Shown here: positions 1 to 64,000 of the stretch, piece by piece
Position numbering within the stretch: the first letter of the stretch is position 1
How the letters are laid out: each line of letters starts with the position of its first letter
Source of the DNA: Escherichia phage KEP4
Sequence record: PP047754
Direction: 5' to 3' (one strand)
Length of the DNA: 64,000 bases
Program-made: the position numbers and the translations under genes
The notes under the pieces: model-generated
Databases searched by the model: none
What the model saw: the letters and a program-made list of their open reading frames with translations, nothing else
Told to the model about the DNA's origin: nothing

Positions 1-670
1 GACGGTAAATCATGAGCAGGTTGTTCTGGTCAAGCCCCTTAACACCCAGGCGCGCATAATCAGGGATCCAGGCAATAGTGGTGCCGAACTCTTTCGGTGT
101 ATTGCCGATGACCGGATTGGACTTCTTGCTCATGTTGTCTTCAAACAGCTGAGTATAAGACTTCTTGCCGTCACTGGTAGCAACGCGGAACCACTTTGAG
201 AACACGTTGACGAGCGAAGCCCCTTCACCGTTCTGGCCGCCGGACTTCTGGTTGTTGTACTCCTCGTCCTCATCGTTGAAGTTGCTGCCCGCATAGAGAG
301 AGCCAAACAACATCTCAGGGAGCCACTCATTGGTGACGCCATGCTTGACCACAGGGATACCCCCGTTGTCAGAAACGATGATTTGACCGTTCATAGGGGA
401 GACCGTGACGGTGATTTCCGTCAAGCCTTTACCCTCAGGGGTCTTGCTGTGGTCAACACAGTTGGTGATGATTTCATCAAACTGTTTGATCAGCGCAGGG
501 GAGTACTCAAAGTTGTCACGGAAGATGACTTTTTCTTTGGTTGGGTCATATACCCACACCGTCCCCACAGACGAACGGATACTGCCCAGATGACGCTCTG
601 GGCGAAGTAGGATATGCTCTATGTGAGTGAGCTTTTTGTATTTGCGTTCAATATCAATTTTGTTGGACAT
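1..670 (-). CDS. DNA topoisomerase II large subunit, N-terminal GyrB-type ATPase part (T4 gp39-like); partial, continues past window start
   Basis: Reverse-strand reading frame open from ATG at 670 to the window edge (absent from ORF track because no in-window stop). Hand translation MSNKIDIERKYKKLTHIEHILLRPE...VSDNGGIPV...SLYAGSNFND shows GHKL/topo II ATPase-like motifs. Confidence 0.7.
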   Translation of the reverse strand, partial: MSNKIDIERKYKKLTHIEHILLRPERHLGSIRSSVGTVWVYDPTKEKVIFRDNFEYSPALIKQFDEIITNCVDHSKTPEGKGLTEITVTVSPMNGQIIVSDNGGIPVVKHGVTNEWLPEMLFGSLYAGSNFNDEDEEYNNQKSGGQNGEGASLVNVFSKWFRVATSDGKKSYTQLFEDNMSKKSNPVIGNTPKEFGTTIAWIPDYARLGVKGLDQNNLLMIYR

Positions 671-719
671 CGGCCTATCCCGTCAATGGTAAACACACAA
701 GATTATGTATGGGGTTGGC

Positions 720-1298
720 TTATAGACCAAATTTAGTGCGCCACTTTTCAACTTTGTGTTCTATGGCATGTTCTACTTTAACGATCGTGTTGATATGGTT
801 TTGATTATACCCACACGCCAATTTAGCAGTATTGCGTATCAGATTTGAAACCAGGTCCACCATATTATCTTCTGAACGTTGAGGTTGGTTCAGTAAACGA
901 GTGATGCGGCCTTTGTAATGATTAACCATCGCAAGATATTTGTCTATAGTTTCAACACCACTACAGAACCAATAATCCTCCAACGTATGTTGGTTGAGAT
1001 CAGTTGTGTGATTGGCCGTAGCCAAAGCAAACACCATGGAGTCAAAGATTTCTTCTTTGGACATAGACCCATGTTGTTGAACTTGTTGATAATCCACAAC
1101 ATATAATAGATCCAGAGCCGAGATGATAACGTCCGCCACTTCACCGTTCAGGGGTTCGGATGCAGCGATTCCATAAAGCACATCTGATAGTTCACAAGAC
1201 TCTTCCACGAGTTTGCAATATACAAACACAGGAGAACGATTAGGATCGCGCTGGCTGAGTTCATATGATGTGTTGAAGATAGTTTTTAGATAATTCAT
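720..1298 (-). CDS. hypothetical protein; possible MazG-like NTP pyrophosphohydrolase
   Basis: 192-aa ORF; acidic EESCEL ... EVADVIISALDL pattern resembles the EExxE/ExxD metal-binding helices of MazG-type all-alpha NTP-PPases. Function is tentative. Confidence 0.5.
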   Translation of the reverse strand: MNYLKTIFNTSYELSQRDPNRSPVFVYCKLVEESCELSDVLYGIAASEPLNGEVADVIISALDLLYVVDYQQVQQHGSMSKEEIFDSMVFALATANHTTDLNQHTLEDYWFCSGVETIDKYLAMVNHYKGRITRLLNQPQRSEDNMVDLVSNLIRNTAKLACGYNQNHINTIVKVEHAIEHKVEKWRTKFGL

Positions 1299-1795
1299 TT
1301 CAAATATCCTTCTAGACGGAAGCGGTTAATATGCTGTATGATAAAATCCATAGAGTTTTGAAAACTGTATTTCCCCTGATGTTCATAAGCGTGAATCAGG
1401 GGAAGACGGCTGTGGGCCAATTGGAATCTCAACTTGGATGGCATTGTCAGCAATTTTTGACTCGTCGCTGCGATAATGTCTCGTTTAAATTTGGGATCAT
1501 CAGGGGACAATACAACGATGCGTGACTTGGCCAGGGTTTGTCCAAATTGCTTGGCGTCGTTCCCATAAAGACTACGCAAGTCGTCGTGGCGATATTTTAG
1601 CCAATACCAGTAGCCTTCTAACGAATTGAAATTACCATCAACAGTATCCATGGGATGGTATGCAAAATGGGAAAGGAATCTGCCTAGTTCTGTGCGGCTT
1701 CGACTGTATATGTTGTAATGGGTCTTGCCTTCACTATCCGGCGTCATACGTTCTTTTGGAACATTGAGTAATGGGAGCATGATATAGGGTCTCAA
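1295..1795 (-). CDS. hypothetical protein
   Basis: 166-aa ORF, same strand as neighbours, 4-nt overlap with downstream gene (operon-style packing). Confidence 0.55.
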   Translation of the reverse strand: MRPYIMLPLLNVPKERMTPDSEGKTHYNIYSRSRTELGRFLSHFAYHPMDTVDGNFNSLEGYWYWLKYRHDDLRSLYGNDAKQFGQTLAKSRIVVLSPDDPKFKRDIIAATSQKLLTMPSKLRFQLAHSRLPLIHAYEHQGKYSFQNSMDFIIQHINRFRLEGYLK

Positions 1796-2060
1796 ATCAA
1801 AATTGCTGTGTGTAAGTTAAATCAGATCTTTTTGTACGCTTTCAAAGCACTAATAACCGAGACGCCGCCAAATAGAACTAACAATATGAATCGTTCCATC
1901 CTAAAATCAGGAAGGGAAAGCAGTCCCACAAGGCTGTCTAAAGCAATCATGAACGTTACTCCAGTCAGCATACCCAACTTAAAGGAGTTGGAACCTCTCT
2001 TGCAACGTAACATAAATCACCTCCGATTCAAAATGGGGAGTTCTCTCCCCACACAGATAT

Positions 2061-2570
2061 CTAGCCCAGAAACACTACTAAAGTCAAATTTGTGAGACTG
2101 GTCCGAGCATCCTGCAACATTTCACGGGCAGCGGCTAAACGTTTTACATCATGTAGAGTGTCAGAGAACACGATTATGTTAGCCTTATCGATCCTGGTCC
2201 CCATGAAATGGGTGATTGTCGTCGTGCTCTCTTTCTTGTCGACATCAGGGATAAGTAATTCTTCGCCCGTCTGAGGGTTGCGGGAAGGATAGAAGAATGC
2301 ATCACGTTCACGAGAAGTATGGAAGACGCCAAACACATATGCGTCGTTTTCGACCTGAAACTTTTTAGAAAGTAGTTTCTTCAGAGCGGCTGTATGTCCG
2401 GTCTGGCGGAGCATTCTGTAGTAGAGCATGTTGCCGGAGCAAATAGGGTCTATCACTCCCCTAATCTGACGTTCCTTTTGTATCTCATACGCATCTGCCA
2501 CAAGCTGCTGGATCATATCGACATGGGCATTCATGGAGATTTCTATTTTACGTTTGATCATAGATTGCAT
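2061..2570 (-). CDS. hypothetical protein
   Basis: 169-aa ORF in the minus-strand early gene array. Confidence 0.55.
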   Translation of the reverse strand: MQSMIKRKIEISMNAHVDMIQQLVADAYEIQKERQIRGVIDPICSGNMLYYRMLRQTGHTAALKKLLSKKFQVENDAYVFGVFHTSRERDAFFYPSRNPQTGEELLIPDVDKKESTTTITHFMGTRIDKANIIVFSDTLHDVKRLAAAREMLQDARTSLTNLTLVVFLG

Positions 2571-2629
2571 TTGGTATATCCTCAGTTAGGTTCCGCTCAT
2601 GGGGAACGGGTCCATTATACACCCAATGC

Positions 2630-2657
2630 TGGAAATGAAAAAGAGGCCGAAGCCTCT
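2630..2657 (-). terminator. rho-independent terminator (minus strand)
   Basis: Perfect hairpin AGAGGC-CGAA-GCCTCT (2642-2657); on the minus strand it is followed by a U-run (complement of gaaatgaaaaag). Lies just after the stop of 2658..2879. Confidence 0.55.
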
Positions 2658-2879
2658 TTAATCGTCGTATTGGCCTGTCCTGAAATTCCATTTTCGTGCC
2701 TTGGATAAATCCAAATCTTTGAAAATGTTGCCAAAGATCTTTTTAAAATCAGACTCTTCTTCAAGATCTTTTGGTTTTTTGACAGGCTCCTTGACCATAC
2801 CGCCTTCGGGTTTCCCCACATCGGCGGTCGTGGTTGCCGGAGCAGAAGAGTCTTCAAGGAAATCCTGGAAGCTCTTCAT
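2658..2879 (-). CDS. hypothetical small protein (73 aa)
   Basis: Short ORF between two minus-strand genes, followed by the hairpin terminator. Confidence 0.4.
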   Translation of the reverse strand: MKSFQDFLEDSSAPATTTADVGKPEGGMVKEPVKKPKDLEEESDFKKIFGNIFKDLDLSKARKWNFRTGQYDD

Positions 2880-2882
2880 AAA

Positions 2883-3704
2883 TTACACCACAGCCATTTC
2901 ACAACGAGTAGACGTGACAGAATGGCCATCTGCATCAGAAACAACACACCAATATTCGCCTTCATTTGCGGCTTCAACTGCTGTGATAACCAGGTTAGCA
3001 GTGGCGGCGGTGGCATTAGTGCCAGCATCGATAACTGACCCCGCACCCCCAGGAGTATCAGAGAAATGCCACACATAAGTGTATGGAGTTGTACCACCCG
3101 CAGCAACAACACTAAAGGTTCCGTCTTGTCCAGAAGTTACGTCTTTGGTGGCAGGTAAATCAGTCGACAGCGACAGAGCGCCTGCAACTGTAATAACCGT
3201 AGAATCTGTGTGATTCCCTTCAACCGTGACACCATAAACCGTTACAGTTCCTGAAGCCAGCAATTTGAATTTACCACCACCGACATGTACAGCTTTCGTA
3301 ATATCACCAGAATACCAATTAACGCCTTGATATGTGGCATTGGCAGGGGATACCGTCGCTAGCAATTCAACAAATTGTCCGATCTCTCCGCTGGCTGTAG
3401 CTGGAGTAATCACAAGTCCGGTGGTTAAAATGGCATTCGGATCGTGGATTTCATAAGATACTTGAAAGCCGATAGGCTTGGTGGGATCCACTTTGGTGAC
3501 ACCGTCCGCTTGTAAATTGCTCTTGGTGAGCAGAGCGTCAAGACCTTTACATTCGGTCAGGATCTCATCAGGATCTTGGTTGAGGCTGGTCTTTTGCCAA
3601 CCCTTTGCAACACCCGTCACGACATGATTGCGTTCGGTTTCCGGTTTGTTGCGGACAACTTCCGGCGCGACTAATACTGTGATTGTTGGCATGGTTTCCT
3701 CCAC
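2883..3704 (-). CDS. Ig-like (bacterial Ig/BIG-type) domain-containing protein
   Basis: 273-aa ORF rich in Thr/Val/Gly beta-strand repeats; C-terminal ANEGEYWCVVSDADGHSVTS resembles an Ig-fold strand pattern. Confidence 0.55.
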   Translation of the reverse strand: MEETMPTITVLVAPEVVRNKPETERNHVVTGVAKGWQKTSLNQDPDEILTECKGLDALLTKSNLQADGVTKVDPTKPIGFQVSYEIHDPNAILTTGLVITPATASGEIGQFVELLATVSPANATYQGVNWYSGDITKAVHVGGGKFKLLASGTVTVYGVTVEGNHTDSTVITVAGALSLSTDLPATKDVTSGQDGTFSVVAAGGTTPYTYVWHFSDTPGGAGSVIDAGTNATAATANLVITAVEAANEGEYWCVVSDADGHSVTSTRCEMAVV

Positions 3705-4063
3705 TCATCCAAATCGTTGTTCAGAGCCATCATCAGCTCATTATCTGGTTCGTATGAACCGGAACATAAATCATCTCGCCAAACTCCTAACGTCAACAGC
3801 GCTGCTTTAAGACGAGGATGTTGGTTCTTATCCGTTTTCAACACCAACATTCGGCACACGGCTTCGGTTTCAAAGGTATTGAAAAGGATAATCAATTGAT
3901 TGATAAGTACGCGAGGACTTTTCCCTGGCACAAATCTTTTCAATGATTGATTAATTAGCGAAATTCGCTGAATGTCTACCATCAAATCATCTCTTGAGAC
4001 ACCAGGGGTGATATAATGTCTTAGAGCGTACTCCATCAAATTGCTTTCGTCAACGATAGCCAT
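3671..4063 (-). CDS. hypothetical protein
   Basis: 130-aa ORF; start overlaps the end of the upstream gene. Confidence 0.5.
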   Translation of the reverse strand: MAIVDESNLMEYALRHYITPGVSRDDLMVDIQRISLINQSLKRFVPGKSPRVLINQLIILFNTFETEAVCRMLVLKTDKNQHPRLKAALLTLGVWRDDLCSGSYEPDNELMMALNNDLDEWRKPCQQSQY

Positions 4064-4095
4064 ATTGAATTATAATCAGCAGTTATACACTGGGA

Positions 4096-4509
4096 TTATT
4101 TAATCTGCAGTTTTTCAGTCAATTGCGAGATTATTTCATTACGGTCAGTCGCGTCGATACCCAGGGGTTCCGCAAGTGTTTTAAGATCATTGATATCGAG
4201 CAAAAGAAGAACTTCAACTGTAATATCGGTTGATACCACAGTACCTGGTTTCATCGGCTTACCGAATTTATCTAACCCATAACGGCGCAAAGTTCCGGCA
4301 AGTCCGGTGAGTTCCTCTAGAAGCTCCTTAGAGCCGTCTTTGTATTCACACACCCAACCGTAGTCACCAGCGTAGACAATACCGCCGTCGCCGCCCTGAG
4401 GCACGTTATCCACCACGCGTTGCAGATAACTGGGAAGTTTATTTTCTTCCTGTGCAGTGATTTCTTGAATGGTTTGGGTGTTTTCAATTTTCTTTTGTGT
4501 CTTCGCCAT
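4096..4509 (-). CDS. hypothetical protein
   Basis: ORF-track frame 4096..4605 trimmed to the internal Met (MAKTQKK...) at 4509, which has a GGAG Shine-Dalgarno upstream and removes the overlap with 4484..4783. Confidence 0.5.
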   Translation of the reverse strand: MAKTQKKIENTQTIQEITAQEENKLPSYLQRVVDNVPQGGDGGIVYAGDYGWVCEYKDGSKELLEELTGLAGTLRRYGLDKFGKPMKPGTVVSTDITVEVLLLLDINDLKTLAEPLGIDATDRNEIISQLTEKLQIK

Positions 4510-4783
4510 GATCAGTTCTCCTATAGACTGTAATATATTTACCACAACAATTGCAGCAATAAACATGCATGGAATATCCGTCGTCGTTAAAATCACAGCC
4601 GCCACAACGACAAAATAATTTCACGAACTGGTCGCCTATGACTTCTCTAGGAGGAAAATTCCTGAACGAGTATTCTCTGAGTTCACCCTCAAATTGGAAT
4701 GAATCAACAAGGAACTTTGTTTTTCGGCGCAGTGATCCAAATGCCTGTTGCTCATACACGAAGTAAACATCTCTGGTTTCCAT
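4484..4783 (-). CDS. hypothetical Cys-rich small protein (possible zinc ribbon)
   Basis: 99-aa ORF with paired cysteine clusters (CRCGGC ... CCNCCG). Confidence 0.45.
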   Translation of the reverse strand: METRDVYFVYEQQAFGSLRRKTKFLVDSFQFEGELREYSFRNFPPREVIGDQFVKLFCRCGGCDFNDDGYSMHVYCCNCCGKYITVYRRTDHGEDTKEN

Positions 4784-4794
4784 ATCAACCTCAA

Positions 4795-4822
4795 AGAAAA
4801 GGAGGCCGAAGCCCCCTCTTTT
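4795..4822 (-). terminator. hairpin terminator, probably bidirectional
   Basis: GGAGGC-CGAA-GCCCCCTC hairpin flanked by T-runs on both strands (aaagaaaagg ... tcttttatg); sits after the rIIB stop. Confidence 0.5.
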
Positions 4823-4836
4823 ATGTCAGTTCGCGG

Positions 4837-6420
4837 TTACTTGTATAGACCGTCAACATCAATAGATTTATGTTGGCGGTTGTATTCCGTAGTATAGTCA
4901 TCCAACACGAGATATTCACAGCAGCGGATTTTACTAGAACCGTAATCATCAGTGATAGACACGATGTCTTTCGGGTTCAGCTTACAACGCACAACCCGCT
5001 GGCCCAGGCTACCGAAACATTGTTTCAGATACGCCAGAGAACAAACGTGAAGACCATAGGAGCACAGGTCTTTGTTGTTATCGTTCACAAATGAGCGAGC
5101 CATCCGAACAATGGTCCCAGGAGCATTACTAACTTTTCCTGTGCGCTTGTCCATATAATTTCCGCGAACGGATTTGTATAGAATAATGTCGCCATCTTCA
5201 TGAATCTCAATGTCTGAGTATGCCATGAATTCATAGATTCGACCGGACTGAACCAGCGCGGCGCTCGGGTTTTGGAACATTTTGTCCAGGAAACGACCCA
5301 AGCGTTCCAAGTTCGGATAATCGCCTTTTAATGCCAAAGCCAAAATGCGTTTGGCAACGGAAGTTCCGGTGATATCATAGCCACCCCAGCGAACACGATT
5401 GTCTGAAAGGTCAACCATGCCTGTGGTGAATTGTTTGATGGCTTCACGCGGTTTCATCAGAGTGTACGCTGTTTTGACGTCACGATTTTTAATCGCTTCA
5501 ACAATACGGTCATACGCCTGGTGGCTCGTTGTGATCGTTTCCGGTTTACCATCAACCACGATTACGATACTTTCCGGCAAAATCATGATCTGGTGTTCGT
5601 TCAGGAACACAGACAGATCTTTTTCATTAAATGAATTCTGAGTTTGCTTGTCGCCTGTTTCTCCAACAACTGCAACAGTCTTGACCACGAATAATACGGA
5701 TGACAATGCCAGACGAAGTGTACGGCCTAAAATTACATCAAAGTAACCCACGCGCCGACGGGCATCAAGGGAACCGCGCATCGGGTATGTTTCGCCGTCA
5801 TGTTGTACACTGATTACCACGCCATCATTGACTTTGGTAACGCCATCAACCAGTGCTGTCGCCAATTCGGCCAACGGCGAAATATTTTCTTCATTGAAGC
5901 GGCTTGATCGAGTTTCTAACGGTTTCAGTTCTTCGCTTCTGAAAAGTTTGGCCTGAATAGCAGCAGAGCTATCGTAACGCATACAGATAAACACTGTTTG
6001 GTTTTCCAGGAAACGGCCAACATACCATTCTTCGCCTTCAGAATCGACAGACACCGAACCTTCCAGAACTTCATAGGTGTCGGGGATTTTCCCTTCTTCA
6101 GTCAATTCTTTAATTGGCGAAATCACGACCACGTTATTAGATTCTTTGATGATACGAACCATCAGGGCGCGGGCAATTGTTTTGGCACTGACGCCATAAA
6201 CTGATGCCAGAGAAGAATTGCTTTCACCTTTGCTGCTCTTGGTTTGTATTTCTTGAATCTGTTCAGTGGTCAGAGACTTAATCGAAGCTGGATCCACTCC
6301 CAGTTCTTTATCCGACACGCGTTGTATCATTGAGCGCGGTACGCCCAATTCACTGGCTATTGAACTTTGACTTCTGTTCTCATTCAACAGCTTGAGAATA
6401 CGTTTTTCTATAGCATTCAT
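4837..6420 (-). CDS. rIIB: rIIB-like protein
   Basis: 527-aa ORF directly downstream of rIIA. N-terminal helix-turn-helix-like segment and C-terminus (...CSYGLHVCSLAYLKQCFGSLGQRVVRCKLNPKDIVSITDDY...) match my recollection of T4 rIIB. Confidence 0.75.
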   Translation of the reverse strand: MNAIEKRILKLLNENRSQSSIASELGVPRSMIQRVSDKELGVDPASIKSLTTEQIQEIQTKSSKGESNSSLASVYGVSAKTIARALMVRIIKESNNVVVISPIKELTEEGKIPDTYEVLEGSVSVDSEGEEWYVGRFLENQTVFICMRYDSSAAIQAKLFRSEELKPLETRSSRFNEENISPLAELATALVDGVTKVNDGVVISVQHDGETYPMRGSLDARRRVGYFDVILGRTLRLALSSVLFVVKTVAVVGETGDKQTQNSFNEKDLSVFLNEHQIMILPESIVIVVDGKPETITTSHQAYDRIVEAIKNRDVKTAYTLMKPREAIKQFTTGMVDLSDNRVRWGGYDITGTSVAKRILALALKGDYPNLERLGRFLDKMFQNPSAALVQSGRIYEFMAYSDIEIHEDGDIILYKSVRGNYMDKRTGKVSNAPGTIVRMARSFVNDNNKDLCSYGLHVCSLAYLKQCFGSLGQRVVRCKLNPKDIVSITDDYGSSKIRCCEYLVLDDYTTEYNRQHKSIDVDGLYK

Positions 6421-6452
6421 CTTGTAGTTCTCACTGTGGGGTAATGGGGCTA

Positions 6453-9194
6453 TTATGCCCCGAGAATACGTTTTGAAATAGCCTTCACAAATCTAGTGGC
6501 ATCTTCAATCGCGTTGTGTGCCGAAGGCTGATATGTTGACATCATGAATTTCACCAAACGATGACATTCAACTCGGTATCGGTTTTTGGCCTTTTGCTTT
6601 TGAGATATAGTGCTAGTGACCTTTATCTCATCAAATCCTTCAGCAGTTAATTTTTCATTCAATAAATCAACAACTTGAGTTAACTGGTTACAGGCGCGGA
6701 AAAATCTCGTAGTTGAGAAAGGCATTTCTATATGATAATGTAATTCCTCAACAGCCTTGCGGAAATAACCGTACCCCGATCCAGACGGATTTCGTTTGGC
6801 CAGCATACGAACAATCTTCCATTCTTCTTCAGTGATTTGTTGTTTCGCATAACTGATGATTGCTTTTGCCCTGTGTTGATGATGGGCATAGCCATCCGTA
6901 ACTTTTCCATGGGAATCAATCAACAGCTTGGCACCATAATCAATGCGATGAGACATGATGTTTATGCCCTTGCGAAGTTTCAGGAGTTTCTTAGATTCAA
7001 GCGCCTGAAATTCATCTTTATAATGCTCAAGCAACATATCAAACACTGCGTCAATGGGGATGAATACTTCTGGGAATTTCTTCATCATCGGAACAGATTT
7101 ACGACGCGCAAGAACGATTGTTGGATGTGCTCCCAGCAAATCAAACAGGTTTTCGTTTCCATTCTCGCCGAACTTCGTTCTTTCCATCGCTTCACGCAAA
7201 TGTCCAGCCGCGGATTGTCGTAAGGTAATACCATGAATTTTATGGATACCTTCTCGGCCAGATACTTCGATATATACGATCTTTTTGCCCGAATCAATAA
7301 TATCTGAAACGGTTTTTCCATCTAATTCATAAACGCTGTCGAAGTTAAATGAATTGTAATGGAAACTAAACATCCCAGGATCTTTTTCAACGGTCGGGCG
7401 AACATATTCCATTTCATGCATGAAATAGACTTCATCCGGATTGAATAAATCGCCAAAAACCTCGATCAGTTTATCGGCAAAGACCAGGTAGTCCGGCGTT
7501 GTTTCTTGTACACCGATCCATGATTCAAAATAAGACTTCAATTCCTCATGGTTGGTAAATGATTCTTTATGTGCCGCCAGCTGATTCCGATTACTGAAAT
7601 AATTTTCATTCGGTTTGACGACGATAACGACATTGAAGTTATTGCGTGCTGTTTGTATCTTCAGGTTTCGAGCACGATTCGAGTTATCAATAATAACAGC
7701 AATTTTTGATTTAGATTTCAACCAATTTCCGACAGAGTTCACATAAATGCTGTCGTGTACTACACCGTTGTCGTGTACTTCAATTTCGTAAGGACTACCA
7801 ATAGACCGGAAAGGTGCATCCAAAGAGTAATCGCGCACGACGTCCGGCGCTCCGATATAACGGAACGTGCCTTTGTAGAAACGGTTATCTGCAGGAAATT
7901 CTCGCTCCACTAATTTACGGAAACCACTACCGAACATATCAGTCAGCTGAGTCTTTTTCATATACAACATAAGAGGACCCATTGACTCCGCTTGGCGAAG
8001 TTCATACATCTTCGCTTGCATGATATTTTCGGCCACATGCTTGAACACGCGGTTCAGGCTTTCACGAGTGAATTCGTCGTATGACAAGTCTTCGCGTGAA
8101 GGCGGTACATTCAGTTCCCCAAGTTCGAAGAAGGTATAGGAACTCGGGAATTTTTCCAGCACGGTGCATATTTCAGAGTCCAATTGGTCGAGATCTATCG
8201 GGTAAGAAACCCCGCCCATGACAGCATAGTGGATGTTGTCGGAATCTGACTTCGGTTGGATATATGTGTTGCCTACACGGTTTTCGAAGTTGATGTCAGA
8301 CCAACGGAAAGCATAACTGGCGTTTTCAACCTTCGGACGCATTGAAGGTCGCATCACTCGACCCAAACGGACCAACTCTTGTTCAAAGGCGGTAAAACGC
8401 TGATTCTTTACAGGAACTTTAACAGTCAGGCCGTTGAACTCATCAGTGTCCTCCGGTTTAGGATCACGGGTATCTAAATCCTTGGTAATGAGATCCACAG
8501 TTGGGATTCTGTCCGCATTCAGATACATCAGGAAGCGATACAGTTTCCCTTCATAGCGACTTTCTACTGTAAATGAATCAGATACCGCAAATGGGGATTT
8601 AGAACCTAGCCCAAACGCCCCTATTTGCCCGTCGTCGTCCTCTTTTGTACTATGGAAGAGTGTTGTATACAAACCAGGACCACGAATGATCTCGCCATCC
8701 TCAGCGCGGAATACCAGTACCCCATTATAATAACCAGGTGTACCAATAACAGCAGTGCTATCAGGGATTTCGTCTTCCTTCACGACGATATTACCTTCAA
8801 CCAGCACTTCATCTTCACGCGCTGTAATAGGCTCGCCGATGATCATTTCTAATGGAAGACCAACCCCATAATCTTTAATTTCCAGCCAGGGTTCCATAAC
8901 ATCCGGTAAATGTACAACAACAGGAGTTCCCTTGGGGGCAAGATGTTTGCTGTATCGTTGAGGCATAGGAGTGAGAGGAGCATAATGCGATGGCATCCAG
9001 CGTTGTTGGCGATCACGCATATTATGTGAGTCTATACCATTACACAACGTCTCACGCAAAGACGCCGCCTCTTTATATTTGTAGAGACTTGAAAATAATG
9101 TTTCAAATAATTTATCCGTCATCTTGACATTGAATGTCTGTCCGACGATGGTAGAAGAAGAGCGCACGAAATGCTCGGACTTGCGCATTTTCAT
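6453..9194 (-). CDS. rIIA: rIIA-like protein (GHKL/HATPase-type N-terminal domain)
   Basis: 913-aa ORF; N-box-like LRETLCNGIDSH, G1-like DYGVGLP, G2-like GAFGLGSKSPFAV as in T4 rIIA; conserved rIIA-rIIB adjacency. Confidence 0.8.
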   Translation of the reverse strand: MKMRKSEHFVRSSSTIVGQTFNVKMTDKLFETLFSSLYKYKEAASLRETLCNGIDSHNMRDRQQRWMPSHYAPLTPMPQRYSKHLAPKGTPVVVHLPDVMEPWLEIKDYGVGLPLEMIIGEPITAREDEVLVEGNIVVKEDEIPDSTAVIGTPGYYNGVLVFRAEDGEIIRGPGLYTTLFHSTKEDDDGQIGAFGLGSKSPFAVSDSFTVESRYEGKLYRFLMYLNADRIPTVDLITKDLDTRDPKPEDTDEFNGLTVKVPVKNQRFTAFEQELVRLGRVMRPSMRPKVENASYAFRWSDINFENRVGNTYIQPKSDSDNIHYAVMGGVSYPIDLDQLDSEICTVLEKFPSSYTFFELGELNVPPSREDLSYDEFTRESLNRVFKHVAENIMQAKMYELRQAESMGPLMLYMKKTQLTDMFGSGFRKLVEREFPADNRFYKGTFRYIGAPDVVRDYSLDAPFRSIGSPYEIEVHDNGVVHDSIYVNSVGNWLKSKSKIAVIIDNSNRARNLKIQTARNNFNVVIVVKPNENYFSNRNQLAAHKESFTNHEELKSYFESWIGVQETTPDYLVFADKLIEVFGDLFNPDEVYFMHEMEYVRPTVEKDPGMFSFHYNSFNFDSVYELDGKTVSDIIDSGKKIVYIEVSGREGIHKIHGITLRQSAAGHLREAMERTKFGENGNENLFDLLGAHPTIVLARRKSVPMMKKFPEVFIPIDAVFDMLLEHYKDEFQALESKKLLKLRKGINIMSHRIDYGAKLLIDSHGKVTDGYAHHQHRAKAIISYAKQQITEEEWKIVRMLAKRNPSGSGYGYFRKAVEELHYHIEMPFSTTRFFRACNQLTQVVDLLNEKLTAEGFDEIKVTSTISQKQKAKNRYRVECHRLVKFMMSTYQPSAHNAIEDATRFVKAISKRILGA

Positions 9195-9265
9195 AGTATA
9201 GAATTCCTGTTCAGATCAAAGAAGAACACATTATTGGGTAAGGTTATGATACTGGCGGGTGGTTC

Positions 9266-9291
9266 AATAGAAAAGCCTCCAATCGGAGGCT
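9266..9291 (-). terminator. rho-independent terminator (minus strand)
   Basis: Hairpin AGCCTCC-AATC-GGAGGCT followed on the minus strand by TTTTCTATT; directly after the stop of 9302..9655. Confidence 0.5.
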
Positions 9292-9301
9292 TTAATCAGG
9301 A

Positions 9302-9655
9302 TTAACTTCCCTGAACGTTTACAACGGTGGCGTTGAAATTGAATATCGGGTGGGTGGCACCTGGCTCTAACGTCTCTTCCAGATAACCCACAATATTGCG
9401 TGTCACAGATTTCGGCTCTGCGCGGGAAGGCTTCGTTGCGCCGAGGTCAATAATGCTCGAAGTGACTTGTTCAACCTGAGTGTGATTGACAACAAAATGA
9501 TAACGACTACCGAAGGCCGCAACTTCAACTTCTGTTATTTCTAAACCACTCAATTCAGAGCTGTTCAACTGCTTCACATTCAATTGAGAGCGGAGGTGCT
9601 CTACAATATTGCTGTAAACATATTGTGGTGTGATCAGCTGTTCAATAGAACTCAT
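9302..9655 (-). CDS. hypothetical protein
   Basis: 117-aa ORF. Confidence 0.5.
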   Translation of the reverse strand: MSSIEQLITPQYVYSNIVEHLRSQLNVKQLNSSELSGLEITEVEVAAFGSRYHFVVNHTQVEQVTSSIIDLGATKPSRAEPKSVTRNIVGYLEETLEPGATHPIFNFNATVVNVQGS

Positions 9656-9664
9656 GACATATCC

Positions 9665-9958
9665 TCATTTCTTTGGGGGTTTATTGTTACTTAAACGGAT
9701 CACCTCTGCTCGAAGGAAGAGGATTTCATCGGCCATCATTTTACCTTCTTGAAACATAACATGACATCGTGATGATCTGGGTTCACCTTCCGATAATGCG
9801 TGAAGGCGATATTCGGGGATGACATCATTTACGGCGTTTCTTTTTGTTCTTTCCATGGGTCTTGGCCTTTTTAGGACGACTGACGGAAGGACGAGCATGC
9901 CCAGGTTCCCCAGGGGTACACCCTTGTGCATAACGATGATCATCCCAGAGACGACCAT
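9665..9958 (-). CDS. hypothetical protein (conflicts with 9825..10031)
   Basis: 97-aa ORF with no recognisable RBS; overlaps the signal-peptide ORF in another frame, so only one of the two is likely real. Confidence 0.3.
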   Translation of the reverse strand: MVVSGMIIVMHKGVPLGNLGMLVLPSVVLKRPRPMERTKRNAVNDVIPEYRLHALSEGEPRSSRCHVMFQEGKMMADEILFLRAEVIRLSNNKPPKK

Positions 9959-10031
9959 TATGCGTCATATCTTCAGCCATGGCGGACAAAGCAAGGGTTG
10001 CTACAGCCGCAGCAGATAATGGTTTAGACAT
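9825..10031 (-). CDS. small secreted or membrane-targeted basic protein (predicted signal peptide)
   Basis: Start moved to the internal Met (MSKPLSAAAVATLALSAMA-ED...) preceded by AAGGAG at 7-nt spacing; Lys/Arg-rich C-terminus. Confidence 0.4.
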   Translation of the reverse strand: MSKPLSAAAVATLALSAMAEDMTHNGRLWDDHRYAQGCTPGEPGHARPSVSRPKKAKTHGKNKKKRRK

Positions 10032-10470
10032 TTGTTTCTCCTTTTGCTGCATACGACAGAGCTTTTACGATCATAACAGCCAAACCGATAGGATCGTATG
10101 CATTGTCGAATTCTTGTTCTATGTTCTGACGAATTTCATCAGAAGATTGTACTTCAGAGCAGTTCTTACTCTGTCTGCGTTGCTCTTGCTCGACTAGATC
10201 TTTGAACAGAAGGTCTTTGAAAGAATACTCATCGAAGTTTTCAAGATACCGTTGGATGCTTGGTTGTTTTACATCCATCGTTTGACGCAAATTGCTAATA
10301 GTTGAACTTGCCTGTTCGCGGTGTTTGTTCATAACAGCAAAGTTAACGGGCTTGCCCCAAGCATTCATCACTGGATTAGAGCATACTTGGCCAAAGAGAT
10401 CTTGGAAGGCATCATCCATGTGGATCAACGCAGTGGCCAATTCCTCATAAGTCGGTTTTTGAGTAGTCAT
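10024..10470 (-). CDS. hypothetical protein
   Basis: 148-aa ORF; 4-nt overlap with upstream gene. Confidence 0.55.
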   Translation of the reverse strand: MTTQKPTYEELATALIHMDDAFQDLFGQVCSNPVMNAWGKPVNFAVMNKHREQASSTISNLRQTMDVKQPSIQRYLENFDEYSFKDLLFKDLVEQEQRRQSKNCSEVQSSDEIRQNIEQEFDNAYDPIGLAVMIVKALSYAAKGETNV

Positions 10471-10868
10471 TTTCGTTTACTCCGATTTTTATATTTCTTA
10501 GCCTGACGTTTATGTTGGGCGGCTCCATATAGGCGCGGCGGCTTTTGATAACGTTGTGACGCAATTATGTCTCTGTCATCGGCTTCTGCTTCACAATACG
10601 AAATATCTGCCTTCCGTAACTGAGCCACCGCTTGAGATACCAATGTTTTGCGTTCACTTTCTACCAGATCATCACAAATTATCATGCGTTCACCTGGTTC
10701 ACAACGACGTTTAGGAATATCGTCTACACTGATACATTCTACTTCAACACCTTTCAACTTTTCTTGAAGGATAATGGCCATAGTCCGAGCGCCGATTCCT
10801 CCTCCAATAATCGCTATCTTTCTTGGCTTGTCTGTCATGTTCTTGTCCATGAAAAGGGGATAGAGCAA
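10467..10868 (-). CDS. hypothetical protein with N-terminal dinucleotide-binding-like GxGxxG motif
   Basis: 133-aa ORF; KIAIIGGGIGARTMAII resembles a Rossmann beta-alpha-beta start. Confidence 0.5.
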   Translation of the reverse strand: MLYPLFMDKNMTDKPRKIAIIGGGIGARTMAIILQEKLKGVEVECISVDDIPKRRCEPGERMIICDDLVESERKTLVSQAVAQLRKADISYCEAEADDRDIIASQRYQKPPRLYGAAQHKRQAKKYKNRSKRK

Positions 10869-10895
10869 TAATACCCTATCCCCATTTATTGAAGA
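10858..10895 (-). terminator. conserved intergenic hairpin element (terminator-like), copy 1
   Basis: GGGGATAGAG ... CCCTATCCCC stem with AATAATA-type loop; on the minus strand it is flanked by TTCTTCAATAAA upstream and a T-run downstream. Near-identical architecture at 13845..13890. Confidence 0.45.
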
Positions 10896-10899
10896 ATTA

Positions 10900-11322
10900 T
10901 TAGTCTTCCGAACCTACAACCCCACCACGCAGATCCTGTGCTGGCTTACCATCAGGTGCCATGACATAGATGGTATTGATGGTCTCAAACCAAGACAATA
11001 AATCAACTCCTTCAGTGTATGGCGTTACCGGAACAGAAGTTTTGATTTCTTTCTGTTCATCCTTCAAATCCGGATGACTTCCCGATAGGGTTAACCAAGC
11101 GAATCTTCCGTTGGGATAAATAATGCCTTCTTTGAACATTACAATCTTTTTGCGAGGATTATTGGCTTCGCCCAGACACACCACCAAATGATGTATCATT
11201 TCGGGGCGCGTCAACAACGTGTCATCTTTGATAATGCCCTGCTTGACAGCAGAGATTACCACTTCATCCAGTAACGCCTGTTGCTGTTCCAGCGTCAGAG
11301 ATTCGGTTAGTTTCACGCTCAT
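10900..11322 (-). CDS. hypothetical protein
   Basis: ORF-track frame 10900..11391 trimmed to the internal Met (MSVKLTES...) at 11322 to avoid a 65-nt overlap with the upstream gene. Confidence 0.5.
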   Translation of the reverse strand: MSVKLTESLTLEQQQALLDEVVISAVKQGIIKDDTLLTRPEMIHHLVVCLGEANNPRKKIVMFKEGIIYPNGRFAWLTLSGSHPDLKDEQKEIKTSVPVTPYTEGVDLLSWFETINTIYVMAPDGKPAQDLRGGVVGSED

Positions 11323-11326
11323 AAGA

Positions 11327-11896
11327 TCAGCCTTTGAAGTTAATCGGAGTCTGGACACCAGAGTCAAATGCGGCCTGGGTACGGGTGTCACTCACCACCT
11401 GACATGTCTTGTCAAGATCGATACGCGGATATCCAAAGATTCCTGCTATCAGAGAACCAGGGAACTGGCCAAGTTTAGTTTCATAGATCGCACATGCGTC
11501 CAATTTTTTAGTTTGGCTAATGCGGAATTCATCCCGACCTGAGCTGATAACAACCTGAATCTCTTTGTACAAAGATGAATCAAACTGAATATTCTGTTCC
11601 TGAATCCATTGCATTACTGCTTTGGAACCGTCTGCACCATAACGGCCTTGGAAAGTATCTTTGATCACTTCCTTCAAACCGTTTTTGTACATGTCAGGAA
11701 TCTGCGCCGTCTCCTGAACTTTGAGCGTGTAGTTGCTCAGGTGGTTTTCAGAATCTTTGTTGAACTTTTTGACCTGTTGTTCAATGCGGTTGAAATCATT
11801 GAAATAGCTAACCACACTGCCAATCCCAATTACAGCAAATGCTAGAATTGCCAACCCAACGATCCAACCAATTGAAATACCTTTACGTTGTGACAT
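11327..11896 (-). CDS. membrane-anchored protein, LemA-like (tentative)
   Basis: 189-aa ORF with one N-terminal transmembrane helix (ISIGWIVGLAILAFAVIGIGSVV) then a soluble domain; size and topology fit the LemA family. Confidence 0.45.
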   Translation of the reverse strand: MSQRKGISIGWIVGLAILAFAVIGIGSVVSYFNDFNRIEQQVKKFNKDSENHLSNYTLKVQETAQIPDMYKNGLKEVIKDTFQGRYGADGSKAVMQWIQEQNIQFDSSLYKEIQVVISSGRDEFRISQTKKLDACAIYETKLGQFPGSLIAGIFGYPRIDLDKTCQVVSDTRTQAAFDSGVQTPINFKG

Positions 11897-11911
11897 CTTT
11901 ACTTCCTCTTG

Positions 11912-13021
11912 TTAAAACAAACGTTTGTAAGTGCGACCATTGTACTGCATGCGGCCTAATATGAAAACTGCGGTAAATGGGATACATCCAAACAACACGA
12001 CGATAATCACTTCCCAAGTTTTAAGATCTCGCCATTTCAGATATTCCATTTCCTTCATCTCGACTCGGTTGTATCCCTTACTGATATTGACCGCAACTTC
12101 TTGGAACACGGATATGCCCATTGGTTTCCCAGTCAATGAAAGTCCGTTACGAGAATGGAGTTCCATGTTGTTCATGCCGTCGGCAAATGACGTAGACTTA
12201 CCCCAATTAATTTTCATATCCTTTGAAATATCGGTGACTACAATAACATCGTTCTTTTTACCGCCAGACCATGCATATAGAAGTCCCTGAAAATATTCAA
12301 CAGGCTGGCCAGAAGTCACAACCCAAACGATATTAACCTGACGTGAAGCACCTAATGTTTTCAGAGTATTGTTCAGATAATCATTCCAGTAATCAACAGG
12401 AATGTCCATCCCTGACATATTCAGAACACGAGTTACTCGGTAATAATCATACACCCTCGGATATGAAGGGATATGCTCTTTGAACTTCTCGGCGAATTGC
12501 TGGTCAGATTTAGAGAATAATGAATCTTTGTTGCCCAGCACATAATTCATATATGAATGTTCACGTGCCGCAGGTTCCCCGATTTTAACTTGTGCCCAAC
12601 GCGGAGGCTCTGTAGTACCCTGACGATCAATACGGTCAATGCTCAGATCACCGACGGTTGTTAATACGTCCCAATCAACGTCATAAGAGTGCTCATAGCA
12701 TGTGCTGCAATGACGCGTTTGTGTACAAGATCGGTTATTTCCTGAACCAGAGCAAGATGTTGTGTAATAACACATACATTCATAAGAATGTTCACAACCC
12801 ACCTTATTCCGTTGCTTATCAGTTACATATCCATTCAGGATTTCCACGTCCCCAGAACTACCAAGGGAGAAAGCAGCATATAATCCCGACTGGATAAGGC
12901 AAGACAATACGATAACAATGGCCGTGGCGATCAAAGTCTCCTTTGGCTCATGGGTCTTGCGGTGATATATTATAAACAAGATGGCCAAAATTACAGGAAC
13001 CACAAACAGAAGGTAAATCAT
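11912..13021 (-). CDS. membrane protein with Cys-rich extracytoplasmic region
   Basis: 369-aa ORF; N-terminal and C-terminal hydrophobic helices bracket a domain with many cysteines (GCEHSYECMCYYTTSCSGSGNNRSCTQTRHCSTCYEH). Confidence 0.55.
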   Translation of the reverse strand: MIYLLFVVPVILAILFIIYHRKTHEPKETLIATAIVIVLSCLIQSGLYAAFSLGSSGDVEILNGYVTDKQRNKVGCEHSYECMCYYTTSCSGSGNNRSCTQTRHCSTCYEHSYDVDWDVLTTVGDLSIDRIDRQGTTEPPRWAQVKIGEPAAREHSYMNYVLGNKDSLFSKSDQQFAEKFKEHIPSYPRVYDYYRVTRVLNMSGMDIPVDYWNDYLNNTLKTLGASRQVNIVWVVTSGQPVEYFQGLLYAWSGGKKNDVIVVTDISKDMKINWGKSTSFADGMNNMELHSRNGLSLTGKPMGISVFQEVAVNISKGYNRVEMKEMEYLKWRDLKTWEVIIVVLFGCIPFTAVFILGRMQYNGRTYKRLF

Positions 13022-13404
13022 AACACACCATCCACGAGTTGTTCCTTCGTCATACCAAGAAGTTGATTTTTATGCTCAGATTTAGCCCCATTTTTCAACA
13101 ACAGATCCCAACGTTCTTCATGATACTGTGGAGTCATTGCATCGTCAAAAGAAACATGGTGGCGATGCATAATTGTTGCAACGGTATGAAGAACGATTGC
13201 TGTTTCTCTTTTTAAAGCACGTGTATCCGTGATGTGGTCTTCGTATTCGATTCCCATCAAATCGAGTTCTTTTCGGATATATGCTATAGACAAATCACCT
13301 TCAGAATGCAATTTAACAATAGTCGCTTTCTTAGGATGTAACACGCCGTCTGTTTCTTTCATGAACAGATCGTACAAATATTGTTTGTATTCGGGGCGCT
13401 TCAT
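13018..13404 (-). CDS. hypothetical protein
   Basis: 128-aa ORF, 4-nt overlaps on both sides. Confidence 0.5.
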   Translation of the reverse strand: MKRPEYKQYLYDLFMKETDGVLHPKKATIVKLHSEGDLSIAYIRKELDLMGIEYEDHITDTRALKRETAIVLHTVATIMHRHHVSFDDAMTPQYHEERWDLLLKNGAKSEHKNQLLGMTKEQLVDGVL

Positions 13405-13622
13405 CTCGTAATCCCTCCGGCACAGATGATATTCAGTTCACCGCGACGGAAACCGCCTTGCCCACCGTTCAATTTAGTCGGAAGCGTATCTTGAACTTTT
13501 TGTGCGAACTCTTCCGACACTACCAGATGACCCTTTTCTTGTTTCGGGGTAGATTCAAAATAGTCGCCAAATGTCGCTTCCATATCGAGCACAGACATGT
13601 CTTCAATTCGTTGCATTGCCAT
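13401..13622 (-). CDS. hypothetical small protein
   Basis: 73-aa ORF in operon-style packing. Confidence 0.4.
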   Translation of the reverse strand: MAMQRIEDMSVLDMEATFGDYFESTPKQEKGHLVVSEEFAQKVQDTLPTKLNGGQGGFRRGELNIICAGGITR

Positions 13623-13633
13623 GATATAGGACC

Positions 13634-13825
13634 TCAGTATAATTTCGTATAAACTTGTTTAACGCCAATATCGGCAGGAGCTGTGCTCTGCTGCATATTA
13701 TAGAATGCCAAATCTGCTTGTTCTTTGTTTTCAAAATCAACTACAACTGTGTGTACTGATATTGCTTCACCCTGTCCATAAGCATAACAACGGCTGGTGA
13801 CCAATATTTTGTATTGAGGTGTCAT
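13634..13825 (-). CDS. hypothetical small protein
   Basis: 63-aa ORF. Confidence 0.35.
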   Translation of the reverse strand: MTPQYKILVTSRCYAYGQGEAISVHTVVVDFENKEQADLAFYNMQQSTAPADIGVKQVYTKLY

Positions 13826-13844
13826 AAATCAATCCTTGCAAAAA

Positions 13845-13890
13845 GAAAGGGGAACGGGCTAATAATAACCCATTCCCCTTTATTGAAGAA
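13845..13890 (-). terminator. conserved intergenic hairpin element (terminator-like), copy 2
   Basis: AGGGGAACGGG ... CCCATTCCCCT stem with TAATAATAA loop and the same TTTATTGAAGAA flank as the 10858 copy. Confidence 0.45.
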
Positions 13891-13906
13891 CGCAATCGCA
13901 ATCAGA

Positions 13907-14074
13907 TTACTTTTTCTTCAGCTCGTCCAGTTTGGCTTCGATTTGTTCCAGGATGTCTTTACCCTTCTGAACAATCACTTCACCGTCTTGCGCGTGTTTA
14001 CGAAAGACCAGAGCGCCAGCTACGAAGCCGACAACAACGCCAGGAAGCGCGTACACCAACAGATCTTGTAACAT
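13907..14074 (-). CDS. small membrane protein (55 aa)
   Basis: Hand-found ORF below the 60-aa track cutoff: MLQDLLVYALPGVVVGFVAGALVFRKHAQDGEVIVQKGKDILEQIEAKLDELKKK, one transmembrane helix plus a charged tail. Confidence 0.4.
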   Translation of the reverse strand: MLQDLLVYALPGVVVGFVAGALVFRKHAQDGEVIVQKGKDILEQIEAKLDELKKK

Positions 14075-14110
14075 GATAATATCCTCACTTTATAGGTGAG
14101 GATATTTATA

Positions 14111-15346
14111 TCAGCGCTTCAACAAAGACATGAGGTTTACACTGGTCGACTTCGGATTGTCCTCTATCTTTCGGACGGGCATTTTCAGATTAGTGTAAAC
14201 CTCAGATGGTTCCCAACGCGTACCCTGCTGTAAATGCCATATATGTAGAGGAACACCCGTCTCAAAGAACACAGGCATCTTCCACTTCTGGACGCCAGGA
14301 ACGTGCCCTGCAGGAGCTTTTTCGCACAACAGGGTATCTGGTAGCCAGAGTGAACGGGCTTCCCATAATGCCTTACAGGAGTATTCAGGCCAAATACGTT
14401 CCATATAATCGATCTCGTCCCATGTACGCTCGGCGTCCCACCCGATGTAACGGGTATTCTTCAGTCGGAAGAATTTCTTCAGCCAACAAGCACCGGAGGT
14501 CTCAAAGTTCAGACGATTGATAAACGTGATGTGGCCAAACTCTTCAACGCATTCCTGAAACGCTTTCTCAAGGTCGGTTTCGAGTATATCACATTCTTCG
14601 TCTGTAATAGGACAACCGTTGATCTTTTTCTTCCCGTGCTTGGTCACCCAGTCGTCACGGTTTGACAAGAATGCCGCGCCGTTGCGGTTGGACTCGCTGC
14701 CATCGCGGTCACGCAGCATGAACCCAGGGACGTCGATCTCCCACATGTTGCCGAATACCATGTTCAGGGCTTCCAGGAAGTTCCAGGCGCTCAGGCGGCC
14801 AAAGTATTTCCAGGACATCGCCGTGTCCCACAGATTCGTGAATTGGTGGACAGGGATATCCAATTCAAGCATCGGTCGGAATGCTTCCATCTGAGTACGC
14901 CCAGCCAGCCAATCAATGTAGGACTGAACACACGGGATCATCTTCGACTTACGGTAACGGCAATCGGTATCGAAGCGCATACGCTCAAAGTTCAGGTTGT
15001 ACCAATCAGAAAAGCGCTGCATCTCTTCTTTGGACTGAGGAGGCACAGGGAACTCACTGTAGATTGTCCATGGACCGATGGCGTTATAACAGCAGCCCCA
15101 AAGGAACGACATCCAGATCTTGCGCTCGATCTTCTCAAGCTGTGTGATGCCTTCAGTGACTTCGATCGCATAGTCCATCAGACGCATCTGCTGGTTGTGC
15201 TCTTCGGTGTAGGACAGCGCCTCCACCCAAGCCTTGAGCAGGTACATCCGATTCTCAGGCTTGCGATAGTCAACAGCCAGGTCAATCGGGTACTTCCATT
15301 CAGCCGGGGGCGCATAGCCAGTCGGCATTTTAGAAATGTTATTCAT
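14111..15346 (-). CDS. conserved protein of unknown function; candidate DNA-base modification enzyme (tentative)
   Basis: 411-aa Trp/Cys-rich ORF clustered with a P-loop kinase, a HAD hydrolase and the DNA polymerase. No motif-level assignment was possible by eye. Confidence 0.6.
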   Translation of the reverse strand: MNNISKMPTGYAPPAEWKYPIDLAVDYRKPENRMYLLKAWVEALSYTEEHNQQMRLMDYAIEVTEGITQLEKIERKIWMSFLWGCCYNAIGPWTIYSEFPVPPQSKEEMQRFSDWYNLNFERMRFDTDCRYRKSKMIPCVQSYIDWLAGRTQMEAFRPMLELDIPVHQFTNLWDTAMSWKYFGRLSAWNFLEALNMVFGNMWEIDVPGFMLRDRDGSESNRNGAAFLSNRDDWVTKHGKKKINGCPITDEECDILETDLEKAFQECVEEFGHITFINRLNFETSGACWLKKFFRLKNTRYIGWDAERTWDEIDYMERIWPEYSCKALWEARSLWLPDTLLCEKAPAGHVPGVQKWKMPVFFETGVPLHIWHLQQGTRWEPSEVYTNLKMPVRKIEDNPKSTSVNLMSLLKR

Positions 15347-15528
15347 CCGATTTTACTCCCGAGTTCAACACGGAACGCCAGATAGAAGAAAGTGGCGATA
15401 GATACAGGACATATCACCAAGAATGGGCGCTGTTGCACCCCTTCTGTGACCATGACGCCGACCAGCGAAACCGTAAAGATAACGAACATCAACATCATGA
15501 AGATAAAATCAACCTGCTTGATTTTCAT
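15343..15528 (-). CDS. small membrane protein
   Basis: 61-aa ORF, two hydrophobic segments. Confidence 0.4.
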   Translation of the reverse strand: MKIKQVDFIFMMLMFVIFTVSLVGVMVTEGVQQRPFLVICPVSIATFFYLAFRVELGSKIG

Positions 15529-15895
15529 CTTTCACTTCCTCTACAGGAGAAACAACTTCAGGCTCAGCTTCGGGAGCCAGCTGAATTTCTTCGGGGCTTA
15601 CTACGGGCTGTCCCAGAGACCAGATAGGCAGGAAACGACGATCATTCGTCACCAACCAAATTTGCTTGGCGGTTTTCGTCTTTTCGGAAATAAAATGCTG
15701 GGCATTGACTTGGGTACGAGCCAAACCCACCTGACGCCAAGAACCGAAATCCTTAGAAGAAGGATTGGTATTCAGTTGAAATTGTGGGACGATTTTATTC
15801 TGTTCCGGATAGTAACGGACAGCGTTAATCATCTTCGCATCACCACGGTAATCAATAGCAACAGCGACAACGTTGCGTGGAATGAGGATTTTCAT
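15509..15895 (-). CDS. hypothetical protein
   Basis: 128-aa ORF with acidic Pro/Glu-rich C-terminus. Confidence 0.5.
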   Translation of the reverse strand: MKILIPRNVVAVAIDYRGDAKMINAVRYYPEQNKIVPQFQLNTNPSSKDFGSWRQVGLARTQVNAQHFISEKTKTAKQIWLVTNDRRFLPIWSLGQPVVSPEEIQLAPEAEPEVVSPVEEVKDENQAG

Positions 15896-15896
15896 T

Positions 15897-16100
15897 TTAA
15901 TTCCTTTTGAAACTCTGAATTATGTTATAGACGAAAGGCGTTAATAAGATAGCACCCCCCAAATAATATAACGCGTAAACGTTCAATATTTCGGTTGAAT
16001 CCAACTCAACGATGCCCAAATATTTCATGACACCGACGAGCACAGCTGTGATACACATCACCAATCCGACGAACACAAAATATTTAGACATCTGTTTCAT
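15897..16100 (-). CDS. small membrane protein
   Basis: 67-aa ORF with two predicted transmembrane helices. Confidence 0.4.
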   Translation of the reverse strand: MKQMSKYFVFVGLVMCITAVLVGVMKYLGIVELDSTEILNVYALYYLGGAILLTPFVYNIIQSFKRN

Positions 16101-16102
16101 TT

Positions 16103-17008
16103 CTAACCCTTACTCAACAGGCCGAGAAGGGATACAGAGGACTTTGTTACCTCTCCCTTGGCGCTCGCCTTGGTTTTAGATTTGGTCACCTTCTCAGGGA
16201 CTCGATGCGCTAGAGGATCATCCCCACCGACTTCGCGCGTCATTGGGTCAGTTTCACAGAATCCGTAGAAATCTTTGATGTCCAGACCCATGGCGTGAAA
16301 CTCACCACGCATTTGATGATGAATAGCGTTGCCAATCACCCACAAAGGTGCATCAAACGGCATCATGGCTAATTCGCTATCATTTCCTGTTTTGAATTCT
16401 TGAGTGTTTGTAGGCGATTGACGATACAACACGTCTTGCCCGCTGTAGTCATTGACCACCACTTCCCAACCCAGCACCAGCATTTCAGTCTTCGACTTCT
16501 CAAACTCCTTGGAGTAAGATTCGTTGCGTGACCAGCCGGAGTCCCCTGCTTCCTTACCAGAGCGACCACGGATGCGCGCATCATACTGATAGCGGTCTGG
16601 GTATGCAAAATAAAGCAACGCCAGAGATTCAATCGGATAGTTCTTGAACATCCATTCAGGACGCCATTTATCTGACAGCATGAGGGGTTCACCCTCGCAC
16701 ACCAAAGTGTAACCCTGAGCCAGCCAGCCTTTGACCAGATCACGGGCGATATCACCCGAGCCTGTGGCGGCGTGGATGGCGTCCATGGAAGTCCAGGAAG
16801 CCAGACCGGATTTGTTGGACACAGTATACTGGCCGACGAAGATTAACTTCAGCTCTTCGAATTTCAGGCCGAATGGGCGCGTCTTGTCACCAATGGTGTA
16901 GGTGAGTTCAGTAGGCTCCAGCTTAGTGCGGAGCCATTCGATGAACTGGACTACTCTCGTACCCTTGCCCACGCCACTTGTTCCTTTCACTACAATTATT
17001 TTAGCCAT
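16103..17008 (-). CDS. P-loop kinase (NMP-kinase-like Walker A)
   Basis: 301-aa ORF; N-terminal IIVVKGTSGVGKGT matches the GxxGxGKGT P-loop of nucleotide/nucleoside kinases. Confidence 0.65.
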   Translation of the reverse strand: MAKIIVVKGTSGVGKGTRVVQFIEWLRTKLEPTELTYTIGDKTRPFGLKFEELKLIFVGQYTVSNKSGLASWTSMDAIHAATGSGDIARDLVKGWLAQGYTLVCEGEPLMLSDKWRPEWMFKNYPIESLALLYFAYPDRYQYDARIRGRSGKEAGDSGWSRNESYSKEFEKSKTEMLVLGWEVVVNDYSGQDVLYRQSPTNTQEFKTGNDSELAMMPFDAPLWVIGNAIHHQMRGEFHAMGLDIKDFYGFCETDPMTREVGGDDPLAHRVPEKVTKSKTKASAKGEVTKSSVSLLGLLSKG

Positions 17009-17349
17009 TATGCATCTTCCTCAATACGCCAGCTCACACCGCCCAACCAGGGAGACCAGAAAACAGCAACCTGTGGGCGATCGTTTTCTACAAACTTCAC
17101 TTTATACTGGTCGTCGAAGTTATAGAAAATTTCATCGTCATCTGGTGCCATACCGTTTTCTATCAGAACACGCTTTAACTCCAGCGCCGCACCAACGGAA
17201 GTGGGTGTGGTTTGTTTACGAATGAAGTTGTTCACATGGATAATAACGCCATCCATATCGCTATCACCGGAACGCTTGTCTGGGGTTTCCCCAAACTTGG
17301 ATTGTTCTTGCACGATGTCCTCCTCAATGGACGTATTGATAATGGCCAA
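17008..17349 (-). CDS. hypothetical protein
   Basis: 113-aa acidic ORF. Confidence 0.45.
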   Translation of the reverse strand: MAIINTSIEEDIVQEQSKFGETPDKRSGDSDMDGVIIHVNNFIRKQTTPTSVGAALELKRVLIENGMAPDDDEIFYNFDDQYKVKFVENDRPQVAVFWSPWLGGVSWRIEEDA

Positions 17350-18106
17350 TCAGGCGGTTCACCACTTCGACAATATTGCGGTTCAGGAAGTCGAAGTGGT
17401 TCTGGCCTTCGACTGGTTTAATATAAAGCATATCTTCCGAGTTCGAAAGATCCAGTTTTTCATAATTTCCCTGGGGAACAAAGATGACAAAAATATTGTT
17501 CATCGCACAGGGTTCAACGTATTTCGGGTTATCATCAATTAAAACATCACCTGCCAAAAGATGCTTTTCGTCGGTGCTGACAAACCCGTTGAAGATGCCA
17601 GGGAACTTGTCATAGACAAACTGGCGCTTGCTGCGCTCGTGTTCTGGCTCACACTTAGATACTGCGATCAATTCAACATTTTCAAAGTCTTCGAGAAGGA
17701 TCTTCTTCAGATTCACCAGGAACTCGTAAGCGCCTGGAAGCGGGTTCATCTTGGCATACAGGTCCGGCATGCGCCACCAATCCATAGGATCACGTCCTGT
17801 AGGTGAATCCATCCATTGACCAGCAACAAACACACGGCGCGTCAACCATGCTGGGTGAGCGCGTTCCCGCATGAGGATCGCCAAATCACCAGCATGAGCC
17901 ATATAGCACTCTTTGGTGATACGCTGGAAATCATTGGGATAATCATGACAACCCATGTTTTCAGCAGCAGCTTTTGAATTGGAAATATTAAACCAATCCA
18001 CCCAAGGGGAGAGGCTATCAACCAAAGTCAAGTCTACGTCTACCAGGATACGATACATTCCACCGATTTTAGAATTGGCATCATACAGACCAACATGATT
18101 ATTCAT
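17324..18106 (-). CDS. HAD-superfamily hydrolase (possible nucleotidase/phosphatase)
   Basis: ORF-track frame 17324..18166; start placed at the internal Met (18106) with GGAG upstream. Motif I hhhDxDxT present (ILVDVDLTLVD). Confidence 0.55.
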   Translation of the reverse strand: MNNHVGLYDANSKIGGMYRILVDVDLTLVDSLSPWVDWFNISNSKAAAENMGCHDYPNDFQRITKECYMAHAGDLAILMRERAHPAWLTRRVFVAGQWMDSPTGRDPMDWWRMPDLYAKMNPLPGAYEFLVNLKKILLEDFENVELIAVSKCEPEHERSKRQFVYDKFPGIFNGFVSTDEKHLLAGDVLIDDNPKYVEPCAMNNIFVIFVPQGNYEKLDLSNSEDMLYIKPVEGQNHFDFLNRNIVEVVNRLIGHYQYVH

Positions 18107-18443
18107 CAGACTTCTCCACTTGATCATAACCAGTTGCGGTGCATTGCTCTTCTGTGCAATCTGCATACAGAACCACAGAAGATTCCTTCACGTAAGTGGT
18201 ACAGTGATAGGTTTCATCTTCCTGGATGGAATCGTCATAATTGCAAACAGTTTGCAACGGACCAGGAGTGGTGTTATCCAACGCAGCATGTGCCTTGATT
18301 GTGTCTTCCATCTTATTCACCGCTTGCTGATTGGTGAACGTCGGCGCATCGAGGTCAACAGTAGACGCAACGTCCAGAAGGGTAGAGCATGCAGTGGTAG
18401 AGAAAGCCAGAGCACACACCAGAAGAATCTTATTGAGTTTCAT
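18099..18443 (-). CDS. predicted lipoprotein
   Basis: Start placed at MKLNKILLVCALAFSTTAC: signal peptide with lipobox-like STTAC, mature protein Cys-rich and acidic. Confidence 0.5.
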   Translation of the reverse strand: MKLNKILLVCALAFSTTACSTLLDVASTVDLDAPTFTNQQAVNKMEDTIKAHAALDNTTPGPLQTVCNYDDSIQEDETYHCTTYVKESSVVLYADCTEEQCTATGYDQVEKSDE

Positions 18444-18503
18444 AACAATACCTGTTGTCAAAGGGATAACAGGGGGAATTATATCCCCCTTTGGTTTATT
18501 GAA

Positions 18504-21500
18504 TCAACCTTTCTTGCCCATCATGGACAACAGATTAACTCGACGTTTATGAGACCAACCAACCACATCCAAGATAGACTGAATTGGCTCTATAAAGGTC
18601 TTTTCAAACGTGGTGTGGTAATCCACCCATTTATCCAATCCCAATTCTGGAGGAAGGAAGTCAGGGAAGGCTATGCGATCATTCCCCACAGGATTGCCAG
18701 GTTTCAGGTTGATGATTTTAACCTTATCGCCAGATTCGATAGGGGGAAGACCGAGATCTTCGTGCTTATCGATCAGCTTGTTGTACATAATACAAGCCTT
18801 GGCAGCAAAGTGCGTACCGCTGATGTAATTCCCGTTCGCGTCTAACCACTTCTCAATATCGCTTACACCAGATGCCTGAGCGATATCATCCACGGTGAGT
18901 TCCATATATTCCTTTTTGTATCCAGCGATTAATTCCTGAACCTCTGCCTCAGTACCGAGCAGGACTTTCTCATAACATTTAACCAGACGCTCACGACACC
19001 ACTCAGGAGTGGTTGATTTACGCGCTTCCAGACCTTTGAATTTGATCTTTGGCTTCTCATACTTGATGCCTTCGCTATCGTATACTGCCATGCAATACAT
19101 CTTCTTGGCTCGCCATACAGCAGACGATGCGATGACCTCACGTTCCCAGACCATGCGCTGCTCAAACCCGTTCATGGTATTACACAACAACTGCGCCCAT
19201 TCACTGGTTTTTGGCTGGTAATTCTCTTTGATCCATTGGTCAATGTTATCAACGAGTTTGTGATGGTCCTTTTCTTCAGGCCACAATTGCTTGACCAGGC
19301 GTTCAATGCAAATGTAGTTGGAGTCTGTATCACCTGCGATAACAAAATCCTGACCAGTAGTACCACAAAGTTTGTTCAGATAATCATCAGTGTGGCGTTT
19401 GTTCCATTTATTGATCAACTGGCCGGAAGTGGTAATTGCTTCAGCGATGTTGATGTTGAAGTATTCTTTAAACCAGACGTTAGAAATTGCACCATATCCT
19501 GCGTTCATCAAGATCTTCAGACCTTGTTGTAACGTATCTTGGGCAACTCCCAAATCTTCCCACTTGTGCATGACTTCAGTCAGGTGATCAAGGTCGATAT
19601 GCTTGTGTTCTTCATACCATTCAGGATCGTAGAAACGAGACTTCATGGCAGATTCAAGGTGGAAATCACCTTTAGACATTTCCTTACACCAACCAGCCCA
19701 TTGCTCATACTTCAGACCAGTTGCTTTCTCTCCTTTACGGTCAGCGTATATGCCTCGCATAATTTCGGAAAGGAAAGACATCTTCTCATTACTGAAGAAT
19801 TGAACGTTCGGGGTAAACGAAACGTTATATCGACGTAATGTTTCAAAATGGAATTCACCCAGCGCGACCAATTCATCAACAACTTGTATGCGTTCATCAA
19901 TAGCACGCTGCAGCTTGTCGTGAAGATTTTTGAGATGACGGCGCTTGTTCATAGGCGTTGTCATATCATTCATCGCTTTGGTCAATTCTTCACACATGGA
20001 CTCAATGATATCGCGACGTGTGTGCTTGTCAGAAACGATAGTCTCAGGACCAAGGTTGTATTGCTGTATGATGTGGGGATACAGGGAGTTTAAGTCCTCA
20101 GAGAATACCCAGAAATATATCCCTGGTGCAACCTCCATGACATATGCGCCTTCAAAGTCCGTTGGACCATCATATACACGCTGTATTTTAGGGACAATCC
20201 CCTTTTCATAAAGACGATAGTAACACATCGCCAGCCATGGTGCTACAGTCCCAAGACCGTCTTCATAGTTAGATTTGGTGCGATACGCCAATACGAACAT
20301 CAGCTGTATCAAACGCAGCTTTTGTTCTAAACGCCACACGAGTTTGACGTCTTTGATACCATATCGGGTGTGTTTGCAATAATCATTAAAATATAGATCA
20401 TACAATGACTTGCTTTCACTATAATCCAACTTCTTCTCACCGAGTTCACAATAAGCGATCCAATCCAGTGAGTATTTTTCGCGGGTTGTGTACGTGTGTT
20501 TCTTGTAAACTTGCATGTAGTCCATCATAGGACAACCCACGAATTGATAAGAAGTCACGTCGCCTTTACGGTCTTTGATGAAACGTTTCTTGAGTTTGCC
20601 CCAAGGACTGAGGCGCTCTGCCTGAGTTTCACCGAGAACCTGCGTAATACGTTCAACCAAGTACGGGCTATCAAACGTTTCGATGTTCCAGCCAGTCCAA
20701 CCATCAAATTGACGTTCAGACCAATAATCTAAGAAAGCGCGAAGAAGTTCTTGTTCAGTCGTGTATTCTTTGTATTCAACCTCAAGACCACCTATCTCTT
20801 CATCATTTGGATCATATTTGAATTTATGGCGATCCTTAGAACACGGCATACCCCAGACATAGAACTTGTTGGTGTTCATGTCTTGAAGCTGGATGAGCGT
20901 AATAGGGAAGGCGGCATTCATGTTCTGTGTGATCTTACCATTACTATCAATGATAGGGAACTGGTCAGTCACGTTGTTGGAAATAAAGGAACCTGGGAAG
21001 TGCTCTCGAACGAAATCATGGTTGGCCAACACTTGCTTATGGAATCGGCGAACACGCGCCTCGCTCCCCTTAAACGTGTGGGATTCAATCGTCGCGTGAG
21101 GAAATGGGCCTTTAGTCATTTCTCCATCGCGCCACCCAGCCGAGAAAACTTCGATATCCACGTTGGCGATGTGAATATTTGAGTAATCGGGGGTAATCAT
21201 CCCAGGAAAACTATGCGCTATGAATTGATATGCATAATCCGTTTGTCCGTAAACGGCAGCGCCTTCGACCTCCTTATATTCCTCCAGATAGTTGTCGGCG
21301 TCACGCATTGACGCAAATTTTTTAGACACCAACGGTTCATTGAGGAGGCCAATCTTTTCAACTTTGGAATAATCGGCTGTGGGTAAATACAAGGTGGGTT
21401 CGAATTTCTTACGCAACATACGGCGATTGCCGTTGTCGTCTGCAATACGAATCAGAAGGTCGTTACCCTGTCGGGCAACGTTCGTATAGAAAACAGTCAT
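18504..21500 (-). CDS. DNA polymerase, family B (T4 gp43-like)
   Basis: ORF-track frame extends to 21659, but the internal Met MTVFYTNV... at 21500 has a GGAG RBS and avoids overlap with the divergent gene. Exo I-like NVDIEVF and motif C IAGDTDSNYI present. Confidence 0.85.
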   Translation of the reverse strand: MTVFYTNVARQGNDLLIRIADDNGNRRMLRKKFEPTLYLPTADYSKVEKIGLLNEPLVSKKFASMRDADNYLEEYKEVEGAAVYGQTDYAYQFIAHSFPGMITPDYSNIHIANVDIEVFSAGWRDGEMTKGPFPHATIESHTFKGSEARVRRFHKQVLANHDFVREHFPGSFISNNVTDQFPIIDSNGKITQNMNAAFPITLIQLQDMNTNKFYVWGMPCSKDRHKFKYDPNDEEIGGLEVEYKEYTTEQELLRAFLDYWSERQFDGWTGWNIETFDSPYLVERITQVLGETQAERLSPWGKLKKRFIKDRKGDVTSYQFVGCPMMDYMQVYKKHTYTTREKYSLDWIAYCELGEKKLDYSESKSLYDLYFNDYCKHTRYGIKDVKLVWRLEQKLRLIQLMFVLAYRTKSNYEDGLGTVAPWLAMCYYRLYEKGIVPKIQRVYDGPTDFEGAYVMEVAPGIYFWVFSEDLNSLYPHIIQQYNLGPETIVSDKHTRRDIIESMCEELTKAMNDMTTPMNKRRHLKNLHDKLQRAIDERIQVVDELVALGEFHFETLRRYNVSFTPNVQFFSNEKMSFLSEIMRGIYADRKGEKATGLKYEQWAGWCKEMSKGDFHLESAMKSRFYDPEWYEEHKHIDLDHLTEVMHKWEDLGVAQDTLQQGLKILMNAGYGAISNVWFKEYFNINIAEAITTSGQLINKWNKRHTDDYLNKLCGTTGQDFVIAGDTDSNYICIERLVKQLWPEEKDHHKLVDNIDQWIKENYQPKTSEWAQLLCNTMNGFEQRMVWEREVIASSAVWRAKKMYCMAVYDSEGIKYEKPKIKFKGLEARKSTTPEWCRERLVKCYEKVLLGTEAEVQELIAGYKKEYMELTVDDIAQASGVSDIEKWLDANGNYISGTHFAAKACIMYNKLIDKHEDLGLPPIESGDKVKIINLKPGNPVGNDRIAFPDFLPPELGLDKWVDYHTTFEKTFIEPIQSILDVVGWSHKRRVNLLSMMGKKG

Positions 21501-21579
21501 TGTTTGTCTCCGGTTAACCGTGCCGTTAGCACGTCCCCGTAATTTAGCCGAGGAACGTTCAATGACCAAGGAGTTTATT

Positions 21580-22152
21580 ATGGCAATCCCCTTTGTGAGT
21601 ATGATCCCAGGGGCGCTCAAGCAACTCTGGAACCTCGGGACTGATTTGATCCAATACAAGCGGGAAGTTGTTCAGGCCAAACACGATGTCAAGCTAGAGG
21701 CTATCAAGTCCTCCTCAGATTGGGAGCTGTCTAAGATCACCGAAGTCGGCGGGTCTTGGAAAGACGAATTCTGGACTATCGTGTTAGCTGTTCCCGCTAT
21801 CCTCGTCATGACTGCTCCGGTTGTGGAACTAATTCTGTTCCCTGATGAGTATCATAAAGGGGATTTCATCAAAGCAGTAATCGACGGCCTCCAGGCGCTC
21901 GATACCGCACCTGAATGGTATACCTATTCGTTATTGACAGCAATTAGTGCATCATTCGGTATCAAGGGGTATAACCATTACAAAAGCAACAGCCGGAAGG
22001 CGCAAGCTGTGGATGCTCTCAAGCAGTTTGGGGTCAAAGTGGTTAACAAAGATCCCACTGTTGTTACTCAGTCGGGTTCTCCCGATCTTGAGTCTGCTCC
22101 CCCAGCTGGGTCTACTGCGACCTCTGGTGCGTGGCCTGATCTGAAGAAATAA
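21580..22152 (+). CDS. hypothetical membrane protein
   Basis: ORF 21520..22152; start placed at the ATG (MAIPFVSMIP...) preceded by AAGGAG. Contains a hydrophobic helix (WTIVLAVPAILVMTAPVV). Confidence 0.5.
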   Translation: MAIPFVSMIPGALKQLWNLGTDLIQYKREVVQAKHDVKLEAIKSSSDWELSKITEVGGSWKDEFWTIVLAVPAILVMTAPVVELILFPDEYHKGDFIKAVIDGLQALDTAPEWYTYSLLTAISASFGIKGYNHYKSNSRKAQAVDALKQFGVKVVNKDPTVVTQSGSPDLESAPPAGSTATSGAWPDLKK

Positions 22153-22156
22153 GTTA

Positions 22157-22184
22157 GAGGGGAGGAAACTCCCCTTTCTTTTGG
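22157..22184 (+). terminator. rho-independent terminator
   Basis: GGGGAG-GAAA-CTCCCC hairpin followed by TTTCTTTTGG. Confidence 0.65.
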
Positions 22185-22193
22185 TGTTAAGGA

Positions 22194-22406
22194 ATGAAAG
22201 TGGTAAACAAGAGATTGCTCGTCACCCAAGGCGGGGCGACGATAGTGAGAGGAAGGATTTACGAACAGATTCAGCTGGGTGATCATAAGACACGCCTGAC
22301 TGTCAAAGCACCGGACGGCGGATGGCCCACAAAGGTGGTTGTCCCCGACGGCCTCATAGAACGAGGGACAGCAGTGTACAAAGGAGCAGAGTTCAAAATT
22401 TATTAA
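22194..22406 (+). CDS. hypothetical small protein
   Basis: 70-aa ORF after the terminator. Confidence 0.4.
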   Translation: MKVVNKRLLVTQGGATIVRGRIYEQIQLGDHKTRLTVKAPDGGWPTKVVVPDGLIERGTAVYKGAEFKIY

Positions 22407-22501
22407 AATATTTATTGAATAAAGTTTACTTCTTCAATAACTGGCGTATACTTCTAATTGTAGTACGAACAAACAACAATCTGAAGAGAAGGAAATACAT
22501 C

Positions 22502-23059
22502 ATGGCAATCGAAATTATCGCTCAATCCAAATCCGGCAAAACTGTATTGTTCGGCACCGAAGAAGGCCGTGTAATCACCACTTTGGGCACAGTTGACGGC
22601 AGCAACCCCGTAAAAGGCGGTCGCTTCCTGGTTGAGTACGGTTCTCGTGTCGTGATGGTAAGTAAAATTGATGGGCGTGATATCACTGCTCCTCGTCAAG
22701 AATTCTTTGATTCACGTTCTGCCGCCATGCAATTCTTTTTCTTCCAGAAACGTCACGAACTGTTCGTTGAAGCGAAAGACGCAGGTCTGGACGACGCAAC
22801 GGCTGAGCTGATTGCCGAAGGTAAAATGACTCTTGAGACTGCTCTGGGAGACATGGATTACGAAGCCGAAGCGCATTATATTGAATATTCCGCATATCAG
22901 AACGAATGTGAAGATGATCCGGAAGATGATGGATTTGATCCAGATCTTCACGGCGGCGAGGATGACAATACTCCTTCTCTGGAAGTTATCATGGCTGGTG
23001 GTCAGGCCGCTTGGGAATGGCAGAATGAAAAGAACGCATGGTTGGATTCCCGCCTCTAA
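22502..23059 (+). CDS. hypothetical acidic protein
   Basis: ORF 22322..23059 trimmed to the Met (MAIEIIAQSK...) with AAGGAAA RBS; acidic C-terminus. Confidence 0.55.
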   Translation: MAIEIIAQSKSGKTVLFGTEEGRVITTLGTVDGSNPVKGGRFLVEYGSRVVMVSKIDGRDITAPRQEFFDSRSAAMQFFFFQKRHELFVEAKDAGLDDATAELIAEGKMTLETALGDMDYEAEAHYIEYSAYQNECEDDPEDDGFDPDLHGGEDDNTPSLEVIMAGGQAAWEWQNEKNAWLDSRL

Positions 23060-23066
23060 TATGACA

Positions 23067-23084
23067 AAGCCCCTTCGGGGGCTT
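23067..23084 (+). terminator. hairpin terminator (UUCG loop)
   Basis: AAGCCCC-TTCG-GGGGCTT immediately after the stop of 22502..23059; downstream T content is modest. Confidence 0.4.
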
Positions 23085-23107
23085 ACTTTGAACTGAAGGA
23101 CTATATT

Positions 23108-23257
23108 ATGATTTTTATCGTGTGGGTAGTATTCGCATTTCTGGCCATGGCCGACATCGGCAAGTATCACCTAATCCCCAGTGACCTGACTGTCCTGCTG
23201 TACGGTATGGTTTCGTACATCCTGGGTTATGTCCGCGCCCGTCTTCTGTCTGAATGA
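23108..23257 (+). CDS. small membrane protein (49 aa)
   Basis: Hand-found ORF MIFIVWVVFAFLAMADIGKYHLIPSDLTVLLYGMVSYILGYVRARLLSE; upstream context GAAGGACTATATT-ATG is repeated before the next gene. Confidence 0.4.
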   Translation: MIFIVWVVFAFLAMADIGKYHLIPSDLTVLLYGMVSYILGYVRARLLSE

Positions 23258-23268
23258 AGGACTATATC

Positions 23269-23811
23269 ATGAATATACCAAAAACTCCTGTCCGTATTGC
23301 CGTCGAGCCTCTGCTGGTTGATGCTGAGAATGCTGCTGAGCAGTACGCGAACAAAGTCATCAAGAACATAATGGACGATCTGGCATCCAACGGCTGGGAC
23401 GTCGAGAAGTGCGCTCCGTGGCCATCTTCGGTTGGTGTCAAGTTTGGTGATCCAGATTACCAACGAATGAAATCAAAACATGCGCTCTACCGTTCTTTGA
23501 CCCAGGCAGTGAATCCTTCTTACATACCTGGGAAGCCGGATATTGTCAAAGCTGATCCTGAGCGCCATGCTCTGTTTGTCAAAGAAGCACGTCGAAACGC
23601 TGCGATGCAATATGAGTCTTTCATTTGTAAACTGGAAGACAAAATTGGTGGGCACAGCGCGGCTGTGCTGAATGGTTCCCATATATGGGGTTATTCAATC
23701 CTAACCGTGACTACACCAGAGGGGATCGAGCGCTGGAAGACTCAGACGATTATCAATGTGTCCAAGCTGGGCAAACTCTTTAACCAATATCCAACGAGGA
23801 AGGTGAAATGA
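23269..23811 (+). CDS. hypothetical protein
   Basis: ORF 23254..23811; start placed at the second ATG (MNIPKTPV...), which has the same GAAGGACTATAT context as the preceding small gene. Confidence 0.55.
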   Translation: MNIPKTPVRIAVEPLLVDAENAAEQYANKVIKNIMDDLASNGWDVEKCAPWPSSVGVKFGDPDYQRMKSKHALYRSLTQAVNPSYIPGKPDIVKADPERHALFVKEARRNAAMQYESFICKLEDKIGGHSAAVLNGSHIWGYSILTVTTPEGIERWKTQTIINVSKLGKLFNQYPTRKVK

Positions 23812-24182
23812 TGAAAAACTTCGCACAAGAATTACAGACTACGATTGACCAGGCTCAGATTTGGGAAGCCATGGGGATAGTTGAAAAAGCCGTTGATATC
23901 TTTGTTTGCAAAATGAAGAAGCAACTCGTTTCCCAAGCAAATCGCGGAGTTGAAATTGATGACATGGTGTACGCTGTTGGTGGCCACAGGTTTGACGAAA
24001 TATTAACCGCATTTCAACAGGCATATAAGTCTCAAAAATACCCAACAGACAAGCAAGTCGAAAAGTTCAAAACATTGTTGGTGGCGAGTCTTCTGAAGGA
24101 AGGTTTGAAGTTCGAATTACACAAGGATGAAAGAACAGATGTCGTAACAATGAGATTCACAGTACACACAAACGATATCTAA
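23808..24182 (+). CDS. hypothetical protein
   Basis: 124-aa ORF, 4-nt overlap with upstream gene. Confidence 0.5.
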   Translation: MMKNFAQELQTTIDQAQIWEAMGIVEKAVDIFVCKMKKQLVSQANRGVEIDDMVYAVGGHRFDEILTAFQQAYKSQKYPTDKQVEKFKTLLVASLLKEGLKFELHKDERTDVVTMRFTVHTNDI

Positions 24183-24184
24183 AA

Positions 24185-24207
24185 CAAAGGGGCATTAAGC
24201 CCCTTTG
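24185..24207 (+). terminator. bidirectional rho-independent terminator
   Basis: CAAAGGGGC-ATTA-GCCCCTTTG hairpin with T-runs on both sides, between convergent genes 23808..24182 (+) and 24209..24667 (-). Confidence 0.65.
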
Positions 24208-24208
24208 T

Positions 24209-24667
24209 TTATTTCCCATCCCAAAAGTCGTCTTCATCGTCTACTTCATCAAACGCAGAATCCAATTCTTCGTCAGAGTACTCTGGAAGACGACCATTCT
24301 GTTTCAGATATTCAATTTCGTCATCTTCCAATTGAAGATCCGTGGCTATAAACAGCGCCCCTGTTTCTTCATCGTGCTCAATACTGTAAGATGTATATTC
24401 AGCACCCTGGACTGTAATGATGATAGACGTCGGGTCTTCTGGGTCCACATGGGCTTCAAACGGGATACCGTCAATCGGGGCGTCCTCTAAAAATGTAGCA
24501 AGAGCTACGGCGGCGCGGACGACGTCTGTCCCTTGCACGGAAGCATAAATCTCTTCAGCGCCTGTTTCCCCGCGCTCAAAGAATTCAATCGTAGTCCCGT
24601 CTTGAACACCAGTCCAGATAGGCATGTCTGCTGGGGAATCCGCTTCAAATAATTTCGAAATTGGCAT
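24209..24667 (-). CDS. hypothetical highly acidic protein
   Basis: 152-aa ORF, Asp/Glu-rich. Confidence 0.5.
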   Translation of the reverse strand: MPISKLFEADSPADMPIWTGVQDGTTIEFFERGETGAEEIYASVQGTDVVRAAVALATFLEDAPIDGIPFEAHVDPEDPTSIIITVQGAEYTSYSIEHDEETGALFIATDLQLEDDEIEYLKQNGRLPEYSDEELDSAFDEVDDEDDFWDGK

Positions 24668-24702
24668 GGTAATGTCCTCTTGAATAAACCGCTTTGGACT
24701 AT

Positions 24703-25152
24703 TTAGGCTTCTCTGGTCGCCAACCCTGGCTTAAACACCACCATTTCCTCAACGTTATTGGCACTCATAGAGGCTATAGAATCGAACCCTTTGTTGATAA
24801 GTTCTTTCACATTATCATGTATCTTACCAGGCTTTATCCCCAACTCTCGCATTTTATTTTCCCACACCGAAACATTGTTGGAATCTATTACAAGAGTCTT
24901 CTTGGCCTTGACACGAAATGCCATGACAATAGGTTCACCAGATTGACGATAGCGCACGGCATTTTCTGCGTAGATCTGTGCCTTTTCTGGATCCCCCGTC
25001 AGGTAAAACCCAGCACCCATCGTACCAGAGTCAGTCTGGCCAAATTTTTCAAAATCAAAGATATCGAATTCAACATTAGACCCATGATACAAAACGATAT
25101 TCGTAAAATCAGGTAACGTTGATTCGCGATAAAATTCTAGAAAGGTTTTCAT
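24703..25152 (-). CDS. hypothetical protein
   Basis: 149-aa ORF; no confident motif. Confidence 0.5.
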   Translation of the reverse strand: MKTFLEFYRESTLPDFTNIVLYHGSNVEFDIFDFEKFGQTDSGTMGAGFYLTGDPEKAQIYAENAVRYRQSGEPIVMAFRVKAKKTLVIDSNNVSVWENKMRELGIKPGKIHDNVKELINKGFDSIASMSANNVEEMVVFKPGLATREA

Positions 25153-25191
25153 AGATACCCCACACTGGTCGTATGGGGTATTTAGGATGGA

Positions 25192-26385
25192 TTAGCTGGG
25201 GACAAACTCATTCACAGGGACATGTTCAGGTATTGATAATTCAGGACAAGCAGCTTTCATCGCTTCCAGATATGGCTTGCTACCCACGATCCAAAACAAT
25301 GAGTTCTCATTAAGCAATTCTGGTTTGTGTTCCTGTATCCATGTCATCACCTTCCCTTCATAACGAGGATGCAACTCAATATCTCCCCACTGGTAATCCA
25401 TGAGGTCGTTGTAACGAACCCAATTAGTGGTATGAAGATCCCAATGGTGTACCTCAAAGCGAGGAAGCACGATATCCGGCTCGTTCTTTGGCCTGATACC
25501 ACTTAGGAGGCCAGCCAGCGAAACGCTCTTAGAGGCATGCTGAAGATCCTTCTTACCATACACATAATCTGGGTTGTCGTGATAGCGACGAGTGAAATCA
25601 GTTATGTGAGGGAGGTTTGCTTGCTTACCGATAATGCGCAAACGACTTTCAATGAAATCTAATCGGTTAGGTCCAATCCCGATCAGATAGACATTCTTCA
25701 GATTTGGTTTCGGATGCATCGCTAAACCTGTCAGGATACTGGTGCATGAATTACAAGAACCAGCAGGAATGATCAGATCAGTGATATGGTCTGGGATATT
25801 GGCAACCTGCTCGCCACCCAGCATATGGAATCCAGCAATGCGTTCTGGTGAATGAACGGTATGATCCAATGTAATGCCATATTCCAGATAATACGCCTTT
25901 GGATTTAATTGTTCAATGAGTTTCTTACAGCGCGGCTGAATGGTGCTATTGTAACCAGATCCAACAAAGTTGAACTCACTACCAAACCATGCTGACATTG
26001 AAACCATATCATGATTCATGCATGTGGTTGGTTTAGTGGCACCCAGCACAGTGGTTGTCTTGCCGCCGAAATGCCGTGAGACTGCCGTCGCCATAGGGGA
26101 CTGCGGACTACCAACTACAGTACCATGGATAAGATCTGGGGATCCTCCAGCTTTCAGATGCTCCATCATGAGCCAGATGGCCTGGCGGAGTTTGCTGCCA
26201 TTGATCCCCTGCTTGCCATTCATATAGCATGACAAAGGCGCGAAGTAATCTTCACGTTTGAACCAAACCTGCTGATTGGTTTCTGGATTGGCAATAAGTT
26301 CGCACGGGGTGTGTTTGTAGAGATAGTCTTCCCAGTGAACCAGATTACGGTCGAGGGAAAGGGTATCGAAGATGGTTTTGTTCAT
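25192..26385 (-). CDS. PLP-dependent enzyme, fold type II (Trp-synthase-beta/ACC-deaminase-like), tentative
   Basis: 397-aa ORF; candidate PLP-lysine motif NGSKLRQA and a loop IIPAGSCNSCTSILTG resembling the VVCSVTGSTQAG loop of ACC-deaminase/D-cysteine desulfhydrase enzymes. Confidence 0.45.
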   Translation of the reverse strand: MNKTIFDTLSLDRNLVHWEDYLYKHTPCELIANPETNQQVWFKREDYFAPLSCYMNGKQGINGSKLRQAIWLMMEHLKAGGSPDLIHGTVVGSPQSPMATAVSRHFGGKTTTVLGATKPTTCMNHDMVSMSAWFGSEFNFVGSGYNSTIQPRCKKLIEQLNPKAYYLEYGITLDHTVHSPERIAGFHMLGGEQVANIPDHITDLIIPAGSCNSCTSILTGLAMHPKPNLKNVYLIGIGPNRLDFIESRLRIIGKQANLPHITDFTRRYHDNPDYVYGKKDLQHASKSVSLAGLLSGIRPKNEPDIVLPRFEVHHWDLHTTNWVRYNDLMDYQWGDIELHPRYEGKVMTWIQEHKPELLNENSLFWIVGSKPYLEAMKAACPELSIPEHVPVNEFVPS

Positions 26386-26454
26386 TCTATTTCTCCTGTA
26401 GGCATTGGCTTATCATAGCGTATCTACAGGAGTATAGAAAAGGAGAATCTCGGA

Positions 26455-27156
26455 TTACTTCTTGAACAGACGAAGGAACTTCATCATGTTATCCATGAAA
26501 GTCGGCTTCTCGACCTTTTGTTTTACCGGAGCGCCCTGATCATTCAGAACACGACTGGCCGGAGGAGTAGGCGGTGTCGGGATTGAACTGTCATGTTTAA
26601 CAACCGGAGCACCACTGGCCAGAGGAGTTGGCTTCAAAGATTTAATTGCCTGATTCAAATCGGAATTATCCACGACACCCACTTCTTCACCGACCGTAAC
26701 GCATGGTTTGATCAGAACGGATTTCTTAGACTGCTCATACTGATGAGCGATGTCCAGATATTTCTTGCGCTCTGTGTAGAAATCAACATTCTTTACTTTA
26801 CGGCGGCGAGCAGTAGAACTCTCTTCACCATAGAAATCATAACCATTTTTGAATAACCAATTCACGGCTTGCTCAAATGTGTTGAACACCATATACAGAC
26901 CGCGTCGACCATTTACCATGTCGTCTTCGCTGGAATAACCAATGAATACCGCTTGCCCTTTCTTGTTGATATCAAAAGGAGTACACACACCAGTTTCTTC
27001 AAGTGATCGCGGAGCAAGATGCCCGTCCCGATAGATATATGCCGGATACAAGAACTCATTAAGAGTACGTTTGTTCCCTTTGTATGTGTACAGGCGAGCA
27101 AATGGAGGCAGGTCACAAACGACATCGTTGTAATCCCAAATCGTAACATTACGCAT
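26455..27156 (-). CDS. hypothetical protein
   Basis: 233-aa ORF with Pro/Thr-rich linker and basic C-terminus. Confidence 0.5.
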   Translation of the reverse strand: MRNVTIWDYNDVVCDLPPFARLYTYKGNKRTLNEFLYPAYIYRDGHLAPRSLEETGVCTPFDINKKGQAVFIGYSSEDDMVNGRRGLYMVFNTFEQAVNWLFKNGYDFYGEESSTARRRKVKNVDFYTERKKYLDIAHQYEQSKKSVLIKPCVTVGEEVGVVDNSDLNQAIKSLKPTPLASGAPVVKHDSSIPTPPTPPASRVLNDQGAPVKQKVEKPTFMDNMMKFLRLFKK

Positions 27157-27227
27157 GTTGTTTCCTCAAATCAATGAAGGGGTTTATAAACGGTTAAATT
27201 TTAAACCCCTTATTCTCATTGAACAAA

Positions 27228-27746
27228 TCAAATACTAGTCATATAGAGTGGGACAACCTGCTCAGCGATCAACACGACCTCGGTAATGGTAAAGTCACCA
27301 CCATAAGAGTACAGTTTCATTTGCGCTCCGTTGGTCGCCAGGTTCCCATCCTTGTCAACGCTGAAGAATGTAATGAAAGACAAAGTGTCCGGCGGCGGTA
27401 CGCTAGCATCACGACTTCTTGATAACTGGTTCCCCACAGAACCCACAAAATCTAATATCATAGTTCTATTAGAAGTAGACCCAGACCATGATCCGACAAT
27501 ATTAACCTTCACCGGAAGAATAGAATCATAGGGAAACGCATGAAATTTGTGATCTGATAATTTAAAAAACGGGGCTAAACCAGTAGGAGAAGAAGGGTTC
27601 GGAGTCTTCCCATCCAACACAGTTAATAAATCTATTCCAGTTGCCCCAGAAGTTAGCAGTTGTGACAATCCAGAAAATCTGACTTCTGTTTTAATGCGGT
27701 GGGTCTGAAGCATATTCCCCAAATAGGGAGATGTCAAAATAGCCAT
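27228..27746 (-). CDS. hypothetical protein
   Basis: 172-aa ORF. Confidence 0.5.
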   Translation of the reverse strand: MAILTSPYLGNMLQTHRIKTEVRFSGLSQLLTSGATGIDLLTVLDGKTPNPSSPTGLAPFFKLSDHKFHAFPYDSILPVKVNIVGSWSGSTSNRTMILDFVGSVGNQLSRSRDASVPPPDTLSFITFFSVDKDGNLATNGAQMKLYSYGGDFTITEVVLIAEQVVPLYMTSI

Positions 27747-27755
27747 ATCTCCCCC

Positions 27756-27989
27756 TTAAGAAACGATAACTGTCGCATCAGAATTAATTGCCTTAACCCA
27801 ACCCACCGTCGGCGGGGTTAAAACGACCATATTTCCTTGATATATGATATGCGCGTTGTTACCCGTTGGAGCGCTGGGGCTATCACACAGATACACAGAA
27901 CCGTGAGTCACTTGAAGAGTTTTCAAAGATGTTCCGTCTGAGACTTGTGTCCATGTACTTGCGTTTGGTATGATCTTAGCGGTTGCCAT
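27756..27989 (-). CDS. hypothetical small protein
   Basis: 77-aa ORF. Confidence 0.4.
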   Translation of the reverse strand: MATAKIIPNASTWTQVSDGTSLKTLQVTHGSVYLCDSPSAPTGNNAHIIYQGNMVVLTPPTVGWVKAINSDATVIVS

Positions 27990-28034
27990 AATAGACCTCC
28001 TTTACAAGTCAGATCTATTTATTATAGACAAAAA

Positions 28035-28060
28035 GAAGCCCGATCTTCCTGATCGGGCTA
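28035..28060 (-). terminator. rho-independent terminator (minus strand) at the exit of the tRNA island
   Basis: AGCCCGATC-aggaa-GATCGGGCT hairpin followed on the minus strand by TCTTTTTGTC. Confidence 0.5.
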
Positions 28061-28119
28061 TGGTTAAACCATCGTGGGGATGGAAAGACTACTCACAGCA
28101 ATTTCTAGTATTAGGCGTT

Positions 28120-28150
28120 TGGGAGAGTGCGTCGGGAATCGAACCCGAAA
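28120..28150 (-). ncRNA. tRNA-like 3-prime fragment (T-arm plus acceptor strand); 5-prime half not found
   Basis: Reverse complement reads TCGGG-TTCGATT-CCCGA-CGCACTC-T-CCCA, a perfect T-arm, but no complementary acceptor strand or anticodon stem was found nearby. Confidence 0.25.
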
Positions 28151-28283
28151 TCGTCAGGACGTTGAAAGCTATTTGCATTTCACTTGCATATCCTGCGACT
28201 TTCTTAACTTCCTTAACCCCAGATTGTTATGAAGTCGGCATGCACACCTTCTTCATCTTCAGGAAGTCACACTCATTATTCTG

Positions 28284-28370
28284 ATTGCTTCAACTGGATT
28301 CGAACCAGTGACCTCAGGCACCTTGTTCTCTCGAAACTTTCCTGCGCTCTACCACTCGAGCTATGAAGCA
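28284..28370 (-). pseudogene. tRNA-like element without an anticodon stem (probable pseudo-tRNA)
   Basis: Reverse complement has a 7-bp acceptor stem (TGCTTCA/TGAAGCA), canonical D-arm GCTC-GAGTGGTA-GAGC and T-arm ACTGG-TTCGAAT-CCAGT, but a sliding 5-bp/7-nt/5-bp scan of the 35-nt middle segment finds no anticodon stem. Confidence 0.35.
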
Positions 28371-28373
28371 ATT

Positions 28374-28462
28374 TGGCGGAAGGTGAAGGATTCGAACCTT
28401 CGGGGGCTAAAAGCCCCACTCGATTAGCAGTCGAGTCCCTTAAACCTCTCGGGCAACCTTCC
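28374..28462 (-). tRNA. tRNA-Ser (anticodon GCT), type II with long variable arm, CCA encoded
   Basis: Reverse complement folds as GGAAGGT/ACCTTCC acceptor, anticodon stem CTCGA/TCGAG with loop CTGCTAA, variable arm GGGGCTTTTAGCCCCC, T-arm GAAGG-TTCGAAT-CCTTC, discriminator G plus CCA. Confidence 0.8.
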
Positions 28463-29002
28463 AATTTGGAGCGGGAGAGCAGTCAGCTACTGGCCAACCC
28501 CTATGGCTCCCGCGAAATTAGGACGGGCTTCACACCCGATTGTGCATTTGATCTGCCGTAGCCCAACTCCCCGCGCTTATCAGCGCCGATTGGTTAACTG
28601 GCACCAGTGCCTTCTGGTTCGATCTCCTGGAACTTTACAGGCTTCGTGCCCGACCATTTCTGGAAGTTGGGGCATCGTTTCCGATGTGGAGTCACCCCAT
28701 TTTATACACAGCTGGCTGCAACGCTTACTGTGTTTGGTCTACCACCACGTGCTGGGCCACGCTTGAGGACATCGGCCATCCTTCCTCAGCTAATCCACGC
28801 GGTGGTAGATTTTGTATCAGAGTGTCCGGTGTAGCTTTCCGTGAGGTGCGCACTACTGTAGCCTCTACACTCTGAATTTGGTGGGCGTTACTTTCGTCGG
28901 GTTCGGATTCCGTTCGGCTATTGGACGTCGCTCGAGAGAACTTGTCGTTCGCGTACTTCGTGCTTACTTGCTTTCGTTTCACACCCATTGTTTGTCGTCG
29001 GG

Positions 29003-29023
29003 CGGGGGATTCAAACCCCAATC
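29003..29023 (-). ncRNA. tRNA-like T-arm fragment
   Basis: GGGG-TTTGAAT-CCCC motif in reverse complement followed by an acceptor-like strand; no matching 5-prime half. Confidence 0.2.
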
Positions 29024-29130
29024 TTTAGTTTGTGTTTCTTCAAAGCTATCATATGTTCACTTTGAATACTAGACTCCCCTGGACATCAAAACAGAATCTC
29101 TATTCCATCCTGCAAGACCCGACATAATCC

Positions 29131-29206
29131 TGGCGACGATGGCAGGACTTGAACCTGCGACATACGGTTTAACAGACCGCCGTTCTACCGACTGAACTAC
29201 ATCGTC
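29131..29206 (-). tRNA. tRNA-Asn (anticodon GTT), CCA encoded
   Basis: 76-nt cloverleaf: acceptor GACGATG/CATCGTC, D-arm GTTC-AGTCGGTA-GAAC, anticodon stem GCGGT/ACCGT with loop CTGTTAA, T-arm GCAGG-TTCAAGT-CCTGC, discriminator G plus CCA. Confidence 0.85.
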
Positions 29207-29619
29207 ATTTATTCTTACTTTCGTAAACATTCTTTATTTTGCATGAAGACCCAGGGCAGGATCATAACGATCGTAAGTTTTTGGATGAGACCCGTTCTTG
29301 ATGCTCACCATCCGACCTTCCCAACTAGCGCGAATTCTGTTGGAAATCACCACCCAAATATTCTTCATAATATAGAACCCTTCAACTATGTTTATTCGCT
29401 TCGATCGCCCTTAATTGGGCGTCCGCGTCAGCTTTGGTGTCATGTGTCCCAAGAACTTTAGTCTTGGTGTGGTCAAGGACAACCCACTTATCGCCTCGCT
29501 TTTCAACAAACTCAACAATCTCTTTGTTGTCAGTAGCGAGGCCATCCCACTCAGTAAGAAACTCACCGAACGTTTTCATCATACTCACCAATTGTTTATT
29601 GAACAACTGGTTTATTTAG

Positions 29620-29695
29620 TGGTGACCCTGGCTGGACTTGAACCAGCGACCAATCGATTATGAGTCGACTGCTCTAACCACTGAGCTACGGGGCC
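29620..29695 (-). tRNA. tRNA-Met (anticodon CAT; elongator Met or lysidine-Ile type), CCA encoded
   Basis: 76-nt cloverleaf: acceptor GGCCCCG/CAGGGTC (one mismatch, one GU), D-arm GCTC-AGTGGTTA-GAGC, anticodon stem GTCGA/TCGAT with loop CTCATAA, T-arm GCTGG-TTCAAGT-CCAGC. Confidence 0.8.
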
Positions 29696-29758
29696 AAAAT
29701 TTGGCGGGGTCTGAGGATTTTCACCTCACCTGCTGGATTGGCCTCCAGCTGTTCTCTA

Positions 29759-29784
29759 TGAGGATTCGATGCGCGCGCATCGAA
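29759..29784. repeat. perfect 26-nt palindrome
   Basis: GGATTCGATGCGC|GCGCATCGAATCC is an exact reverse-complement palindrome. Confidence 0.6.
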
Positions 29785-30016
29785 TCCCTTAAACTATCGC
29801 CCCATAATTTATTGTGTGACCAACCAAGGTCTCTCAACCCTTTATCCCGTTTGTGCATGATCAGTTCATGCATGCCTGTTTGTGCGCCTCGCGGCAACGC
29901 GCTTCTGTGGGTCTTTGGCTTGCACCGTAGCCTCACCACAGGCGTTTATTTTTCCAGGGCTTTCCACTTGCAAGTCTTGACCATACAGGGATACGGGCTT
30001 GCAAGATCGGGTTGGA

Positions 30017-30096
30017 CACAACTTTGATGGCTCTGGTACTAAAGATCCCGCGTCACCCATAGACATGGTTTATAAAATCCAGAGCCATCAAAGTTG
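30017..30096. repeat. long inverted repeat (about 18-bp perfect stem, about 42-nt loop)
   Basis: CAACTTTGATGGCTCTGG at 30018-30035 is the exact reverse complement of CCAGAGCCATCAAAGTTG at 30078-30095. Confidence 0.55.
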
Positions 30097-30475
30097 CAAC
30101 CAAATGTTACAACTCGCATTCAATGTCTTCGTCACACCGAATACTTGTCCTCTATCGCTCGGACCAAACGAGGCTGGCCGAAGAAACAAAACACCACTCA
30201 ACACTAGAGCAAGGATGTGGTTGATGGCCACGATGTAATGTCTCTATCGAAGAGTGATCACACTTGTCAGATGATCACTGTTTTGCGAACTCGAGAATAC
30301 TGCGCCTGTCTCGGGTTTCCCCTTAGTTCGGCCTCTCATTGTTCGTCCGGTCAGGGAGCTACCCTTGATGACCAGCTTATATTGAGATCTTCGCCAGCGC
30401 CCACCAGTGTCTAGAATGTGTAGGCGTCGAGGTCTGCAAGGCATTGCCCTATTTCATACAACGCTCTCTCAAGTA

Positions 30476-30608
30476 CGCAAATCGAAGTTCTCTGGGCTTA
30501 ACAGGTTCGACCCAACATGTTGTATATCGCCTAACTTACTCATGGGACGGCCACTTCTGTGTACAGACCTTGAGGGTTAAAAGATATACCCAGAGAACTT
30601 CGATTTGC
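30476..30608. repeat. long inverted repeat (20-bp perfect stem, about 93-nt loop)
   Basis: CGCAAATCGAAGTTCTCTGG (30476-30495) and CCAGAGAACTTCGATTTGCG (30589-30608) are exact reverse complements; a second hairpin TGTGGGGG-CAAA-CCCCCCACA follows at 30610-30630. Confidence 0.55.
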
Positions 30609-30894
30609 GTTGTGGGGGCAAACCCCCCACACGGCTACTTCTTTAACAGGGATTGCTAGCCCTGGGGATTCCACTGTTTAAGGCTTTATCCCATAACGCC
30701 CGAGGCGCGTTTTAACTTATTGAAGCTTGCATAACTGCAAACTGATGCGCTGTGAGACACATCTTTGAGGGCACTCAGTGTACAACAGGCTCCGATATTT
30801 CATAGGGCATTACTGCCTCGGATTTAAGTTGCCTTTCTCCTGAAACTCCATACAGTCTCGCGTCTGACGCGGAATGCCCTCAAAGATATGGAGC

Positions 30895-30925
30895 CGTTTT
30901 AGGGAGTCGAACCCAAATGCTTGGC
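30895..30925 (-). ncRNA. tRNA-like T-arm fragment
   Basis: GGG-TTCGACT-CCC in reverse complement; no acceptor complement found. Confidence 0.2.
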
Positions 30926-31016
30926 CAGCGCTGACCTTACATCCCATCTGACTTAGGCAACCCACCTCTGCCTACTCAGGAGCTTATCCCCTTTGGACAG
31001 TCAGATATAACGGCGT

Positions 31017-31045
31017 TGGGATTGGAGGAAGGACTCGAACCTTCT
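31017..31045 (-). ncRNA. tRNA-like 3-prime fragment with encoded CCA
   Basis: Reverse complement GAAGG-TTCGAGT-CCTTC-CTCCAAT-C-CCA; no 5-prime acceptor strand (ATTGGAG) nearby. Confidence 0.25.
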
Positions 31046-31300
31046 CATGTACGCTCCTGATTTCTCAGAAGTAGTCTGCTCCCATCGACCTATTAAGTAC
31101 ACGCTCCGCTCATTGTCGACGGGAGATTATTAATCACACCCTCCCGTCTATTTTAGTGCGCCGAATTTGGTGATGAGGAATCGGAAGACCTCACTGGTGT
31201 ATGGCTATTAAGCTACTGCCAGGAACGTGTTATCATTAGCGATTATTTTTGTGGTCAGTTTCTAAAAACCCGCAAAGTCACGCACAACGAAAACGAAAAC

Positions 31301-31365
31301 CTGTTTGAGTCCTAAACCTACCTGTCTTGGTCTCACATCGCTATGAGTGGCCAGGACTCAAACAG
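31301..31365. repeat. inverted repeat (13-bp perfect stem, about 39-nt loop)
   Basis: CTGTTTGAGTCCT (31301-31313) is the exact reverse complement of AGGACTCAAACAG (31353-31365). Confidence 0.5.
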
Positions 31366-31427
31366 CTTGCCGTTCAGTGAGTTAACTATACTTTGTAACC
31401 CGTTATTGATAAAACCTTTTATTTTTG

Positions 31428-31500
31428 TTGGCGAGGGTGCGGAATCGAACCACACTTCTGAGCGCTACCCCGTGTCATCAATGCACCACCTCACCATCGA
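31428..31500 (-). ncRNA. truncated tRNA-like element
   Basis: Acceptor-like GGTGAGG/CCTCGCC pairing and T-arm TGTGG-TTCGATT-CCGCA, but the body is about 8 nt too short for D plus anticodon arms. Confidence 0.25.
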
Positions 31501-32158
31501 TTTGCCGGAACTTACGCATCCGGCCTCGTCCTGTCGGTGTTCTTCTGAATCCGGGAAGATCAGCAGGAACTATGAATCAAGTTAATTCAACCAACAGGAA
31601 TCCTCTTGTTGCCCTTTGACGCAACATTATGAACCCTCTATGAAGACTCATAATGTTGTCGGCGTGATGGAGATTAGCGCCCCCGACCTCCCCTTATATG
31701 TTGGTGTCGACTTGCCAACGGGGTGCTCTCGTTTTTCTGAGCTAATCACGCTACAACAGGGAGTTTCGTTCTCCGACGGTCAAGTGCGTCCACTGACACC
31801 AGCGAGGTGGCTATTACGCCTCTATTCACACAAGCCCCTGAGACTAGGGGTTAACTGGTTTTGGGCTGCAAACCCGACTCCCACTGTGTTATTTCCCTCA
31901 TGTTTAATACTTTACCGCAGCCCAGCTAATTTGAAAAGTCCTCTCCCCTTTGAGCTACACTGCCCACAGCAGTGCGGACGAACCTTCACTCAAAACCGGA
32001 TGCGCCGAAGTGGGCAACTGTTTACCGGACTGATCGGGTAGACCCAGGAGAGAGCAGGTAATCCCGATCAGGAGGATGAGGAGTAACATCATGTAAAACA
32101 TAGTGTTCCCTCCCTTCCATGCAACTAACTTTACTACAATTATTTATTGAATAAAGCG

Positions 32159-32728
32159 TTATTTTAACACTTCTAACTTCACAACACGACGCAGAAGGTA
32201 AACATATTCGCCAGCAGCTTCATGCGTCATATAATGGGTAGAAGGTGTGGAATGATTGTTCTGGGTTTCTTTTAATCCAACACGTTCTGCCCAACCATTA
32301 ATAGAGTTCCCATAGAAACCGATAATCGCGCCAAAATAAATGCGCTGGCTTTCTGGCTCTAAAACATAGTTGACAGTGAAGCAAATATCAGAACGAATAG
32401 ACTCCAGTTTCATACCAACACGACCTTCGGAGAATTCGTTACGAACATATAAATGACGGAAACGATCGCGCCGCGCTTGTGATGATTCTTCCAATTCTTG
32501 TCGGAGTGAAGAAGTTACGTCAATATTAAATGAAAATGTTGGATTCTGTAAATCGGAACGGGCCAACTCTAACGCAGATTCAACAACGCGACGGAAATTG
32601 ATACTTTTACCTGTCAGGCGTTTCACTTCATCTGTGATTGTTCCAAAAGGGATTTTCGTGGCGCGTTCCCCTTCGTATTTTGCCAATAAAGGAATAATGT
32701 GTTTCATGATTGCTGTGTTAATGTGCAT
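32159..32728 (-). CDS. hypothetical protein
   Basis: 189-aa ORF transcribed divergently from the structural module. Confidence 0.55.
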   Translation of the reverse strand: MHINTAIMKHIIPLLAKYEGERATKIPFGTITDEVKRLTGKSINFRRVVESALELARSDLQNPTFSFNIDVTSSLRQELEESSQARRDRFRHLYVRNEFSEGRVGMKLESIRSDICFTVNYVLEPESQRIYFGAIIGFYGNSINGWAERVGLKETQNNHSTPSTHYMTHEAAGEYVYLLRRVVKLEVLK

Positions 32729-33091
32729 TCCGGAGCCTCACCGAATTGATTAAATGTCTCCATTATTATATTGGAGATACGTTTATTGAATATAAACACA
32801 GGAATGGCCAATAAAATAATGACAGTGATTATTAATAGGTAAAAACTACTTTTCTACAACATCAAGAAACTGTATCTTAACGCGGTGCCCTTCGAGTTGT
32901 GAGTGTTAACGAACAACGAGAAGCAGCCTCCATGGCTGTGGAATGGGACTGCCTGTCAAGGCGGTGTTACGAGCGAGGGCGTCAGCCCCCTCGCGAGTAT
33001 ATTCGAATAAATTAAACGCGCGCGAGCGTTTTGATTCCCGTTGGCTAAATATCTTCAACACCATATTCAAACTCAGGTGATGGAGATTATC
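32729..33091. promoter_or_regulatory. divergent intergenic control region (early-type leftward, late-type rightward)
   Basis: 363-nt gap between divergent genes; TATAAT-like hexamer on the minus strand and the CTAAATATC late-promoter-like motif at 33045-33053. Confidence 0.35.
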
Positions 33092-34873
33092 ATGGCCACG
33101 CAAACAGTTCCTTCACTCGACGTCAGAGCATTTGAATACATTATTAAACAGCGAATGAAAGCTGATCCCACCTTTAAAGATTATGACTTTGAAGGTTCTG
33201 GTCTTAGTGCGATTATTCGTTTGTTGGCATCTGACGCGAACGCCATAGCCTTTATGCAAAACATGCTTAATGGTGAAGGCCATTTGAAGACAGCAAATCA
33301 ACGTTCAAACGTCGGTTTATCTGCTGCATTTCTTTCCTACACGCCTGACAACTATCGGGCAGCATACATGTATGTCAACATCAAAGTTACGCCTTATGAC
33401 GCCAGCACAGCCCCCAATGAGATCATCATGGATCGGCGCGTAATGTTCGTTGGGGCAAAAGACGGCAGTTCCTACAACTTTACTGTTGAGAAACCAGTGT
33501 CGGCAACGTTGACTGCAGACGGTTATTACATGTTCAACAATGTAAAGTTGATACAGGGGAATTGGTTGTACAAGACATATGATGTTGAAGGAAGCGCGAT
33601 TTCAACATATACGATTCCTTCTGGGAATGTCGATATCAATCATATGGTCGTGCAAGTACAAGAATCAGAGTCTTCCGACGTTTCGACGACATATCAACGT
33701 TACAACAGTCCATTTGATCTGAGCCAATATGCCTACCTGTATTTCGTAGAATTGGGTATTGATGGTCTGTATGTGTTTGAATTCGGAGATGGTTATCTTT
33801 CGCGTCGAGTAGAAGATGGGAACGTCATATTCCTTCAATACTTAGAAACTTCTGGTGCTGATGGGAATGATATCACAAGCCTGTCATCAGCGTCATCCAT
33901 AGGCGGGTTTAACCAGGTCGATGTAGAATTGGTTTCCGAACGTAGCGCAGGTGGAGACGATCCGGAATCTATTGAGGACACTAAACGGTTGGCTCCTTTA
34001 GCTTATCAGGCTGATGGTGCTGCGGTTACAGAAACAGATTATGGTGTATTGACTGAAAGGTTATTCTCCAACGTCTCCCGAGCTAAATCATATGGTGGTG
34101 ACACGCTGTCTCCTCCTGATTCTGGCTATGTTTACATCGCTGTTATACCTTCTGTTGGTGAGACACTTTCGGACGCTGAGAAGGCCGATATCGTTGCTGC
34201 TCTGGACAAGTATAATGTGGGATCTATTACCCCCAAAGTGGTAGACTCCGAGATCACATATATCCAAGTCTCAACGACTATATTTTGGGATCCGACTTCT
34301 ACAGTCTACGTTGAAGAACAGATGAAAGTTGTTGTTGGAAACAGTATCGTTAAATGGGGTGAAAATAATCTCGGCGGATTTGACCAATTGTTTGACAAAG
34401 AAATATTGCAGGAAGCAATTACAAAAATGGAGCGTTCTATTAACTCGAATATTACTTCGGTTGGTTATAAACGCCATTTCAAACCCGATTATGGAGTCTT
34501 AGACAGTTTTACATTCAGTTATGGAAGAAGTATCAAACCTGGTTCTGTGAAAATAACGGGGTTCAAACCGCTTCCTGCCGAGGTGGATTTCACTTACTAC
34601 ATGCGCGACAATAATGGCGATTTGAACATGTATAAAGTGAATAACAATGACACGACAAAAGAGTTTTTAGTTCAAAAAACAGGGGTTGTAGATTATGCAA
34701 ATGGGGTTGTAGACCTTCAACAGATCACAGTCTCCAACTATAACCCTGAAGGGGTGACCATAGTCGTGTTACCGGATGGACTGAACCAGAACATACAGGC
34801 TACACAAAACCAAGTATTCAAGATTGGTGATGTGGTTGTTACGCCAGAGGTGCGCTATGTCCAAAGATCTTAA
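33092..34873 (+). CDS. baseplate wedge protein, T4 gp6-like (baseplate J family)
   Basis: ORF 33041..34873; start placed at MATQTVPSL... (GGAG RBS). N-terminal ...KDYDFEGSGLSAIIRLLA... matches the gp6 DYDFEGS signature. Confidence 0.7.
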   Translation: MATQTVPSLDVRAFEYIIKQRMKADPTFKDYDFEGSGLSAIIRLLASDANAIAFMQNMLNGEGHLKTANQRSNVGLSAAFLSYTPDNYRAAYMYVNIKVTPYDASTAPNEIIMDRRVMFVGAKDGSSYNFTVEKPVSATLTADGYYMFNNVKLIQGNWLYKTYDVEGSAISTYTIPSGNVDINHMVVQVQESESSDVSTTYQRYNSPFDLSQYAYLYFVELGIDGLYVFEFGDGYLSRRVEDGNVIFLQYLETSGADGNDITSLSSASSIGGFNQVDVELVSERSAGGDDPESIEDTKRLAPLAYQADGAAVTETDYGVLTERLFSNVSRAKSYGGDTLSPPDSGYVYIAVIPSVGETLSDAEKADIVAALDKYNVGSITPKVVDSEITYIQVSTTIFWDPTSTVYVEEQMKVVVGNSIVKWGENNLGGFDQLFDKEILQEAITKMERSINSNITSVGYKRHFKPDYGVLDSFTFSYGRSIKPGSVKITGFKPLPAEVDFTYYMRDNNGDLNMYKVNNNDTTKEFLVQKTGVVDYANGVVDLQQITVSNYNPEGVTIVVLPDGLNQNIQATQNQVFKIGDVVVTPEVRYVQRS

Positions 34874-35711
34874 TAATGGACACAACGGGGTTAAGTATGA
34901 AACTCCGTTGTTCTACCAGAATGATTTCCCTCTGTTCATAGAATTTATGGACACGTTTTTCAATTGGCTGTATAGACAGCAGGGGTTCACTCAAGAAGAG
35001 ATCTTGGCATATCTGGCAGATACGTCTAGTTGGATGAATCCCGAGAGTGAAGATTCTCCGGTTAAACAGCTGATTGATTTAAAGGCTGACAAGACTCCAG
35101 GCTCAGAGGCCAAGGATTATTTGTCTGATAAATTCTTGGTTCGTACCTTTGAGAACATGATGGCTCTGGATGCCGAAGAACTTTTAGATGCCGACGGAAG
35201 GCCGCTATTGTCAATAGAAGATAAGAACAAACAGATAGATGACTGGTATAATGATTTTGGTTTCCAACGAACTGTTGATAAATCATTTCAGGAATTTGGT
35301 CATTTTATCCCAGTTGGTTCGGATTCTTTGCTGACGGCAACGGGAGACAGGTTCTCAGTTTACATTGAAGGAACGAAACGGAGAACGCTAGATCATCCAC
35401 GTTGGTTGAAACTGTTAAAACATATCTATAAAATCCGCGGAACCAAGAAAGCAATTGAATTGTTCTTTTGGATATATTTTGGTTGTCCAGTCAGTGTCTA
35501 TTTCCCAAAAGAGGAAATAGGCGGTCTGGATGGCAATTTTGAATGTGACGGTATGACAGGGATGCGTGATGACTATTATTATGATGAGTACACTTACGTG
35601 ATAAGAGTCCCAGGCGACGTATCTGATTTCGAAGGCGTATTTGAACGTGTCTTCCGTCAGCATTTCCATCCTGCTGGGTTTACTGTATTCCTAGAAAGTT
35701 CAAGGAGCTAA
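34857..35711 (+). CDS. putative baseplate-associated structural protein
   Basis: ORF 34824..35711; start placed at MSKDLNNG... (GAGGTG RBS), 17-nt overlap with gp6-like gene. Function from position only. Confidence 0.45.
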   Translation: MSKDLNNGHNGVKYETPLFYQNDFPLFIEFMDTFFNWLYRQQGFTQEEILAYLADTSSWMNPESEDSPVKQLIDLKADKTPGSEAKDYLSDKFLVRTFENMMALDAEELLDADGRPLLSIEDKNKQIDDWYNDFGFQRTVDKSFQEFGHFIPVGSDSLLTATGDRFSVYIEGTKRRTLDHPRWLKLLKHIYKIRGTKKAIELFFWIYFGCPVSVYFPKEEIGGLDGNFECDGMTGMRDDYYYDEYTYVIRVPGDVSDFEGVFERVFRQHFHPAGFTVFLESSRS

Positions 35712-35713
35712 AA

Positions 35714-36904
35714 ATGGCCGATTTCCTGAGTCAATATACAGGTCAGCAGATAGATCAGATATTGGGTTCTGTTGACGACAAAGTAAGTAAAAATGACGTT
35801 ATTAACGATTTTGAAGTTAACGACCCATTGTTTCCACCATCTGCTCGCCTGACATATGAGTTGAAAAGATCTGTTGACACAATCAATGATACTCTGGCCA
35901 ACAAAGTTATTCGTACAGATAGTGGTGAACAAACAATCAATGGCAAAAAGACTTTCAATGCGTTGTTGGTGACCAATGGGGGCATACAAGTCCCCGCCGG
36001 AAAATCCGTTTCAATCACAGATGAACCAACGAACTCGACAGATGGTGTTAACCTGAGCATGTTGAGAAAGCATGGCGTCAGTGAAGACACTACCCCGCCT
36101 GGTTCTGGTTTGGCTGGGGAGTTGTTGACATCCGGATATTACAAATTCAATTTGGATTTCACCAGATTGTCTGCGTATACCGGACCAACGTTGCCGACTT
36201 CAGTTCCTGTACAGACAGATTCTGGAGCGCGTTATTGGACAATGACTGCATTTTTTGATGCGTTGTTTGCAGACAACCGATTTAATGGATATGTGACAAC
36301 GACAGCGTATGACGCAGATATGCTGAGTCTAGAGTCTCAAATTAATAACATCAACACGTCGTTGAACGGGAAAGTCAACACCTCGACTTACAACACTAAG
36401 ATGGCGTCGTTGGATTTGAGTATCTCCAATATCAACACGTCTCTGGGTAATAAAGTCGAGGTCAGCACATATAATACGAAGATGACTTCCTTGGACGGCA
36501 GTATCAGTTCTCTCACGACTGGTAAGGTCGATGTATCAACGTATAATGCCAAAATGACCACAATTGATAACAGTTTAGGGAACGCAGTTTATCGCACAAA
36601 AACAAACTTGTCGTCATACACGGTTTCGGCTTCGGGAACGACGGCTCTTCCAGATTTTGATTTGGTGAACCTTTGTCAAATACTGGTAACTGCGCAATGG
36701 GGGACAGGTAACGTTGTTGACACATATCGAGTAACCATAACTCGTGACGGAACGATCAAATCAGAGTTGTTGGTTCAGAAAAGTACGAGTGGTACAGTGA
36801 CGTTCACAGGGTCTGTGGTGGGCGGTAAATTGAGAATTTCCGTTGTTAATGCGAATACAACAACTGCTTGTTCTGTCGATTATTCTATTGCAGCTTCTTT
36901 CTAA
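35714..36904 (+). CDS. tail fibre-like protein with tandem ~20-aa repeats
   Basis: 396-aa ORF; central repeats (NTSLNGKVNTSTYNTKMASLD / NTSLGNKVEVSTYNTKMTSLD / TGKVDVSTYNAKMTTID) typical of fibrous trimeric proteins. Confidence 0.55.
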   Translation: MADFLSQYTGQQIDQILGSVDDKVSKNDVINDFEVNDPLFPPSARLTYELKRSVDTINDTLANKVIRTDSGEQTINGKKTFNALLVTNGGIQVPAGKSVSITDEPTNSTDGVNLSMLRKHGVSEDTTPPGSGLAGELLTSGYYKFNLDFTRLSAYTGPTLPTSVPVQTDSGARYWTMTAFFDALFADNRFNGYVTTTAYDADMLSLESQINNINTSLNGKVNTSTYNTKMASLDLSISNINTSLGNKVEVSTYNTKMTSLDGSISSLTTGKVDVSTYNAKMTTIDNSLGNAVYRTKTNLSSYTVSASGTTALPDFDLVNLCQILVTAQWGTGNVVDTYRVTITRDGTIKSELLVQKSTSGTVTFTGSVVGGKLRISVVNANTTTACSVDYSIAASF

Positions 36905-36950
36905 AACTAAATACCCCTAGATGACATGAATACATTTAGGGGTATTACAA

Positions 36951-39900
36951 ATGGCCAACAAACCAACACAGCCTCTTTTCCCTTTGGGTTTAGAAACTTC
37001 TGAGTCTTCGAACATAAAAGGCTTCAACAACTCCGGCACTATTGAGCATTCCCCTGGTGCCGTAATGACATTTCCTGAAGATACTGAAGTTACAGGTCTT
37101 CCATCTTCTGTGCGTTACAATCCTGATAGTGATGAATTTGAAGGTTATTACGAAAACGGTGGTTGGTTGTCTTTGGGTGGCGGCGGAATACGCTGGGAAA
37201 CGCTCCCTTACGCTCCCTCTAGCAATTTGTTAGAAGGTCGCGGCTATCTCATTAATAATACGACAGGGACTTCTACAGTGGTTCTCCCTTCCCCTACGCG
37301 CGTTGGTGATTCAGTTACAATTTGTGATGCCTATGGGAAATTCGCGACGTATCCATTGACTGTATCTCCAGCGGGAAATAACCTGTACGGCTCCACCGAA
37401 GATATGACGATATCCACCGATAACGTGTCGGCGACTTTCACTTGGTCTGGTGCCGAGCAGGGTTGGGTTGTTACATCTGGTGTTGGCCTCGGCCAAGGTC
37501 GTGTGTACAGTCGTGAGATTTTCACTCAAATTTTAGCATCTGAAACAAGTGCTGTCACTCTCAATACTCCACCAACAATCGTGGACGTGTATGCTGACGG
37601 AAAACGTCTTGCGGAATCCAAATATTCACTAGATGGGAATGTAATCACTTTCGACCCTTCTTTACCTGCCAGCACTGAATTGCAGGTAATAGAATATACT
37701 CCGATTCAGTTGGGCACTGGCGGCGGGGGTTCGGGCGCTTCTGCAATCACCTGGATTTACAATGGCGGATCCGCTATTGGTGGCGAAACCGAAATAACGC
37801 TAGATATCGTTGTAGATGATGTTCCGGCTATTGATATAAACGGGTCTCGTCAGTACAAAAATCTTGGATTCACGTTCGACCCATTGACGAGTAAAATCAC
37901 TCTGACGCAAGAACTGGAACCAGAAGATGAAGTTGTTGTGGTTATAAATGGGACACCAAACATTTATAACCAAATCGATCGTTCTTTACAGGAAGTTGCT
38001 CGCGCCTACAATTTTACAAATGCTCAAGTTATTTTGAGCAACGATTATACTTCTGTTCTGGATAATAAAGTCGTTATTTATGATACGACATCCCAACGTT
38101 CTTGGGGGATTCCATCTGGAATCCCAGCAGGTTCTACAGTGGTTTCCGTCAATGGGGATCAACTGAAGTACAAAAATGGATCAACTGAAACCACTGTTAC
38201 ATTGGTGAGTGTACCAGGTAGTGCAGAGAAATTGAAGAACGATCTGGCTTCAAACTCTGGTTCAGGTATGTTGAAAACTTCTAGAGGTGATACCGTAGAA
38301 GAAGAATTGACTTTCATTAATCAGAATATGGTCGTTCAAATTTCAGATTTCGCGAGTCTTAGAACTTTAGTGCCAGCCACAGCGGGTATCCGAGTCAAAT
38401 TGAAAGGTTATTATTCTGGTTCTGAAATCGGTGGCGGAGAATTCATTTCTGTCGCTGGAGATGCTGTTGATGATGCTGGGATGATTGCTCGAGTGTCAAG
38501 CAGCTTCTATTGGAAGAGAATTATCGACAAACACATTACTCCTGGCATGTATGGCATCAAAGGGAATCTTCCAGAAGATCCGGCAGTGAAACTGAACGCT
38601 ATGTTTACGGCTGCGGCTGCGGCTAACGCTTATGTCTTACTGAACGATGTCGACACTCTGGTCTGTAAAAGCCCTGTCGTGATTCCAGCACATTCATTAG
38701 TGTACGGCAACAAACGAACTATACTGAAACGTGATGCATCGTTGTCATATGCTAATGATTTCTTGACAATTATGAATGATTCATATGTCAAGGGGATCTA
38801 TGTTGATGGTAGCCGTTTAGATTCTCAGACTCCTCTAGAAGCAGTTTTGGTGCGTATCGCTGGGAATGTAACTATCCATAAGAGTGAGATCCGAAACAAT
38901 GCTGGCTATGGCGTTGTTGGTAACGCAGTCCCTGGTATTCGTATCACCAAGAACATTTTTTCCAACTTCGCCAAAGGTTGTGTAGCCATGTTTGGCGACG
39001 GAACAGCGACGAGTGATGATCTGCAAATTAATGATAACAGATTCTTTAACCTGGGCGCGGGAACCATTTATGTTGGCGGTTACTCAAACTTCCTTGTCGA
39101 CAAAAACGTCGGAAGAGGCACTTACGTGGGTTCTCCAGGAAACCGTCTGTATGTTGTGACCAATACTAACGGGACTATCACCCAAAGCGCTGGGCCAGAT
39201 TTTGGGCCATTGAAAACGGGTATGTTCTTTGTATTGCCTGGTGGTTCTGAACATATGATAACGGCGGTCAACAGCCTTACCAGTGTGACAGTAACCCCAC
39301 CACCGCCGTCGAACGCCACAGTTCGTGCAATCGCAGGGACAGGGGATCTTCTGGGCATCCAATCATGCTCCTACGGCACCATCAGCCGTAACAACCTGAC
39401 CGATTGCGTGACTTACGGAACTGGTGGAGGCACGATGGAGGGGAGCACTCTGGGTTGCAATTATGTCACTTGGGAAGACAACTTCATCCGCAACACAGGT
39501 AAGAACGGAATCAACGTCGGGCAATCAGGCGCTGGGGTTGCCACGTGTTCTATCCTGAGGAACACTCTGATACAGGTTGGTAACGGCGGTCAGGGTGTTG
39601 GCCCAGCGTATCTTCTGCCTTGGTTCGATACGCTAGGTATCGCTCTGTATCAGGGAAACCCAGGTTATATGGCGAATATGGACGTCAGTGATAACAACGT
39701 CTCTACATGGTCTGGCGATCTGAATGACGGCGCTGCTTGGTTTGGTATGAGCGGTTGTACGGAAGCCACTGTGACTTGTACAGGCAACAAATCTTCTGGT
39801 TATTCCGACGGCTATGTTCGTGGAGATATATTAGAAGTCACGTTGACAGGTTATGGTACAGGGGCGGCTGCGACTTCATTCGTTAGTGATGGTGAGTCTA

Positions 39901-40124
39901 TACAGATAACCGTTCAAACAGGTACTTCACCAACAGCTTCACCTTATTTTTCAGTGCGGAAGGCGATCCGCACCCGCCATCAACCGATGATAACGGCGCA
40001 GATCGTCACCACAACTGGGAACATGTCTCATTGTTGGGGTATGCAATCTAGTACAGCAGGAAACTGGATGGTGGGTCAGAATACAACTCCTTCGGGGCTT
40101 ACGACATATTACGCAAAAGGGTAA
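36951..40124 (+). CDS. tailspike protein 1 (right-handed parallel beta-helix)
   Basis: 1057-aa ORF; PbH1-type repeats (NNAGYGVVGNAVPGIRITKNIFSNF ... INDNRFFNLGAGTIYVGG); N-terminal module homologous to that of 42756..45536. Confidence 0.7.
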   Translation: MANKPTQPLFPLGLETSESSNIKGFNNSGTIEHSPGAVMTFPEDTEVTGLPSSVRYNPDSDEFEGYYENGGWLSLGGGGIRWETLPYAPSSNLLEGRGYLINNTTGTSTVVLPSPTRVGDSVTICDAYGKFATYPLTVSPAGNNLYGSTEDMTISTDNVSATFTWSGAEQGWVVTSGVGLGQGRVYSREIFTQILASETSAVTLNTPPTIVDVYADGKRLAESKYSLDGNVITFDPSLPASTELQVIEYTPIQLGTGGGGSGASAITWIYNGGSAIGGETEITLDIVVDDVPAIDINGSRQYKNLGFTFDPLTSKITLTQELEPEDEVVVVINGTPNIYNQIDRSLQEVARAYNFTNAQVILSNDYTSVLDNKVVIYDTTSQRSWGIPSGIPAGSTVVSVNGDQLKYKNGSTETTVTLVSVPGSAEKLKNDLASNSGSGMLKTSRGDTVEEELTFINQNMVVQISDFASLRTLVPATAGIRVKLKGYYSGSEIGGGEFISVAGDAVDDAGMIARVSSSFYWKRIIDKHITPGMYGIKGNLPEDPAVKLNAMFTAAAAANAYVLLNDVDTLVCKSPVVIPAHSLVYGNKRTILKRDASLSYANDFLTIMNDSYVKGIYVDGSRLDSQTPLEAVLVRIAGNVTIHKSEIRNNAGYGVVGNAVPGIRITKNIFSNFAKGCVAMFGDGTATSDDLQINDNRFFNLGAGTIYVGGYSNFLVDKNVGRGTYVGSPGNRLYVVTNTNGTITQSAGPDFGPLKTGMFFVLPGGSEHMITAVNSLTSVTVTPPPPSNATVRAIAGTGDLLGIQSCSYGTISRNNLTDCVTYGTGGGTMEGSTLGCNYVTWEDNFIRNTGKNGINVGQSGAGVATCSILRNTLIQVGNGGQGVGPAYLLPWFDTLGIALYQGNPGYMANMDVSDNNVSTWSGDLNDGAAWFGMSGCTEATVTCTGNKSSGYSDGYVRGDILEVTLTGYGTGAAATSFVSDGESIQITVQTGTSPTASPYFSVRKAIRTRHQPMITAQIVTTTGNMSHCWGMQSSTAGNWMVGQNTTPSGLTTYYAKG

Positions 40125-40174
40125 TATTGAATGCCTAAATACCCCATATTGGTCATCCTTTATGGGGTATTATC

Positions 40175-42715
40175 ATGATTTCTCAATTCAATCAACCACG
40201 CGGTTCCACTTCCATAGAAGTTAACAAACAATCTATCGCTCGAAATTTCGGTGTCAAAGAAGACGAAGTCGTTTATTTCACTGTCGGTATTGACCTCAGT
40301 GGATTTAAAGTAATTTATGATGAGTCTACCCAACGGGCTTATTCTCTCCCTTCCGGTATTGTTTCAGGGACAACTGCAATTAGTCTGGATGAAAGAGCTA
40401 TCCTCACTCATTCTTCTGGCTCTGTTGACCTTGGGGAATTAGCAGTAAGCCGCGAAGAATATGTGACTTTACCTGGTTCTTTTAATTTCGGCCATACCAT
40501 TAATGTGAAAAATGAACTTCTTGTTCACGATGATGAAAAATATCGATGGGATGGTTCTTTGCCAAAGGTAGTTGCCGCTGGTTCTACACCCGATAACTCA
40601 GGCGGTGTTGGCACAGGCGCGTGGATACCTGTTGGCATTAATTCTTTGTCTGGCGATGGTGGTTGGTCGCGTATCGGATCAGAATTTGGTAAATCTTTGA
40701 AAGAACATATTCAAAGTCTTCCCAGCTTGTCTGCTGTCAAATATATGACATTTGTTGAATACGCAGCCCTTTTGGCAGGAAACGACACGGTCAATCATGA
40801 CGTTAAAGTTCAGCAAGTTATGGATGAAGCGCATGAATTGAAATGCTCTGTTTATTTTCCAACAGGGCGTTATGTATTTGACACTGCAGTCAACGTTTGG
40901 ACATACGTTCGCGCTGTTTGGGGAGACGGTTCGGCCATTATCACCAGACGTTACGGAAGTCAGTTTAGTTCCCCTGGGGTGATAGATCCGGCGCATGATA
41001 CGCGTAAATTATTCCGAATGATGGGCGGAGCGTTGGGACCGCAGTCTATTCATGGTCTTATTATTGATGGTAATGCGCGTTCATTTACAGTCCCAAAACA
41101 TACTGATTCGGATCAAACTTATCCCAACCAAACTTATTATGGCGATGTTGAACCAGTCGATGTTGGCCCATATGTATTTGGACCGGAAGGAAATACTTCT
41201 GTTCCTGGCGCTTCTTACTATAACCATGATAAGAAAGAATCCGGTCTGACCGTTTTCGATATGGTGTTTAAAGATCAACCTGGTGGTGGTGTCGTAGGTA
41301 ATGGCCAAAACGTCCGTGTGTTTGGAAATCACTTTATGGGTTGGTATGACCATGCTGTGTATATCGCCGGAAGTAACTTTGCCTCGGAAGGAGACGGAAT
41401 TTTGTGTAGTGATATTGTTGTCACTGGTAACGTATTCCGAAATCGTATTAACAATCGAGGCAATGGAGCAGTCAAAGCACGATTTGGTGTTAATCGTTAC
41501 GCAGTTACAGGCAACTCCTTTGATATAGTTGACTATTGCATGGCATTTGAGATGGGTAATGGACCAGCGACTCAACCATTTGGCCAAATTGTTGTGGACG
41601 GCAACGTGTGCACTTCAGATGGTATGTTTATGCAAATCGGGAATGATATTGGGACTGAGTGGTTCTCGACCAATTGGCTCAAATCAATGACTATTACGAA
41701 TAACACAGCACGGTCGTTGGATCGCATTTTCTTGTTAGGGGTTAGCGGATCTTCCAGTTATATTATGGATGGGTTTTCTGTACAAGTGGCCAATAACCGA
41801 TTTTATGCGCCGTCATTTTTGTCCGTGTACACATTCATGACGAATACGGAATGGATGTTGAATAACAATATCGTGGAGATCACAGGAACTGCTATGATCA
41901 CAGGAGTTGATCAATCGAACATCAACAATTCACGGATATATCTTAAAGATAATGTTTTAGGAGTTCTCCGGACTGATGTTCAAGGTTATGCTGCAGTCAG
42001 TAATTTTCAACAAGTTGAAATTTCTAATAATACATTGCGTAATTTGTATTTCCAAATAGGAAGTTATACCACAGATCTGTTTATTAAAGGAAATACTGTT
42101 AACTACACATCTGCATTATCCAGTAAAAACTTGGCGCTCATGTATTCAAGTGCTGGGAATGGTTTGATAACAGCCGATATCAGTGATAATAAGTTTTTCG
42201 GTGGAGTTGGTCGTTGCCAACTTAAATTCAGTAGCAGCGCTTCTCTGGATTGTATTAACAACAAATTCTTTACAACTTCGGCACCGTTTTTGGAATTGCA
42301 TCCGGCTGGTTATACTCCACGTGTCGTTCGTATAAAGGACAATTTAATGCGTGGTGCAGGCGTATTGCTGGCTCCTCTTGCTTCTGGTGTTTCTTTGTCC
42401 GGTGCTGGGAATTATATGGTAATTTCGGGAAACACGTTGATGGCTAATAACCCATCTGCGCCTGAAAATATAACTTTGTATCAGGACACAGGTGCGCAGA
42501 GTTGGGTGGCCCATTATGAAACTATCAGATGTGTTCGAAATGATTTCAAATCTGCGCTGTTGGCGATTAATGCAACAGGGACAGCACAATCTGGTTTGAG
42601 TACTACCAATAAATTCTGGTTCGGGGATAACGCGACGATTAATACCACGGTTGTTTGTACTTATCCTGCTGGCAACAAAGCCAACACCGACATCACCCAG
42701 ACAGTTTCAGTTTAA
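40175..42715 (+). CDS. tailspike protein 2 (parallel beta-helix)
   Basis: 846-aa ORF; N-terminal about 90 aa alignable to 45591..47825; beta-helix repeats (GNHFMGWYDHAVYIAGSNF ... VVTGNVFRNRINNRGNGA). Confidence 0.7.
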   Translation: MISQFNQPRGSTSIEVNKQSIARNFGVKEDEVVYFTVGIDLSGFKVIYDESTQRAYSLPSGIVSGTTAISLDERAILTHSSGSVDLGELAVSREEYVTLPGSFNFGHTINVKNELLVHDDEKYRWDGSLPKVVAAGSTPDNSGGVGTGAWIPVGINSLSGDGGWSRIGSEFGKSLKEHIQSLPSLSAVKYMTFVEYAALLAGNDTVNHDVKVQQVMDEAHELKCSVYFPTGRYVFDTAVNVWTYVRAVWGDGSAIITRRYGSQFSSPGVIDPAHDTRKLFRMMGGALGPQSIHGLIIDGNARSFTVPKHTDSDQTYPNQTYYGDVEPVDVGPYVFGPEGNTSVPGASYYNHDKKESGLTVFDMVFKDQPGGGVVGNGQNVRVFGNHFMGWYDHAVYIAGSNFASEGDGILCSDIVVTGNVFRNRINNRGNGAVKARFGVNRYAVTGNSFDIVDYCMAFEMGNGPATQPFGQIVVDGNVCTSDGMFMQIGNDIGTEWFSTNWLKSMTITNNTARSLDRIFLLGVSGSSSYIMDGFSVQVANNRFYAPSFLSVYTFMTNTEWMLNNNIVEITGTAMITGVDQSNINNSRIYLKDNVLGVLRTDVQGYAAVSNFQQVEISNNTLRNLYFQIGSYTTDLFIKGNTVNYTSALSSKNLALMYSSAGNGLITADISDNKFFGGVGRCQLKFSSSASLDCINNKFFTTSAPFLELHPAGYTPRVVRIKDNLMRGAGVLLAPLASGVSLSGAGNYMVISGNTLMANNPSAPENITLYQDTGAQSWVAHYETIRCVRNDFKSALLAINATGTAQSGLSTTNKFWFGDNATINTTVVCTYPAGNKANTDITQTVSV

Positions 42716-42755
42716 ATTGAATTGAGCCTAAATACCCCATATTGGCAAATCCTTT

Positions 42756-45536
42756 ATGGGGTATTTTCAAATGACCAGAAATGTAGAAGAATTATTCGGC
42801 GGCGTAATCACAGCTCCCCACCAGATTCCTTTCACTTATAAATCAAGTGTCGGTGGAGAAACTTTCTTTTCTCTACCTTTCTATCCTGTCACTGGCGTAG
42901 TCACAATTAACGGCGGCATGCAAGTTCCGTTAGACAACTTCGAGATAGACGGGAATACGTTGAATCTCGGGCGCGCATTGTCCAAAGGCGATGTTGTGTA
43001 TTGCTTATTCGATAAAATTCTTTCACCAGAAGACACTGCCAAAGGCATCCGCATATACAAATTTCAAGCCGTGGGTGGAGAAACTGAATTCACGCCTGAC
43101 TTTACTTCTTATGGTGTACAGTCTCTTTATATCGGTGGCGAATACAAAACTCCTGATATAGAATATTCCTATAACAGCACGACAGGGAAAGTGTCTTTGC
43201 AAACTGCATTGACTGCAGGCGTTTGGGTAGTCGCTGAAATGTCTGTTAAACAACCGAATATCAGTCCGGCGTTTGATCGCAGTATTCAAGAAATTGCCCG
43301 TTCTGCTAATGTGAAAGACTCTGAAGTCATCGTTAGTACGGACACCATATCTTTATTGGATGGGAAGAAAGTTGTTTATGACGTAGCGGCGCAAACCAGT
43401 TATGGCTTACCAACCATTCCTGATGGTTCTGTCATTTCTTCTGTTAGTAATGGGCAACTTACTTATAATCCAGGTAATGTTGTAGTGGATTTGTTACCTT
43501 TAGAAGATTCATTTATTAATGTGATAAACACTCTGGGGCGCAATGATGGTGCCAAGTATATCGGAGAATGCCATTCTGTTGCTGATCTCAGGAATACTGA
43601 ACCCACTATGGATGGACAACGCATTATTCTTAAGCAACACACTGCGGGTACTCTTCTTGGTGGAGGGGTATTCCGTGCGTTAATTGATGGTACAGGAAAG
43701 ACTGATGATAACGGCACTGTGATCAAAACTGTTGGCGGCGCAGCCTGGTTACGTGTTAATGCTGATAGAGTTAACCCATTCATGTTTGGTGCTTTGGGCG
43801 GTTCTAATGATGATACTATTCCAGTACAATCTTGTGTGGACAGTGGTAAGGCCACACAATTAACTGGTGTACATTACGTTAGCAATATCCGGTTAAAATA
43901 TAATACGTCGTCTATTTATGGGTCTGGATTACATTACTCCAGGTTGCATCAGTTGCCTTCTGCTACTGGGAATTGTATTACCATAAAAGATACATGCTCC
44001 CTTATTGTATTAGACTCCTTTGGGGTATATGGCACAGGTGCACAACAAGGCACATCATTTACTGCGGGTACAACAGGTATCTATATAGAAACTCCTTCAG
44101 GTCTCTCAGCCGATTATCCGTTCCACACTACCGCAGACCCAAGACGCGACTTGTGTATTTCTAAGGTCCATATAGCAGGTTTTGATGAATATGGGTTAAA
44201 TATTGATAGTGGTAACTTTAGTGTTACTACAGATTCTCTTTTAGTCAACCACATCAATCAGGTGGGCGTCCGTTGTGCTACTACTGATTGGACTTGGACA
44301 AATATTCAGGTTAATACCTGCGGTAAACAATGTCTGGTTCTTGATGGTTGTGGTAATGGTCGTATTATTGGTGGTAAATTCATTTGGGCTAACTGGCAAC
44401 CTTATGGTACAGTAGGACAGTTCCCAGGCATTACTATTAATAATAGCCAGAATATGGTTATTAATGGTATTGAGGTACAAGATTGTGGCGGGAATGGCAT
44501 TGAGATTAGCGATTCATATTCAATTTCCATGAACGGATTGAACACCAATCGTAACGGCATCAACGCTAACAACACTTTCTACAACATCGTATTTAACAAA
44601 AGTGATGCAGTTATCAACGGATTCGTAGGACTCAATTATGCTGCGAATAGTGGTTCAGGTGCTAACTCTAGTGCAGGCAATTTTCAGTTCCTGTCTAATG
44701 ATTGCAGCGTCACCATTAATGGTGTGGTTGAGACTGGTTATATGGGCATTAACTTTATTGGTGATAACAATATTATCAACCCCACAAATTCCGAACTGAG
44801 CATTAACGGATTGGTTAATTATTCCAAGACTGGTTTGCAAACCATGAACGAGACCCCTACATTTGATGGTGTTAGCACTACACCTGTTTATGTAAGTGTC
44901 CCATCTTCTGTAGGGCAAGTAAATGGTCTGAGACTATCACAAGCCAACAAAGATAAATTACTGTACTCAAGAACAGCAGGTCCAGAAGGTATTACCATGG
45001 CTGCTGTTGTAGTACCTACCATATCTGGAGCTGAAGTATTTAACTTCATGGCCATTGGTTCAGGGTTTAGTGATACATCCAACAGTCTTCATCTTCAATT
45101 AGTTATAGACGCTTCTGGAAAACAAACAATTGCTTTGCTATTGGGGGGCGATGGTACAACCCAAATTTTATCTGGGGATTTACCTAACGACCTTAAACTA
45201 CAAAGTGGTGTGCCATATCATATAGCTATTGGTGCTAAACCTGGATATTTCTGGTGGAGTATTCTTAATATTCAGACGGGTAAGAGAATCAGACGGTCAT
45301 TCCGAGGCGCTTATTTAGCTGTACCATTTAATTCTATATTCGGATTAACTTCTTCATTAACATTCTTCTCGGATAGCAATGCTGGTGGGGATGCCTGTTC
45401 TGGTGTAGGTGCTAAAGTGTATGTTGGTATGTTCTCTTCTGAGAATGATTATGTAGCTTCACGGTACTACAACCTGATTAATCCTGTAGACCCTAATAAG
45501 TTAATTAGTTACCGTATATTGGATTCTTCTATTTAA
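42756..45536 (+). CDS. tailspike protein 3 (parallel beta-helix)
   Basis: 926-aa ORF; shares the FDRSIQEIARSANVKDSEVIVSTD...VVYD... module with tailspike 1; Asn/Gly-rich beta-helix repeats. Confidence 0.7.
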   Translation: MGYFQMTRNVEELFGGVITAPHQIPFTYKSSVGGETFFSLPFYPVTGVVTINGGMQVPLDNFEIDGNTLNLGRALSKGDVVYCLFDKILSPEDTAKGIRIYKFQAVGGETEFTPDFTSYGVQSLYIGGEYKTPDIEYSYNSTTGKVSLQTALTAGVWVVAEMSVKQPNISPAFDRSIQEIARSANVKDSEVIVSTDTISLLDGKKVVYDVAAQTSYGLPTIPDGSVISSVSNGQLTYNPGNVVVDLLPLEDSFINVINTLGRNDGAKYIGECHSVADLRNTEPTMDGQRIILKQHTAGTLLGGGVFRALIDGTGKTDDNGTVIKTVGGAAWLRVNADRVNPFMFGALGGSNDDTIPVQSCVDSGKATQLTGVHYVSNIRLKYNTSSIYGSGLHYSRLHQLPSATGNCITIKDTCSLIVLDSFGVYGTGAQQGTSFTAGTTGIYIETPSGLSADYPFHTTADPRRDLCISKVHIAGFDEYGLNIDSGNFSVTTDSLLVNHINQVGVRCATTDWTWTNIQVNTCGKQCLVLDGCGNGRIIGGKFIWANWQPYGTVGQFPGITINNSQNMVINGIEVQDCGGNGIEISDSYSISMNGLNTNRNGINANNTFYNIVFNKSDAVINGFVGLNYAANSGSGANSSAGNFQFLSNDCSVTINGVVETGYMGINFIGDNNIINPTNSELSINGLVNYSKTGLQTMNETPTFDGVSTTPVYVSVPSSVGQVNGLRLSQANKDKLLYSRTAGPEGITMAAVVVPTISGAEVFNFMAIGSGFSDTSNSLHLQLVIDASGKQTIALLLGGDGTTQILSGDLPNDLKLQSGVPYHIAIGAKPGYFWWSILNIQTGKRIRRSFRGAYLAVPFNSIFGLTSSLTFFSDSNAGGDACSGVGAKVYVGMFSSENDYVASRYYNLINPVDPNKLISYRILDSSI

Positions 45537-45590
45537 AAATATACCCCTCTTCGGAGGGTATTTACTAGAGAAAAACAGGAGATTCTTATT

Positions 45591-47825
45591 ATGAATCCGC
45601 AATTTGCTCAACCAAAAGGTTCTACTTCAAAAGAATCGAATAAAGATAGCATCGCCCGTAAATTTGGGTGCAAAAAGTCGGAAGTCGTTTATGCGAAATC
45701 AGGACAGTCCTTGTCTGGTTATAAGGTTATTTATGACAAGGAAACACAGAGAGCGTATTCCTTGCCTGTAGATATTCCAGCAGGAACCACGGTTATTAGC
45801 CTTAGCGCCAGTGCTCTGCTTGTACACTCTGGGGGTTCTGTAGACCTGGGCGAACTAGCTTCCCAACGCAATGAATATAATGTATTACCTGGTTCTTTTA
45901 CTACTGGTGCAATAGTATCCACAAAGAATGATGTACTTACCCACAATGGTATCCAGTATCGTTGGAATGGTTCATTACCTAAAGTTGTACCTCAGAACTC
46001 TTTACCATCCAGTGATGATAATTGGATTGGCTTGGGTGCTTCTTATCTGAAGGAACAGCTTAACAGTACCAGTGGTGCATCCATGGTAGTACTGGCTAAT
46101 GGCAAAACCATTGAAGAAGAATTTGCCGAAGAAGCTGCATGGCAGAACCAAGAGAATATGGTGAGAACCGTTATTCCTAATGTTTATCACCATATCCGTG
46201 GCGTTCAGCGTCACTCTGGTAAAAACTTAGCATGGTCTGCTCCAGACGTTGCTATTGATAAACTTAACCCTACGGATACCGTCTTCTACCGTATGCCCCA
46301 GATTGTTAAAACTGGTGATGGTACTCTGATGATTTTCTGTAATGAGTTGCATGGTAACAATACAGATATTGGTGCTACTCCAGATCAGCAATGTAATATC
46401 GTTATGAAATACTCCATTGATAATGGGTGGTCTTGGTCGGCTAAGGTAGTGGTAGCTAACTTTGGGGCTACGTATCAGAACGGTGAGATTGCTGCTGTGT
46501 ATAACCCAGCAGATGGTCGGGTATACTGTTACTTTACTTCCTGCAAAGGCCAGTTGGGTTGGGGATACTCACAGCCAGGCAATGACCCTAATACATCATC
46601 CCAGATATATGTTACCTACTGTGATGCGGAAGCTCCTACTATATGGCGTACACCAGCTAACCTTACTGCTACCCTTAAGCCAGCAACGGCAGATTTTATC
46701 TGGACTTCACCAACTAAACCAGTTGTTTTACCGGATGGTAAGATGGCAATGATTGTGTCTACCGTCACTGGTTCACGGGTTGATTCTTTCCTTACCATCA
46801 TGAAGTATGACATTAAGTACAGCATGGACTACGTACTTAGTTCCGAAGAATCTGGTGGGGAAGTCGGACTGAACCTTTTGCCGGATGGTCGTATGGTGAT
46901 GAACTCTCGTGCTTACCACACCACAGACCTTAAAGGGCTTCAGAAATTCTATATCAGTGATCATCAGTTTAAGAACTGGCAGCACTTATCTGATTTAGTT
47001 ACATCGGATAGTAAGGGTGACCTGGTTCCTATTTTTGATGGGGTTAATGGTGTTCTTACTTGGGCGTTTACTTGTGCTAATGGTGTAGGTGATAATTCTA
47101 TTGGTCGTACTAACTACCGAGTATGGATTAGTCGTGACCTAGTTACTTGGGGGTTAGCTCCTACTGGGGATATCAACACAAGTGATTCTGTTGGGTACAT
47201 CGCATCAATGCCTGGTGGTGATGATGGTTATGTAATCTCTACATCTGAATCAGGTGGTTTTGGTGGTATTTGGTTTACTCAATGGAATGCTAAGTATATC
47301 CAGAACAGAAACTACAACCGCTATCACAAAGAGTTGCGAGAATTAGAGTCAGTAGATGAAACAGCAATGCTCGCATCCGGTGCTATTCCTAACTACTCTT
47401 TTTACGTAAACAAAGACTCCAACCTAATTAACTTCAACCGCAACGGTACTCCAGTTAAGATTCAGCAGTTGGGGGTTAGTCAGAATGCTGTTGATAAGTA
47501 CACTACAACTCAGACCCTAGCATCTATTCCTGTAGATGGTGTTGATATTGTATTAGTCACTGGTTCTGGTACTACTCTTACCCTTAGTGGGTTTAGCGGT
47601 GGATATATGGGCCAGCGTGTGACAGTTATCTCTGATTCATCTGGTGGTGGGGTGGTGCTTAAACGTGCTGATACAACATTGCCTACTGTAACGGACAGAT
47701 TCCACTTTAATGTGGCAGGAGCCTTTACTGCTTTGAGGGTAGACTATGCAACTAAGATGATGGCTACTTTAGTTAAGACTCCATCTGGTTGGTTCACGGA
47801 AAGTATTGCTAACGTAACAATCTAA
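45591..47825 (+). CDS. tailspike protein 4 with putative sialidase/BNR-like domain
   Basis: 744-aa ORF; N-terminus homologous to tailspike 2; one canonical Asp-box SIDNGWSW and one degenerate (SRDLVTW). Confidence 0.65.
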   Translation: MNPQFAQPKGSTSKESNKDSIARKFGCKKSEVVYAKSGQSLSGYKVIYDKETQRAYSLPVDIPAGTTVISLSASALLVHSGGSVDLGELASQRNEYNVLPGSFTTGAIVSTKNDVLTHNGIQYRWNGSLPKVVPQNSLPSSDDNWIGLGASYLKEQLNSTSGASMVVLANGKTIEEEFAEEAAWQNQENMVRTVIPNVYHHIRGVQRHSGKNLAWSAPDVAIDKLNPTDTVFYRMPQIVKTGDGTLMIFCNELHGNNTDIGATPDQQCNIVMKYSIDNGWSWSAKVVVANFGATYQNGEIAAVYNPADGRVYCYFTSCKGQLGWGYSQPGNDPNTSSQIYVTYCDAEAPTIWRTPANLTATLKPATADFIWTSPTKPVVLPDGKMAMIVSTVTGSRVDSFLTIMKYDIKYSMDYVLSSEESGGEVGLNLLPDGRMVMNSRAYHTTDLKGLQKFYISDHQFKNWQHLSDLVTSDSKGDLVPIFDGVNGVLTWAFTCANGVGDNSIGRTNYRVWISRDLVTWGLAPTGDINTSDSVGYIASMPGGDDGYVISTSESGGFGGIWFTQWNAKYIQNRNYNRYHKELRELESVDETAMLASGAIPNYSFYVNKDSNLINFNRNGTPVKIQQLGVSQNAVDKYTTTQTLASIPVDGVDIVLVTGSGTTLTLSGFSGGYMGQRVTVISDSSGGGVVLKRADTTLPTVTDRFHFNVAGAFTALRVDYATKMMATLVKTPSGWFTESIANVTI

Positions 47826-47831
47826 AATACA

Positions 47832-47858
47832 AGCCCCCAATAAGGGGGCTTTCTTTTG
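47832..47858 (+). terminator. rho-independent terminator
   Basis: AGCCCCC-AATAA-GGGGGCT hairpin followed by TTCTTTTG, just after the tailspike 4 stop. Confidence 0.7.
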
Positions 47859-47955
47859 CTATGTCTCGTTAACCTGACAGGAACTGGAAGTTCAAAACTA
47901 TCTATTGGCTGTATACTAAATATCTCTATAAAATGGCACTCGATGGAGCATCAAA

Positions 47956-50900
47956 ATGCAATCTACAAATTTAAACCGTCGCCCGTATTGGGATGACTGG
48001 AATCCTGGGAAACGTTTTTCACGGATTCTTTTTCGTCCGATGCCTATCAAGGTTCAGACTCGCGAACTGAATCAGATGCAGACTATTCTTCAGGATCAAA
48101 TTGAAAAACTGGGCAACCATTTGTTCAAAGATGGTTCTATGGTTATCCCTGGCGGTTTGACGATCACTAACGCCGCAGTCTCTTTGAAATTCACTTTGGC
48201 TGGTGGTACTGAATTCACTGATCTGGAAGGTATTTCTGAACTCTACGTTTTGGGGAAAGACAATAACGCCAAAGCGCGTGTGCTGTCTCTTGAACGTGAT
48301 CTGTCTGCTCCTGATACAATGCTGGCTATCCTTGAGATGACTGAAGCGGGTAATGCTGACGGATTCCATGTTAACGATAATCTGTATTTCCAGACTTACG
48401 ACGTGAATGATAATTTCATTCGTATTGGTTATGGGATCGCGGCTGCTGTGACTGGTTCTATCGTTGCTCGTATGACGAAAGGCGTTTACTTCATTCGTGG
48501 GATGTTCCTAGACGTTGATGACGCGACTCTTATCGTTGATAAAACTTCGAACACGTCTTCCCACCGCGTCGGATTTAAAGTCACTGAAACCATCGTGACT
48601 GAATCTGAAGACGAATCCCTTTATTCAAATGCTCAGGGAACGATTAACTCCAAAGCCCCAGGCGCTCATCGTCTTCGAATAGATCTGGTCTTATCTCGAT
48701 TTGATTATGATGCTGTGGTTGAAGACTTTGTTGAACTGGCCAAAGTTCGTGATGGTAAAATCCAGTCTATGGTGACTCAGTCCACCTATAATATTCTGGA
48801 AGACACGTTGGCCCAACGGACGTATGAAACCAACGGCGATTACAACGTTTCAACGCACCAGATCGACATCCGCGAACACCTGAAAGTCAATAACAATGGT
48901 GGTGTATTCAATGCTGCTGATGGCGGCGACGAAAGTAAATTCGTGTCTGTAATGAAACCAGGTATTTCCTATGTTCGCGGTCGCCGTATCGAAAACGTCG
49001 GGGAAGAGTTGGTGATCGTTGATAAGGCGCGGGATACCGATGTCCTGAACAACACCCCTGTTGCGGTGGCCACAGGCAATTATCTGGTCACTAAGAATTC
49101 TAAAGGTGTGCCAGTGATATCCCGCACCGTTCGATACAAATTACTGAATGCTTCAGGCGTTACCCAGGCTACAGCACTTTGTATATCAGCTGAACGTAAT
49201 TCAACAGAATTTCGTCTGTATATGCGCGACCTGGTCGTTACTGGCGATGCATCCACTATCACCAAAGTGTCTTACGAAGAAAGCGGTATCACCATGTTCT
49301 CTGCTGAACTGGAATCCAATCAGTTTAACCAGAGTTCTATGATAGATCTGATCTTCTCTCTTCCGGTATTCGGTGTCAAGACTTTAGCACCAACTGGCTC
49401 CGTGGATATCAACTACACTGTTCTCAGAACGTATAAAGTGACGTTGGACAACAGCGGCGCGGGTTCTATTTCTGCTCCATTGGGATATAGTTTTTCCCCA
49501 GAATTTTCGTTGTACTCTGCAGCGAAATCTGATGGTTCTGAAGCGCAGTTCGATATCTCTGGTTCTTTGTCTTTGACTGGTTCTCCGGTCGGTTCGGCGT
49601 TGCAGATTTCTCTGGGCAGTGGTAATGCTAACCAGTCAATCAATTTGCTGGCGCTGATGATTCGTACCACGGCCACAATCAAAACGAAGACCATCACTGA
49701 AACAACTGAAACAGTGACGTTCACCTCGCAGACTAGCCACCCTTTGGCGAATCACGATGGTTGGAAATTGGTGTCGGTCAAAAACGATACTGGCGCAGAC
49801 GTGACCTCCAGCTTCGTCCTAGATGGCGGACAGCGTGATGCAGGGTATTACAAGTCTAACTTGTTATCCAGCGCTGGAGCAATCTCAGGGACGTATACAG
49901 TGGTGTATCAATACTTCGCCCACAGTTCCGGTGATTTCTTCTCTGCTGATTCGTATACTTCGATGGATTATAAAGATATCCCGAATTATACATCTTCTAC
50001 ATCAGGCGCGGTGTACGGCCTGGCAGATAGTTTGGATTTCCGTCCGAAAATCACCAACGGAACTTCTGACACAGATATGGTTCGTCCAAACACTGCAGTT
50101 ATTCTGGACACAGAATATTATCTGCCGCGTATTGACGCGATTTATCTGGCAGATAACGGTGTGTTTGGTGTGGCTCGTGGCATCAGTTCGAACAATCTGG
50201 CTTCTCCAGCAATCCCAGCGAACGCCATGCGTTTGTATGAATTGTTGATCCCACCGTATACGCCGAATATTGATGATATCCAAATTCGCACTATTGACAA
50301 TCGTCGTTATACGATGCGCGATATCGGTAAACTGGAAACCCGTATTTCCAATGTTGAATACTATACCTCTCTGTCACAGTTGGAATCTTCAGCGATGACA
50401 CAGCAAGTGTTTGACCCCATCACGGGTAATCCTCGTTTCAAAAATGGTATTGCAGCTGATCCGTTCAAAGACTTCCGGTTGATTGATGACTTGTCTGAAG
50501 ATTGGATGGGTTCTATCGATACCGAAAACGGACGTCTGCGCCCGTTTGTACAACAAAACGTTGTTGACATGACTCCGGTTGGCTGGAACAAAGTGATGGA
50601 TGGGATGGTGGTTTGTAATTACACGCCTGAAATCTCAGTGAACCAAGAATATGCGACGACGACGATCAACGTTAACCCGTATGCAGTATTCAACTGGGAA
50701 GGTTTCTTGAAGATTAACCCGACCACGGACTACTGGTTCGAAAACTATTATGTTGCCCCGCGTATTATTAATGAAACGATCAACACCCGTGGTACTGTAC
50801 AAGAAGGTTCAGTGTACGGAACATGGCGGACTGTTTCTGTTTCTGATCGTGTTTGGGAGCCGCATGGTGCTGGTGGTGTGTGGTGGGGATATCGTTACCG

Positions 50901-52794
50901 CACGACTGTTTCTGCCCGTGATGTGACCACATACACATACACAGACAAAACAACCACGACCATGACTGGTGAACAGATTGTGGAGACGCAAGTTATCCCA
51001 TACATGCGCGAGATCGATATTTCTTTCGACGCATCTGGACTGCGACCTTTCACTCGTATGTATGCGTTCTTCTCTGGTCGTGACGTCAATCTGTATTGCA
51101 AACCGAATGGCGGTAATTTCGGTGACCCAATCACCACTGATGCCAATGGTGCTGTTAAAGGTGTATTCCGCGTTCCACAGAACGATACAATCAAGTTCAA
51201 CACAGGTGACAACGTGTTCCGCTTGACAGATAGCCCTGTTGATAGTAAATCTGCGGATGATACACTGACCAATGCAGAAATTGTTCATAAATCTTTCGGC
51301 AAGAAACAAGGTATTCAAAAGACCTTTGTCAACACTCGTGTCTTGGGTTACACTGCCAGCACTCGCACCGAAACTTCTACTTCTGAAGTTGTGGTCGACC
51401 AATGGCGTGATCCGATTGCCCAATCGTTTATGGTGGCGACTAAGATTGGCGGCGAGTATATCGAAGGCGTGGAAGTATTCTTCTCTACCAAATCTCGCGA
51501 TGTACCGATCACTTTGGAAATTCGCGAGATGGAGAATGGCTTACCTTCTCACACAGTCATTACTCGTAAGACTTTGAACCCATCTGAAGTGACGATCTCT
51601 ACAGACTCTTCCGGCGGTACGAAGTTCACCTTTGATTATCCGGTGTATCTGCAAGCATCGACTGAGTTTGCTATCGTTTTGTTGGCGAATACTCAGGATT
51701 ACAACGCGTATATCGCGGAAATGGGCAAGAAAAACCTTCTGTCCAACGAATATATCGCCAAACAACCGTATACAGGGGTGTTCTTCACTTCTTCAAACGG
51801 TTCAACTTGGTCTCCGAACCAAATGGCTGATATGAAATTCCGCATATATCGTTGCAACTTTGCGGCTGGTCAGAACGTTGTAACATTTGATCCGAAGCTC
51901 GGGCCAAAACAACGTCCTCTGGGTCTGAACACTCTCAACTGTGTGAGCGGGTCTTCTGTTGTGACGGTGTTTGCACCTGGTCATGGTTTGGTTGCTGGGA
52001 ACAATGTTACTCTGTCTGAATTGACAGGTGGTTGTGGGTTCACCCCAGAACAACTCAACAAAACATTTACCGTGACAGACGCAAGCTATACTTCATTCAA
52101 GATTGATGTTGGCGCAGCAGCAGACAGCAACGGTCAGATTGGTGGTGACAACGCATCTTTCTTGGGCAATTATCTGGTTGATATGTTCTATGCCAGTGTC
52201 ACCAATTCAGCTCTGGAAGGTTCAATTCTGAAATTGGAATATCGCTATCGCGATGCTACTTCCAATTCTATGTCTGATTGGGCTGAATTTGAAACTGACA
52301 CTGACGTGGCGTTGCCGACTGAAGGGATCTATCGTCAGGTCGGGGATTTCCAGATCCGAGCCACCATGACGCGCAGTGAAAACAACGTGTACACCGCTCC
52401 AATGATTGATGGTGATGACCTGAGCGTAATCTTCAACTCATACGGCGTGGATCCATTTGAAGATGTCTTCAAATATGTGACAAAAGACATCGGATTTGAT
52501 AACCCATGTTCGACTGTGAAGTTGTTCTTTGGTGCAATGCTCCCATCTCAGTCTTCTATGAAGGTGCAGGTGAAACTTCTTAGAGCAGGTCAGGAGATGG
52601 ATAGTGTGGCTTGGGAAGATGTTACTCCAACGTCGCCTCTGGTCAACGACGGTTCTACATTCTTTGAATATGAATACGACAAGACTGTGGCGAGCAATAA
52701 CCCGTTTGTTGGCCTGAAAGTCCGAGCGCTTGTACGGGGGAACCGCGTTGCTCCTCCATCATTCAAAGACTTCCGTCTTATTGCTCTGGCATAA
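47956..52794 (+). CDS. very large virion structural protein (putative baseplate/tail-fibre-associated)
   Basis: 1612-aa ORF with the CTAAATATC motif 32 nt upstream; Thr/Ser/Gly/Asn-rich like fibrous proteins. Function inferred from position between tailspikes and neck genes. Confidence 0.55.
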   Translation: MQSTNLNRRPYWDDWNPGKRFSRILFRPMPIKVQTRELNQMQTILQDQIEKLGNHLFKDGSMVIPGGLTITNAAVSLKFTLAGGTEFTDLEGISELYVLGKDNNAKARVLSLERDLSAPDTMLAILEMTEAGNADGFHVNDNLYFQTYDVNDNFIRIGYGIAAAVTGSIVARMTKGVYFIRGMFLDVDDATLIVDKTSNTSSHRVGFKVTETIVTESEDESLYSNAQGTINSKAPGAHRLRIDLVLSRFDYDAVVEDFVELAKVRDGKIQSMVTQSTYNILEDTLAQRTYETNGDYNVSTHQIDIREHLKVNNNGGVFNAADGGDESKFVSVMKPGISYVRGRRIENVGEELVIVDKARDTDVLNNTPVAVATGNYLVTKNSKGVPVISRTVRYKLLNASGVTQATALCISAERNSTEFRLYMRDLVVTGDASTITKVSYEESGITMFSAELESNQFNQSSMIDLIFSLPVFGVKTLAPTGSVDINYTVLRTYKVTLDNSGAGSISAPLGYSFSPEFSLYSAAKSDGSEAQFDISGSLSLTGSPVGSALQISLGSGNANQSINLLALMIRTTATIKTKTITETTETVTFTSQTSHPLANHDGWKLVSVKNDTGADVTSSFVLDGGQRDAGYYKSNLLSSAGAISGTYTVVYQYFAHSSGDFFSADSYTSMDYKDIPNYTSSTSGAVYGLADSLDFRPKITNGTSDTDMVRPNTAVILDTEYYLPRIDAIYLADNGVFGVARGISSNNLASPAIPANAMRLYELLIPPYTPNIDDIQIRTIDNRRYTMRDIGKLETRISNVEYYTSLSQLESSAMTQQVFDPITGNPRFKNGIAADPFKDFRLIDDLSEDWMGSIDTENGRLRPFVQQNVVDMTPVGWNKVMDGMVVCNYTPEISVNQEYATTTINVNPYAVFNWEGFLKINPTTDYWFENYYVAPRIINETINTRGTVQEGSVYGTWRTVSVSDRVWEPHGAGGVWWGYRYRTTVSARDVTTYTYTDKTTTTMTGEQIVETQVIPYMREIDISFDASGLRPFTRMYAFFSGRDVNLYCKPNGGNFGDPITTDANGAVKGVFRVPQNDTIKFNTGDNVFRLTDSPVDSKSADDTLTNAEIVHKSFGKKQGIQKTFVNTRVLGYTASTRTETSTSEVVVDQWRDPIAQSFMVATKIGGEYIEGVEVFFSTKSRDVPITLEIREMENGLPSHTVITRKTLNPSEVTISTDSSGGTKFTFDYPVYLQASTEFAIVLLANTQDYNAYIAEMGKKNLLSNEYIAKQPYTGVFFTSSNGSTWSPNQMADMKFRIYRCNFAAGQNVVTFDPKLGPKQRPLGLNTLNCVSGSSVVTVFAPGHGLVAGNNVTLSELTGGCGFTPEQLNKTFTVTDASYTSFKIDVGAAADSNGQIGGDNASFLGNYLVDMFYASVTNSALEGSILKLEYRYRDATSNSMSDWAEFETDTDVALPTEGIYRQVGDFQIRATMTRSENNVYTAPMIDGDDLSVIFNSYGVDPFEDVFKYVTKDIGFDNPCSTVKLFFGAMLPSQSSMKVQVKLLRAGQEMDSVAWEDVTPTSPLVNDGSTFFEYEYDKTVASNNPFVGLKVRALVRGNRVAPPSFKDFRLIALA

Positions 52795-52846
52795 ATAGTG
52801 TTGAAAGGTGGGCGTAAAGCCCACCAAACCAATAGAGGATAAAGAT

Positions 52847-53095
52847 ATGCGTGGAATGAAAGTACAGGGGCACGCATCCATGTTGAGAAGCAGTTCTTGT
52901 CCAGGCGCGATCATTTGTACTGATCATGCTGCAGGTATGGCTGCATTGCAAGCCCGTCAACGCAACGAAACCCGTGAAGCCACCATTGTTGAACAATCAA
53001 ACCAGATATCGAATCTGGAGGCGACGATCAAAATGATGGCCGAAAAGTTGGGGATAGAAATCCCCGAAGGAGGTCAGAATGGCGACGCAAGCTGA
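52847..53095 (+). CDS. hypothetical small protein
   Basis: ORF 52808..53095 trimmed to MRGMKVQG... with GAGGA RBS. Confidence 0.4.
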   Translation: MRGMKVQGHASMLRSSSCPGAIICTDHAAGMAALQARQRNETREATIVEQSNQISNLEATIKMMAEKLGIEIPEGGQNGDAS

Positions 53096-53420
53096 AAGAT
53101 CTGGGCTTGATATCCGTGGTATCTTGACTGCTGTCGTGGCTTCTGCATTGGTCTCGGCGGCGTCGTTCCTTTGGTTTATGGGTGGGATGGAAACACGCGT
53201 GAATGTATTGGAGCGAGATTCTAATAAAATGGATCAGGTCCTTCAAAAGGTGAATGACATGAGTGAGCGCATGGCGATCATGAATACAGACCTCGCATAT
53301 GTCAAACAAAATATGGCTGAGTTAAAACTCAATAGCAGCAGCCTATCAGACGATGTCCGCACATTGCGGATTACTGTATCTGATTTGCAGCAACGAGGGA
53401 ATAACAATGGCCGTCAATAA
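53079..53420 (+). CDS. membrane-anchored coiled-coil protein
   Basis: 113-aa ORF with GGAGG RBS; one transmembrane helix (ILTAVVASALVSAASFLWF) then heptad-like sequence. Confidence 0.5.
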   Translation: MATQAERSGLDIRGILTAVVASALVSAASFLWFMGGMETRVNVLERDSNKMDQVLQKVNDMSERMAIMNTDLAYVKQNMAELKLNSSSLSDDVRTLRITVSDLQQRGNNNGRQ

Positions 53421-54159
53421 AATTCGCGACAAGAAATCTTTTATGAACTATGTCTTGCGTAAATTGGGCGCTCCGGTCATCCAAATTAACCTTGACAGTT
53501 CACAAGTAGAAGATGCTGTTGATGATGCTCTACAGAAGTTTTGGGAATATCATCGCGACGGTAGCCAAGATGCGTTCTTCCTGTACCAAGTTAAGCAAGA
53601 AGATATCGACAAGGGTTATATTGAATTCCCAGAAGATATTGACGATGTGATTGAAGTTATCCCTGGACCTCCTATTGAGTCAATTGGAAACTGGGCAACT
53701 CCTCAATGGCAAATGGCCCAAGCCATGCTTGTACCAAAAGCGGCGCTTGTGTCTATTCGTCTCATTGATTACGTTTCCATGCAACAGCGCCTGTCTGATA
53801 TCACAAGCGTCTTGAATGTTCGTCGTAATTTTGTGTACAAGAAGTTCCAGCGACGCCTTTACCCGCAATTTGCTGCCACCATTGATGAAACTCTGGCTTT
53901 CCGTTGTTATCAGAATATCGACCCCGAATCGGAAGAAAACGCTGAAGCATGGAATGACATGTGGTTGAAAGCGTATGCGACTGCATTGGTTAAGCGCCGT
54001 TGGGCAGAGGTGCTTAAGAAGGCAAGAGGCATCCGTCTCCCAGGTGGTATCGAACTGGATGGTGATAGTATGTTCAGTGAGGCCGAGACCGAGATAGAGC
54101 GGTTGGAGGAAGAATTGCGTACTGGTCAGCAATACCCTATCGATTTTATGATGGGATAA
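53407..54159 (+). CDS. neck protein, T4 gp13-like
   Basis: ORF 53353..54159; start placed at MAVNKIRDKK... (GAGGGA RBS). N-terminal YVLRKLGAPVIQINLD resembles the gp13 ...LRRLGAPIINVEL... region as I recall it; T4 13-14-15-16-17-18-19-20 order. Confidence 0.55.
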   Translation: MAVNKIRDKKSFMNYVLRKLGAPVIQINLDSSQVEDAVDDALQKFWEYHRDGSQDAFFLYQVKQEDIDKGYIEFPEDIDDVIEVIPGPPIESIGNWATPQWQMAQAMLVPKAALVSIRLIDYVSMQQRLSDITSVLNVRRNFVYKKFQRRLYPQFAATIDETLAFRCYQNIDPESEENAEAWNDMWLKAYATALVKRRWAEVLKKARGIRLPGGIELDGDSMFSEAETEIERLEEELRTGQQYPIDFMMG

Positions 54160-54163
54160 GAGA

Positions 54164-54181
54164 AGGCGGGATAACCCGCCT
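54164..54181 (+). terminator. bidirectional hairpin terminator
   Basis: AGGCGGG-ATAA-CCCGCCT followed by TTCTTTTTA; also directly downstream of the antisense gene 54188..54400. Confidence 0.6.
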
Positions 54182-54187
54182 TTCTTT

Positions 54188-54400
54188 TTATAACTTGATG
54201 TCGCGTTCGGAAGGATTTGAATTTGCTAGAATATAACCATCAACCACGTTCTTTTCATCCCACCATTCAATAAAATCATTCCCATCTTTGCCTTTAATAA
54301 GACCCACAATGTTATAAGAATTATTTGCGACTTTAGCGTCCACACAGATAATTCTCACACGCCTTCCGTCACGAGTTTCTTTAATATCTTCAACCTTCAT
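54188..54400 (-). CDS. hypothetical small protein encoded antisense within the structural module
   Basis: 70-aa minus-strand ORF in an otherwise plus-strand late operon, flanked by the bidirectional terminator. Confidence 0.4.
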   Translation of the reverse strand: MKVEDIKETRDGRRVRIICVDAKVANNSYNIVGLIKGKDGNDFIEWWDEKNVVDGYILANSNPSERDIKL

Positions 54401-54461
54401 TTATCAATTCCTCAAAAGAATTAATGATTGACTAAATACCTTCAAAATTGAGGGTAAAGTC

Positions 54462-55103
54462 ATGGCTACTTCAAAATATTTCAACTATACAGCACACCAA
54501 GGTACTCAGAAATTAATTGACGACTTGGTGGTCGAGATGATACAACTACGTGGGATTGACGTCAAGTATATTCCACGTTCCATCGTTGAAAAATACCCAA
54601 TTTTAAACGAGGCTGAACATAAATTCGACCAGGCGTTCGATATCGAAGTATACATGCAAGATTACCAAGGCTTTAACACCCAAATGTGGGAGAAGTTTGG
54701 CGGTATTCAATTACAAGATGAAGTGACGTTCACCATTGCTCGTCGCCGTTTTTCGGAAGTGATTGGTAATGGGCCAGGACTTGAGCAGATGCCTCAAGAA
54801 GGTGATTTGATATACCTCCCAATGGCGAACAAGATATTCAAAGTGAATAACCCGAATAACGACGAAGAATTTATGCAATTCGGTAAATGGTACACATATT
54901 CCTTACCGTGCACGTTGTTCCAATATGGTAATGAAGATTTTGATACTGGTGTATCTGAAATTGACGACATCGATAAACGTTTACAAGATCTAGACGGCGA
55001 TGGTGTCTATAAAGATGCCAGTCTACAGACAGATAACCAATTTGCGGACGAAATAGAGAAAGATCTTTCGCCCAATAAAATGAAGATAGACTTCGGGGAA
55101 TAA
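54462..55103 (+). CDS. putative neck protein (gp14 position)
   Basis: 213-aa ORF with CTAAATACC motif 22 nt upstream; assignment by synteny only. Confidence 0.45.
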   Translation: MATSKYFNYTAHQGTQKLIDDLVVEMIQLRGIDVKYIPRSIVEKYPILNEAEHKFDQAFDIEVYMQDYQGFNTQMWEKFGGIQLQDEVTFTIARRRFSEVIGNGPGLEQMPQEGDLIYLPMANKIFKVNNPNNDEEFMQFGKWYTYSLPCTLFQYGNEDFDTGVSEIDDIDKRLQDLDGDGVYKDASLQTDNQFADEIEKDLSPNKMKIDFGE

Positions 55104-55105
55104 TC

Positions 55106-55804
55106 ATGGCCAGACCATTTGAAAAATATTTCTACCATGAATCGTTGTTGAAATACATTCATGTCTTCAACGCTATCATGTCAGATTTAAAAGTCAAAAC
55201 CGAACGTGGCTTGATGGAAATCCCGCTGCATATGGCTATTGGCCGTCGCAATGACCTCAACAGGAACGTGCCAGCCAATATGCTGCCATTTGCGACTATG
55301 TCCTTCGGTCAATTCGAAATTAATAAACAAGTGACCAAGTCGTATCATAATCAGATATCGACTGCAACTGCGCGGTCCAAACAACGAATTCCGATCATTA
55401 TAGATTTTGAATATAACATCAGAACGAAGAAACTGGTCGAAATGCTACAGGTGTTGGAACAAATTTATTCTGTGTTCACTCCTTCTATTGATTGTCAGAT
55501 AAAAGACAACGATACGTTATCTCAAGATCAAAACGTGAAGATTATGTTGACATCCCATACCATTTCCGATAACTGGGAAGGGGATGCCGCTGAATCACCC
55601 CATATAGATTGCACCTTTAATTTTCAATTACATGGGCACATTTATGGCGAAGATTATTGGGTCGATGACGGCTCTGGCGGTGGTGATCCGAACGTTATCA
55701 AAGAGATAATTATTGAAATGTCTAATGATTTGAACACGCCATGGTCGGAACTGCCTGAGTGGTTCCGAGTTGACAAAGATGGCATACATCATCCGGAGGA
55801 TTGA
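55106..55804 (+). CDS. tail completion / sheath stabiliser protein, T4 gp15-like
   Basis: 232-aa ORF immediately upstream of the terminase genes; N-terminal pattern resembles gp15 as recalled; synteny. Confidence 0.5.
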   Translation: MARPFEKYFYHESLLKYIHVFNAIMSDLKVKTERGLMEIPLHMAIGRRNDLNRNVPANMLPFATMSFGQFEINKQVTKSYHNQISTATARSKQRIPIIIDFEYNIRTKKLVEMLQVLEQIYSVFTPSIDCQIKDNDTLSQDQNVKIMLTSHTISDNWEGDAAESPHIDCTFNFQLHGHIYGEDYWVDDGSGGGDPNVIKEIIIEMSNDLNTPWSELPEWFRVDKDGIHHPED

Positions 55805-56487
55805 TCATGAGCAATATGTCAGAAAGGTTACTTGCGACGCTAGACGCGGTGACTGCCAGAGATGAAGTTGGTAAGGAGGCGATGGAAGCCGTCTCTCCAC
55901 GTCCAGGTATTGACTTCGATGAAAAAACGGGCGAGTGGTTTGGTGAACGCCCAGAAGGTTATCAGCCGATTCCAGAACCTCCATCATTGGAAGATATCGC
56001 GTCCAAAGAATCCAAGGTTCCGGAGTTTGCGGATACTGATGCCACAACAGATTACAAGCGGATACGCGACACAACATATGCCATGCAAGAAGCCACGATG
56101 TTCATGATGGGGCAAGCTGCTAAATTAGCTGCATCTACCGAAGCCCCAAGAGCGTTTTCCGTGTTTCGTGAATTGGGCGAACTCATGCGCGGCCTGAACA
56201 AAGACCTGATGGAAAACCAAAAAACCATCAAAGCTGTGACAGGGGATAAAGAACCGCCGACTGATGACACAACCGTGGATGTTACCACTTCACCCGACGG
56301 GACCACAACAGTATCTGTTGGGAAGAAAGCGAGATCTTCGCGCGATTTATTGAAAACGATCGAAGATGCACGCCGCCGCGCTGAAGAACGCGCCCAGGCA
56401 AAAGCCACCCAACAAACCGAAGATGAAATTATCGACGGAGAAACGGTTGACGTGAAGGAAGAAGACGATGGCGTATCAGAAGCGTGA
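55801..56487 (+). CDS. terminase small subunit (gp16-like)
   Basis: 228-aa ORF overlapping the TerL start by 20 nt; central region resembles T4 gp16 as recalled; acidic C-terminus. Confidence 0.6.
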   Translation: MIMSNMSERLLATLDAVTARDEVGKEAMEAVSPRPGIDFDEKTGEWFGERPEGYQPIPEPPSLEDIASKESKVPEFADTDATTDYKRIRDTTYAMQEATMFMMGQAAKLAASTEAPRAFSVFRELGELMRGLNKDLMENQKTIKAVTGDKEPPTDDTTVDVTTSPDGTTTVSVGKKARSSRDLLKTIEDARRRAEERAQAKATQQTEDEIIDGETVDVKEEDDGVSEA

Positions 56488-58678
56488 TATAGAATATGCT
56501 CCGATAAAAACGGGGTTTAAAATCGACGACGTGAAATTGCGTATGGACCAGACGTTCATGCGCAAGCCTTCTGTGCGCGCTCCACGAGTCGAGTTGATGC
56601 TAACAGATGAACAAGAAGACGAATTTGTTGAATGTTCAATGGACGCGCATTACTTCGCTGCCAATTACTATAAGATAACGACAATCGATAAAGGCTTTAT
56701 CCTTTTCGATATGCATGATTATCAGAAACAATTATTTCACGATTTTCAAGATTATCGTTTCAATGCCGTTGTCCAGGCGCGTCAGTCCGGTAAATGCGTC
56801 CGTGGTGATACTCTTGTTTATGTCTATGATACAGTCAGTCAACAAGAGTTGCATCTCACCATAGAAGAGCTTCACAAGCGCTTCGAAGGACCGAACCATG
56901 CTGTGCCACTGAATACCATTGGCAACCACAATAAGTTTGTAGACAGCCGTTTCGGGAAACGATATTTTGTTGAGTCCGACACTGGCTGGGTTCCGGTTAT
57001 TGCCGCTCATAAAACGAAAGAATACGCTGAATACGTGGTCAGGACTGAAACCGGACGCACAATTCATGTCGCAGATGAGCACATGTTCTTCAATGAATAT
57101 GGGCGCGAAGTATTTGCTAAAGACATGGAGGCCGGAGATGCCATAATGACCCAGGAGGGAATAGAATTCATCTCTGAGATCTGGGAGACTGGTGAGTACC
57201 ACCACATGTATGACTTGCAAGTCAAGTCCAGCGATCAACGTTATTACACGAATGGGTTCCTCAGCCATAATACCACGGTCGTGGCTGCGTTTCTTCTTTG
57301 GTATGCGATGTTCCACTCAGACAAAGAAATCGCGGTACTGGCAAACAAAGAGAAACAAGCGATTGAAATTCTTGACCGTATCAGGAAGGCGTATCAGGAC
57401 CTCCCATTCTTCCTTCAGCAGGGTTGTGAGAAGTTTGGTTCTACACTGATAGAGTTTGAGAACGGCTCTAAGATATATGCTTATGCAACGTCTTCGGACT
57501 CTATTCGTGGTCGTTCTGTATCTCTCTTGTACGTGGACGAAGTCGCATTCATCGAAAATGACTTTGAATTTTGGGAATCAACATTCCCAGCGATCGCATC
57601 TGCTGATACTTCACGTTGTATTCTGACCAGTACTCCGAAAGGCCAGCGAGGGTTGTTCTATGATATCGTCACCAAAGCAGACCCGCGCCATCCGCAATAC
57701 AACGACTTCCATCTTACCGAAGTCCCTTGGTACAAGGTTCCGGCGTACACCAAAGACCCTGATTGGGAAACCAAACAACGCGCTCGTCTGGGGGATGCCC
57801 GTTTTGACCAGGAATTTGGAATCAAGTTCCGTGGTTCTGTAGGTTCATTGATACCAGCCAAATGCTTGGATAAAATGACATCCAAGTTATATCGAGAGCC
57901 TAATGAATTCACCAAAATTTACAAGGAATATGACCCGCAACGCATCTACTTCGGGATTGCAGATACGGGGAAAGGTGTTGAAGGAGATTATTCGGTTCTG
58001 ACAATTCTGGATATAACGGAATACCCGCATGTCATAGCGGCCAAGTACAGGAACAATACAATACCTCCGATGATGTATGCATACACGATAGCCGATATGT
58101 GTACTGAATACGGGGAATGCCCTGTCCTTGTAGAAACCAACAACGACGTTGGTGGACAGGTTATTACGATCTTGTATCAAGAAATTGAGTATCCAGAGAT
58201 CATATTCACGTCGACGGATAACAAAGGGACAGGGAAACGGATTGGTGGTCGTAAACCAGAGCCAGGCATTAACACCAACAGGAAAGTGCGATCTATTGGT
58301 TGTGCTAACCTGAAAGCGCTTATTGAGAAAGAAATGTTGGTGATTGAAGATCAAGACACGATAGATGAACTCAGCACATTCGTGTTCCGTGGTGCGCGTT
58401 ATGAAGCAGATGATGGATGTCACGACGACTGCGTTATGCCGTTGGTATTATATTCTTGGGCAGTTAAACAAGAATGGTTCAGTGATCTGACTTCTACCAG
58501 TATTTCTCAAGACATGAGAAATAGAATGTCTTCGACTGAGTCACAACAAGTATTCCCGTTTGGTGGTTTAGTCGTGGGAGACACTCCATCTGGAACTGAG
58601 CATCTCCCTGGGTTCGGTGGTGTTCAAGTCTTCGACGAACGTTCAGGGATGACCATGGATGAGTGGTTTAAGAATTGA
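56468..58678 (+). CDS. terminase large subunit (T4 gp17-like), interrupted by a mini-intein
   Basis: 736-aa ORF. Extein matches gp17 across the ATPase (...VVQARQSGK / TTVVAAFLLWYAMF...GSKIYAYATSSDSIRGRSVSLLYVDEVAFIEN); about 159 extra residues sit between the Lys and Thr of the Walker A GK[TS]. Confidence 0.9.
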   Translation: MAYQKRDIEYAPIKTGFKIDDVKLRMDQTFMRKPSVRAPRVELMLTDEQEDEFVECSMDAHYFAANYYKITTIDKGFILFDMHDYQKQLFHDFQDYRFNAVVQARQSGKCVRGDTLVYVYDTVSQQELHLTIEELHKRFEGPNHAVPLNTIGNHNKFVDSRFGKRYFVESDTGWVPVIAAHKTKEYAEYVVRTETGRTIHVADEHMFFNEYGREVFAKDMEAGDAIMTQEGIEFISEIWETGEYHHMYDLQVKSSDQRYYTNGFLSHNTTVVAAFLLWYAMFHSDKEIAVLANKEKQAIEILDRIRKAYQDLPFFLQQGCEKFGSTLIEFENGSKIYAYATSSDSIRGRSVSLLYVDEVAFIENDFEFWESTFPAIASADTSRCILTSTPKGQRGLFYDIVTKADPRHPQYNDFHLTEVPWYKVPAYTKDPDWETKQRARLGDARFDQEFGIKFRGSVGSLIPAKCLDKMTSKLYREPNEFTKIYKEYDPQRIYFGIADTGKGVEGDYSVLTILDITEYPHVIAAKYRNNTIPPMMYAYTIADMCTEYGECPVLVETNNDVGGQVITILYQEIEYPEIIFTSTDNKGTGKRIGGRKPEPGINTNRKVRSIGCANLKALIEKEMLVIEDQDTIDELSTFVFRGARYEADDGCHDDCVMPLVLYSWAVKQEWFSDLTSTSISQDMRNRMSSTESQQVFPFGGLVVGDTPSGTEHLPGFGGVQVFDERSGMTMDEWFKN
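56795..57271 (+). mobile_element. mini-intein (Hint domain, no endonuclease domain) inside TerL
   Basis: In-frame 477-nt insert starting with Cys (CVRGDTLVYVYD...) and ending ...HHMYDLQVKSSDQRYYTNGFLSHN followed by Thr; block F/G-like ends and a TxxH-like block B (RTIHVADEH). Confidence 0.8.
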
Positions 58679-58730
58679 TCACTAAATATCTTTCAAATTG
58701 AGCGAAACTCTACCGAGAAGGAATGATATT

Positions 58731-60626
58731 ATGGCAACTCAAAGCTTCAGCGTTGCGCCGTCCGTTCAGTGGACTGAGCGTGATGCCACGCTTCAGACGT
58801 CCCCGTCCGTTGTTGTTCAGGGCGCGACCGTCGGCAAATTTCAATGGGGTGAAGTTGAACTTCCAGTGCTGGTGACTGGTGGTGAGACAGGTTTGGTGAA
58901 GAAATTCTTCAAACCCAACGACAGCACCGCGACCGATTTTCTCGTAATCGCGGACTTTTTGTCTTACAGCTCTATGGCATGGGTGACCCGTGTTGTTGGT
59001 CCTCTGGCCAAGAACTCTGTTACCAAAGGTCAGACAGCGATTGCGATCAAAAACAAACTGGATTTTGAAACAGCAAGTCCTTCGGCGTCCATCACTTGGA
59101 CTGGTCGTTATCCAGGTTCCCTGGGTAATGATATTGCTATCAATGTTTGTGATGCTGCTGGGTTCTCAACTTGGGAATTCCGTAATAACTTTGCATACGC
59201 ACCTCAGTCTGGTGAATTCCATGTAGTTGTCGTAGACAAAGTTGGTCGCATTACCGACTCTGCTGGCGCGGTCGGTCAGGTTGACCGTATCTCCGTTTCT
59301 GGTACGGCTACTGCTGCTGGCACCATCAGTGTGGCAGGTGAAGATATCGCATATCTGGATACTGATACTCCAGCCGATTTGGCAACCAAAATCGGCACAG
59401 CGCTAACTTCCCTGACAAGTGTTTATTCTTCTGTTGTCGTGAAGTCCAACACTGTCATCGTGACACATAAAGCTATCGGTCCTCAGGCCGTTACAGCTAT
59501 CGTTCCTGATGATAAAGGACTGACTGCAACAGCCGTAATCACTACTGTTGGCGCTTCTGGTTCCATCATTGAAAAATACGAACTGATGCAGAACACCCAG
59601 GGTTCTAAAAAATCCGATGGCGCGAATGCGTACTTCAAAGACGTGATCAACGATACTTCAAATTGGGTGTATACCTTCGCGAGCGAACTGGTTGCAGGTG
59701 TCGTTGAATTAGAAGGCGGCGTAGACGATTATAACATCAACCGCGTGGCAGCTATCCAAGTCTTGAACAATGCTGAAGCATATGATGCGAAGCCAGTATT
59801 TGCGTACTGTGAAGAACTGATTGAGCAACAAGCATTGATCGACTTATCTACTGAGCGAAAAGATACTGTATCTTTCGTATCCCCGCTCCGTGATACGGTT
59901 GTTGGCAACCGTGGTCGTGAAATGGATGATGTCGTTGCTTGGCGTGAAAGTCTGGTGCGCGACTCCTCCTATTTCTTCATGGACGACAACTGGGCATACG
60001 TGTACGATAAATACAACGATAAGATGCGTTGGATTCCGGCTTGTGGCGGCACCGCAGGTGTTTGGGCGCGAAGCATTGAAATCGCGGGTATCTACAAATC
60101 TCCGGCGTTCCACAACCGTGGTAAATACAACAACTATAATCGAATGGCGTGGTCTGCGTCTTCTGATGAACGTGCTGTGTTGTACCGCAATCAGATCAAC
60201 AGCATCGTAACCTTCTCCAATGAAGGCATCGTCCTGTATGGTGACAAAACTGGCCTGACCCGCCCGTCGGCGTTTGACCGCATCAACGTTCGTGGTCTGT
60301 TCATCATGGCTGAGCAGAACATCGCCGCAATCGCCAAATACTATCTTGGTGAGAACAATGACGCGTTTACACGTGGTCTGTTCAGCAATGCGGTTCGTCC
60401 ATATATTCGCCAGCTGGCGAATATGGGCGCGATTTACGATGGTAAAGTCAAGTGTGATGAAGATAACAACACTGCTGATGTCATTGCGGCAAACCAAATG
60501 GTTGCTGGTATCTGGTTGAAACCGGAATACAGCATAAATTGGGTGTATCTTGACTTTGCTGCAGTTCGACCAGATATGGAGTTCAGCGAAATCGAATCCG
60601 GTGGCGGCATCGTTGCTGCTTCATAA
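58731..60626 (+). CDS. tail sheath protein (T4 gp18-like)
   Basis: ORF 58698..60626; start placed at MATQSFSV... N-terminal GKFQWG and C-terminal DKYNDKMRWIP...VLYGDKTGLTRPSAFDRINVRGLF match the gp18 signatures. Confidence 0.9.
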   Translation: MATQSFSVAPSVQWTERDATLQTSPSVVVQGATVGKFQWGEVELPVLVTGGETGLVKKFFKPNDSTATDFLVIADFLSYSSMAWVTRVVGPLAKNSVTKGQTAIAIKNKLDFETASPSASITWTGRYPGSLGNDIAINVCDAAGFSTWEFRNNFAYAPQSGEFHVVVVDKVGRITDSAGAVGQVDRISVSGTATAAGTISVAGEDIAYLDTDTPADLATKIGTALTSLTSVYSSVVVKSNTVIVTHKAIGPQAVTAIVPDDKGLTATAVITTVGASGSIIEKYELMQNTQGSKKSDGANAYFKDVINDTSNWVYTFASELVAGVVELEGGVDDYNINRVAAIQVLNNAEAYDAKPVFAYCEELIEQQALIDLSTERKDTVSFVSPLRDTVVGNRGREMDDVVAWRESLVRDSSYFFMDDNWAYVYDKYNDKMRWIPACGGTAGVWARSIEIAGIYKSPAFHNRGKYNNYNRMAWSASSDERAVLYRNQINSIVTFSNEGIVLYGDKTGLTRPSAFDRINVRGLFIMAEQNIAAIAKYYLGENNDAFTRGLFSNAVRPYIRQLANMGAIYDGKVKCDEDNNTADVIAANQMVAGIWLKPEYSINWVYLDFAAVRPDMEFSEIESGGGIVAAS

Positions 60627-60634
60627 AATGACCA

Positions 60635-60660
60635 ACCCCGCTTCGGCGGGGTTTTCCTTT
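60635..60660 (+). terminator. rho-independent terminator (UUCG tetraloop)
   Basis: ACCCCGC-TTCG-GCGGGGT followed by TTTCCTTTG, directly after the sheath stop. Confidence 0.7.
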
Positions 60661-60683
60661 GTCTTATTGATTTGAGTTATTGA

Positions 60684-61142
60684 ATGATATACGCATACAA
60701 AATTGAAACGATAACTAATGGAAAGGTCTACATCGGTGTGACCAATCACCCACAACGAAGATATGATCAGCATTTTGCGAATGCTTTTCATCATGGAGTC
60801 CAAAGTGAATTGTATGATGCCATGCGTAAGTATGGAACATCTGGATTTACTTTCGTTGTAATTGCTCAGACCGATGAAGTCCATAAATGGGAATTAGAGA
60901 AGCAACTCATCGCTCAATATAATTCTTATGAGATGGGTTACAACATGAATAAAGGCGGTAATGATGGAAGTCATATGCTGGGTAAAACTGCAGCAAAATT
61001 GACATCTACAGGTGAACACATTGGTCTTGTTTCTCTCATAGATCCCCGTTGGGAATTGTGTGAAATCGAACCCGTTTTAAGCAATGTTGACCACGGATTT
61101 GATTTTTCTTCCATGAAGATTAAAAGATTGACGACTAATTAG
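60684..61142 (+). CDS. GIY-YIG family homing endonuclease (free-standing)
   Basis: 152-aa ORF; N-terminal IYAYKIETITNGKVYIGVT...RRYDQH is a GIY-YIG motif with the conserved Arg; inserted between the sheath and tube genes. Confidence 0.7.
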   Translation: MIYAYKIETITNGKVYIGVTNHPQRRYDQHFANAFHHGVQSELYDAMRKYGTSGFTFVVIAQTDEVHKWELEKQLIAQYNSYEMGYNMNKGGNDGSHMLGKTAAKLTSTGEHIGLVSLIDPRWELCEIEPVLSNVDHGFDFSSMKIKRLTTN

Positions 61143-61172
61143 AATTGTGTACTCTTATTTGGAGATATAAAA

Positions 61173-61706
61173 ATGGCGACAGTCAATGAGTTTCGCGCAG
61201 CCATGTCACGAGGGGGCGGCGTACAACGCCAACACCGCTGGCGTGTGACTGTAAACTTTCCTTCTTTTGTTGCTGGTTCCGACACAATTCGTGACGTGTC
61301 CTTGCTGGCTGTAACCACCAACACCCCAACAGGTCAGCTGGGCGAAATTCTGGTGCCCTGGGGTGGTCGTGAACTTCCGTTCCCAGGGGATCGTCGTTTC
61401 GAAGCGCTTCCTGTGACGTTCATTAACGTGGTGAACAACGCTCCATACAATGCTTTTGAAGTGTGGCAGCAATTCATCAACGGTAGTGAAAACAACCGCG
61501 CCAGCGCGAATCCAGATGATTATTTCCGTGATATCATCATGGAACTTCTGGACGCGAATGACAACGTGACTAAGACATGGACTTTGCAGGGTGGCTGGCC
61601 TCAAAACCTCGGCCAATTGGAACTCGATATGTCGGCAATGGACTCTTACACACAGTTCACTGTCGACTTGCGTTATTTCCAAGCCGTTTCTGACAAGTCA
61701 TTGTAA
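61173..61706 (+). CDS. tail tube protein (T4 gp19-like)
   Basis: 177-aa ORF; C-terminal GWPQNLGQLELDMSAMDSYTQFTVDLRYFQA matches the gp19 LWPTNVGELQLDWDS...FEVTLALDYWE pattern. Confidence 0.85.
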   Translation: MATVNEFRAAMSRGGGVQRQHRWRVTVNFPSFVAGSDTIRDVSLLAVTTNTPTGQLGEILVPWGGRELPFPGDRRFEALPVTFINVVNNAPYNAFEVWQQFINGSENNRASANPDDYFRDIIMELLDANDNVTKTWTLQGGWPQNLGQLELDMSAMDSYTQFTVDLRYFQAVSDKSL

Positions 61707-61773
61707 TGTCCTCGGTGCTGGGGGAATGTTATTCCCCCTCACTAATTACAAGAAAATGTTGAGGACTTAGATC

Positions 61774-63456
61774 ATGGCTGGATACGGCAGAGGGTTCTTC
61801 GGTTTGTTTGGCGGCGGCGGTTTAGTCAATGCCAAAGTCGACACCGATAAGTTAGCCCAAAAACAAGATGAATTGTTGCTCACCAAGGCGACAGTTGTTG
61901 CTCTGGACGATGCTCAAGACGGTTCTATAATCCTTCAGGGCGGTGCAAACACCTACAACTATGTTGGCGTTGAGAGTGAACTTCTCAGCGTTAAAACAGT
62001 TGTGGAAGAATATCAGTCCATGGCTCAACAGCCTGAAATTCGCAAAGCGGTGGACATTATTGTCAATGATGTTGTCACCTGTGAGGAAGATGAAACTCCA
62101 GTGACAGTAAACCTTGACAAAGTTGAAGGGATATCTGATACTGTTAAAGAATCTATCACCGAATGCTTCAAAGAAGTTATGCACTTGATGGACTTTGACA
62201 ATACAGCATATCAGAAGATCCGGAAATGGTATGTTGACGGTCGACAAGCATATCATGTCATCGTTGATCCCACGAATAAAAAAGGCGGGATCAAGAAATT
62301 GGTTATGCTTGATTCTCGTTGCATTCGTCCTGTCTATATCGTTGAGAAGGCGATGCGTGAAGGCGGTATTGAAGCAATAGAATCTGTAACATTGAAGTAT
62401 TATTACAACCCGAATTATAATCGAAACCAATTCACTGGCCAATCTGGTACTTCCCAGAACTTCCAGCCTTCACAGCAAGAACTCGTATTCGATGACGAAA
62501 GCATTGTTTACATCGATAGTGGTGAAGAGCCATTGGCCAATGGTATTGTCCCAGGCCTTTTAAATCCTGCTATCCGTCCGTTGAACAACCTGGTTACGAC
62601 TGAAGATGCGACTGTAATTTATGCCATCACTCGCGCCCCTGAGAAACGCGCATTCTATCTTGACGTCGGTACTCTCGGTAAGAAATCTGCTGAAGAATAC
62701 ATGACCATGATGATGGGTAAATTCAAAAACCGCAACGCATATGACCGCACCACTGGTAAGATAACAGGTAATGCCCATCTTATGGGTATTGCAGAGGATT
62801 ATTGGTTGCCGCGCCGCGAAGGTCAGAATGCTACAGAGATTGCGACTGTTGGGGGTGGGAATCAATTGGGCGAAATGGATCACGTGAACTATTTCCGTGA
62901 AAAACTCTATGATGCTCTAATGATCCCTAAGAGCCGCCTCCAAGAGGAAGGATCTATTAACATTGGGGGTTCTAACCTTGCGGAGATTACACAGGAAGAG
63001 CTGCGCTTCAGCAAGTTCTGTGCTGGGTTACGACGCCGTTACTCCCATTTCTTCATGGAATTCTTGCGCCGCCAGTTAATTTTGAAAGGCGTTACGGATG
63101 AAAAGGATTGGAATGAGAAGATCAAACCGTTTATAAAGTTTGAATTCACATCCGATAGTTACATTCGTGAACAACAAGAAAACGCTATCTTGAATGATCG
63201 TCTGGCTTCATTGAACACTGTTGAGCCATTTGTTGGTTCCATTTTCTCCATAGACTACGTCATGAGAAATGTATTGCGTATGTCTGATGAAGAAGTTAAA
63301 GAACAACAAACGAAGATCGCGGAAGAGAAAAAGAAAGGTCTCTATCCGAAGGTTCAAGCAGATGAAACTGGCAATTATAGCGGTTCAGATGTTAGTCCGT
63401 TGAAGTTTAAACCTGAGACTATCCCATTCTCCGGTTCAACAGACGATAGTATTTAA
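61774..63456 (+). CDS. portal vertex protein (T4 gp20-like)
   Basis: 560-aa ORF; RKWYVDGRQAYHVIVDP and VIYAITRAPEKRAFYLDVGTLGKKSAEEYM...EDYWLPRREGQ match conserved gp20 blocks. Confidence 0.85.
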   Translation: MAGYGRGFFGLFGGGGLVNAKVDTDKLAQKQDELLLTKATVVALDDAQDGSIILQGGANTYNYVGVESELLSVKTVVEEYQSMAQQPEIRKAVDIIVNDVVTCEEDETPVTVNLDKVEGISDTVKESITECFKEVMHLMDFDNTAYQKIRKWYVDGRQAYHVIVDPTNKKGGIKKLVMLDSRCIRPVYIVEKAMREGGIEAIESVTLKYYYNPNYNRNQFTGQSGTSQNFQPSQQELVFDDESIVYIDSGEEPLANGIVPGLLNPAIRPLNNLVTTEDATVIYAITRAPEKRAFYLDVGTLGKKSAEEYMTMMMGKFKNRNAYDRTTGKITGNAHLMGIAEDYWLPRREGQNATEIATVGGGNQLGEMDHVNYFREKLYDALMIPKSRLQEEGSINIGGSNLAEITQEELRFSKFCAGLRRRYSHFFMEFLRRQLILKGVTDEKDWNEKIKPFIKFEFTSDSYIREQQENAILNDRLASLNTVEPFVGSIFSIDYVMRNVLRMSDEEVKEQQTKIAEEKKKGLYPKVQADETGNYSGSDVSPLKFKPETIPFSGSTDDSI

Positions 63457-63497
63457 AGTTCAACTAAATATAGAAAATTAATTCGGAGATCAAAATC

Positions 63498-63668
63498 ATG
63501 AGCGCAATTGATATCGTTCGTGCAGTAATTGACGGTGACACTGAAACTGCTGTTGCAGAATGCAACATGGAACTTGATGCACGTAGTCAAGAACTATTAA
63601 ACCAAGGCACCGCATATGTTCTGGATTCTATCGCAGCTGATATGAATTCAAACAACAACGGCCAGTAA
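63498..63668 (+). CDS. small head-assembly protein (prohead core gp67-like by position)
   Basis: Hand-found 56-aa ORF with GGAG RBS (MSAIDIVRAVIDGDTETAVAECNMELDARSQELLNQGTAYVLDSIAADMNSNNNGQ), directly after the portal gene as gp67 is in T4. Confidence 0.4.
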   Translation: MSAIDIVRAVIDGDTETAVAECNMELDARSQELLNQGTAYVLDSIAADMNSNNNGQ

Positions 63669-63676
63669 GGAGATGC

Positions 63677-63994
63677 ATGATGGAAATCACAGAGATCGCC
63701 ACGTTCGCTGATTTCCTGGCCTCTCGTATGGACGAGCAGCGAGTCATCGATAAAGTGAACGCTCGTGGTAAACGCCGCCGCCGCTTGAAATGTGCCCCTG
63801 GGTTCAAATTGTCGGCTGATGGTTCACGTTGTGAAGTTATGGACGCCAGCGAACGTCGTGTTCGCAAGATCGGCAACCGCAAAGCCCTCCGCTCTAAAAA
63901 GCGTATGGGAATGGGCTATCAACGTAAAATCGAGCGCCGCAAGAAAAAGGCTATGAAGTTCCGCAAAATGATGGGACTGAGTAAGAACAAGTAA
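63677..63994 (+). CDS. basic prohead core/scaffold-like protein (gp68 position)
   Basis: 105-aa ORF with AAGGAG RBS; Lys/Arg-rich C-terminal half. Confidence 0.45.
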   Translation: MMEITEIATFADFLASRMDEQRVIDKVNARGKRRRRLKCAPGFKLSADGSRCEVMDASERRVRKIGNRKALRSKKRMGMGYQRKIERRKKKAMKFRKMMGLSKNK

Positions 63995-64000
63995 GGAGTT

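Follow-up and report, generated by a model that had tools for sequence, protein, structure and literature searches.

The Viunalikevirus motif was reportedly first described in Arch Virol in 2012. Written as TTCAAT[N14]TATAAT, it has been named as an Ackermannviridae regulatory motif in a source that gives motif positions only and is silent on a -10 box within a terminator loop (PMC7283392). Promoter-early stem-loop (PeSL) cassettes have been described in the T4-like phages RB49/phi1, T4/PST and KVP40/nt-1 (PMC2839356, PMC4122927); their stem-loops are of the polyG..polyC type with G-T pairs and lie mostly between -35 and -10 or overlap the -10 (PMC2839356), and their promoter activity, terminator activity and mini-circle recombination have been experimentally shown (PMC2839356, PMC4122927). 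ViI-like phages are reported to be without MotA and AsiA homologues (PMC3184105). Early promoters were sought and not found in the 2011 CBA120 paper, the words promoter and transcript do not occur in a 2024 review, and no Ackermannviridae transcript 5' or 3' ends, transcriptome or start sites were found in the literature searched.

The window, that is, the whole 64,000-nucleotide stretch of DNA analysed here, is assigned to a ViI-like Kuttervirus (Ackermannviridae), and the 5 kb tested are 100% identical to Salmonella phages GG32 and SFP10. Two hairpins placed by the initial annotation at 10858-10895 (E1) and 13845-13890 (E2) were both found there. Read on the minus (coding) strand, both elements have the order stop codon, TTCTTCAATAAA, G-rich arm, TATTAT loop, C-rich arm, T-run and ATG, with a Shine-Dalgarno sequence between T-run and ATG that is clear in E2 only. 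E1 runs TTCTTCAATAAA (10896-10885), T, GGGGATAGGG, TATTATTG, CTCTATCCCC (stem 10883-10856) and TTTT. Its upstream box (10885..10896, minus strand; TTCAAT core 10888-10893) starts 3 nt past the TAA (10900-10902) that ends the upstream gene, and its hairpin, GGGGATAGGG(TA) / (TG)CTCTATCCCC (10856..10883), comprises 12 pairs, G·U pairs included, followed on the 3' side by a T-run of four U only (10852-10855). The -10-like hexamer TATTAT (10868..10873), in loop and upper stem, follows TTCAAT at a distance of exactly 14 nt; a transcription start is predicted near A10861, 7 nt downstream of the hexamer, and the gene that follows likely starts at ATG 10838-10836. E2, on the same strand, runs TTCTTCAATAAA (13890-13879), GGGGAATGGG, TTATTATTA, GCCCGTTCCCC, TTTCTTTTT, its stem spanning 13881-13846 when the A/T extension is counted. 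The box (13879..13890; TTCAAT core 13882-13887) lies 16 nt past the stop (13907-13909) of a 55-aa upstream gene, and the hairpin, AAAGGGGAATGGGTTA / TAGCCCGTTCCCCTTT (13846..13881; core arms 13869-13878 and 13849-13858), has 16 pairs, one of them U·G. Its T-run TTTCTTTTT (13840-13848) holds 9 pyrimidines, 8 of them U, and its TATTAT hexamer (13862..13867), part of the hairpin loop, likewise follows TTCAAT at 14 nt, with a predicted start near G13855; downstream follow the Shine-Dalgarno sequence AAGGA (~13832-13836) and the ATG (13825-13823) of a 63-aa gene.

Our preferred reading, to which we assign a probability of roughly 0.7, is that E1 and E2 are Kuttervirus composite terminator-promoter cassettes that would work as PeSL elements do in T4-like phages: each would most likely end one transcript and start the next from a promoter with its -10 box in the hairpin loop. 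A promoter embedded in a terminator was the third option raised in the initial annotation, and it is favoured here by the fixed N14 spacing between flank and loop, by the intergenic recurrences and by the hairpin with its T-run. The hairpins fold well, with a minimum free energy of -23.1 kcal/mol (z -5.34) for E1 RNA and -28.5 kcal/mol (z -7.12) for E2 RNA, 0 of 200 shuffles folding as well in either case, and they are the best two terminator-like sites of window positions 5000-24000 (19 kb). The sense strand is 7-9 kcal/mol more stable than the antisense strand (-20.7 vs -13.6 kcal/mol for E1, -26.5 vs -17.9 kcal/mol for E2) because of the G·U pairs. At both elements a GC-rich RNA hairpin followed by a U-run stands on the coding strand 3' of a stop codon; hairpin and T-run together make a textbook intrinsic terminator by prediction, on the same strand as the motif. 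Changes in the E1 stem preserve pairing (96% of cells paired), converting G·U to G-C or G-C to A-U. Covariation is thin: 10 of 16 pairs are invariant and the observed score is reached in 11 of 500 shuffles. The strong stem and U-run, and the flanking A-tract and U-tract that lengthen the stem, would also suit plain intrinsic terminators and nothing else, with the TTCAATAAA flank being the A-tract side and the AT loop incidental. The E2-orthologous hairpin is entered as a terminator in the GenBank records of LIMEstone1 and Maynard, which fits the termination half of the preferred reading; that its annotators call it nothing more would suit the simpler account too. We nevertheless hold this simpler account to be doubtful in view of how the motif is distributed and conserved.

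The sequence TTCTTCAATAAA occurs exactly twice in the window versus 0.04 copies expected. The whole-sequence motif search proposed in the initial annotation placed TTCAATAAA far above chance, with 10 copies in the window versus 1.29 expected and no shuffle attaining 10. Three recurrences that had been listed at the outset are real and all on the minus strand (22411-22419, 32143-32151 and 32782-32790), but those at 22.4 kb and 32.15 kb are not clear members because neither has a -10 box at the canonical spacing of 14 nt; two further intergenic copies, 18495-18503 and 29595-29603, had been missed, and the copies at 6658 (plus), 54266 (plus) and 56346 (minus) are without TAnnnT at N14 spacing. 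Although the E2 stem is shifted by 1 nt relative to that of E1, TTCAAT and TATTAT are 14 nt apart in both, so that the spacing of the motif is held independently of the hairpin. The full pattern TTCAAT-N14-TAnnnT has 14 matches in GG32 versus 2.4 expected from shuffles, and the GG32 spacing histogram has a sharp peak at 14, with 7 TAT[AT]AT matches versus at most 2 at every other spacing. Nine of the 14 matches are intergenic, each co-oriented with the next gene, and two one-mismatch sites, also intergenic and pointing at the next gene, bring the candidate promoters to 11. In the window itself, all 11 matches to the pattern are on the minus strand, and the plus strand has 0. A hairpin touches all 11 candidate promoters, the two with one mismatch included; the -10 box lies in or beside the loop at seven (weakly at two of these), and at the other four (GG32 19133, 46053, 65715 and 92612) the hairpin is in another register or upstream of the box, as at 65715, where a GGGGTTC/GAACCCC hairpin abuts the box on its upstream side. 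The presence of the pattern at these four sites speaks against terminators alone.

Further sites lie on the minus strand of the window. E3 (18471..18503; TTCAAT 18498-18503), of the same class as E1 and E2, has its -10 box TATAAT (18478-18483) as the loop of a GGGGGA/TCCCCC hairpin; its TTCAAT abuts the stop of a long upstream ORF (18504-21659), its T-run is weak, and its GG32 counterpart lies immediately past the DNA polymerase stop at 30188. With only four U ahead of the start region at E1 and a poor U-run at E3, termination is perhaps partial, and the E1 terminator may be weaker than that of E2. A canonical site at 32757..32790 (TTCAAT 32785-32790, N14, TATAAT 32765-32770, with a weak TCTCCA/TGGAGA hairpin whose loop contains the TATAAT) lies in the divergent intergenic region from which the minus-strand gene block starts. 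A promoter must exist there, and the lack of any upstream gene to terminate at this site again counts against the terminator-only account. At 29578..29611 (TTCAAT 29598-29603, N14, TATGAT 29578-29583) the hairpin (29587-29611) encloses the TTCAAT box rather than the -10, and the GG32 counterpart lies just past tRNA-Met; at 27177..27223 (TTCAAT 27218-27223, N14, TAAAAT 27198-27203) a AAGGGGTTTA/TAAACCCCTT hairpin (27177-27211) overlaps the -10. The hairpin register varies among members.

Comparison with related phages, likewise proposed in the initial annotation, revealed E1, E2 and E3 at orthologous sites in nearly all of 20 loci from four genera, Kuttervirus, Agtrevirus, Limestonevirus and Taipeivirus. 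Neutral sites are near saturation, the neighbouring gene having a four-fold-site identity of no more than 0.50-0.77. We used this four-fold-site comparison in place of an argument that we rejected, namely that E2 is unusually conserved on the grounds that blastn matched the element alone in Klebsiella phages, which simply do not have the small genes on its flanks. The E2 hexamer of the different genera reads TATTAT, TAATAT or TATATT, keeping T1, A2 and T6 and varying at inner positions, which is the pattern that would be expected of a -10 box, and in Taipeivirus the 5' arm of E2 has lost one G and gained one C with N14 retained. Both the constancy of the hexamer ends and the survival of the N14 spacing through stem shifts and indels are at odds with terminators alone; in favour of that account, phage maane has the E2 stem-loop inverted and TAnnnT destroyed, a flip that is evidently tolerated. 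In Serratia phages related to 3M and MAM1, the syntenic 13 kb lack the TTCAAT-N14 motif. Of 12 genomes compared, 5 lose homology at the 3' edge of E2; in Taipeivirus, E2 persists as an island with a deletion on either side, and in one genome an ORF has been inserted directly next to E3. A junction between two elements was not seen in the compared genomes, nor was a deletion of the E2-E1 block (the PeSL-type excision product) in the 12 of 22 loci compared by blastn.

Stem sequences far more conserved than neutral sites, and a structure specific to the sense strand, could alternatively mean that the hairpin, together with its conserved loop and flank, is bound or cleaved by a specific RNA-binding protein or RNase in mRNA processing or stability, and is not a promoter. 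This we consider very unlikely. The stems of the seven sites with the -10 in or beside the loop differ in sequence, and what they have in common is the TTCAAT-N14-TAnnnT register at the DNA level, present also where the hairpin is elsewhere. No Rfam family was found above the gathering score for the hairpins in the 9-20 kb scanned (E<=1); the best hit, an sRNA match over E2 at 25.2 bits versus a gathering score of 40, was rejected as a chance terminator-like match. Nothing was found in support of the RNase recognition site entertained in the initial annotation.

As promoters, the preferred terminator-promoter cassettes would not be of the canonical sigma-70 type. The TTCAAT box spans roughly -32 to -27 and is not placed where a sigma-70 -35 would be; among the candidate promoters the mean best score for a sigma-70 -35 at 16-18 nt is 2.9 of 6 versus a background of 2.5, and no extended -10 TG was found. 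With neither a -35 match nor an extended -10, initiation by unaided host polymerase is uncertain. A generic sigma-70 scan did not flag E1 or E2, and its call of E3 depended solely on a fortuitous TTGATT spaced at 18 nt; TTCAAT taken as a shifted -35 at 16-18 nt spacing showed no enrichment over background. The TTCAATAAA box is possibly read by a sequence-specific protein. A more specific and tentative proposal, which we would not yet favour, is that this box, centred near -30 and with no -35, may be read by a phage-encoded or virion-delivered factor, an analogue of MotA/AsiA-like sigma appropriation in a family reported to have neither protein. If so, the sites would be the missing 'early/middle' promoters of ViI-like phages, and the near-invariant stems would either contribute to the surface that is recognised or serve gene cassettes as linkers for recombination.

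In the preferred mechanism, which we infer from sequence as regards termination, initiation and start sites, transcripts arriving from the upstream minus-strand gene would fold the G-rich/C-rich hairpin, with G·U pairs in the sense RNA alone, and would stop or be attenuated at the U-run. The same ~50 bp of DNA would act as a phage promoter, of a TTCAAT(AAA)-N14-TAnnnT type specific to the family. The 5' arm of the hairpin would form its spacer and the AT-only loop its -10 box, with discriminator and first transcribed bases supplied by the 3' arm. RNA started near 10861 or 13855 would hold the 3' arm only, could form no hairpin and would read into the next gene. One could also imagine the inverted repeat acting in DNA, a cruciform or hairpin exposing a single-stranded -10 as in the hairpin promoters of phage N4, and the AT-only loops with the hexamer in or beside them at 7 of 11 sites would fit. 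The arms are, however, imperfect, their mismatches being G·T on one strand and A·C on the other, which speaks for RNA structure rather than a DNA cruciform; the hairpin is located elsewhere at four sites, and no virion RNA polymerase is among the gene products listed for GG32. We regard a DNA cruciform as highly improbable.

The terminator-promoter fusion design has already been described in T4-like phages and no new mechanism is revealed here. If correct, the present reading would extend the PeSL design beyond these phages, with a hint that fusing terminator and promoter is perhaps a general solution in large lytic myoviruses. Transcription control is essentially unstudied in the Ackermannviridae, phages that are widely used in biocontrol and as reporter phages. 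TTCAAT-N14 promoters fused to terminators could provide a transcription-unit map for annotation, compact insulated expression cassettes for engineering Ackermannviridae phages, and precise, testable predictions of transcript ends.

Compared with the known systems, E1 and E2 are exact to the Ackermannviridae ('Viunalikevirus') motif in TTCAAT and spacing, the second hexamer being TATTAT (5 of 6); they are intergenic, co-oriented with the downstream gene and conserved at orthologous sites in related genera, and the late motif CTAAATAcCcc, reported alongside the TTCAAT motif, is present in the late half of the window. With intrinsic terminators they share the GC-rich stem, short loop, U-run, upstream A-tract and position right after a coding-strand stop codon; they differ in that loop and flank hold a second, conserved signal. 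T4 middle promoters (MotA box at -30 plus sigma-70 -10; in part PMC4122927) are similar in having a conserved box centred near -30, with a TAnnnT -10 some 12 nt away and no -35, but the box here is TTCAATAA versus the TGCTTtA of MotA, which does not match a MotA-dependent promoter. PeSLs differ in host family, being from T4-like phages and not Ackermannviridae, and in having a sigma-70 -35 at 17 nt where the present elements have TTCAAT(AAA) at 14-nt spacing; a near-consensus sigma-70 early promoter was not found at the candidate promoters. PeSLs and the present elements both combine promoter and stem-loop in one intergenic element of at most ~100 bp, reaching from stop codon to Shine-Dalgarno/ATG. 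Both have a polyG..polyC stem-loop with G-T pairs as terminator or attenuator (here predicted), placed between the promoter boxes or over the -10 and less often upstream, and of both there are several copies, set amid small genes of unknown function. Gene indels abut PeSLs; the homology breaks at E2 and the inserted ORF at E3 may reflect a similar association here.

Two hairpins described in the initial annotation are both present, as minus-strand elements at about 10856–10896 (E1) and 13846–13890 (E2). Read 5′ to 3′ on that strand, E1 runs TAA-TAA-TTCTTCAATAAA-T-GGGGATAGGG-TATTATTG-CTCTATCCCC-TTTT-C-ATG and E2 runs TAA-(16 nt)-TTCTTCAATAAA-GGGGAATGGG-TTATTATTA-GCCCGTTCCCC-TTTCTTTTT-GCAAGGATTGATTT-ATG. 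By blastn the two match each other over 47–73 nt at 75–85% identity, and of 216 phage records most contain two sites matched by a 70-nt E2 probe. A motif search of the window returned the 12-mer TTCTTCAATAAA in E1 and E2 only (0.04 expected) and 10 copies of the 9-mer TTCAATAAA (1.29 expected); these, like the spaced promoter motif discussed below, exceed expectation, and the observation stands, well beyond what chance would give. The 5-kb stretch around both elements is 100% identical in Salmonella phages GG32 and SFP10 and Escherichia phage LPEK22 and matches 277 records, overwhelmingly ViI-like phages (Ackermannviridae), with Kuttervirus giving the best matches. Negative GC skew and ORFs agree on minus-strand genes throughout 1–32 kb, and since rIIA/B and the DNA polymerase lie here together with numerous small genes lacking an assigned function, calling this part the early region is reasonable. 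On the minus strand at 10781–10850, the gene following E1 probably starts at ATG 10838, which gives it a GxGxxG nucleotide-binding-type N-terminus (MTDKPRKIAIIGGGIGA...) that relatives share; in the GG32 annotation the start is placed at the equivalent of 10781, and this motif is lost.

Folded as RNA hairpins, E1 (−23.1 kcal/mol, z −5.3) and E2 (−28.5 kcal/mol, z −7.1) are the top two terminator-like sites in 19 kb. The G·U pairs in each stem become A·C mismatches on the opposite strand, and sense RNA is more stable than antisense by 7–9 kcal/mol (−20.7 vs −13.6 kcal/mol for E1, −26.5 vs −17.9 kcal/mol for E2); the fold belongs to the sense-strand RNA. Across 11 different E1 sequences taken from related phages, 96% of pair cells hold standard pairs, and cells without pairing are confined to the outer two positions of the A/U extension. 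One-sided changes in the core stem exchange G·U with G–C (or U·G with U–A), and one pair passes from G–C to A–U. Covariation statistics are weak (the observed score is reached by 11 of 500 shuffles) because 10 of the 16 pairs are invariant. Sense-strand hairpin, U-run and placement 3–16 nt after a stop codon make up the anatomy of a putative intrinsic terminator for the upstream gene, a reading matched by the "terminator" annotation of the E2 ortholog in the LIMEstone1 and Maynard records. The U-run is short in E1 and poor in E3, an element of the same class at 18471–18503 (minus strand) whose GG32 counterpart directly follows the DNA polymerase stop, and some of these elements may therefore be attenuators, not full terminators. 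Another strong terminator-like hairpin, AGAGGGGAGGAAACTCCCCTTT followed by CTTTTGG at 22156–22177 on the plus strand, lies directly after the ORF at 21520–22152 and has no TTCAAT box.

The conserved flank and loop of E1 and E2 form a second signal. From the TTCAAT box to the start of TATTAT the distance is exactly 14 nt in both, despite a one-base displacement of the stem between them. TTCAAT[N14]TATAAT has been named in the literature as a regulatory motif of Ackermannviridae (PMC7283392). Within the window all 11 instances of the generalized motif TTCAAT-N14-TAnnnT are on the minus strand, and a census of the whole assembled genome of GG32 gave 14 copies vs 2.4 in shuffles. With spacings of 8 to 23 compared, the histogram peaks at 14, where TAT[AT]AT is found seven times and at most twice at any other spacing. 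All nine intergenic matches in GG32 are oriented toward the next gene, as are the likewise intergenic one-mismatch sites at GG32 46053 and 117314. The copy at window 32790 occupies the intergenic region between divergent genes from which the minus-strand block starts, a place that requires a promoter. At most sites a purine (G in 7 of 11) stands 7 nt past the hexamer, so transcript starts are predicted near 10861 for E1 and 13855 for E2; RNA started there would carry the 3′ arm only and would thus escape its own terminator.

These 11 candidate promoters, the nine intergenic matches and the two one-mismatch sites, are all in contact with a hairpin. The −10 lies in or beside the loop at GG32 30189 (window 18503), 34805 (E2), 37799 (E1), 113244 and 117314, and more weakly at 15956 and 21511; at 19133, 46053, 65715 and 92612 it is the TTCAAT box that lies inside or next to the hairpin. 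This makes E1 and E2 the most fully developed members of a class found across the genome. From the readings offered initially, a promoter embedded in a terminator is the best supported, with the putative −10 of TTCAAT-N14-TAnnnT placed in the terminator loop, both activities being inferred from sequence.

Comparison with related phages, proposed in the initial annotation, drew on 22 Ackermannviridae loci collected via a conserved 411-aa neighboring gene, and places E1, E2 and E3 at orthologous positions in Kuttervirus, Agtrevirus, Limestonevirus and Taipeivirus with minor exceptions only. The motif is not universal in the family, since it is absent from the syntenic 13 kb of two Serratia phage loci, in which the 411-aa gene ortholog and its downstream neighbor overlap and no intergenic element separates them. 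Identity is about 80–93% (by eye) in the elements vs 50–77% at four-fold degenerate sites of the neighboring gene, so the elements are under purifying selection. TTCAATAA is invariant across the compared relatives; E2 hexamers (TATTAT, TAATAT, TATATT) vary at inner positions only, keeping T1, A2 and T6; and in Taipeivirus the 5′ arm has lost a G and gained a C, preserving N14, while the altered 3′ arm keeps its pairing. These features point to a promoter and not to a stem alone.

The 63-aa gene just downstream of E2 (13634–13825, minus strand) comes and goes among close relatives: in 5 of 12 comparisons homology stops exactly where E2 ends at its 3′ side, in CAAGGA. In three Taipeivirus loci the genes on both sides are missing, so that E2 stands isolated with a deletion on either side, and one of these (L024, 2736–3024) carries an extra small ORF between the upstream ORF and E3, its TAA stop abutting the TTCAAT box. 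A role in recombination is only suggestive, because no junction between two elements was seen in the compared genomes. In Salmonella phage maane (L013, 7467–7503, orthologous to window 13846–13881) the stem-loop of E2 lies in reverse orientation between its flanks, GGGGAACGGG-TTAATAATA-ACCCATTCCCC, with both arm mismatches and the loop flipped; only two maane records match this form at 100%. The inversion keeps the hairpin (−21.9 kcal/mol) and removes TAnnnT, TAATAA now following TTCAAT-N14, which shows that at least one genome can do without the predicted E2 promoter.

Two further recurrences of the core had been pointed out. Near 22.4 kb, in a context called palindromic, two boxes are indeed present, one per strand (TTATTGAA...TTCAATAA, 22411–22445), neither a canonical member: the box on the minus strand is not followed by TAnnnT at N14, and the plus-strand box TTCTTCAATAA falls between the hexamers of a promoter-like TTTACT-16-TATACT, upstream of a gene starting at 22503. 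Near 32140, a TTCAATAAA copy exists at 32143–32151 (minus strand), between a stop codon, which it directly follows, and a small membrane-like ORF without annotation (MFYMMLLLILLIG...); it lacks a hairpin and an N14 −10, the closest −10-like hexamer being TAAAGT at 12 nt. A second reported Ackermannviridae motif, CTAAATACCCC, thought to be a late promoter, has exact copies at 36907, 40135 and 42728 (plus strand, all three in the late-gene half of the window) and at 25185 (minus strand). The top sigma-70 consensus match in 19 kb, TTGCCA-16-TATAAT (11/12) at 13616–13643 on the plus strand, is antisense to the minus-strand genes, falls where two small genes meet, and could be chance or an antisense promoter.

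In architecture the E1/E2 class matches the promoter-early stem-loop (PeSL) cassettes of T4-like phages, intergenic units that fill the space between a stop codon and the next Shine-Dalgarno/ATG and whose polyG..polyC stem-loops include G-T pairs (PMC2839356); the gene-content changes at element edges are a possible further parallel. Each of the three components, promoter motif, terminator annotation and fused design, has been published before; as far as we found, they have not previously been combined for Ackermannviridae. Unlike PeSLs and ordinary sigma-70 promoters, the present class has neither a −35 match (mean best score 2.9/6 vs a background of 2.5) nor an extended −10. Its conserved box falls at about −32 to −24, a geometry reminiscent of the middle promoters that depend on MotA in T4. 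MotA and AsiA are reported to be missing from ViI-like phages, whose early promoters have been described as unidentified (PMC3184105). What reads the TTCAAT box is the most interesting point of the class.

Follow-up and report, generated by a model that had tools for sequence, protein, structure and literature searches.

A conserved phage gene pair encoding a divergent LemA-like protein and a membrane partner with a predicted TPM fold

Bacterial LemA proteins form a very large family that appears frequently in genome annotations; a single query returns at least 8,000 candidates at E≤1e-5, and no functional study of a bacterial LemA was found in the literature searched. The bacterial protein (for example Thermotoga TM0961, PDB 2ETD) is about 190 aa long, with one N-terminal transmembrane helix, a helical domain and a C-terminal motif of the FP....FGF type. 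A bona fide LemA gene lies directly 5' of a gene for a PF04536 membrane TPM protein in each of the two genomes inspected, those of Thermotoga and Neobacillus. This bears out the premise of an earlier sequence-only reading of the locus described here, that bacterial LemA is paired with a membrane partner. The TPM proteins that have been characterised are dispensable accessory factors that serve membrane complexes from the lumen or from outside the cytoplasm (bioRxiv 10.1101/2024.10.28.620569). TLP18.3, Psb32, LMTP1/TLP26, MOLO-1 and cg2496 share a four-stranded sheet with four helices, held outside the cytoplasm or in the lumen beside a membrane anchor; such proteins confer fitness without being essential, and the complexes on which they act are photosystem II or the nematode acetylcholine receptor. 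Phages, too, place small proteins in the inner membrane: T4 Imm and Sp, which mediate superinfection exclusion, and the holin T and antiholin RI are encoded by non-structural genes, carry periplasmic domains and act on the envelope.

The window analysed here is a stretch of 64,000 nucleotides from Escherichia phage KEP4 (sequence record PP047754), and it is 100% identical to Salmonella phage SFP10 (Kuttervirus). All features discussed below lie on its minus strand. The two adjacent genes that had been described from the letters alone are exactly in place: p369 (SFP_0195, 11912..13021), a 369-aa ORF, is the first of the pair, and p189 (SFP_0196, 11327..11896), a 189-aa ORF, is the second. The 15-nt spacer between them (11897..11911) contains the Shine-Dalgarno-like sequence AAGAGGAAG, and AACAAGAGGAAGTAAAG, 5' of the ATG of p189, is the ribosome-binding site of that gene; elsewhere the distance between the two genes is 0-50 nt, or they overlap. 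Because each protein matches a PHROG at E<1e-87 (p369, PHROG 2087, E 2.7e-167; p189, PHROG 1383, E 8.4e-88, full length) and has hundreds of homologues (453 for p369), these are real genes and not chance ORFs. We propose, with only a little more confidence than doubt, that they encode a phage-lineage LemA/TPM complex of the inner membrane, a non-virion accessory factor that acts from the periplasmic side, and our best guess is that it serves in envelope control.

The pair sits in a six-gene block with terminator-like hairpins on either side. The hairpin 5' of the block (13846..13881) combines a T-rich tail with a 16-bp stem in which 7 pairs are GC, and the one 3' of it (10856..10883) has a 12-bp stem with 6 GC pairs; both resemble terminators at the level of consensus only. 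As regards the timing of expression, sigma-70-like sites were at least as common in shuffled sequence, the single copy of the T4 late motif TATAAATA in the 64 kb is no more than chance would give, and nothing usable was found in the literature on Ackermannviridae transcriptomes.

The smaller protein, p189, has the architecture of LemA, which is a short N-terminus, one transmembrane helix and a helical domain (about 150 aa in the LemA pattern). Kyte-Doolittle hydropathy gives a single helix at about aa 7-29 (11810..11878; maximum 2.54), in agreement with its description as a single-pass protein, and the LemA-like helical domain follows at aa 30-162 (11411..11809) as delimited by the alignment of the p189 family, where HHalign covers columns 21-162. 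The AlphaFold2 model is all-helical (pLDDT 80; helices 9-63, 68-82, 87-100 and 107-143). Direct sequence searches of Pfam, NCBIfam and the PDB returned nothing above noise for either protein of the pair. Profile comparisons were more informative. HHalign of the p189 family against 36 bona fide PF04011 LemA proteins gave a probability of 96.7% with E 3.3e-10 over 141 columns, and the two families find each other in reciprocal HMM matches. When the p189 family profile was run against PDB sequences, LemA 2ETD was the best match (E 0.012, residues 34-161), and it was also the highest-probability Foldseek match of the p189 model, at a score that is not significant (E 0.3, TM 0.32-0.38).

The distance between the two families is nevertheless large. 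Pfam LemA (PF04011) does not match p189 even at E≤1, let alone at its gathering threshold, and it matches only 5 of 53 p189 relatives, all weakly (best E 0.0016). The LemA motifs LQRRxDLIPNLV, ENYPxLKA and GTENRI, which are invariant in the 36 PF04011 proteins, are missing from the p189-family consensus, and the family-specific motif GRYGADGSKAVMQWIQEQN stands in their place; the only LemA motif held in common is the C-terminal one of the FP...FGF type, here FP....G.FG(Y/F). We conclude from the profile alignments that p189 is a genuine but remote and divergent homologue of LemA. The term "LemA-like" applied to it earlier is therefore right in the sense of remote homology only, since the Pfam model does not recognise the protein.

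The larger protein had been described as having two terminal helices. Terminal anchors are indeed present, but Kyte-Doolittle analysis gives three hydrophobic helices, arranged as an N-terminal hairpin and a C-terminal anchor: TM1 at aa 1-20 (12962..13021; maximum 2.92; model helix 7-20), TM2 at aa 29-52 (12866..12937; maximum 2.15) and TM3 at aa 336-357 (11951..12016; maximum 2.74), which is followed by a basic C-terminal tail. Between the anchors, the AlphaFold2 model of p369 (pLDDT 91.2, pTM 0.80) has two domains. The second, at about aa 199-328 (12038..12427), carries the core motif KQVNI...W-GGKKNDV and is built of strands 199-202, 230-236, 258-265 and 270-278 with helices 209-227, 242-250, 286-296 and 303-316. 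The TPM fold is defined by a central four-stranded beta-sheet with four flanking helices (bioRxiv 10.1101/2024.10.28.620569), and this is what the model contains. A Foldseek search of the PDB retrieved LMTP1 (9h70; probability 0.99, E 2.6e-3), cg2496 (2kpt; probability 0.84) and Psb32 (8c7i); all meaningful matches were TPM proteins, with TM-scores normalised to the target that were modest (0.44-0.48). In BFVD, a full-length viral homologue of p369 is named 'TPM domain-containing protein' (E 1.3e-21). The modelled structure thus leads us to assign the C-terminal half of p369 to the TPM fold.

At the level of sequence the same relationship is faint. The Pfam TPM model (PF04536) does not match p369 and its gathering threshold is not reached, although weak matches occur in 14 of 64 p369 relatives (best E 1.8e-4), and the p369 family profile found no TPM chain among PDB chains. 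HHalign matched the family to the Thermotoga LemA-partner TPM over a 46-column core motif only (E 9e-4) and did not match it to the other of the two bacterial TPM partners. Because these alignments to two single bacterial proteins are too weak, we do not claim sequence homology between p369 and TPM proteins. Two families had been named as ones to check from the sequence, TPM and DUF2207, the latter being the other common partner of LemA; the first holds as a modelled fold with scattered weak PF04536 matches and not as a Pfam assignment, and the second falls away, as DUF2207 (PF09972) does not match p369 at E≤1 and is not among the families matched by its 64 relatives.

The N-terminal half of p369 is modelled as a beta-rich domain (strands 57-74, 79-91, 98-109 and 114-121) whose long beta hairpins carry a Cys/His cluster at aa 76-111 (12689..12796), comprising C76, H78, C82, C84, C90, C99, C105, C108 and H111. 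It had been noticed that the protein contains a cysteine-dense domain, and seven of its nine cysteines do fall within the 33 residues of aa 76-108. Across the family (n=64), C76 and C82 are invariant, and H78, C108 and H111 are present in 62 of 64 sequences. The remaining cysteines come and go in pairs: C84 and C105 are both present in 54 sequences and both absent from 10, C90 and C99 are both present in 60 and both absent from 4, and neither pair is ever mixed. This co-variation suggests that the domain contains two disulfides. A cytoplasmic four-cysteine zinc ribbon was also considered for the cluster; it is disfavoured by the charge bias described below and by the pattern of loss, in which cysteines disappear in independent pairs instead of all four together.

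These residues bear on a catalytic interpretation, in which p369 would be a periplasmic enzyme, a TPM phosphatase and/or a Cys3His metal site, with p189 as its scaffold and a lipid carrier, nucleotide or peptidoglycan as its envelope substrate. The near-invariant C76, C82, C108, H78 and H111 fit a metal site, as does the odd number of cysteines in the domain (seven or five in 61 of 64 sequences), and PF04536 bears the name 'TPM_phosphatase'. However, the TPM domain has no one function that can clearly be attributed to it (bioRxiv 10.1101/2024.10.28.620569), the beta domain matched nothing in Pfam, PDB sequence or Foldseek searches, catalytic families included, and the metal site itself is purely inferred. 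We give this interpretation little credence, and we prefer an accessory role for the complex.

An accessory role at the periplasmic face depends on the side of the membrane on which the domains lie. The reading from sequence alone had expected a transmembrane topology, and both the Kyte-Doolittle helices and the charges flanking them were consistent with one. In p369, the loop HRKTHEPKE before TM2 is short and basic, with a family-wide net charge of +0.42 against -1.33 after TM2, and the C-terminal tail has a family mean net charge of +1.69; the TM1-TM2 loop and the tail are accordingly both predicted to be cytoplasmic. For p189, the helix is flanked by net charges that average, across the family, +1.19 on the N side and -0.47 on the C side, which predicts an N-in/C-out orientation. 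Like p369, p189 has a co-varying pair of cysteines, C135 and C165, which in 53 sequences are both present in 32, both absent from 21 and never mixed. Taken together, the co-varying cysteine pairs and the positive-inside charge bias lead us to infer that the large domains of both proteins are in the periplasm. The TPM domain of p369 would then be extracytoplasmic and tied to a membrane anchor, as are the TPM accessory proteins.

A natural fusion points in the same direction. In one contig (P0241), p369 runs into p189 without a stop codon, as confirmed at the DNA level. Such a fusion is topologically impossible unless the C-terminus of p369 and the N-terminus of p189 are on the same side of the membrane. 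It could represent a lost stop codon or a sequencing error, and because it is a single contig in which the internal Shine-Dalgarno sequence is retained, it counts as weak support only.

Since p189 belongs to the LemA superfamily and p369 has a predicted TPM fold, we consider the phage pair to be the counterpart of the bacterial LemA-TPM module. Both are two-gene membrane modules with adjacent or overlapping genes, p189 resembles bacterial LemA in length, in its single N-terminal helix and helical domain and in its C-terminal motif, and the partner in each case is a membrane-anchored protein with a TPM fold. However, the gene order is reversed: the TPM-like gene precedes the LemA-like gene in nearly all loci of the pair, whereas in Thermotoga and Neobacillus LemA comes first. 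The phage TPM partner is also about 120 aa longer than the bacterial one and has an additional N-terminal transmembrane hairpin and Cys/His-rich beta domain, and the phage pair differs further in its probable disulfides and in falling below the Pfam thresholds for both families.

The distribution of the pair points to a large, phage-borne lineage. There are 486 phage records with a p369 homologue and 497 with a p189 homologue, and their breakdown by host is near-identical. Of 40 loci, about 30 have the two genes next to each other in the same orientation, and several of the others reach contig edges. The lineage comprises 1,404 clusters at 50% identity and spans many phage families; cellular genomes, by comparison, yielded few, as a set of 185,579 species genomes contained only 37 loci, most of them on contigs of metagenome-assembled genomes. 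In the Achromobacter and Variovorax isolate loci, the neighbouring genes encode RecA, an MscS-like protein and many unknowns, a context that would fit either a prophage or a cellular locus.

It had been suggested that the pair is a captured host envelope module, and a recently captured LemA-TPM operon that kept its cellular function would account for homology to both bacterial components at the level of superfamily. That homology stands. A recent acquisition is very improbable, however, given the divergence below Pfam thresholds, the inverted gene order in nearly all loci, the replacement of the canonical LemA motifs by a family-specific one, the extra hairpin and beta domain of p369, and a spread over many phage families with more than 1,000 clusters against only 37 loci in species genomes. 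We conclude from these comparisons that the pair is a deep phage lineage, rare in cellular genomes, and not a recent capture from a host; an ancient capture of a host LemA-TPM module is possible.

Database annotation offers a different account of p189, as a component of the virion. In the ViI record, the p189 orthologue (Vi01_204) is a 'virion structural protein', a label repeated for CBA120 (orf254), SFP10 and others and in the description of PHROG 1383; the Erwinia Agricanvirus phages have 'putative structural protein', and some records of the family even read 'major capsid protein'. Taken at face value, these RefSeq and PHROG labels would make p189 a genuine structural protein, packaged in the particle or attached to it, for example an ejection or channel component that inserts into membranes, with p369 as its assembly partner. 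We presume that the ViI label came from mass spectrometry of ViI virions, and most of the other 'virion structural protein' labels have probably been propagated from that single record. Virion proteomes of two other Ackermannviridae speak against it. The Sajous1 pair (gp96 and gp97) is not in the mass spectrometry list of CsCl-purified virions, even though that list includes single-spectrum contaminants such as RIIB, and the LIMEstone1 virion list (39 proteins) contains no ORF above 174, so that the pair is absent there as well. The genes moreover lie outside the structural module. Their same-strand block in the window includes rIIA, an amino acid:DNA transferase, a guanylate kinase and DNA polymerase, and in phiAbaA1 the neighbours are ribonucleotide reductase, thymidylate synthase and dihydrofolate reductase. 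A strongly hydrophobic transmembrane helix and a likely periplasmic disulfide are further points against a structural role for p189, as is the absence of the pair from most ICP1 isolates. We therefore regard a place in the virion as quite unlikely and the label 'virion structural protein', like 'major capsid protein' where that is used, as probably wrong for the p189 family, which would be better annotated as 'LemA-like inner-membrane protein'.

A role in lysis has to be weighed for similar reasons. The gene name given to the p369 orthologue in the ViI record (Vi01_203) is 'host lysis protein', both proteins are membrane proteins with large domains predicted to be periplasmic, and in Kuttervirus rIIA is a few kilobases away. 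T4 holin T and antiholin RI act through their periplasmic domains, and the pair could by analogy be holin/antiholin-like machinery for lysis or its timing, with periplasmic domains that sense superinfection. However, neither T4 T/RI nor any other holin was among the best 50 Foldseek PDB matches of either model, holin Pfam families were touched by only two members each, at E above 0.007, no endolysin or spanin gene is adjacent in any of the contexts examined, and most ICP1 isolates lack the pair and still lyse. A dedicated lysis function thus seems unlikely to us, and the likeness of the pair to T/RI, as to Imm/Sp, would be one of function only: no similarity of sequence or fold was detected, and the T4 genes do not form an adjacent conserved pair as p369 and p189 do.

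Hypothetically, an accessory complex for envelope control would be organised as follows. The N-terminal helical hairpin and C-terminal helix of p369 would anchor it in the host inner membrane and hold the disulfide-stapled Cys/His beta domain and the TPM-fold domain at the periplasmic face, and p189, anchored by its single N-terminal helix, would present a LemA-type helical bundle with one disulfide on the same side. Translated together from neighbouring cistrons, the proteins would most likely assemble into a single complex, probably made during infection from a non-structural gene block and not incorporated into the virion. We consider it most likely to serve as an accessory fitness factor at the periplasmic face of the inner membrane. 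If it resembles the characterised TPM proteins in its action, it would bind a membrane complex and modulate it; unlike them, p369 has a fused beta domain and anchors at both ends. Our best guess is that the envelope of the infected cell is protected or controlled, either through the exclusion of superinfecting phage or of abortive-infection effectors that act on membranes, or through the preservation of membrane integrity until lysis. Host takeover or exclusion, the roles put forward from the sequence alone, are likewise hypothetical. PADLOC defence models gave no meaningful match: p369 matched nothing, and p189 gave weak noise of the coiled-coil type, much as a genuine LemA did when run as a control.

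A bolder form of this proposal, which we advance as a doubtful conjecture, is that the pair represents a hitherto unrecognised, phage-specific class of periplasm-facing envelope-control complexes, common among the large virulent phages that infect Gram-negative bacteria. Here, the LemA bundle and the doubly anchored TPM protein would work together, and the disulfide-stapled, possibly metal-binding Cys/His domain would sense or block arrivals in the periplasm, be they the DNA or proteins of a superinfecting phage or a membrane-acting abortive-infection effector. Should the pair control exclusion or the integrity of the envelope, large lytic phages would have in it a further device, beside rII, Imm/Sp and RI/T, for controlling infection at the level of the membrane, and an envelope-control class would also show what the bacterial LemA-TPM module does. 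The phage lineage provides a tractable way into LemA, as a strict two-gene unit found in about 490 sequenced phages of many families.

The unit appears to consist of these two genes. A conserved third gene was sought and rejected, as the genes 5' of p369 in ICP1, phiAbaA1, MadMel and SFP10 are unrelated, and no third recurrent family emerged when same-strand neighbours were clustered across 41 loci. In ICP1 the pair is accessory: the segment is present in about 8-9 of 82 ICP1-type genomes (~10%), and the reference ICP1 is without both genes. Because some natural ICP1 isolates carry the pair and others lack it, their phenotypes can be compared directly. The Ackermannviridae present another picture, in that all matched members keep the pair, as do the two selz mutants with reduced genomes that were found. 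This retention suggests that the pair may matter more in this family than the word accessory implies. In both reduced selz genomes, the pair is intact and the neighbouring 63-aa gene is missing.

We propose that these two adjacent genes constitute a phage-lineage LemA/TPM inner-membrane module, an assignment that is well supported. The ORFs encoding p369 (369 aa; 11912-13021) and p189 (189 aa; 11327-11896) lie on the minus strand, exactly where the sequence-only reading had placed them. Over the region tested, the window is 100% identical to Salmonella phage SFP10 (Kuttervirus, Ackermannviridae), whose counterparts are SFP_0195 ("hypothetical protein") and SFP_0196 ("virion structural protein"), respectively. 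The start of p369 and the stop of the gene before it overlap, and between p369 and p189 lie 15 nt that contain a Shine-Dalgarno-like sequence. Around the pair runs a long same-strand block that includes guanylate kinase, DNA polymerase, a 913-aa RIIA homologue ~2 kb downstream (rIIA, 6453-9194, minus; PHROG 3661 over its full length) and, upstream, a 411-aa amino acid:DNA transferase (14111-15346, minus; Pfam PF18724 (ADDT), E 2.8e-61), the enzyme of thymidine hypermodification that is typical of phages like ViI. Six genes including the pair are enclosed by two strong minus-strand hairpins that resemble terminators (13881-13846 and 10883-10856), recognised at consensus level only; promoter-like sites were no more frequent than chance. 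The block is rich in small membrane proteins, since three small minus-strand ORFs have strongly hydrophobic stretches (13907-14074, 55 aa; 15343-15528, 61 aa; 15897-16100, 67 aa) and the SFP10 annotation lists two of these as membrane proteins.

Neither protein directly matched Pfam, NCBIfam or PDB sequences, and the PHROG that each matched is a family of unknown or merely labelled function. The relationship of p189 to LemA emerged from an alignment of 53 relatives. The top PDB match of this profile was the LemA structure 2ETD, which aligned across the entire soluble domain with a marginal E-value (0.012), and five of the 53 relatives gave weak matches to Pfam LemA. In the fold search 2ETD had the highest probability (0.63), at a non-significant E of 0.3. 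HHalign against 36 aligned bona fide PF04011 proteins gave 96.7% probability (E 3.3e-10, 141 columns), spanning from the end of the transmembrane helix to a common C-terminal FP....FG(F/Y) motif. The invariant motifs of the 36 LemA proteins are not conserved among the 53 relatives, and a family-specific motif, GRYGADGSKAVMQWIQEQN, stands in their place. Because HHalign is positive but these motifs and a direct Pfam match are absent, sequence comparison places p189 within the LemA superfamily and outside Pfam LemA as now defined; the earlier description "LemA-like" is sound in the former sense but not in the latter.

For p369 the evidence is mainly structural. Its AlphaFold model is confident (pLDDT 91), and all meaningful PDB matches are TPM proteins: the PF04536 protein LMTP1 (probability 0.99), cg2496 (0.84) and Psb32. 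The C-terminal half of the model shows the defining elements of the TPM fold, four strands and four helices, and the N-terminal, probably periplasmic half (aa 55-198), with long beta hairpins and a Cys/His cluster, had no match. BFVD already lists a full-length viral homologue as "TPM domain-containing protein" (E 1.3e-21), and Pfam TPM is touched by 14 of the 64 relatives, with every other family far behind. Sequence-level links are weak, both for the family profile against PDB and for HHalign against bacterial TPM partners. The TPM proteins characterised so far serve membrane complexes as non-essential accessory factors, on their extracytoplasmic or lumenal side (bioRxiv 10.1101/2024.10.28.620569).

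Hydropathy gives p189 one transmembrane helix (aa 7-29) and p369 three (aa 1-20, 29-52 and 336-357). The "two-helix" protein proposed earlier does carry membrane helices at both termini, but is better described as an N-terminal hairpin plus a C-terminal anchor; its cysteine-dense domain is borne out by seven cysteines within aa 76-108. Family-wide mean charge is +1.19 on the N flank and -0.47 on the C flank of the p189 helix; for p369 it is +0.42 in the TM1-TM2 loop, -1.33 after TM2 and +1.69 in the C tail. The positive-inside rule would be obeyed if the large domains of both proteins face the periplasm. In p189, C135 and C165 are both present in 32 of 53 sequences, both absent in 21 and never single. 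Among 64 p369 sequences C84/C105 (both 54, neither 10) and C90/C99 (both 60, neither 4) show no mixed cases, and the two pairs are lost independently. Such clean co-variation points to disulfides, which would therefore imply an oxidising compartment. A cytoplasmic four-cysteine zinc site in p369 is disfavoured by the pairwise, independent losses. C76, C82, C108, H78 and H111 are near-invariant and 61 of the 64 sequences have an odd cysteine count; there may be a Cys3His-type metal site or an unpaired thiol. That the pair acts as a periplasmic enzyme we regard as improbable.

In both bacterial genomes examined, Thermotoga and Neobacillus, a PF04536 TPM gene directly follows the LemA gene, and thus the premise that bacterial LemA pairs with a membrane partner holds there. 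As a genomic association this pairing is not new. The phage lineage departs from it in its reversed gene order, in the transmembrane hairpin and Cys/His beta domain added to p369, in its putative disulfides and in the signature motif of p189. A p189 relative lies directly downstream of the p369 relative on the same strand in ~30 of 40 loci; several of the remaining ~10 reach the end of their contig, and the bacterial order appears in three distant loci. We found no third recurrent family beside the pair, and the flanking genes of different lineages are unrelated. One metagenomic phage contig (L051) encodes a head-to-tail p369-p189 fusion, which looks like a lost stop codon because the junction retains an internal Shine-Dalgarno sequence, and which lends weak support to the pair as a unit. 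The module on this contig sits among counter-defence genes, given a homologue of Gad2 (anti-Gabija, PF26128) ~2 kb downstream at 4548-5141.

Among 50,697 phage records, p369 occurs in 486 and p189 in 497, with near-identical host breakdowns (p369/p189: Salmonella 168/166, Escherichia 62/62, Klebsiella 55/54, Erwinia 29/29, Acinetobacter 23/23, Serratia 22/22, Vibrio 22/22, Dickeya 19/19). Carriers include Ackermannviridae, ICP1, Aeromonas T4-like, Rak2-like and Erwinia jumbo phages, Acinetobacter Saclayvirus, and phages of Sinorhizobium, Agrobacterium and Xanthomonas; hosts are all Gram-negative among the matches listed. It had been suggested that the pair is a captured host module. As a recent event with host function retained this is very improbable: the p189 family profile yields 1,404 representatives at 50% clustering, whereas p369 relatives occupy only 37 loci in 185,579 species genomes, mostly on MAG contigs that are possibly viral, with two isolate loci. 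The pair is a deep phage-borne lineage. A Candidatus Kaiserbacteria MAG contig carries a phage-type pair (3920-5604), with a bona fide LemA 2 kb downstream of it (7494-8054; 196 bits with the HMM of the 36 PF04011 proteins); many other matches are also on CPR MAG contigs, perhaps phages of CPR bacteria. Another contig (L021) has two p369 paralogues (1092-2198 and 3920-5011) and no detectable p189 gene. Prevotella phages are absent from the main p369 matches; 15 Prevotella Lak megaphage records (e.g. MK250017, MK250025, MK250029) contain a region resembling p189 (query aa 60-186, 31-34% identity), which may represent a LemA-like gene without a TPM partner or with a very divergent one.

The label "virion structural protein" derives from Vi01_204 of phage ViI. 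The Sajous1 counterparts of the pair, gp97 and gp96, are absent from the mass spectrometry table of CsCl-purified virions, even with single-spectrum contaminants included (PMC10892097), and the LIMEstone1 virion list goes no further than ORF174, well short of where the pair lies (PMC3296691); we therefore consider it unlikely that p189 is a true virion component. The LemA/TPM assignment corrects this widely propagated annotation, and a few phage members are already named "LemA family" or "TPM domain-containing" by automated pipelines. In MH523359 (LPST94) and Pectobacterium phage DU_PP_V the p189 orthologue is called "major capsid protein", an evident annotation error. A lysis or lysis-timing device is rather doubtful; the p369 orthologue Vi01_203 (NC_015296) bears the gene name "host lysis protein" beside the product "conserved uncharacterised protein", and we found no basis for that name.

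We hypothesize that p369 and p189, made from a non-structural gene block, most likely form one complex with large domains on the periplasmic side of the inner membrane, as several independent lines suggest, and that this complex would most likely be an accessory factor acting on the host envelope. Exclusion, membrane guarding against abortive infection, or envelope-integrity control is a reasoned guess at its role. PADLOC defence models returned nothing for the pair, and our literature search found neither a functional study of bacterial LemA nor a description of the phage pair, which offers a tractable way to study a membrane module that is very widespread and uncharacterised. Two genome-reduced selz mutants retain the pair intact; the most reduced, selz_4t1, lacks a 63-aa gene just upstream of the six-gene block (13634-13825; region compared 13628-13833). 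Every Ackermannviridae record matched keeps the pair, unlike ICP1, where the segment is found in only ~8-9 of 82 genomes and the reference has unrelated small ORFs at that place and no HMM match to the pair; in ICP1 the module is thus dispensable and exchangeable. Its operon there has a sigma-70-type promoter annotated in the record. Between ICP1 2017_DRC_74 (3405-7517) and the reference, a ~4-kb block downstream of ORF40 differs: the 130-kb 2017 isolates have the pair and ~6 other genes, and the reference has ORF39-31 instead. This block is a variable early-operon cassette.

What the first reader, a model, noticed from the sequence alone, without database searches (positions are those of the whole stretch)
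14111..18106. Candidate DNA-base hypermodification module next to the DNA polymerase
A P-loop kinase with an NMP-kinase-type Walker A (16103..17008), a HAD phosphatase-like protein (17324..18106), a conserved 411-aa protein of unknown function (14111..15346) and three tiny membrane proteins sit immediately downstream of the polymerase. Kinase/transferase sets of this kind in ViI-like and related phages convert 5-hydroxymethyl-dU in DNA to hypermodified thymidines via a 5-hmdU DNA kinase and aGPT-Pplase-type transferases. I could not confirm aGPT-Pplase signatures by eye.
Basis: inference. Interest (0 to 1): 0.7.

Follow-up and report, generated by a model that had tools for sequence, protein, structure and literature searches.

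The report
Known thymidine hypermodification genes, clamp-tail motif
These genes are the already-characterised machinery that ViI-like Salmonella phages use to decorate thymine in their DNA, but its DNA-acting enzymes all carry the same short tail as the phage DNA polymerase, which suggests (untested) that they ride the replication sliding clamp.

Summary
The system itself is already known.

**What the window is:** a Kuttervirus (Ackermannviridae), 100% identical over 14000-18500 to Salmonella phages SFP10 and GG32.

**The genes:**
- The 301-aa protein is the orthologue of ViI gp243, a 5-hmdU DNA kinase (Pfam HMUD2, 85% identity).
- The 411-aa protein is the orthologue of ViI gp247, the serine:DNA transferase (Pfam ADDT, 92% identity). 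The catalytic Glu-Thr-x-x-x-Cys is conserved.
- The third enzyme, the PLP decarboxylase (gp226 orthologue), lies outside the stated range at 25192-26385.
- The HAD protein is an NT5C-type deoxyribonucleotidase. Its role is inferred only.
- The small ORFs are lineage-specific and show no link to the pathway.

**What I did not find in the literature I could search:** polymerase, kinase, transferase, gp160-like protein and decarboxylase share a short hydrophobic motif. It is terminal in the first four and sits in an internal loop of the decarboxylase. The motif changes in step across five phage lineages:
- VNLLSMM type in Kuttervirus
- KKLW in Vibrio phages
- SLW and SLxDFF in two metagenomic contigs
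- LGxFF in PhiW-14

In two lineages it is shared with gp33 homologues. It is absent from phages where no T4-type replisome was seen. This fits a T4-type sliding-clamp-binding motif. Binding is untested.

The parts
18504..21500 (-). Family-B (T4 gp43-like) DNA polymerase. It heads the co-directional gene block. The C-terminal tail is ...KRRVNLLSMMGKKG.
   Evidence: Pfam DNA_pol_B_exo1 and DNA_pol_B. Start taken from the ViI annotation, 998 aa.
18516..18536 (-). Polymerase tail motif VNLLSMM (residues 989-995). It is the reference copy of the proposed sliding-clamp-binding motif.
   Evidence: By analogy with the T4 gp43 tail SLDFLFG, which matches the T4 gp55 motif (PMC7892883).
18099..18443 (-). 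DUF7292 protein with a signal or lipoprotein-like N-terminus. No evidence for a role in modification.
   Evidence: Pfam DUF7292 E 2.9e-53. No homologue in the Vibrio or metagenome loci by tblastn.
17324..18106 (-). HAD-superfamily NT5C-type 5'(3')-deoxyribonucleotidase-like protein (260 aa). Motif I is D23/D25/T27 (18026-18040); the DD motif is at residues 191-192. It has no clamp-type tail.
   Evidence: Pfam NT5C 32.7 bits against a cut-off of 24.8. PDB sequence hits to 3bwv and mdN. Invariant residues in A2. AF2 model with pLDDT 88, whose top fold hits are cdN, mdN and 3bwv. 86% identical to ViI orf00239.
17008..17313 (-). DUF7254 protein (101 aa). Function unknown.
   Evidence: Pfam DUF7254 E 3e-50. 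No homologue found in the distant loci.
16103..17008 (-). 5-hmdU DNA kinase, HMUD2 type (orthologue of ViI gp243). The Walker A sequence GTSGVGKGT is at 16958-16984.
   Evidence: Pfam HMUD2 E 3.5e-149, covering 1-300 of the protein and 1-298 of the 298-position profile. 85% identical to ViI gp243. Activity of gp243 is shown in PMC8989533.
16115..16135 (-). Kinase tail motif VSLLGLL (residues 292-298). It follows a Lys/Ser/Thr-rich linker.
15897..16100 (-). 67-aa hydrophobic protein (ViI orf00244 equivalent). No evidence for a role.
15509..15895 (-). 128-aa protein of unknown function (phrog_4163).
15343..15528 (-). 61-aa hydrophobic protein (phrog_7943). It is not annotated in ViI, where the kinase-to-transferase spacing is about 214 bp shorter.
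14111..15346 (-). Amino acid:DNA transferase (aGPT-Pplase clade 2). It is the orthologue of ViI gp247, the serine:DNA transferase. Catalytic E282-T283...C287 lies at 14486-14503.
   Evidence: Pfam ADDT E 2.8e-61. 92% identical to gp247. E282, T283 and C287 are invariant and align with PaMx11 gp46 E243, T244 and C247. AF2 model with pLDDT 91.6, whose top PDB fold hit is gp46, entry 8z2m.
14120..14140 (-). Transferase tail motif VNLMSLL (residues 403-409). It sits after a predicted disordered linker (residues 388-404, pLDDT below 50).
13907..14074 (-). 55-aa protein with one hydrophobic segment. It is the last ORF of the block.
13846..13881 (-). Terminator-like hairpin (16-bp stem, then CTTTTT). 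It probably marks the end of the transcription unit.
   Evidence: This is a consensus scan only.
25192..26385 (-). PLP-dependent decarboxylase, orthologue of ViI gp226. It converts O-serinyl-T to 5-NeOmdU. It lies outside the finding's range but belongs to the same pathway.
   Evidence: 93% identical to gp226. Pfam PALP is below cut-off, 31.4 against 35. gp226 activity is shown in PMC8989533.
25504..25527 (-). Internal loop motif SVSLAGLL (residues 287-294) of the decarboxylase.
   Evidence: In alignment A4 this loop aligns with KPKTRRLF and KPKTRKLF in the Vibrio-phage homologues, which is that lineage's tail motif.

Best explanation
**Shown by orthology to characterised enzymes.** This is the post-replicative half of the 5-NeOmdU (5-(2-aminoethoxy)methyl-deoxyuridine) pathway of ViI-like phages.
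1. The phage replicates with 5-hmdUTP. This is made by a ThyA-like dUMP hydroxymethylase encoded outside the window.
2. The HMUD2 kinase (16103-17008) phosphorylates 5-hmdU in DNA to 5-PmdU.
3. The amino acid:DNA transferase (14111-15346) uses its Cys/Glu site to displace the phosphate and attach serine through its hydroxyl group.
4. The PLP enzyme (25192-26385) decarboxylates O-serinyl-T to 5-NeOmdU. The modified base hinders restriction enzymes.

**Inferred, about 0.5.** The NT5C/HAD protein (17324-18106) acts on free deoxynucleotides, as a dTMP/dUMP-type 5'-nucleotidase, rather than on DNA.

**Inferred from sequence covariation, about 0.7. I did not find it in the literature I could search.** The DNA-acting enzymes carry the same short hydrophobic peptide as the C-terminus of the phage's T4-type DNA polymerase. 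In T4-family phages that position is the sliding-clamp-binding motif. The enzymes would therefore be tethered to the gp45-like clamp on newly made DNA. The trimeric clamp could hold several of them at once.

**No detectable link to the pathway.** The small membrane proteins, DUF7254, DUF7292 and the 128-aa protein.
For: **Identity of the enzymes**
- Pfam HMUD2 E 3.5e-149, ADDT E 2.8e-61 and NT5C above its cut-off.
- 85%, 92% and 93% identity to ViI gp243, gp247 and gp226.
- The activities of those three ViI proteins were shown with purified protein (PMC8989533).
- Catalytic E282, T283 and C287 are invariant and align with PaMx11 gp46 E243, T244 and C247.
- The AADT model's best PDB fold match is the gp46 crystal structure.
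- GG32 is 100% identical to window 14000-18500 and 99.6% to window 1-25000. It also has the ThyA-like gene, an HMUD1 kinase, a dNMP kinase and a gp160-like gene.
- 5-NeOmdU has been measured in ViI and CBA120, and the genes are reported as conserved across the family (PMC11721090).

**Clamp motif**
- *ViI ranking.* The C-terminal 16 residues of 736 ORFs were scored with the polymerase heptapeptide alone. The top five were polymerase, Vi01_049c, gp247, gp243 and gp160.
- *Vibrio phage D493.* T[KR][KR]L[WF] occurs 6 times in 95,216 residues, against 0.48 expected. The six are the gp33 homologue, a 99-aa Zn-ribbon protein, kinase 2, AADT, the gp160-like protein, and an internal loop of the PLP enzyme. 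The polymerase ends in ARKLW.
- *Further lineages with their own shared motif.* Contig L013: polymerase ALW, kinases DLW and SLW, AADT ALW, gp160-like SLW. Contig L011: polymerase SLEDFFS, AADT SLFDF. PhiW-14: polymerase KLGAFF, gp33 SLGGFA, kinase GLGGFF, gp72 TLAQFA, gp109 GLGSFF.
- *Negative cases.* No shared tail was seen in M6, PaMx11 or two TET/ParB-type contigs, where no T4-type replisome gene was seen.
- *Soluble-substrate enzymes.* ThyA-like, dNMP kinase, MazG and HAD proteins lack the motif.
- *Structure.* The AF2 model places the AADT motif after a disordered linker.
- *T4 control.* gp43 ends in SLDFLFG and gp55 carries SLDFLY. Both are known clamp-binding motifs (PMC7892883).
- *Precedent.* T4 alpha-glucosyltransferase binds gp45 (PMC13216743).
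Against: - No physical evidence of clamp binding exists, and I could not model a complex here.
- In Kuttervirus the gp33 and gp55 homologues do not clearly carry the VNLLSMM-type motif. gp33 ends in ...RLLKGELKSKKLI and gp55 has ...SLEDIMD.... The positive control is therefore clean only in D493 and PhiW-14.
- The N-terminal motif of kinase 1 (gp67, MSYSLKGLLKR) is not conserved in the Vibrio or Aeromonas homologues.
- T4 alpha-GT binds gp45 without such a tail, and that interaction was found not to determine modification levels.
- The kinases, transferase and decarboxylase each showed activity in vitro on 5-hmdU DNA without a clamp, so tethering is not essential for chemistry.
- The HAD role is weakened by NT5C genes that also sit next to TET/JBP-type clusters, where dTTP depletion would make no sense.
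- Virion DNA of this particular phage has not been analysed.
Confidence: 0.85

Rival explanations
1. The shared tails are real but do not bind the clamp. They could bind another common partner such as the single-strand-binding protein, the helicase loader or a scaffold. They could also be basic DNA-binding or turnover signals.
For: - Binding was not tested.
- The linkers are Lys-rich and could contact DNA themselves.
- The Kuttervirus gp33 and gp55 tails do not clearly match.
Against: - The motif sits at the extreme C-terminus of T4-type family-B polymerases, the position of the proven clamp-binding peptide in T4.
- It is shared with gp33 homologues in D493 and PhiW-14. In T4, gp33's C-terminal motif binds gp45.
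- Its pattern (polar residue, Leu, hydrophobic, any residue, two hydrophobic or aromatic residues) resembles the T4 motif SLDFLF.
- It was absent in the four phages or contigs where no T4-type replisome gene was seen.
Confidence: 0.2
2. The 301-aa protein is an ordinary nucleotide kinase acting on free nucleotides. RefSeq records call it 'guanylate kinase' and one UniRef entry calls it 'thymidylate kinase'. On this reading it is not a DNA-base kinase.
For: - The annotations seen.
- PHROG 4409 is labelled guanylate kinase.
- The Walker A sequence is of the NMP-kinase type.
Against: - Full-length match to Pfam HMUD2.
- 85% identity to ViI gp243, which transferred phosphate to 5-hmdU in DNA in vitro.
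- No PDB nucleotide kinase was detected by sequence, even at E of 1 or less.
Confidence: 0.03
3. The HAD protein is a dedicated step of the DNA pathway, for example a phosphatase that removes phosphate from 5-PmdU in DNA to set the fraction of modified bases. On this reading it is not a nucleotide-pool enzyme.
For: - It is conserved next to the polymerase or kinase in Kuttervirus, Vibrio phages and L013, and lies nearby in L010 and L011.
- Its cap insertion is larger than in cdN or mdN: 260 aa against about 195.
- Only part of the T positions carry the modification.
Against: - Its closest sequence and fold relatives are mononucleotide 5'(3')-deoxyribonucleotidases.
- Unlike every DNA-acting enzyme of the pathway, it lacks the polymerase-type tail.
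- It was not among the five ViI lysates that were sufficient to reconstitute 5-NeOmdU.
Confidence: 0.1
4. The genes are present, but this phage's DNA is not hypermodified, or it carries a different adduct than ViI.
For: - No chemical data exist for this genome.
- The modified fraction varies between relatives: about 40% in ViI and about 16% in phiHS2.
Against: - All ORFs are intact, with catalytic residues conserved at 85-93% identity to the ViI enzymes.
- The complete gene set is present in the near-identical GG32.
Confidence: 0.04

Closest known systems
Salmonella phage ViI (Vi01) 5-NeOmdU pathway: gp243/gp67 kinases, gp247 serine:DNA transferase, gp226 PLP decarboxylase (Lee et al. 2018, PMC5889632; Lee et al. 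2021, PMC8989533)
   Same: - Same genus, and same gene order downstream of the polymerase.
- 85-93% protein identity.
- Same Pfam families and the same catalytic residues.
   Different: - There is an extra 61-aa membrane ORF between kinase and transferase.
- No chemistry has been measured for this phage.
- The shared polymerase-type tails are present in ViI too, but the word 'clamp' does not occur in either paper.
PaMx11 gp46 (PUGT) and M6 gp51, the glycine:DNA transferases (structure 8z2m; PMC11472151)
   Same: - Same family (ADDT).
- Same Glu-Thr...Cys active site.
- PaMx11 gp46 is the best fold match of the AF2 model.
   Different: - Only about 19-20% identity.
- The amino-acid substrate is glycine, not serine.
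- They are about 120 residues shorter and lack the C-terminal linker and motif.
T4-family sliding-clamp-binding motifs of gp43, gp33 and gp55 (PMC7892883)
   Same: - A short hydrophobic peptide on a flexible linker at a protein terminus.
- The peptide is nearly identical among the clamp clients of one phage: T4 gp43 SLDFLFG and gp55 SLDFLY.
- Here the same logic links the polymerase with the modification enzymes.
   Different: - The clients here are DNA-base-modifying enzymes.
- The motif sequence differs (VNLLSMM type).
- Binding is not demonstrated.
T4 alpha-glucosyltransferase binding to gp45 (Sommer et al. 2004; PMC13216743)
   Same: A phage DNA-modification enzyme that physically associates with the phage sliding clamp.
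   Different: - T4 alpha-GT has no polymerase-like tail.
- It is a single enzyme, not a multi-step pathway.
- The interaction was reported not to be the main determinant of modification level.
Mammalian cytosolic and mitochondrial 5'(3')-deoxyribonucleotidases (cdN, mdN; Pfam NT5C). From my own knowledge, also the dTMP nucleotidases of hmdU-containing Bacillus phages; PMC8989533 mentions a phage dTMPase.
   Same: - HAD fold with the DxDxT and DD motifs.
- They are the top sequence and fold matches.
- A role in depleting dTMP would fit the pre-replicative scheme described for hmdU phages.
   Different: - Only 14-19% identity, with a cap insertion about 65 residues longer.
- Substrate unknown.
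- Homology to the Bacillus-phage dTMPases was not tested.

Membership tests
5-hmdU DNA kinase (5-HMUDK, Pfam HMUD2 PF18747) | Full-length match to the family profile above the curated cut-off | tested here: met
   496.4 bits against a cut-off of 25. The match covers residues 1-300 of the protein and positions 1-298 of the 298-position profile.
5-hmdU DNA kinase (5-HMUDK, Pfam HMUD2 PF18747) | P-loop Walker A motif | tested here: met
   GTSGVGKGT at residues 9-17. It is also present in ViI gp243 (GTSGTGKGT, one substitution) and in the Vibrio homologues.
5-hmdU DNA kinase (5-HMUDK, Pfam HMUD2 PF18747) | ATP-dependent phosphorylation of 5-hmdU within DNA | not testable with these tools
   Shown for the 85%-identical ViI gp243 (PMC8989533). 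Inferred here.
Amino acid:DNA transferase (aGPT-Pplase clade 2, Pfam ADDT PF18724) | Match to the family profile above the curated cut-off | tested here: met
   207.7 bits against a cut-off of 26.2.
Amino acid:DNA transferase (aGPT-Pplase clade 2, Pfam ADDT PF18724) | Essential active-site Cys with a nearby Glu | tested here: met
   E282, T283 and C287 are invariant in A1 and align with PaMx11 gp46 E243, T244 and C247. Mutation of the Cys or the Glu abolishes activity in gp247 and gp51.
Amino acid:DNA transferase (aGPT-Pplase clade 2, Pfam ADDT PF18724) | Helix-hairpin-helix, DNA-glycosylase-like fold as in the gp46 crystal structure | tested here: met
   AF2 model with pLDDT 91.6. The top Foldseek PDB hits are 8z2m and 8z2n, with probability 1.00 for the top two and TM-score 0.61 (normalised to the target) for 8z2m. 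AGOG and OGG glycosylases follow. The Foldseek E-value is only 0.025.
Amino acid:DNA transferase (aGPT-Pplase clade 2, Pfam ADDT PF18724) | Serine as the amino-acid donor, linked through oxygen | not testable with these tools
   Inferred from 92% identity to ViI gp247.
NT5C 5'(3')-deoxyribonucleotidase (HAD superfamily) | Profile match above cut-off, plus the HAD catalytic motifs (DxDxT nucleophile motif, conserved Lys, DD) | tested here: met
   32.7 bits against a cut-off of 24.8. D23, D25, T27, K151/K160, D191 and D192 are invariant in 22 homologues.
NT5C 5'(3')-deoxyribonucleotidase (HAD superfamily) | Fold closest to cdN and mdN | tested here: met
   The top hits are 2jao, 3bwv, 1q92 and 6g2l, with E about 1e-7 to 1e-6 and TM-score 0.56-0.76 normalised to the target.
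NT5C 5'(3')-deoxyribonucleotidase (HAD superfamily) | Dephosphorylation of deoxynucleoside monophosphates, and which ones | not testable with these tools
Specificity for dTMP or dUMP is a guess from the preference of mdN (my own knowledge).
PLP-dependent decarboxylase of the gp226 type | Orthology to gp226 and the PLP-binding Lys | tested here: met
   93% identity. The Lys of GINGSKLRQ (ViI K92) is invariant in A4. Pfam PALP itself is below its cut-off, 31.4 against 35.
Complete ViI-type 5-NeOmdU pathway | dUMP hydroxymethylase (ThyA homologue), second kinase and gp160-like protein in the same genome | tested here: inconclusive
   They are not inside the 64-kb window. They are present in GG32, which is 100% identical to window 14000-18500 and 99.6% to window 1-25000: BI169_gp116 (Thymidylat_synt), gp115 (HMUDK_HMUD1) and gp048 (HMUDK_hel).
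T4-type sliding-clamp-binding-motif (SCBM) clients | Short hydrophobic motif at a terminus or loop on a flexible linker, matching the tail of the phage's own family-B polymerase | tested here: met
   Window tails, ViI ranking, four further lineages, linker disorder and the internal loop of the PLP enzyme.
T4-type sliding-clamp-binding-motif (SCBM) clients | Motif shared with established clamp clients (gp33, gp55) | tested here: inconclusive
   Met in D493 (gp33 ends in ...KTRKLF) and PhiW-14 (gp33 ends in ...SLGGFAAT). Not clear for the Kuttervirus gp33 and gp55.
T4-type sliding-clamp-binding-motif (SCBM) clients | Physical binding to the hydrophobic pocket of the gp45-like clamp | not testable with these tools

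The most novel reading that the evidence does not exclude
All DNA-acting enzymes of thymidine hypermodification in phages with a T4-type replisome are sliding-clamp clients. These are the kinase, the amino acid:DNA transferase, the gp160/HMUDK_hel protein and the PLP decarboxylase. Each has acquired its own lineage's version of the polymerase's clamp-binding peptide. The multi-step conversion of 5-hmdU would then run as an assembly line on the trimeric clamp, right behind the fork. A small Zn-ribbon protein (ViI Vi01_049c, D493 0077) would be a further unknown clamp client. I did not find this idea in the literature I could search.
Probability: 0.65. Interest if true: 0.7.

Novelty: already known. 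Interest (0 to 1): 0.45.

Why it matters
As a gene identification the finding adds nothing new. The ViI pathway has been reconstituted, and reviews already state that it is conserved across Ackermannviridae.

The shared, co-varying polymerase-type tail would matter if confirmed, for four reasons:
- It gives a concrete and cheap test of how post-replicative base hypermodification is coupled to replication.
- It may explain why only part of the thymines are converted, and why naked-DNA reactions in vitro were incomplete. Only about 23% of 5-hmdU was phosphorylated by M6 gp54.
- It suggests that adding clamp and clamp loader could improve enzymatic synthesis of modified DNA.
- It offers a simple sequence rule for finding new clamp clients, and new DNA-modifying enzymes, in T4-like phage genomes: a match to the polymerase's own tail.

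Tried and rejected
- **PDB sequence search.** The transferase and the kinase found nothing, even at E of 1 or less. Only the fold search recovered gp46.
- **Promoter scan.** The number of sigma-70-like sites is no higher than in shuffled sequence, 25 against 23.4. I make no promoter claim. Only the 13846-13881 hairpin stands out.
- **Salmonella phage 38 locus (L009).** It was dropped because its polymerase, kinase and transferase are split into fragments, presumably by sequencing frameshifts.
- **Small proteins.** DUF7254, DUF7292, the 128-aa protein and the tiny membrane proteins have no homologue in the Vibrio, Aeromonas or metagenomic clusters by tblastn. In those clusters kinase and transferase are adjacent. 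I therefore rejected them as pathway components.
- **Kinase 1 (gp67).** The N-terminal SLKGLL of gp67 is not conserved in other lineages and remains uncertain.
- **Kuttervirus gp33 and gp55 tails.** They are not convincingly of the VNLLSMM type.
- **T4 alpha-GT.** It has no polymerase-like tail, so it is a precedent for clamp association but not for the motif.
- **Papers not held.** Iyer et al. 2013 (PMC3763556) and Hutinet et al. 2021 (PMC11163837) could not be read. My statement that I did not find the motif reported is limited to the papers I could search.
- **Complex modelling.** A clamp-peptide complex could not be modelled.

Full report
**What the window is.** Positions 14000-18500 are 100% identical to Salmonella phages SFP10, GG32, STP07 and S117. 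Related sequence occurs in 277 phage records, mostly Salmonella, Klebsiella, Escherichia and Dickeya phages. Positions 1-25000 are 99.6-99.7% identical to phages kage, STP07 and GG32. The window is therefore a Kuttervirus (Ackermannviridae), the genus of phage ViI (Vi01). Gene order downstream of the polymerase matches ViI exactly: polymerase, orf00237, orf00239, orf00240, orf00243, orf00244, orf00245, orf00247, orf00248.

**Checking the observation.**
- The 301-aa protein has the Walker A sequence GTSGVGKGT.
- The HAD-like protein has DVDLT and DD motifs.
- Three proteins of 55, 61 and 67 aa have strongly hydrophobic segments.
- The genes are packed with gaps of -20 to +60 nt. The block ends in a 16-bp terminator-like hairpin at 13846-13881.

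**What the two main genes are.**
- *The 301-aa protein.* It matches Pfam HMUD2 ('5-hmdU DNA kinase 2') end to end (E 3.5e-149). It is 85% identical to ViI gp243. Lee et al. showed that gp243, like gp67, phosphorylates 5-hmdU in DNA (PMC8989533).
- *The 411-aa protein.* It matches Pfam ADDT (amino acid:DNA transferase, E 2.8e-61). It is 92% identical to ViI gp247. Purified gp247 transfers serine through its hydroxyl group onto 5-PmdU, and it loses activity when the conserved Cys or Glu is mutated.
- *Active site.* In an alignment with ViI gp247, seven distant homologues, PaMx11 gp46 and M6 gp51, residues E282, T283 and C287 are invariant. They align with the gp46 active-site residues E243, T244 and C247.
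- *Fold.* An AF2 model (pLDDT 91.6) has the gp46 crystal structure as its best PDB fold match, followed by HhH DNA glycosylases.

The RefSeq labels 'guanylate kinase' for this kinase and 'terminase small subunit' for the paralogous kinase are misannotations.

**The rest of the pathway.**
- The PLP decarboxylase gp226 has a 93%-identical orthologue at 25192-26385 (minus strand). This is inside the window but outside the finding.
- gp67 (the HMUD1 kinase), the ThyA-like dUMP hydroxymethyltransferase, the dNMP kinase and gp160 lie outside the window. They are present in GG32.
- 5-NeOmdU replaces about 40% of T in ViI and CBA120, and the genes are described as conserved across the family (PMC11721090). 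A further Ackermannviridae phage was recently shown to carry it.

So the finding is correct and already known.

**The HAD protein.**
- It passes the Pfam NT5C threshold.
- It hits bacterial and mitochondrial 5'(3')-deoxyribonucleotidases in the PDB by sequence.
- It keeps D23, D25, T27, K151/K160, D191 and D192 invariant across 22 homologues.
- It gives a confident model (pLDDT 88) whose top fold matches are cdN, mdN and 3bwv.
- Homologues sit next to the polymerase or kinase in Vibrio phages and in metagenomic contig L013, and nearby in L010 and L011.

A role as a dTMP/dUMP nucleotidase in the pre-replicative pool scheme is plausible; PMC8989533 mentions a phage dTMPase. It remains unproven. 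An NT5C gene also accompanies a TET/JBP-type cluster, where dTTP is needed. The protein was not among the five ViI lysates sufficient for reconstitution.

**The small proteins.** The small membrane proteins, DUF7254, DUF7292 and the 128-aa protein have no counterpart in the distant clusters. I treat them as lineage-specific passengers.

**An unexpected feature: a shared tail.** The polymerase, kinase and transferase of the window end in ...RRVNLLSMMGKKG...SSVSLLGLLSKG and ...TSVNLMSLLKR.
- In ViI, I scored the C-terminal 16 residues of all 736 ORFs of at least 50 aa with the polymerase heptapeptide alone. The ranking was polymerase, Vi01_049c (a 70-aa Zn-ribbon protein), gp247, gp243, gp160.
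- GG32's gp160-like protein ends in ...SKNLLNLFKK.
- The PLP decarboxylase carries SVSLAGLL in an internal loop.

**The motif co-varies across lineages.**
- *Vibrio phages D493 and K444, and Aeromonas phage TSW001.* Where recovered, polymerase, kinase 2, transferase and gp160-like protein all end in [KR][KR]LW. TSW001's polymerase and kinase 2 were not recovered.
- *Whole D493 genome.* T[KR][KR]L[WF] occurs six times in 95,216 ORF residues, against 0.48 expected. The six are the gp33 homologue, a 99-aa Zn-ribbon protein homologous to Vi01_049c, kinase 2, transferase, gp160-like protein, and the PLP enzyme. In the PLP enzyme the motif sits at exactly the loop that aligns with the Kuttervirus SVSLAGLL.
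- *Metagenomic contig L013.* Polymerase, two kinases, transferase and gp160-like protein all end in [ADS]LW.
- *Contig L011.* The polymerase ends in SLEDFFS and the transferase in SLFDF.
- *PhiW-14.* Polymerase, gp33 homologue, kinase gp37, gp72 and the putrescine transferase gp109 end in KLGAFF, SLGGFA, GLGGFF, TLAQFA and GLGSFF.
- *Negative cases.* No shared tail was seen in M6, PaMx11 or two small ParB-TET-kinase-transferase contigs, where no T4-type replisome gene was seen.
- *Soluble-substrate enzymes.* ThyA-like, dNMP kinase, MazG and HAD proteins never carry the motif.
- *Structure.* In the AF2 model the transferase motif follows a disordered linker (residues 388-404, pLDDT below 50).

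**Interpretation of the tail.** In T4-family phages, the extreme C-terminus of the polymerase and the termini of gp33 and gp55 are sliding-clamp-binding motifs. They insert into a hydrophobic patch of gp45 (PMC7892883). As a control, T4 gp43 ends in SLDFLFG and gp55 carries SLDFLY, so clients of one clamp do share one motif. The simplest reading is that the DNA-acting hypermodification enzymes are clamp clients.

There is a precedent: T4 alpha-glucosyltransferase binds gp45. However, it does so without such a tail, and the interaction was reported not to control modification levels. I found no mention of a clamp link for thymidine hypermodification enzymes in the two Lee et al. papers or in four full-text searches. 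Two relevant reviews could not be read.

**Weak points of the tail hypothesis.**
- No binding data exist.
- The Kuttervirus gp33 and gp55 tails do not clearly match.
- The gp67 N-terminal motif is not conserved.
- The enzymes work in vitro without a clamp.

**Verdict.** The system is already known, as an 85-93% orthologue of a reconstituted pathway. The follow-up adds a well-supported but untested hypothesis of clamp tethering, which is the only part with real interest.

Noticed in passing
ViI L002:30355-30567 (-) (Vi01_049c); Vibrio phage D493 L015:6591-6890 (+) (VPHD493_0077). Outside the window.: These are small Zn-ribbon-like proteins (CxC...CxxC, 70 and 99 aa) that are homologous to each other (E 2e-6). 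Each ends in its own lineage's polymerase-type tail, ...DKVNLLSLMRK and ...KPKTKRLW. They are candidates for an uncharacterised clamp client. In D493 the gene lies next to the DNA ligase gene.
   Followed up: partly
window 24703-25152 (-): A 149-aa protein with an ART-PolyVal ADP-ribosyltransferase domain (E 2.2e-10) and DUF3990. It lies immediately downstream of the PLP decarboxylase gene.
   Followed up: no
window 26455-27156 (-): A 233-aa protein (ViI Vi01_181 equivalent) just upstream of the PLP decarboxylase gene. It ends in a linker plus a hydrophobic tail: ...KPTFMDNMMKFLRLFKK here and ...SFFRRLMDFLTK in ViI. It may be another motif-bearing protein, but the match is too weak to call.
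   Followed up: partly
window 15343-15528 (-): This 61-aa hydrophobic ORF (phrog_7943) lies between the 128-aa ORF and the transferase. It has no annotated counterpart in ViI, where the kinase-to-transferase spacing is about 214 bp shorter. It appears to be a small indel difference within the genus.
   Followed up: partly
window 28374-29695 (-): Three tRNA genes (Ser-GCT, Asn-GTT, Met-CAT) lie in a stretch whose ViI counterpart has no annotated CDS.
   Followed up: no
window 720-1298 (-): This 192-aa protein is the orthologue of ViI Vi01_011, annotated 'MazG-like pyrophosphatase'. It has no Pfam hit here. It could belong to the pre-replicative dNTP-pool control (a dTTP or dUTP pyrophosphatase).
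   Followed up: no
Public records matching window 16103-17008 and the paralogous kinase (GG32 BI169_gp115; ViI Vi01_061c): There are systematic misannotations. The HMUD2 kinase is labelled 'guanylate kinase' and the HMUD1 kinase 'terminase small subunit' in RefSeq. In phage kage one ORF of this block is labelled 'putative thioredoxin', probably the DUF7254 protein.
   Followed up: yes
L007 and L008 (Vibrio phages D493, K444); L013: In these relatives the genes lie within roughly 10-13 kb: polymerase, HAD, kinase 2, transferase, gp160-like, (kinase 1), ThyA-like, dNMP kinase, pyrophosphatase. The PLP gene lies just upstream of the polymerase in D493 and K444. In Kuttervirus the same genes are scattered over three regions of the genome.
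   Followed up: partly
L011 (10001-11167 and neighbours); L023; L024: Transferase homologues sit next to TET/JBP dioxygenase (with or without ParB) and a Ploopntkinase3-type kinase, instead of a ThyA-like hydroxymethylase. L011 belongs to a T4-like genome and keeps a polymerase-matched tail. The two small-phage contigs have none.
   Followed up: partly
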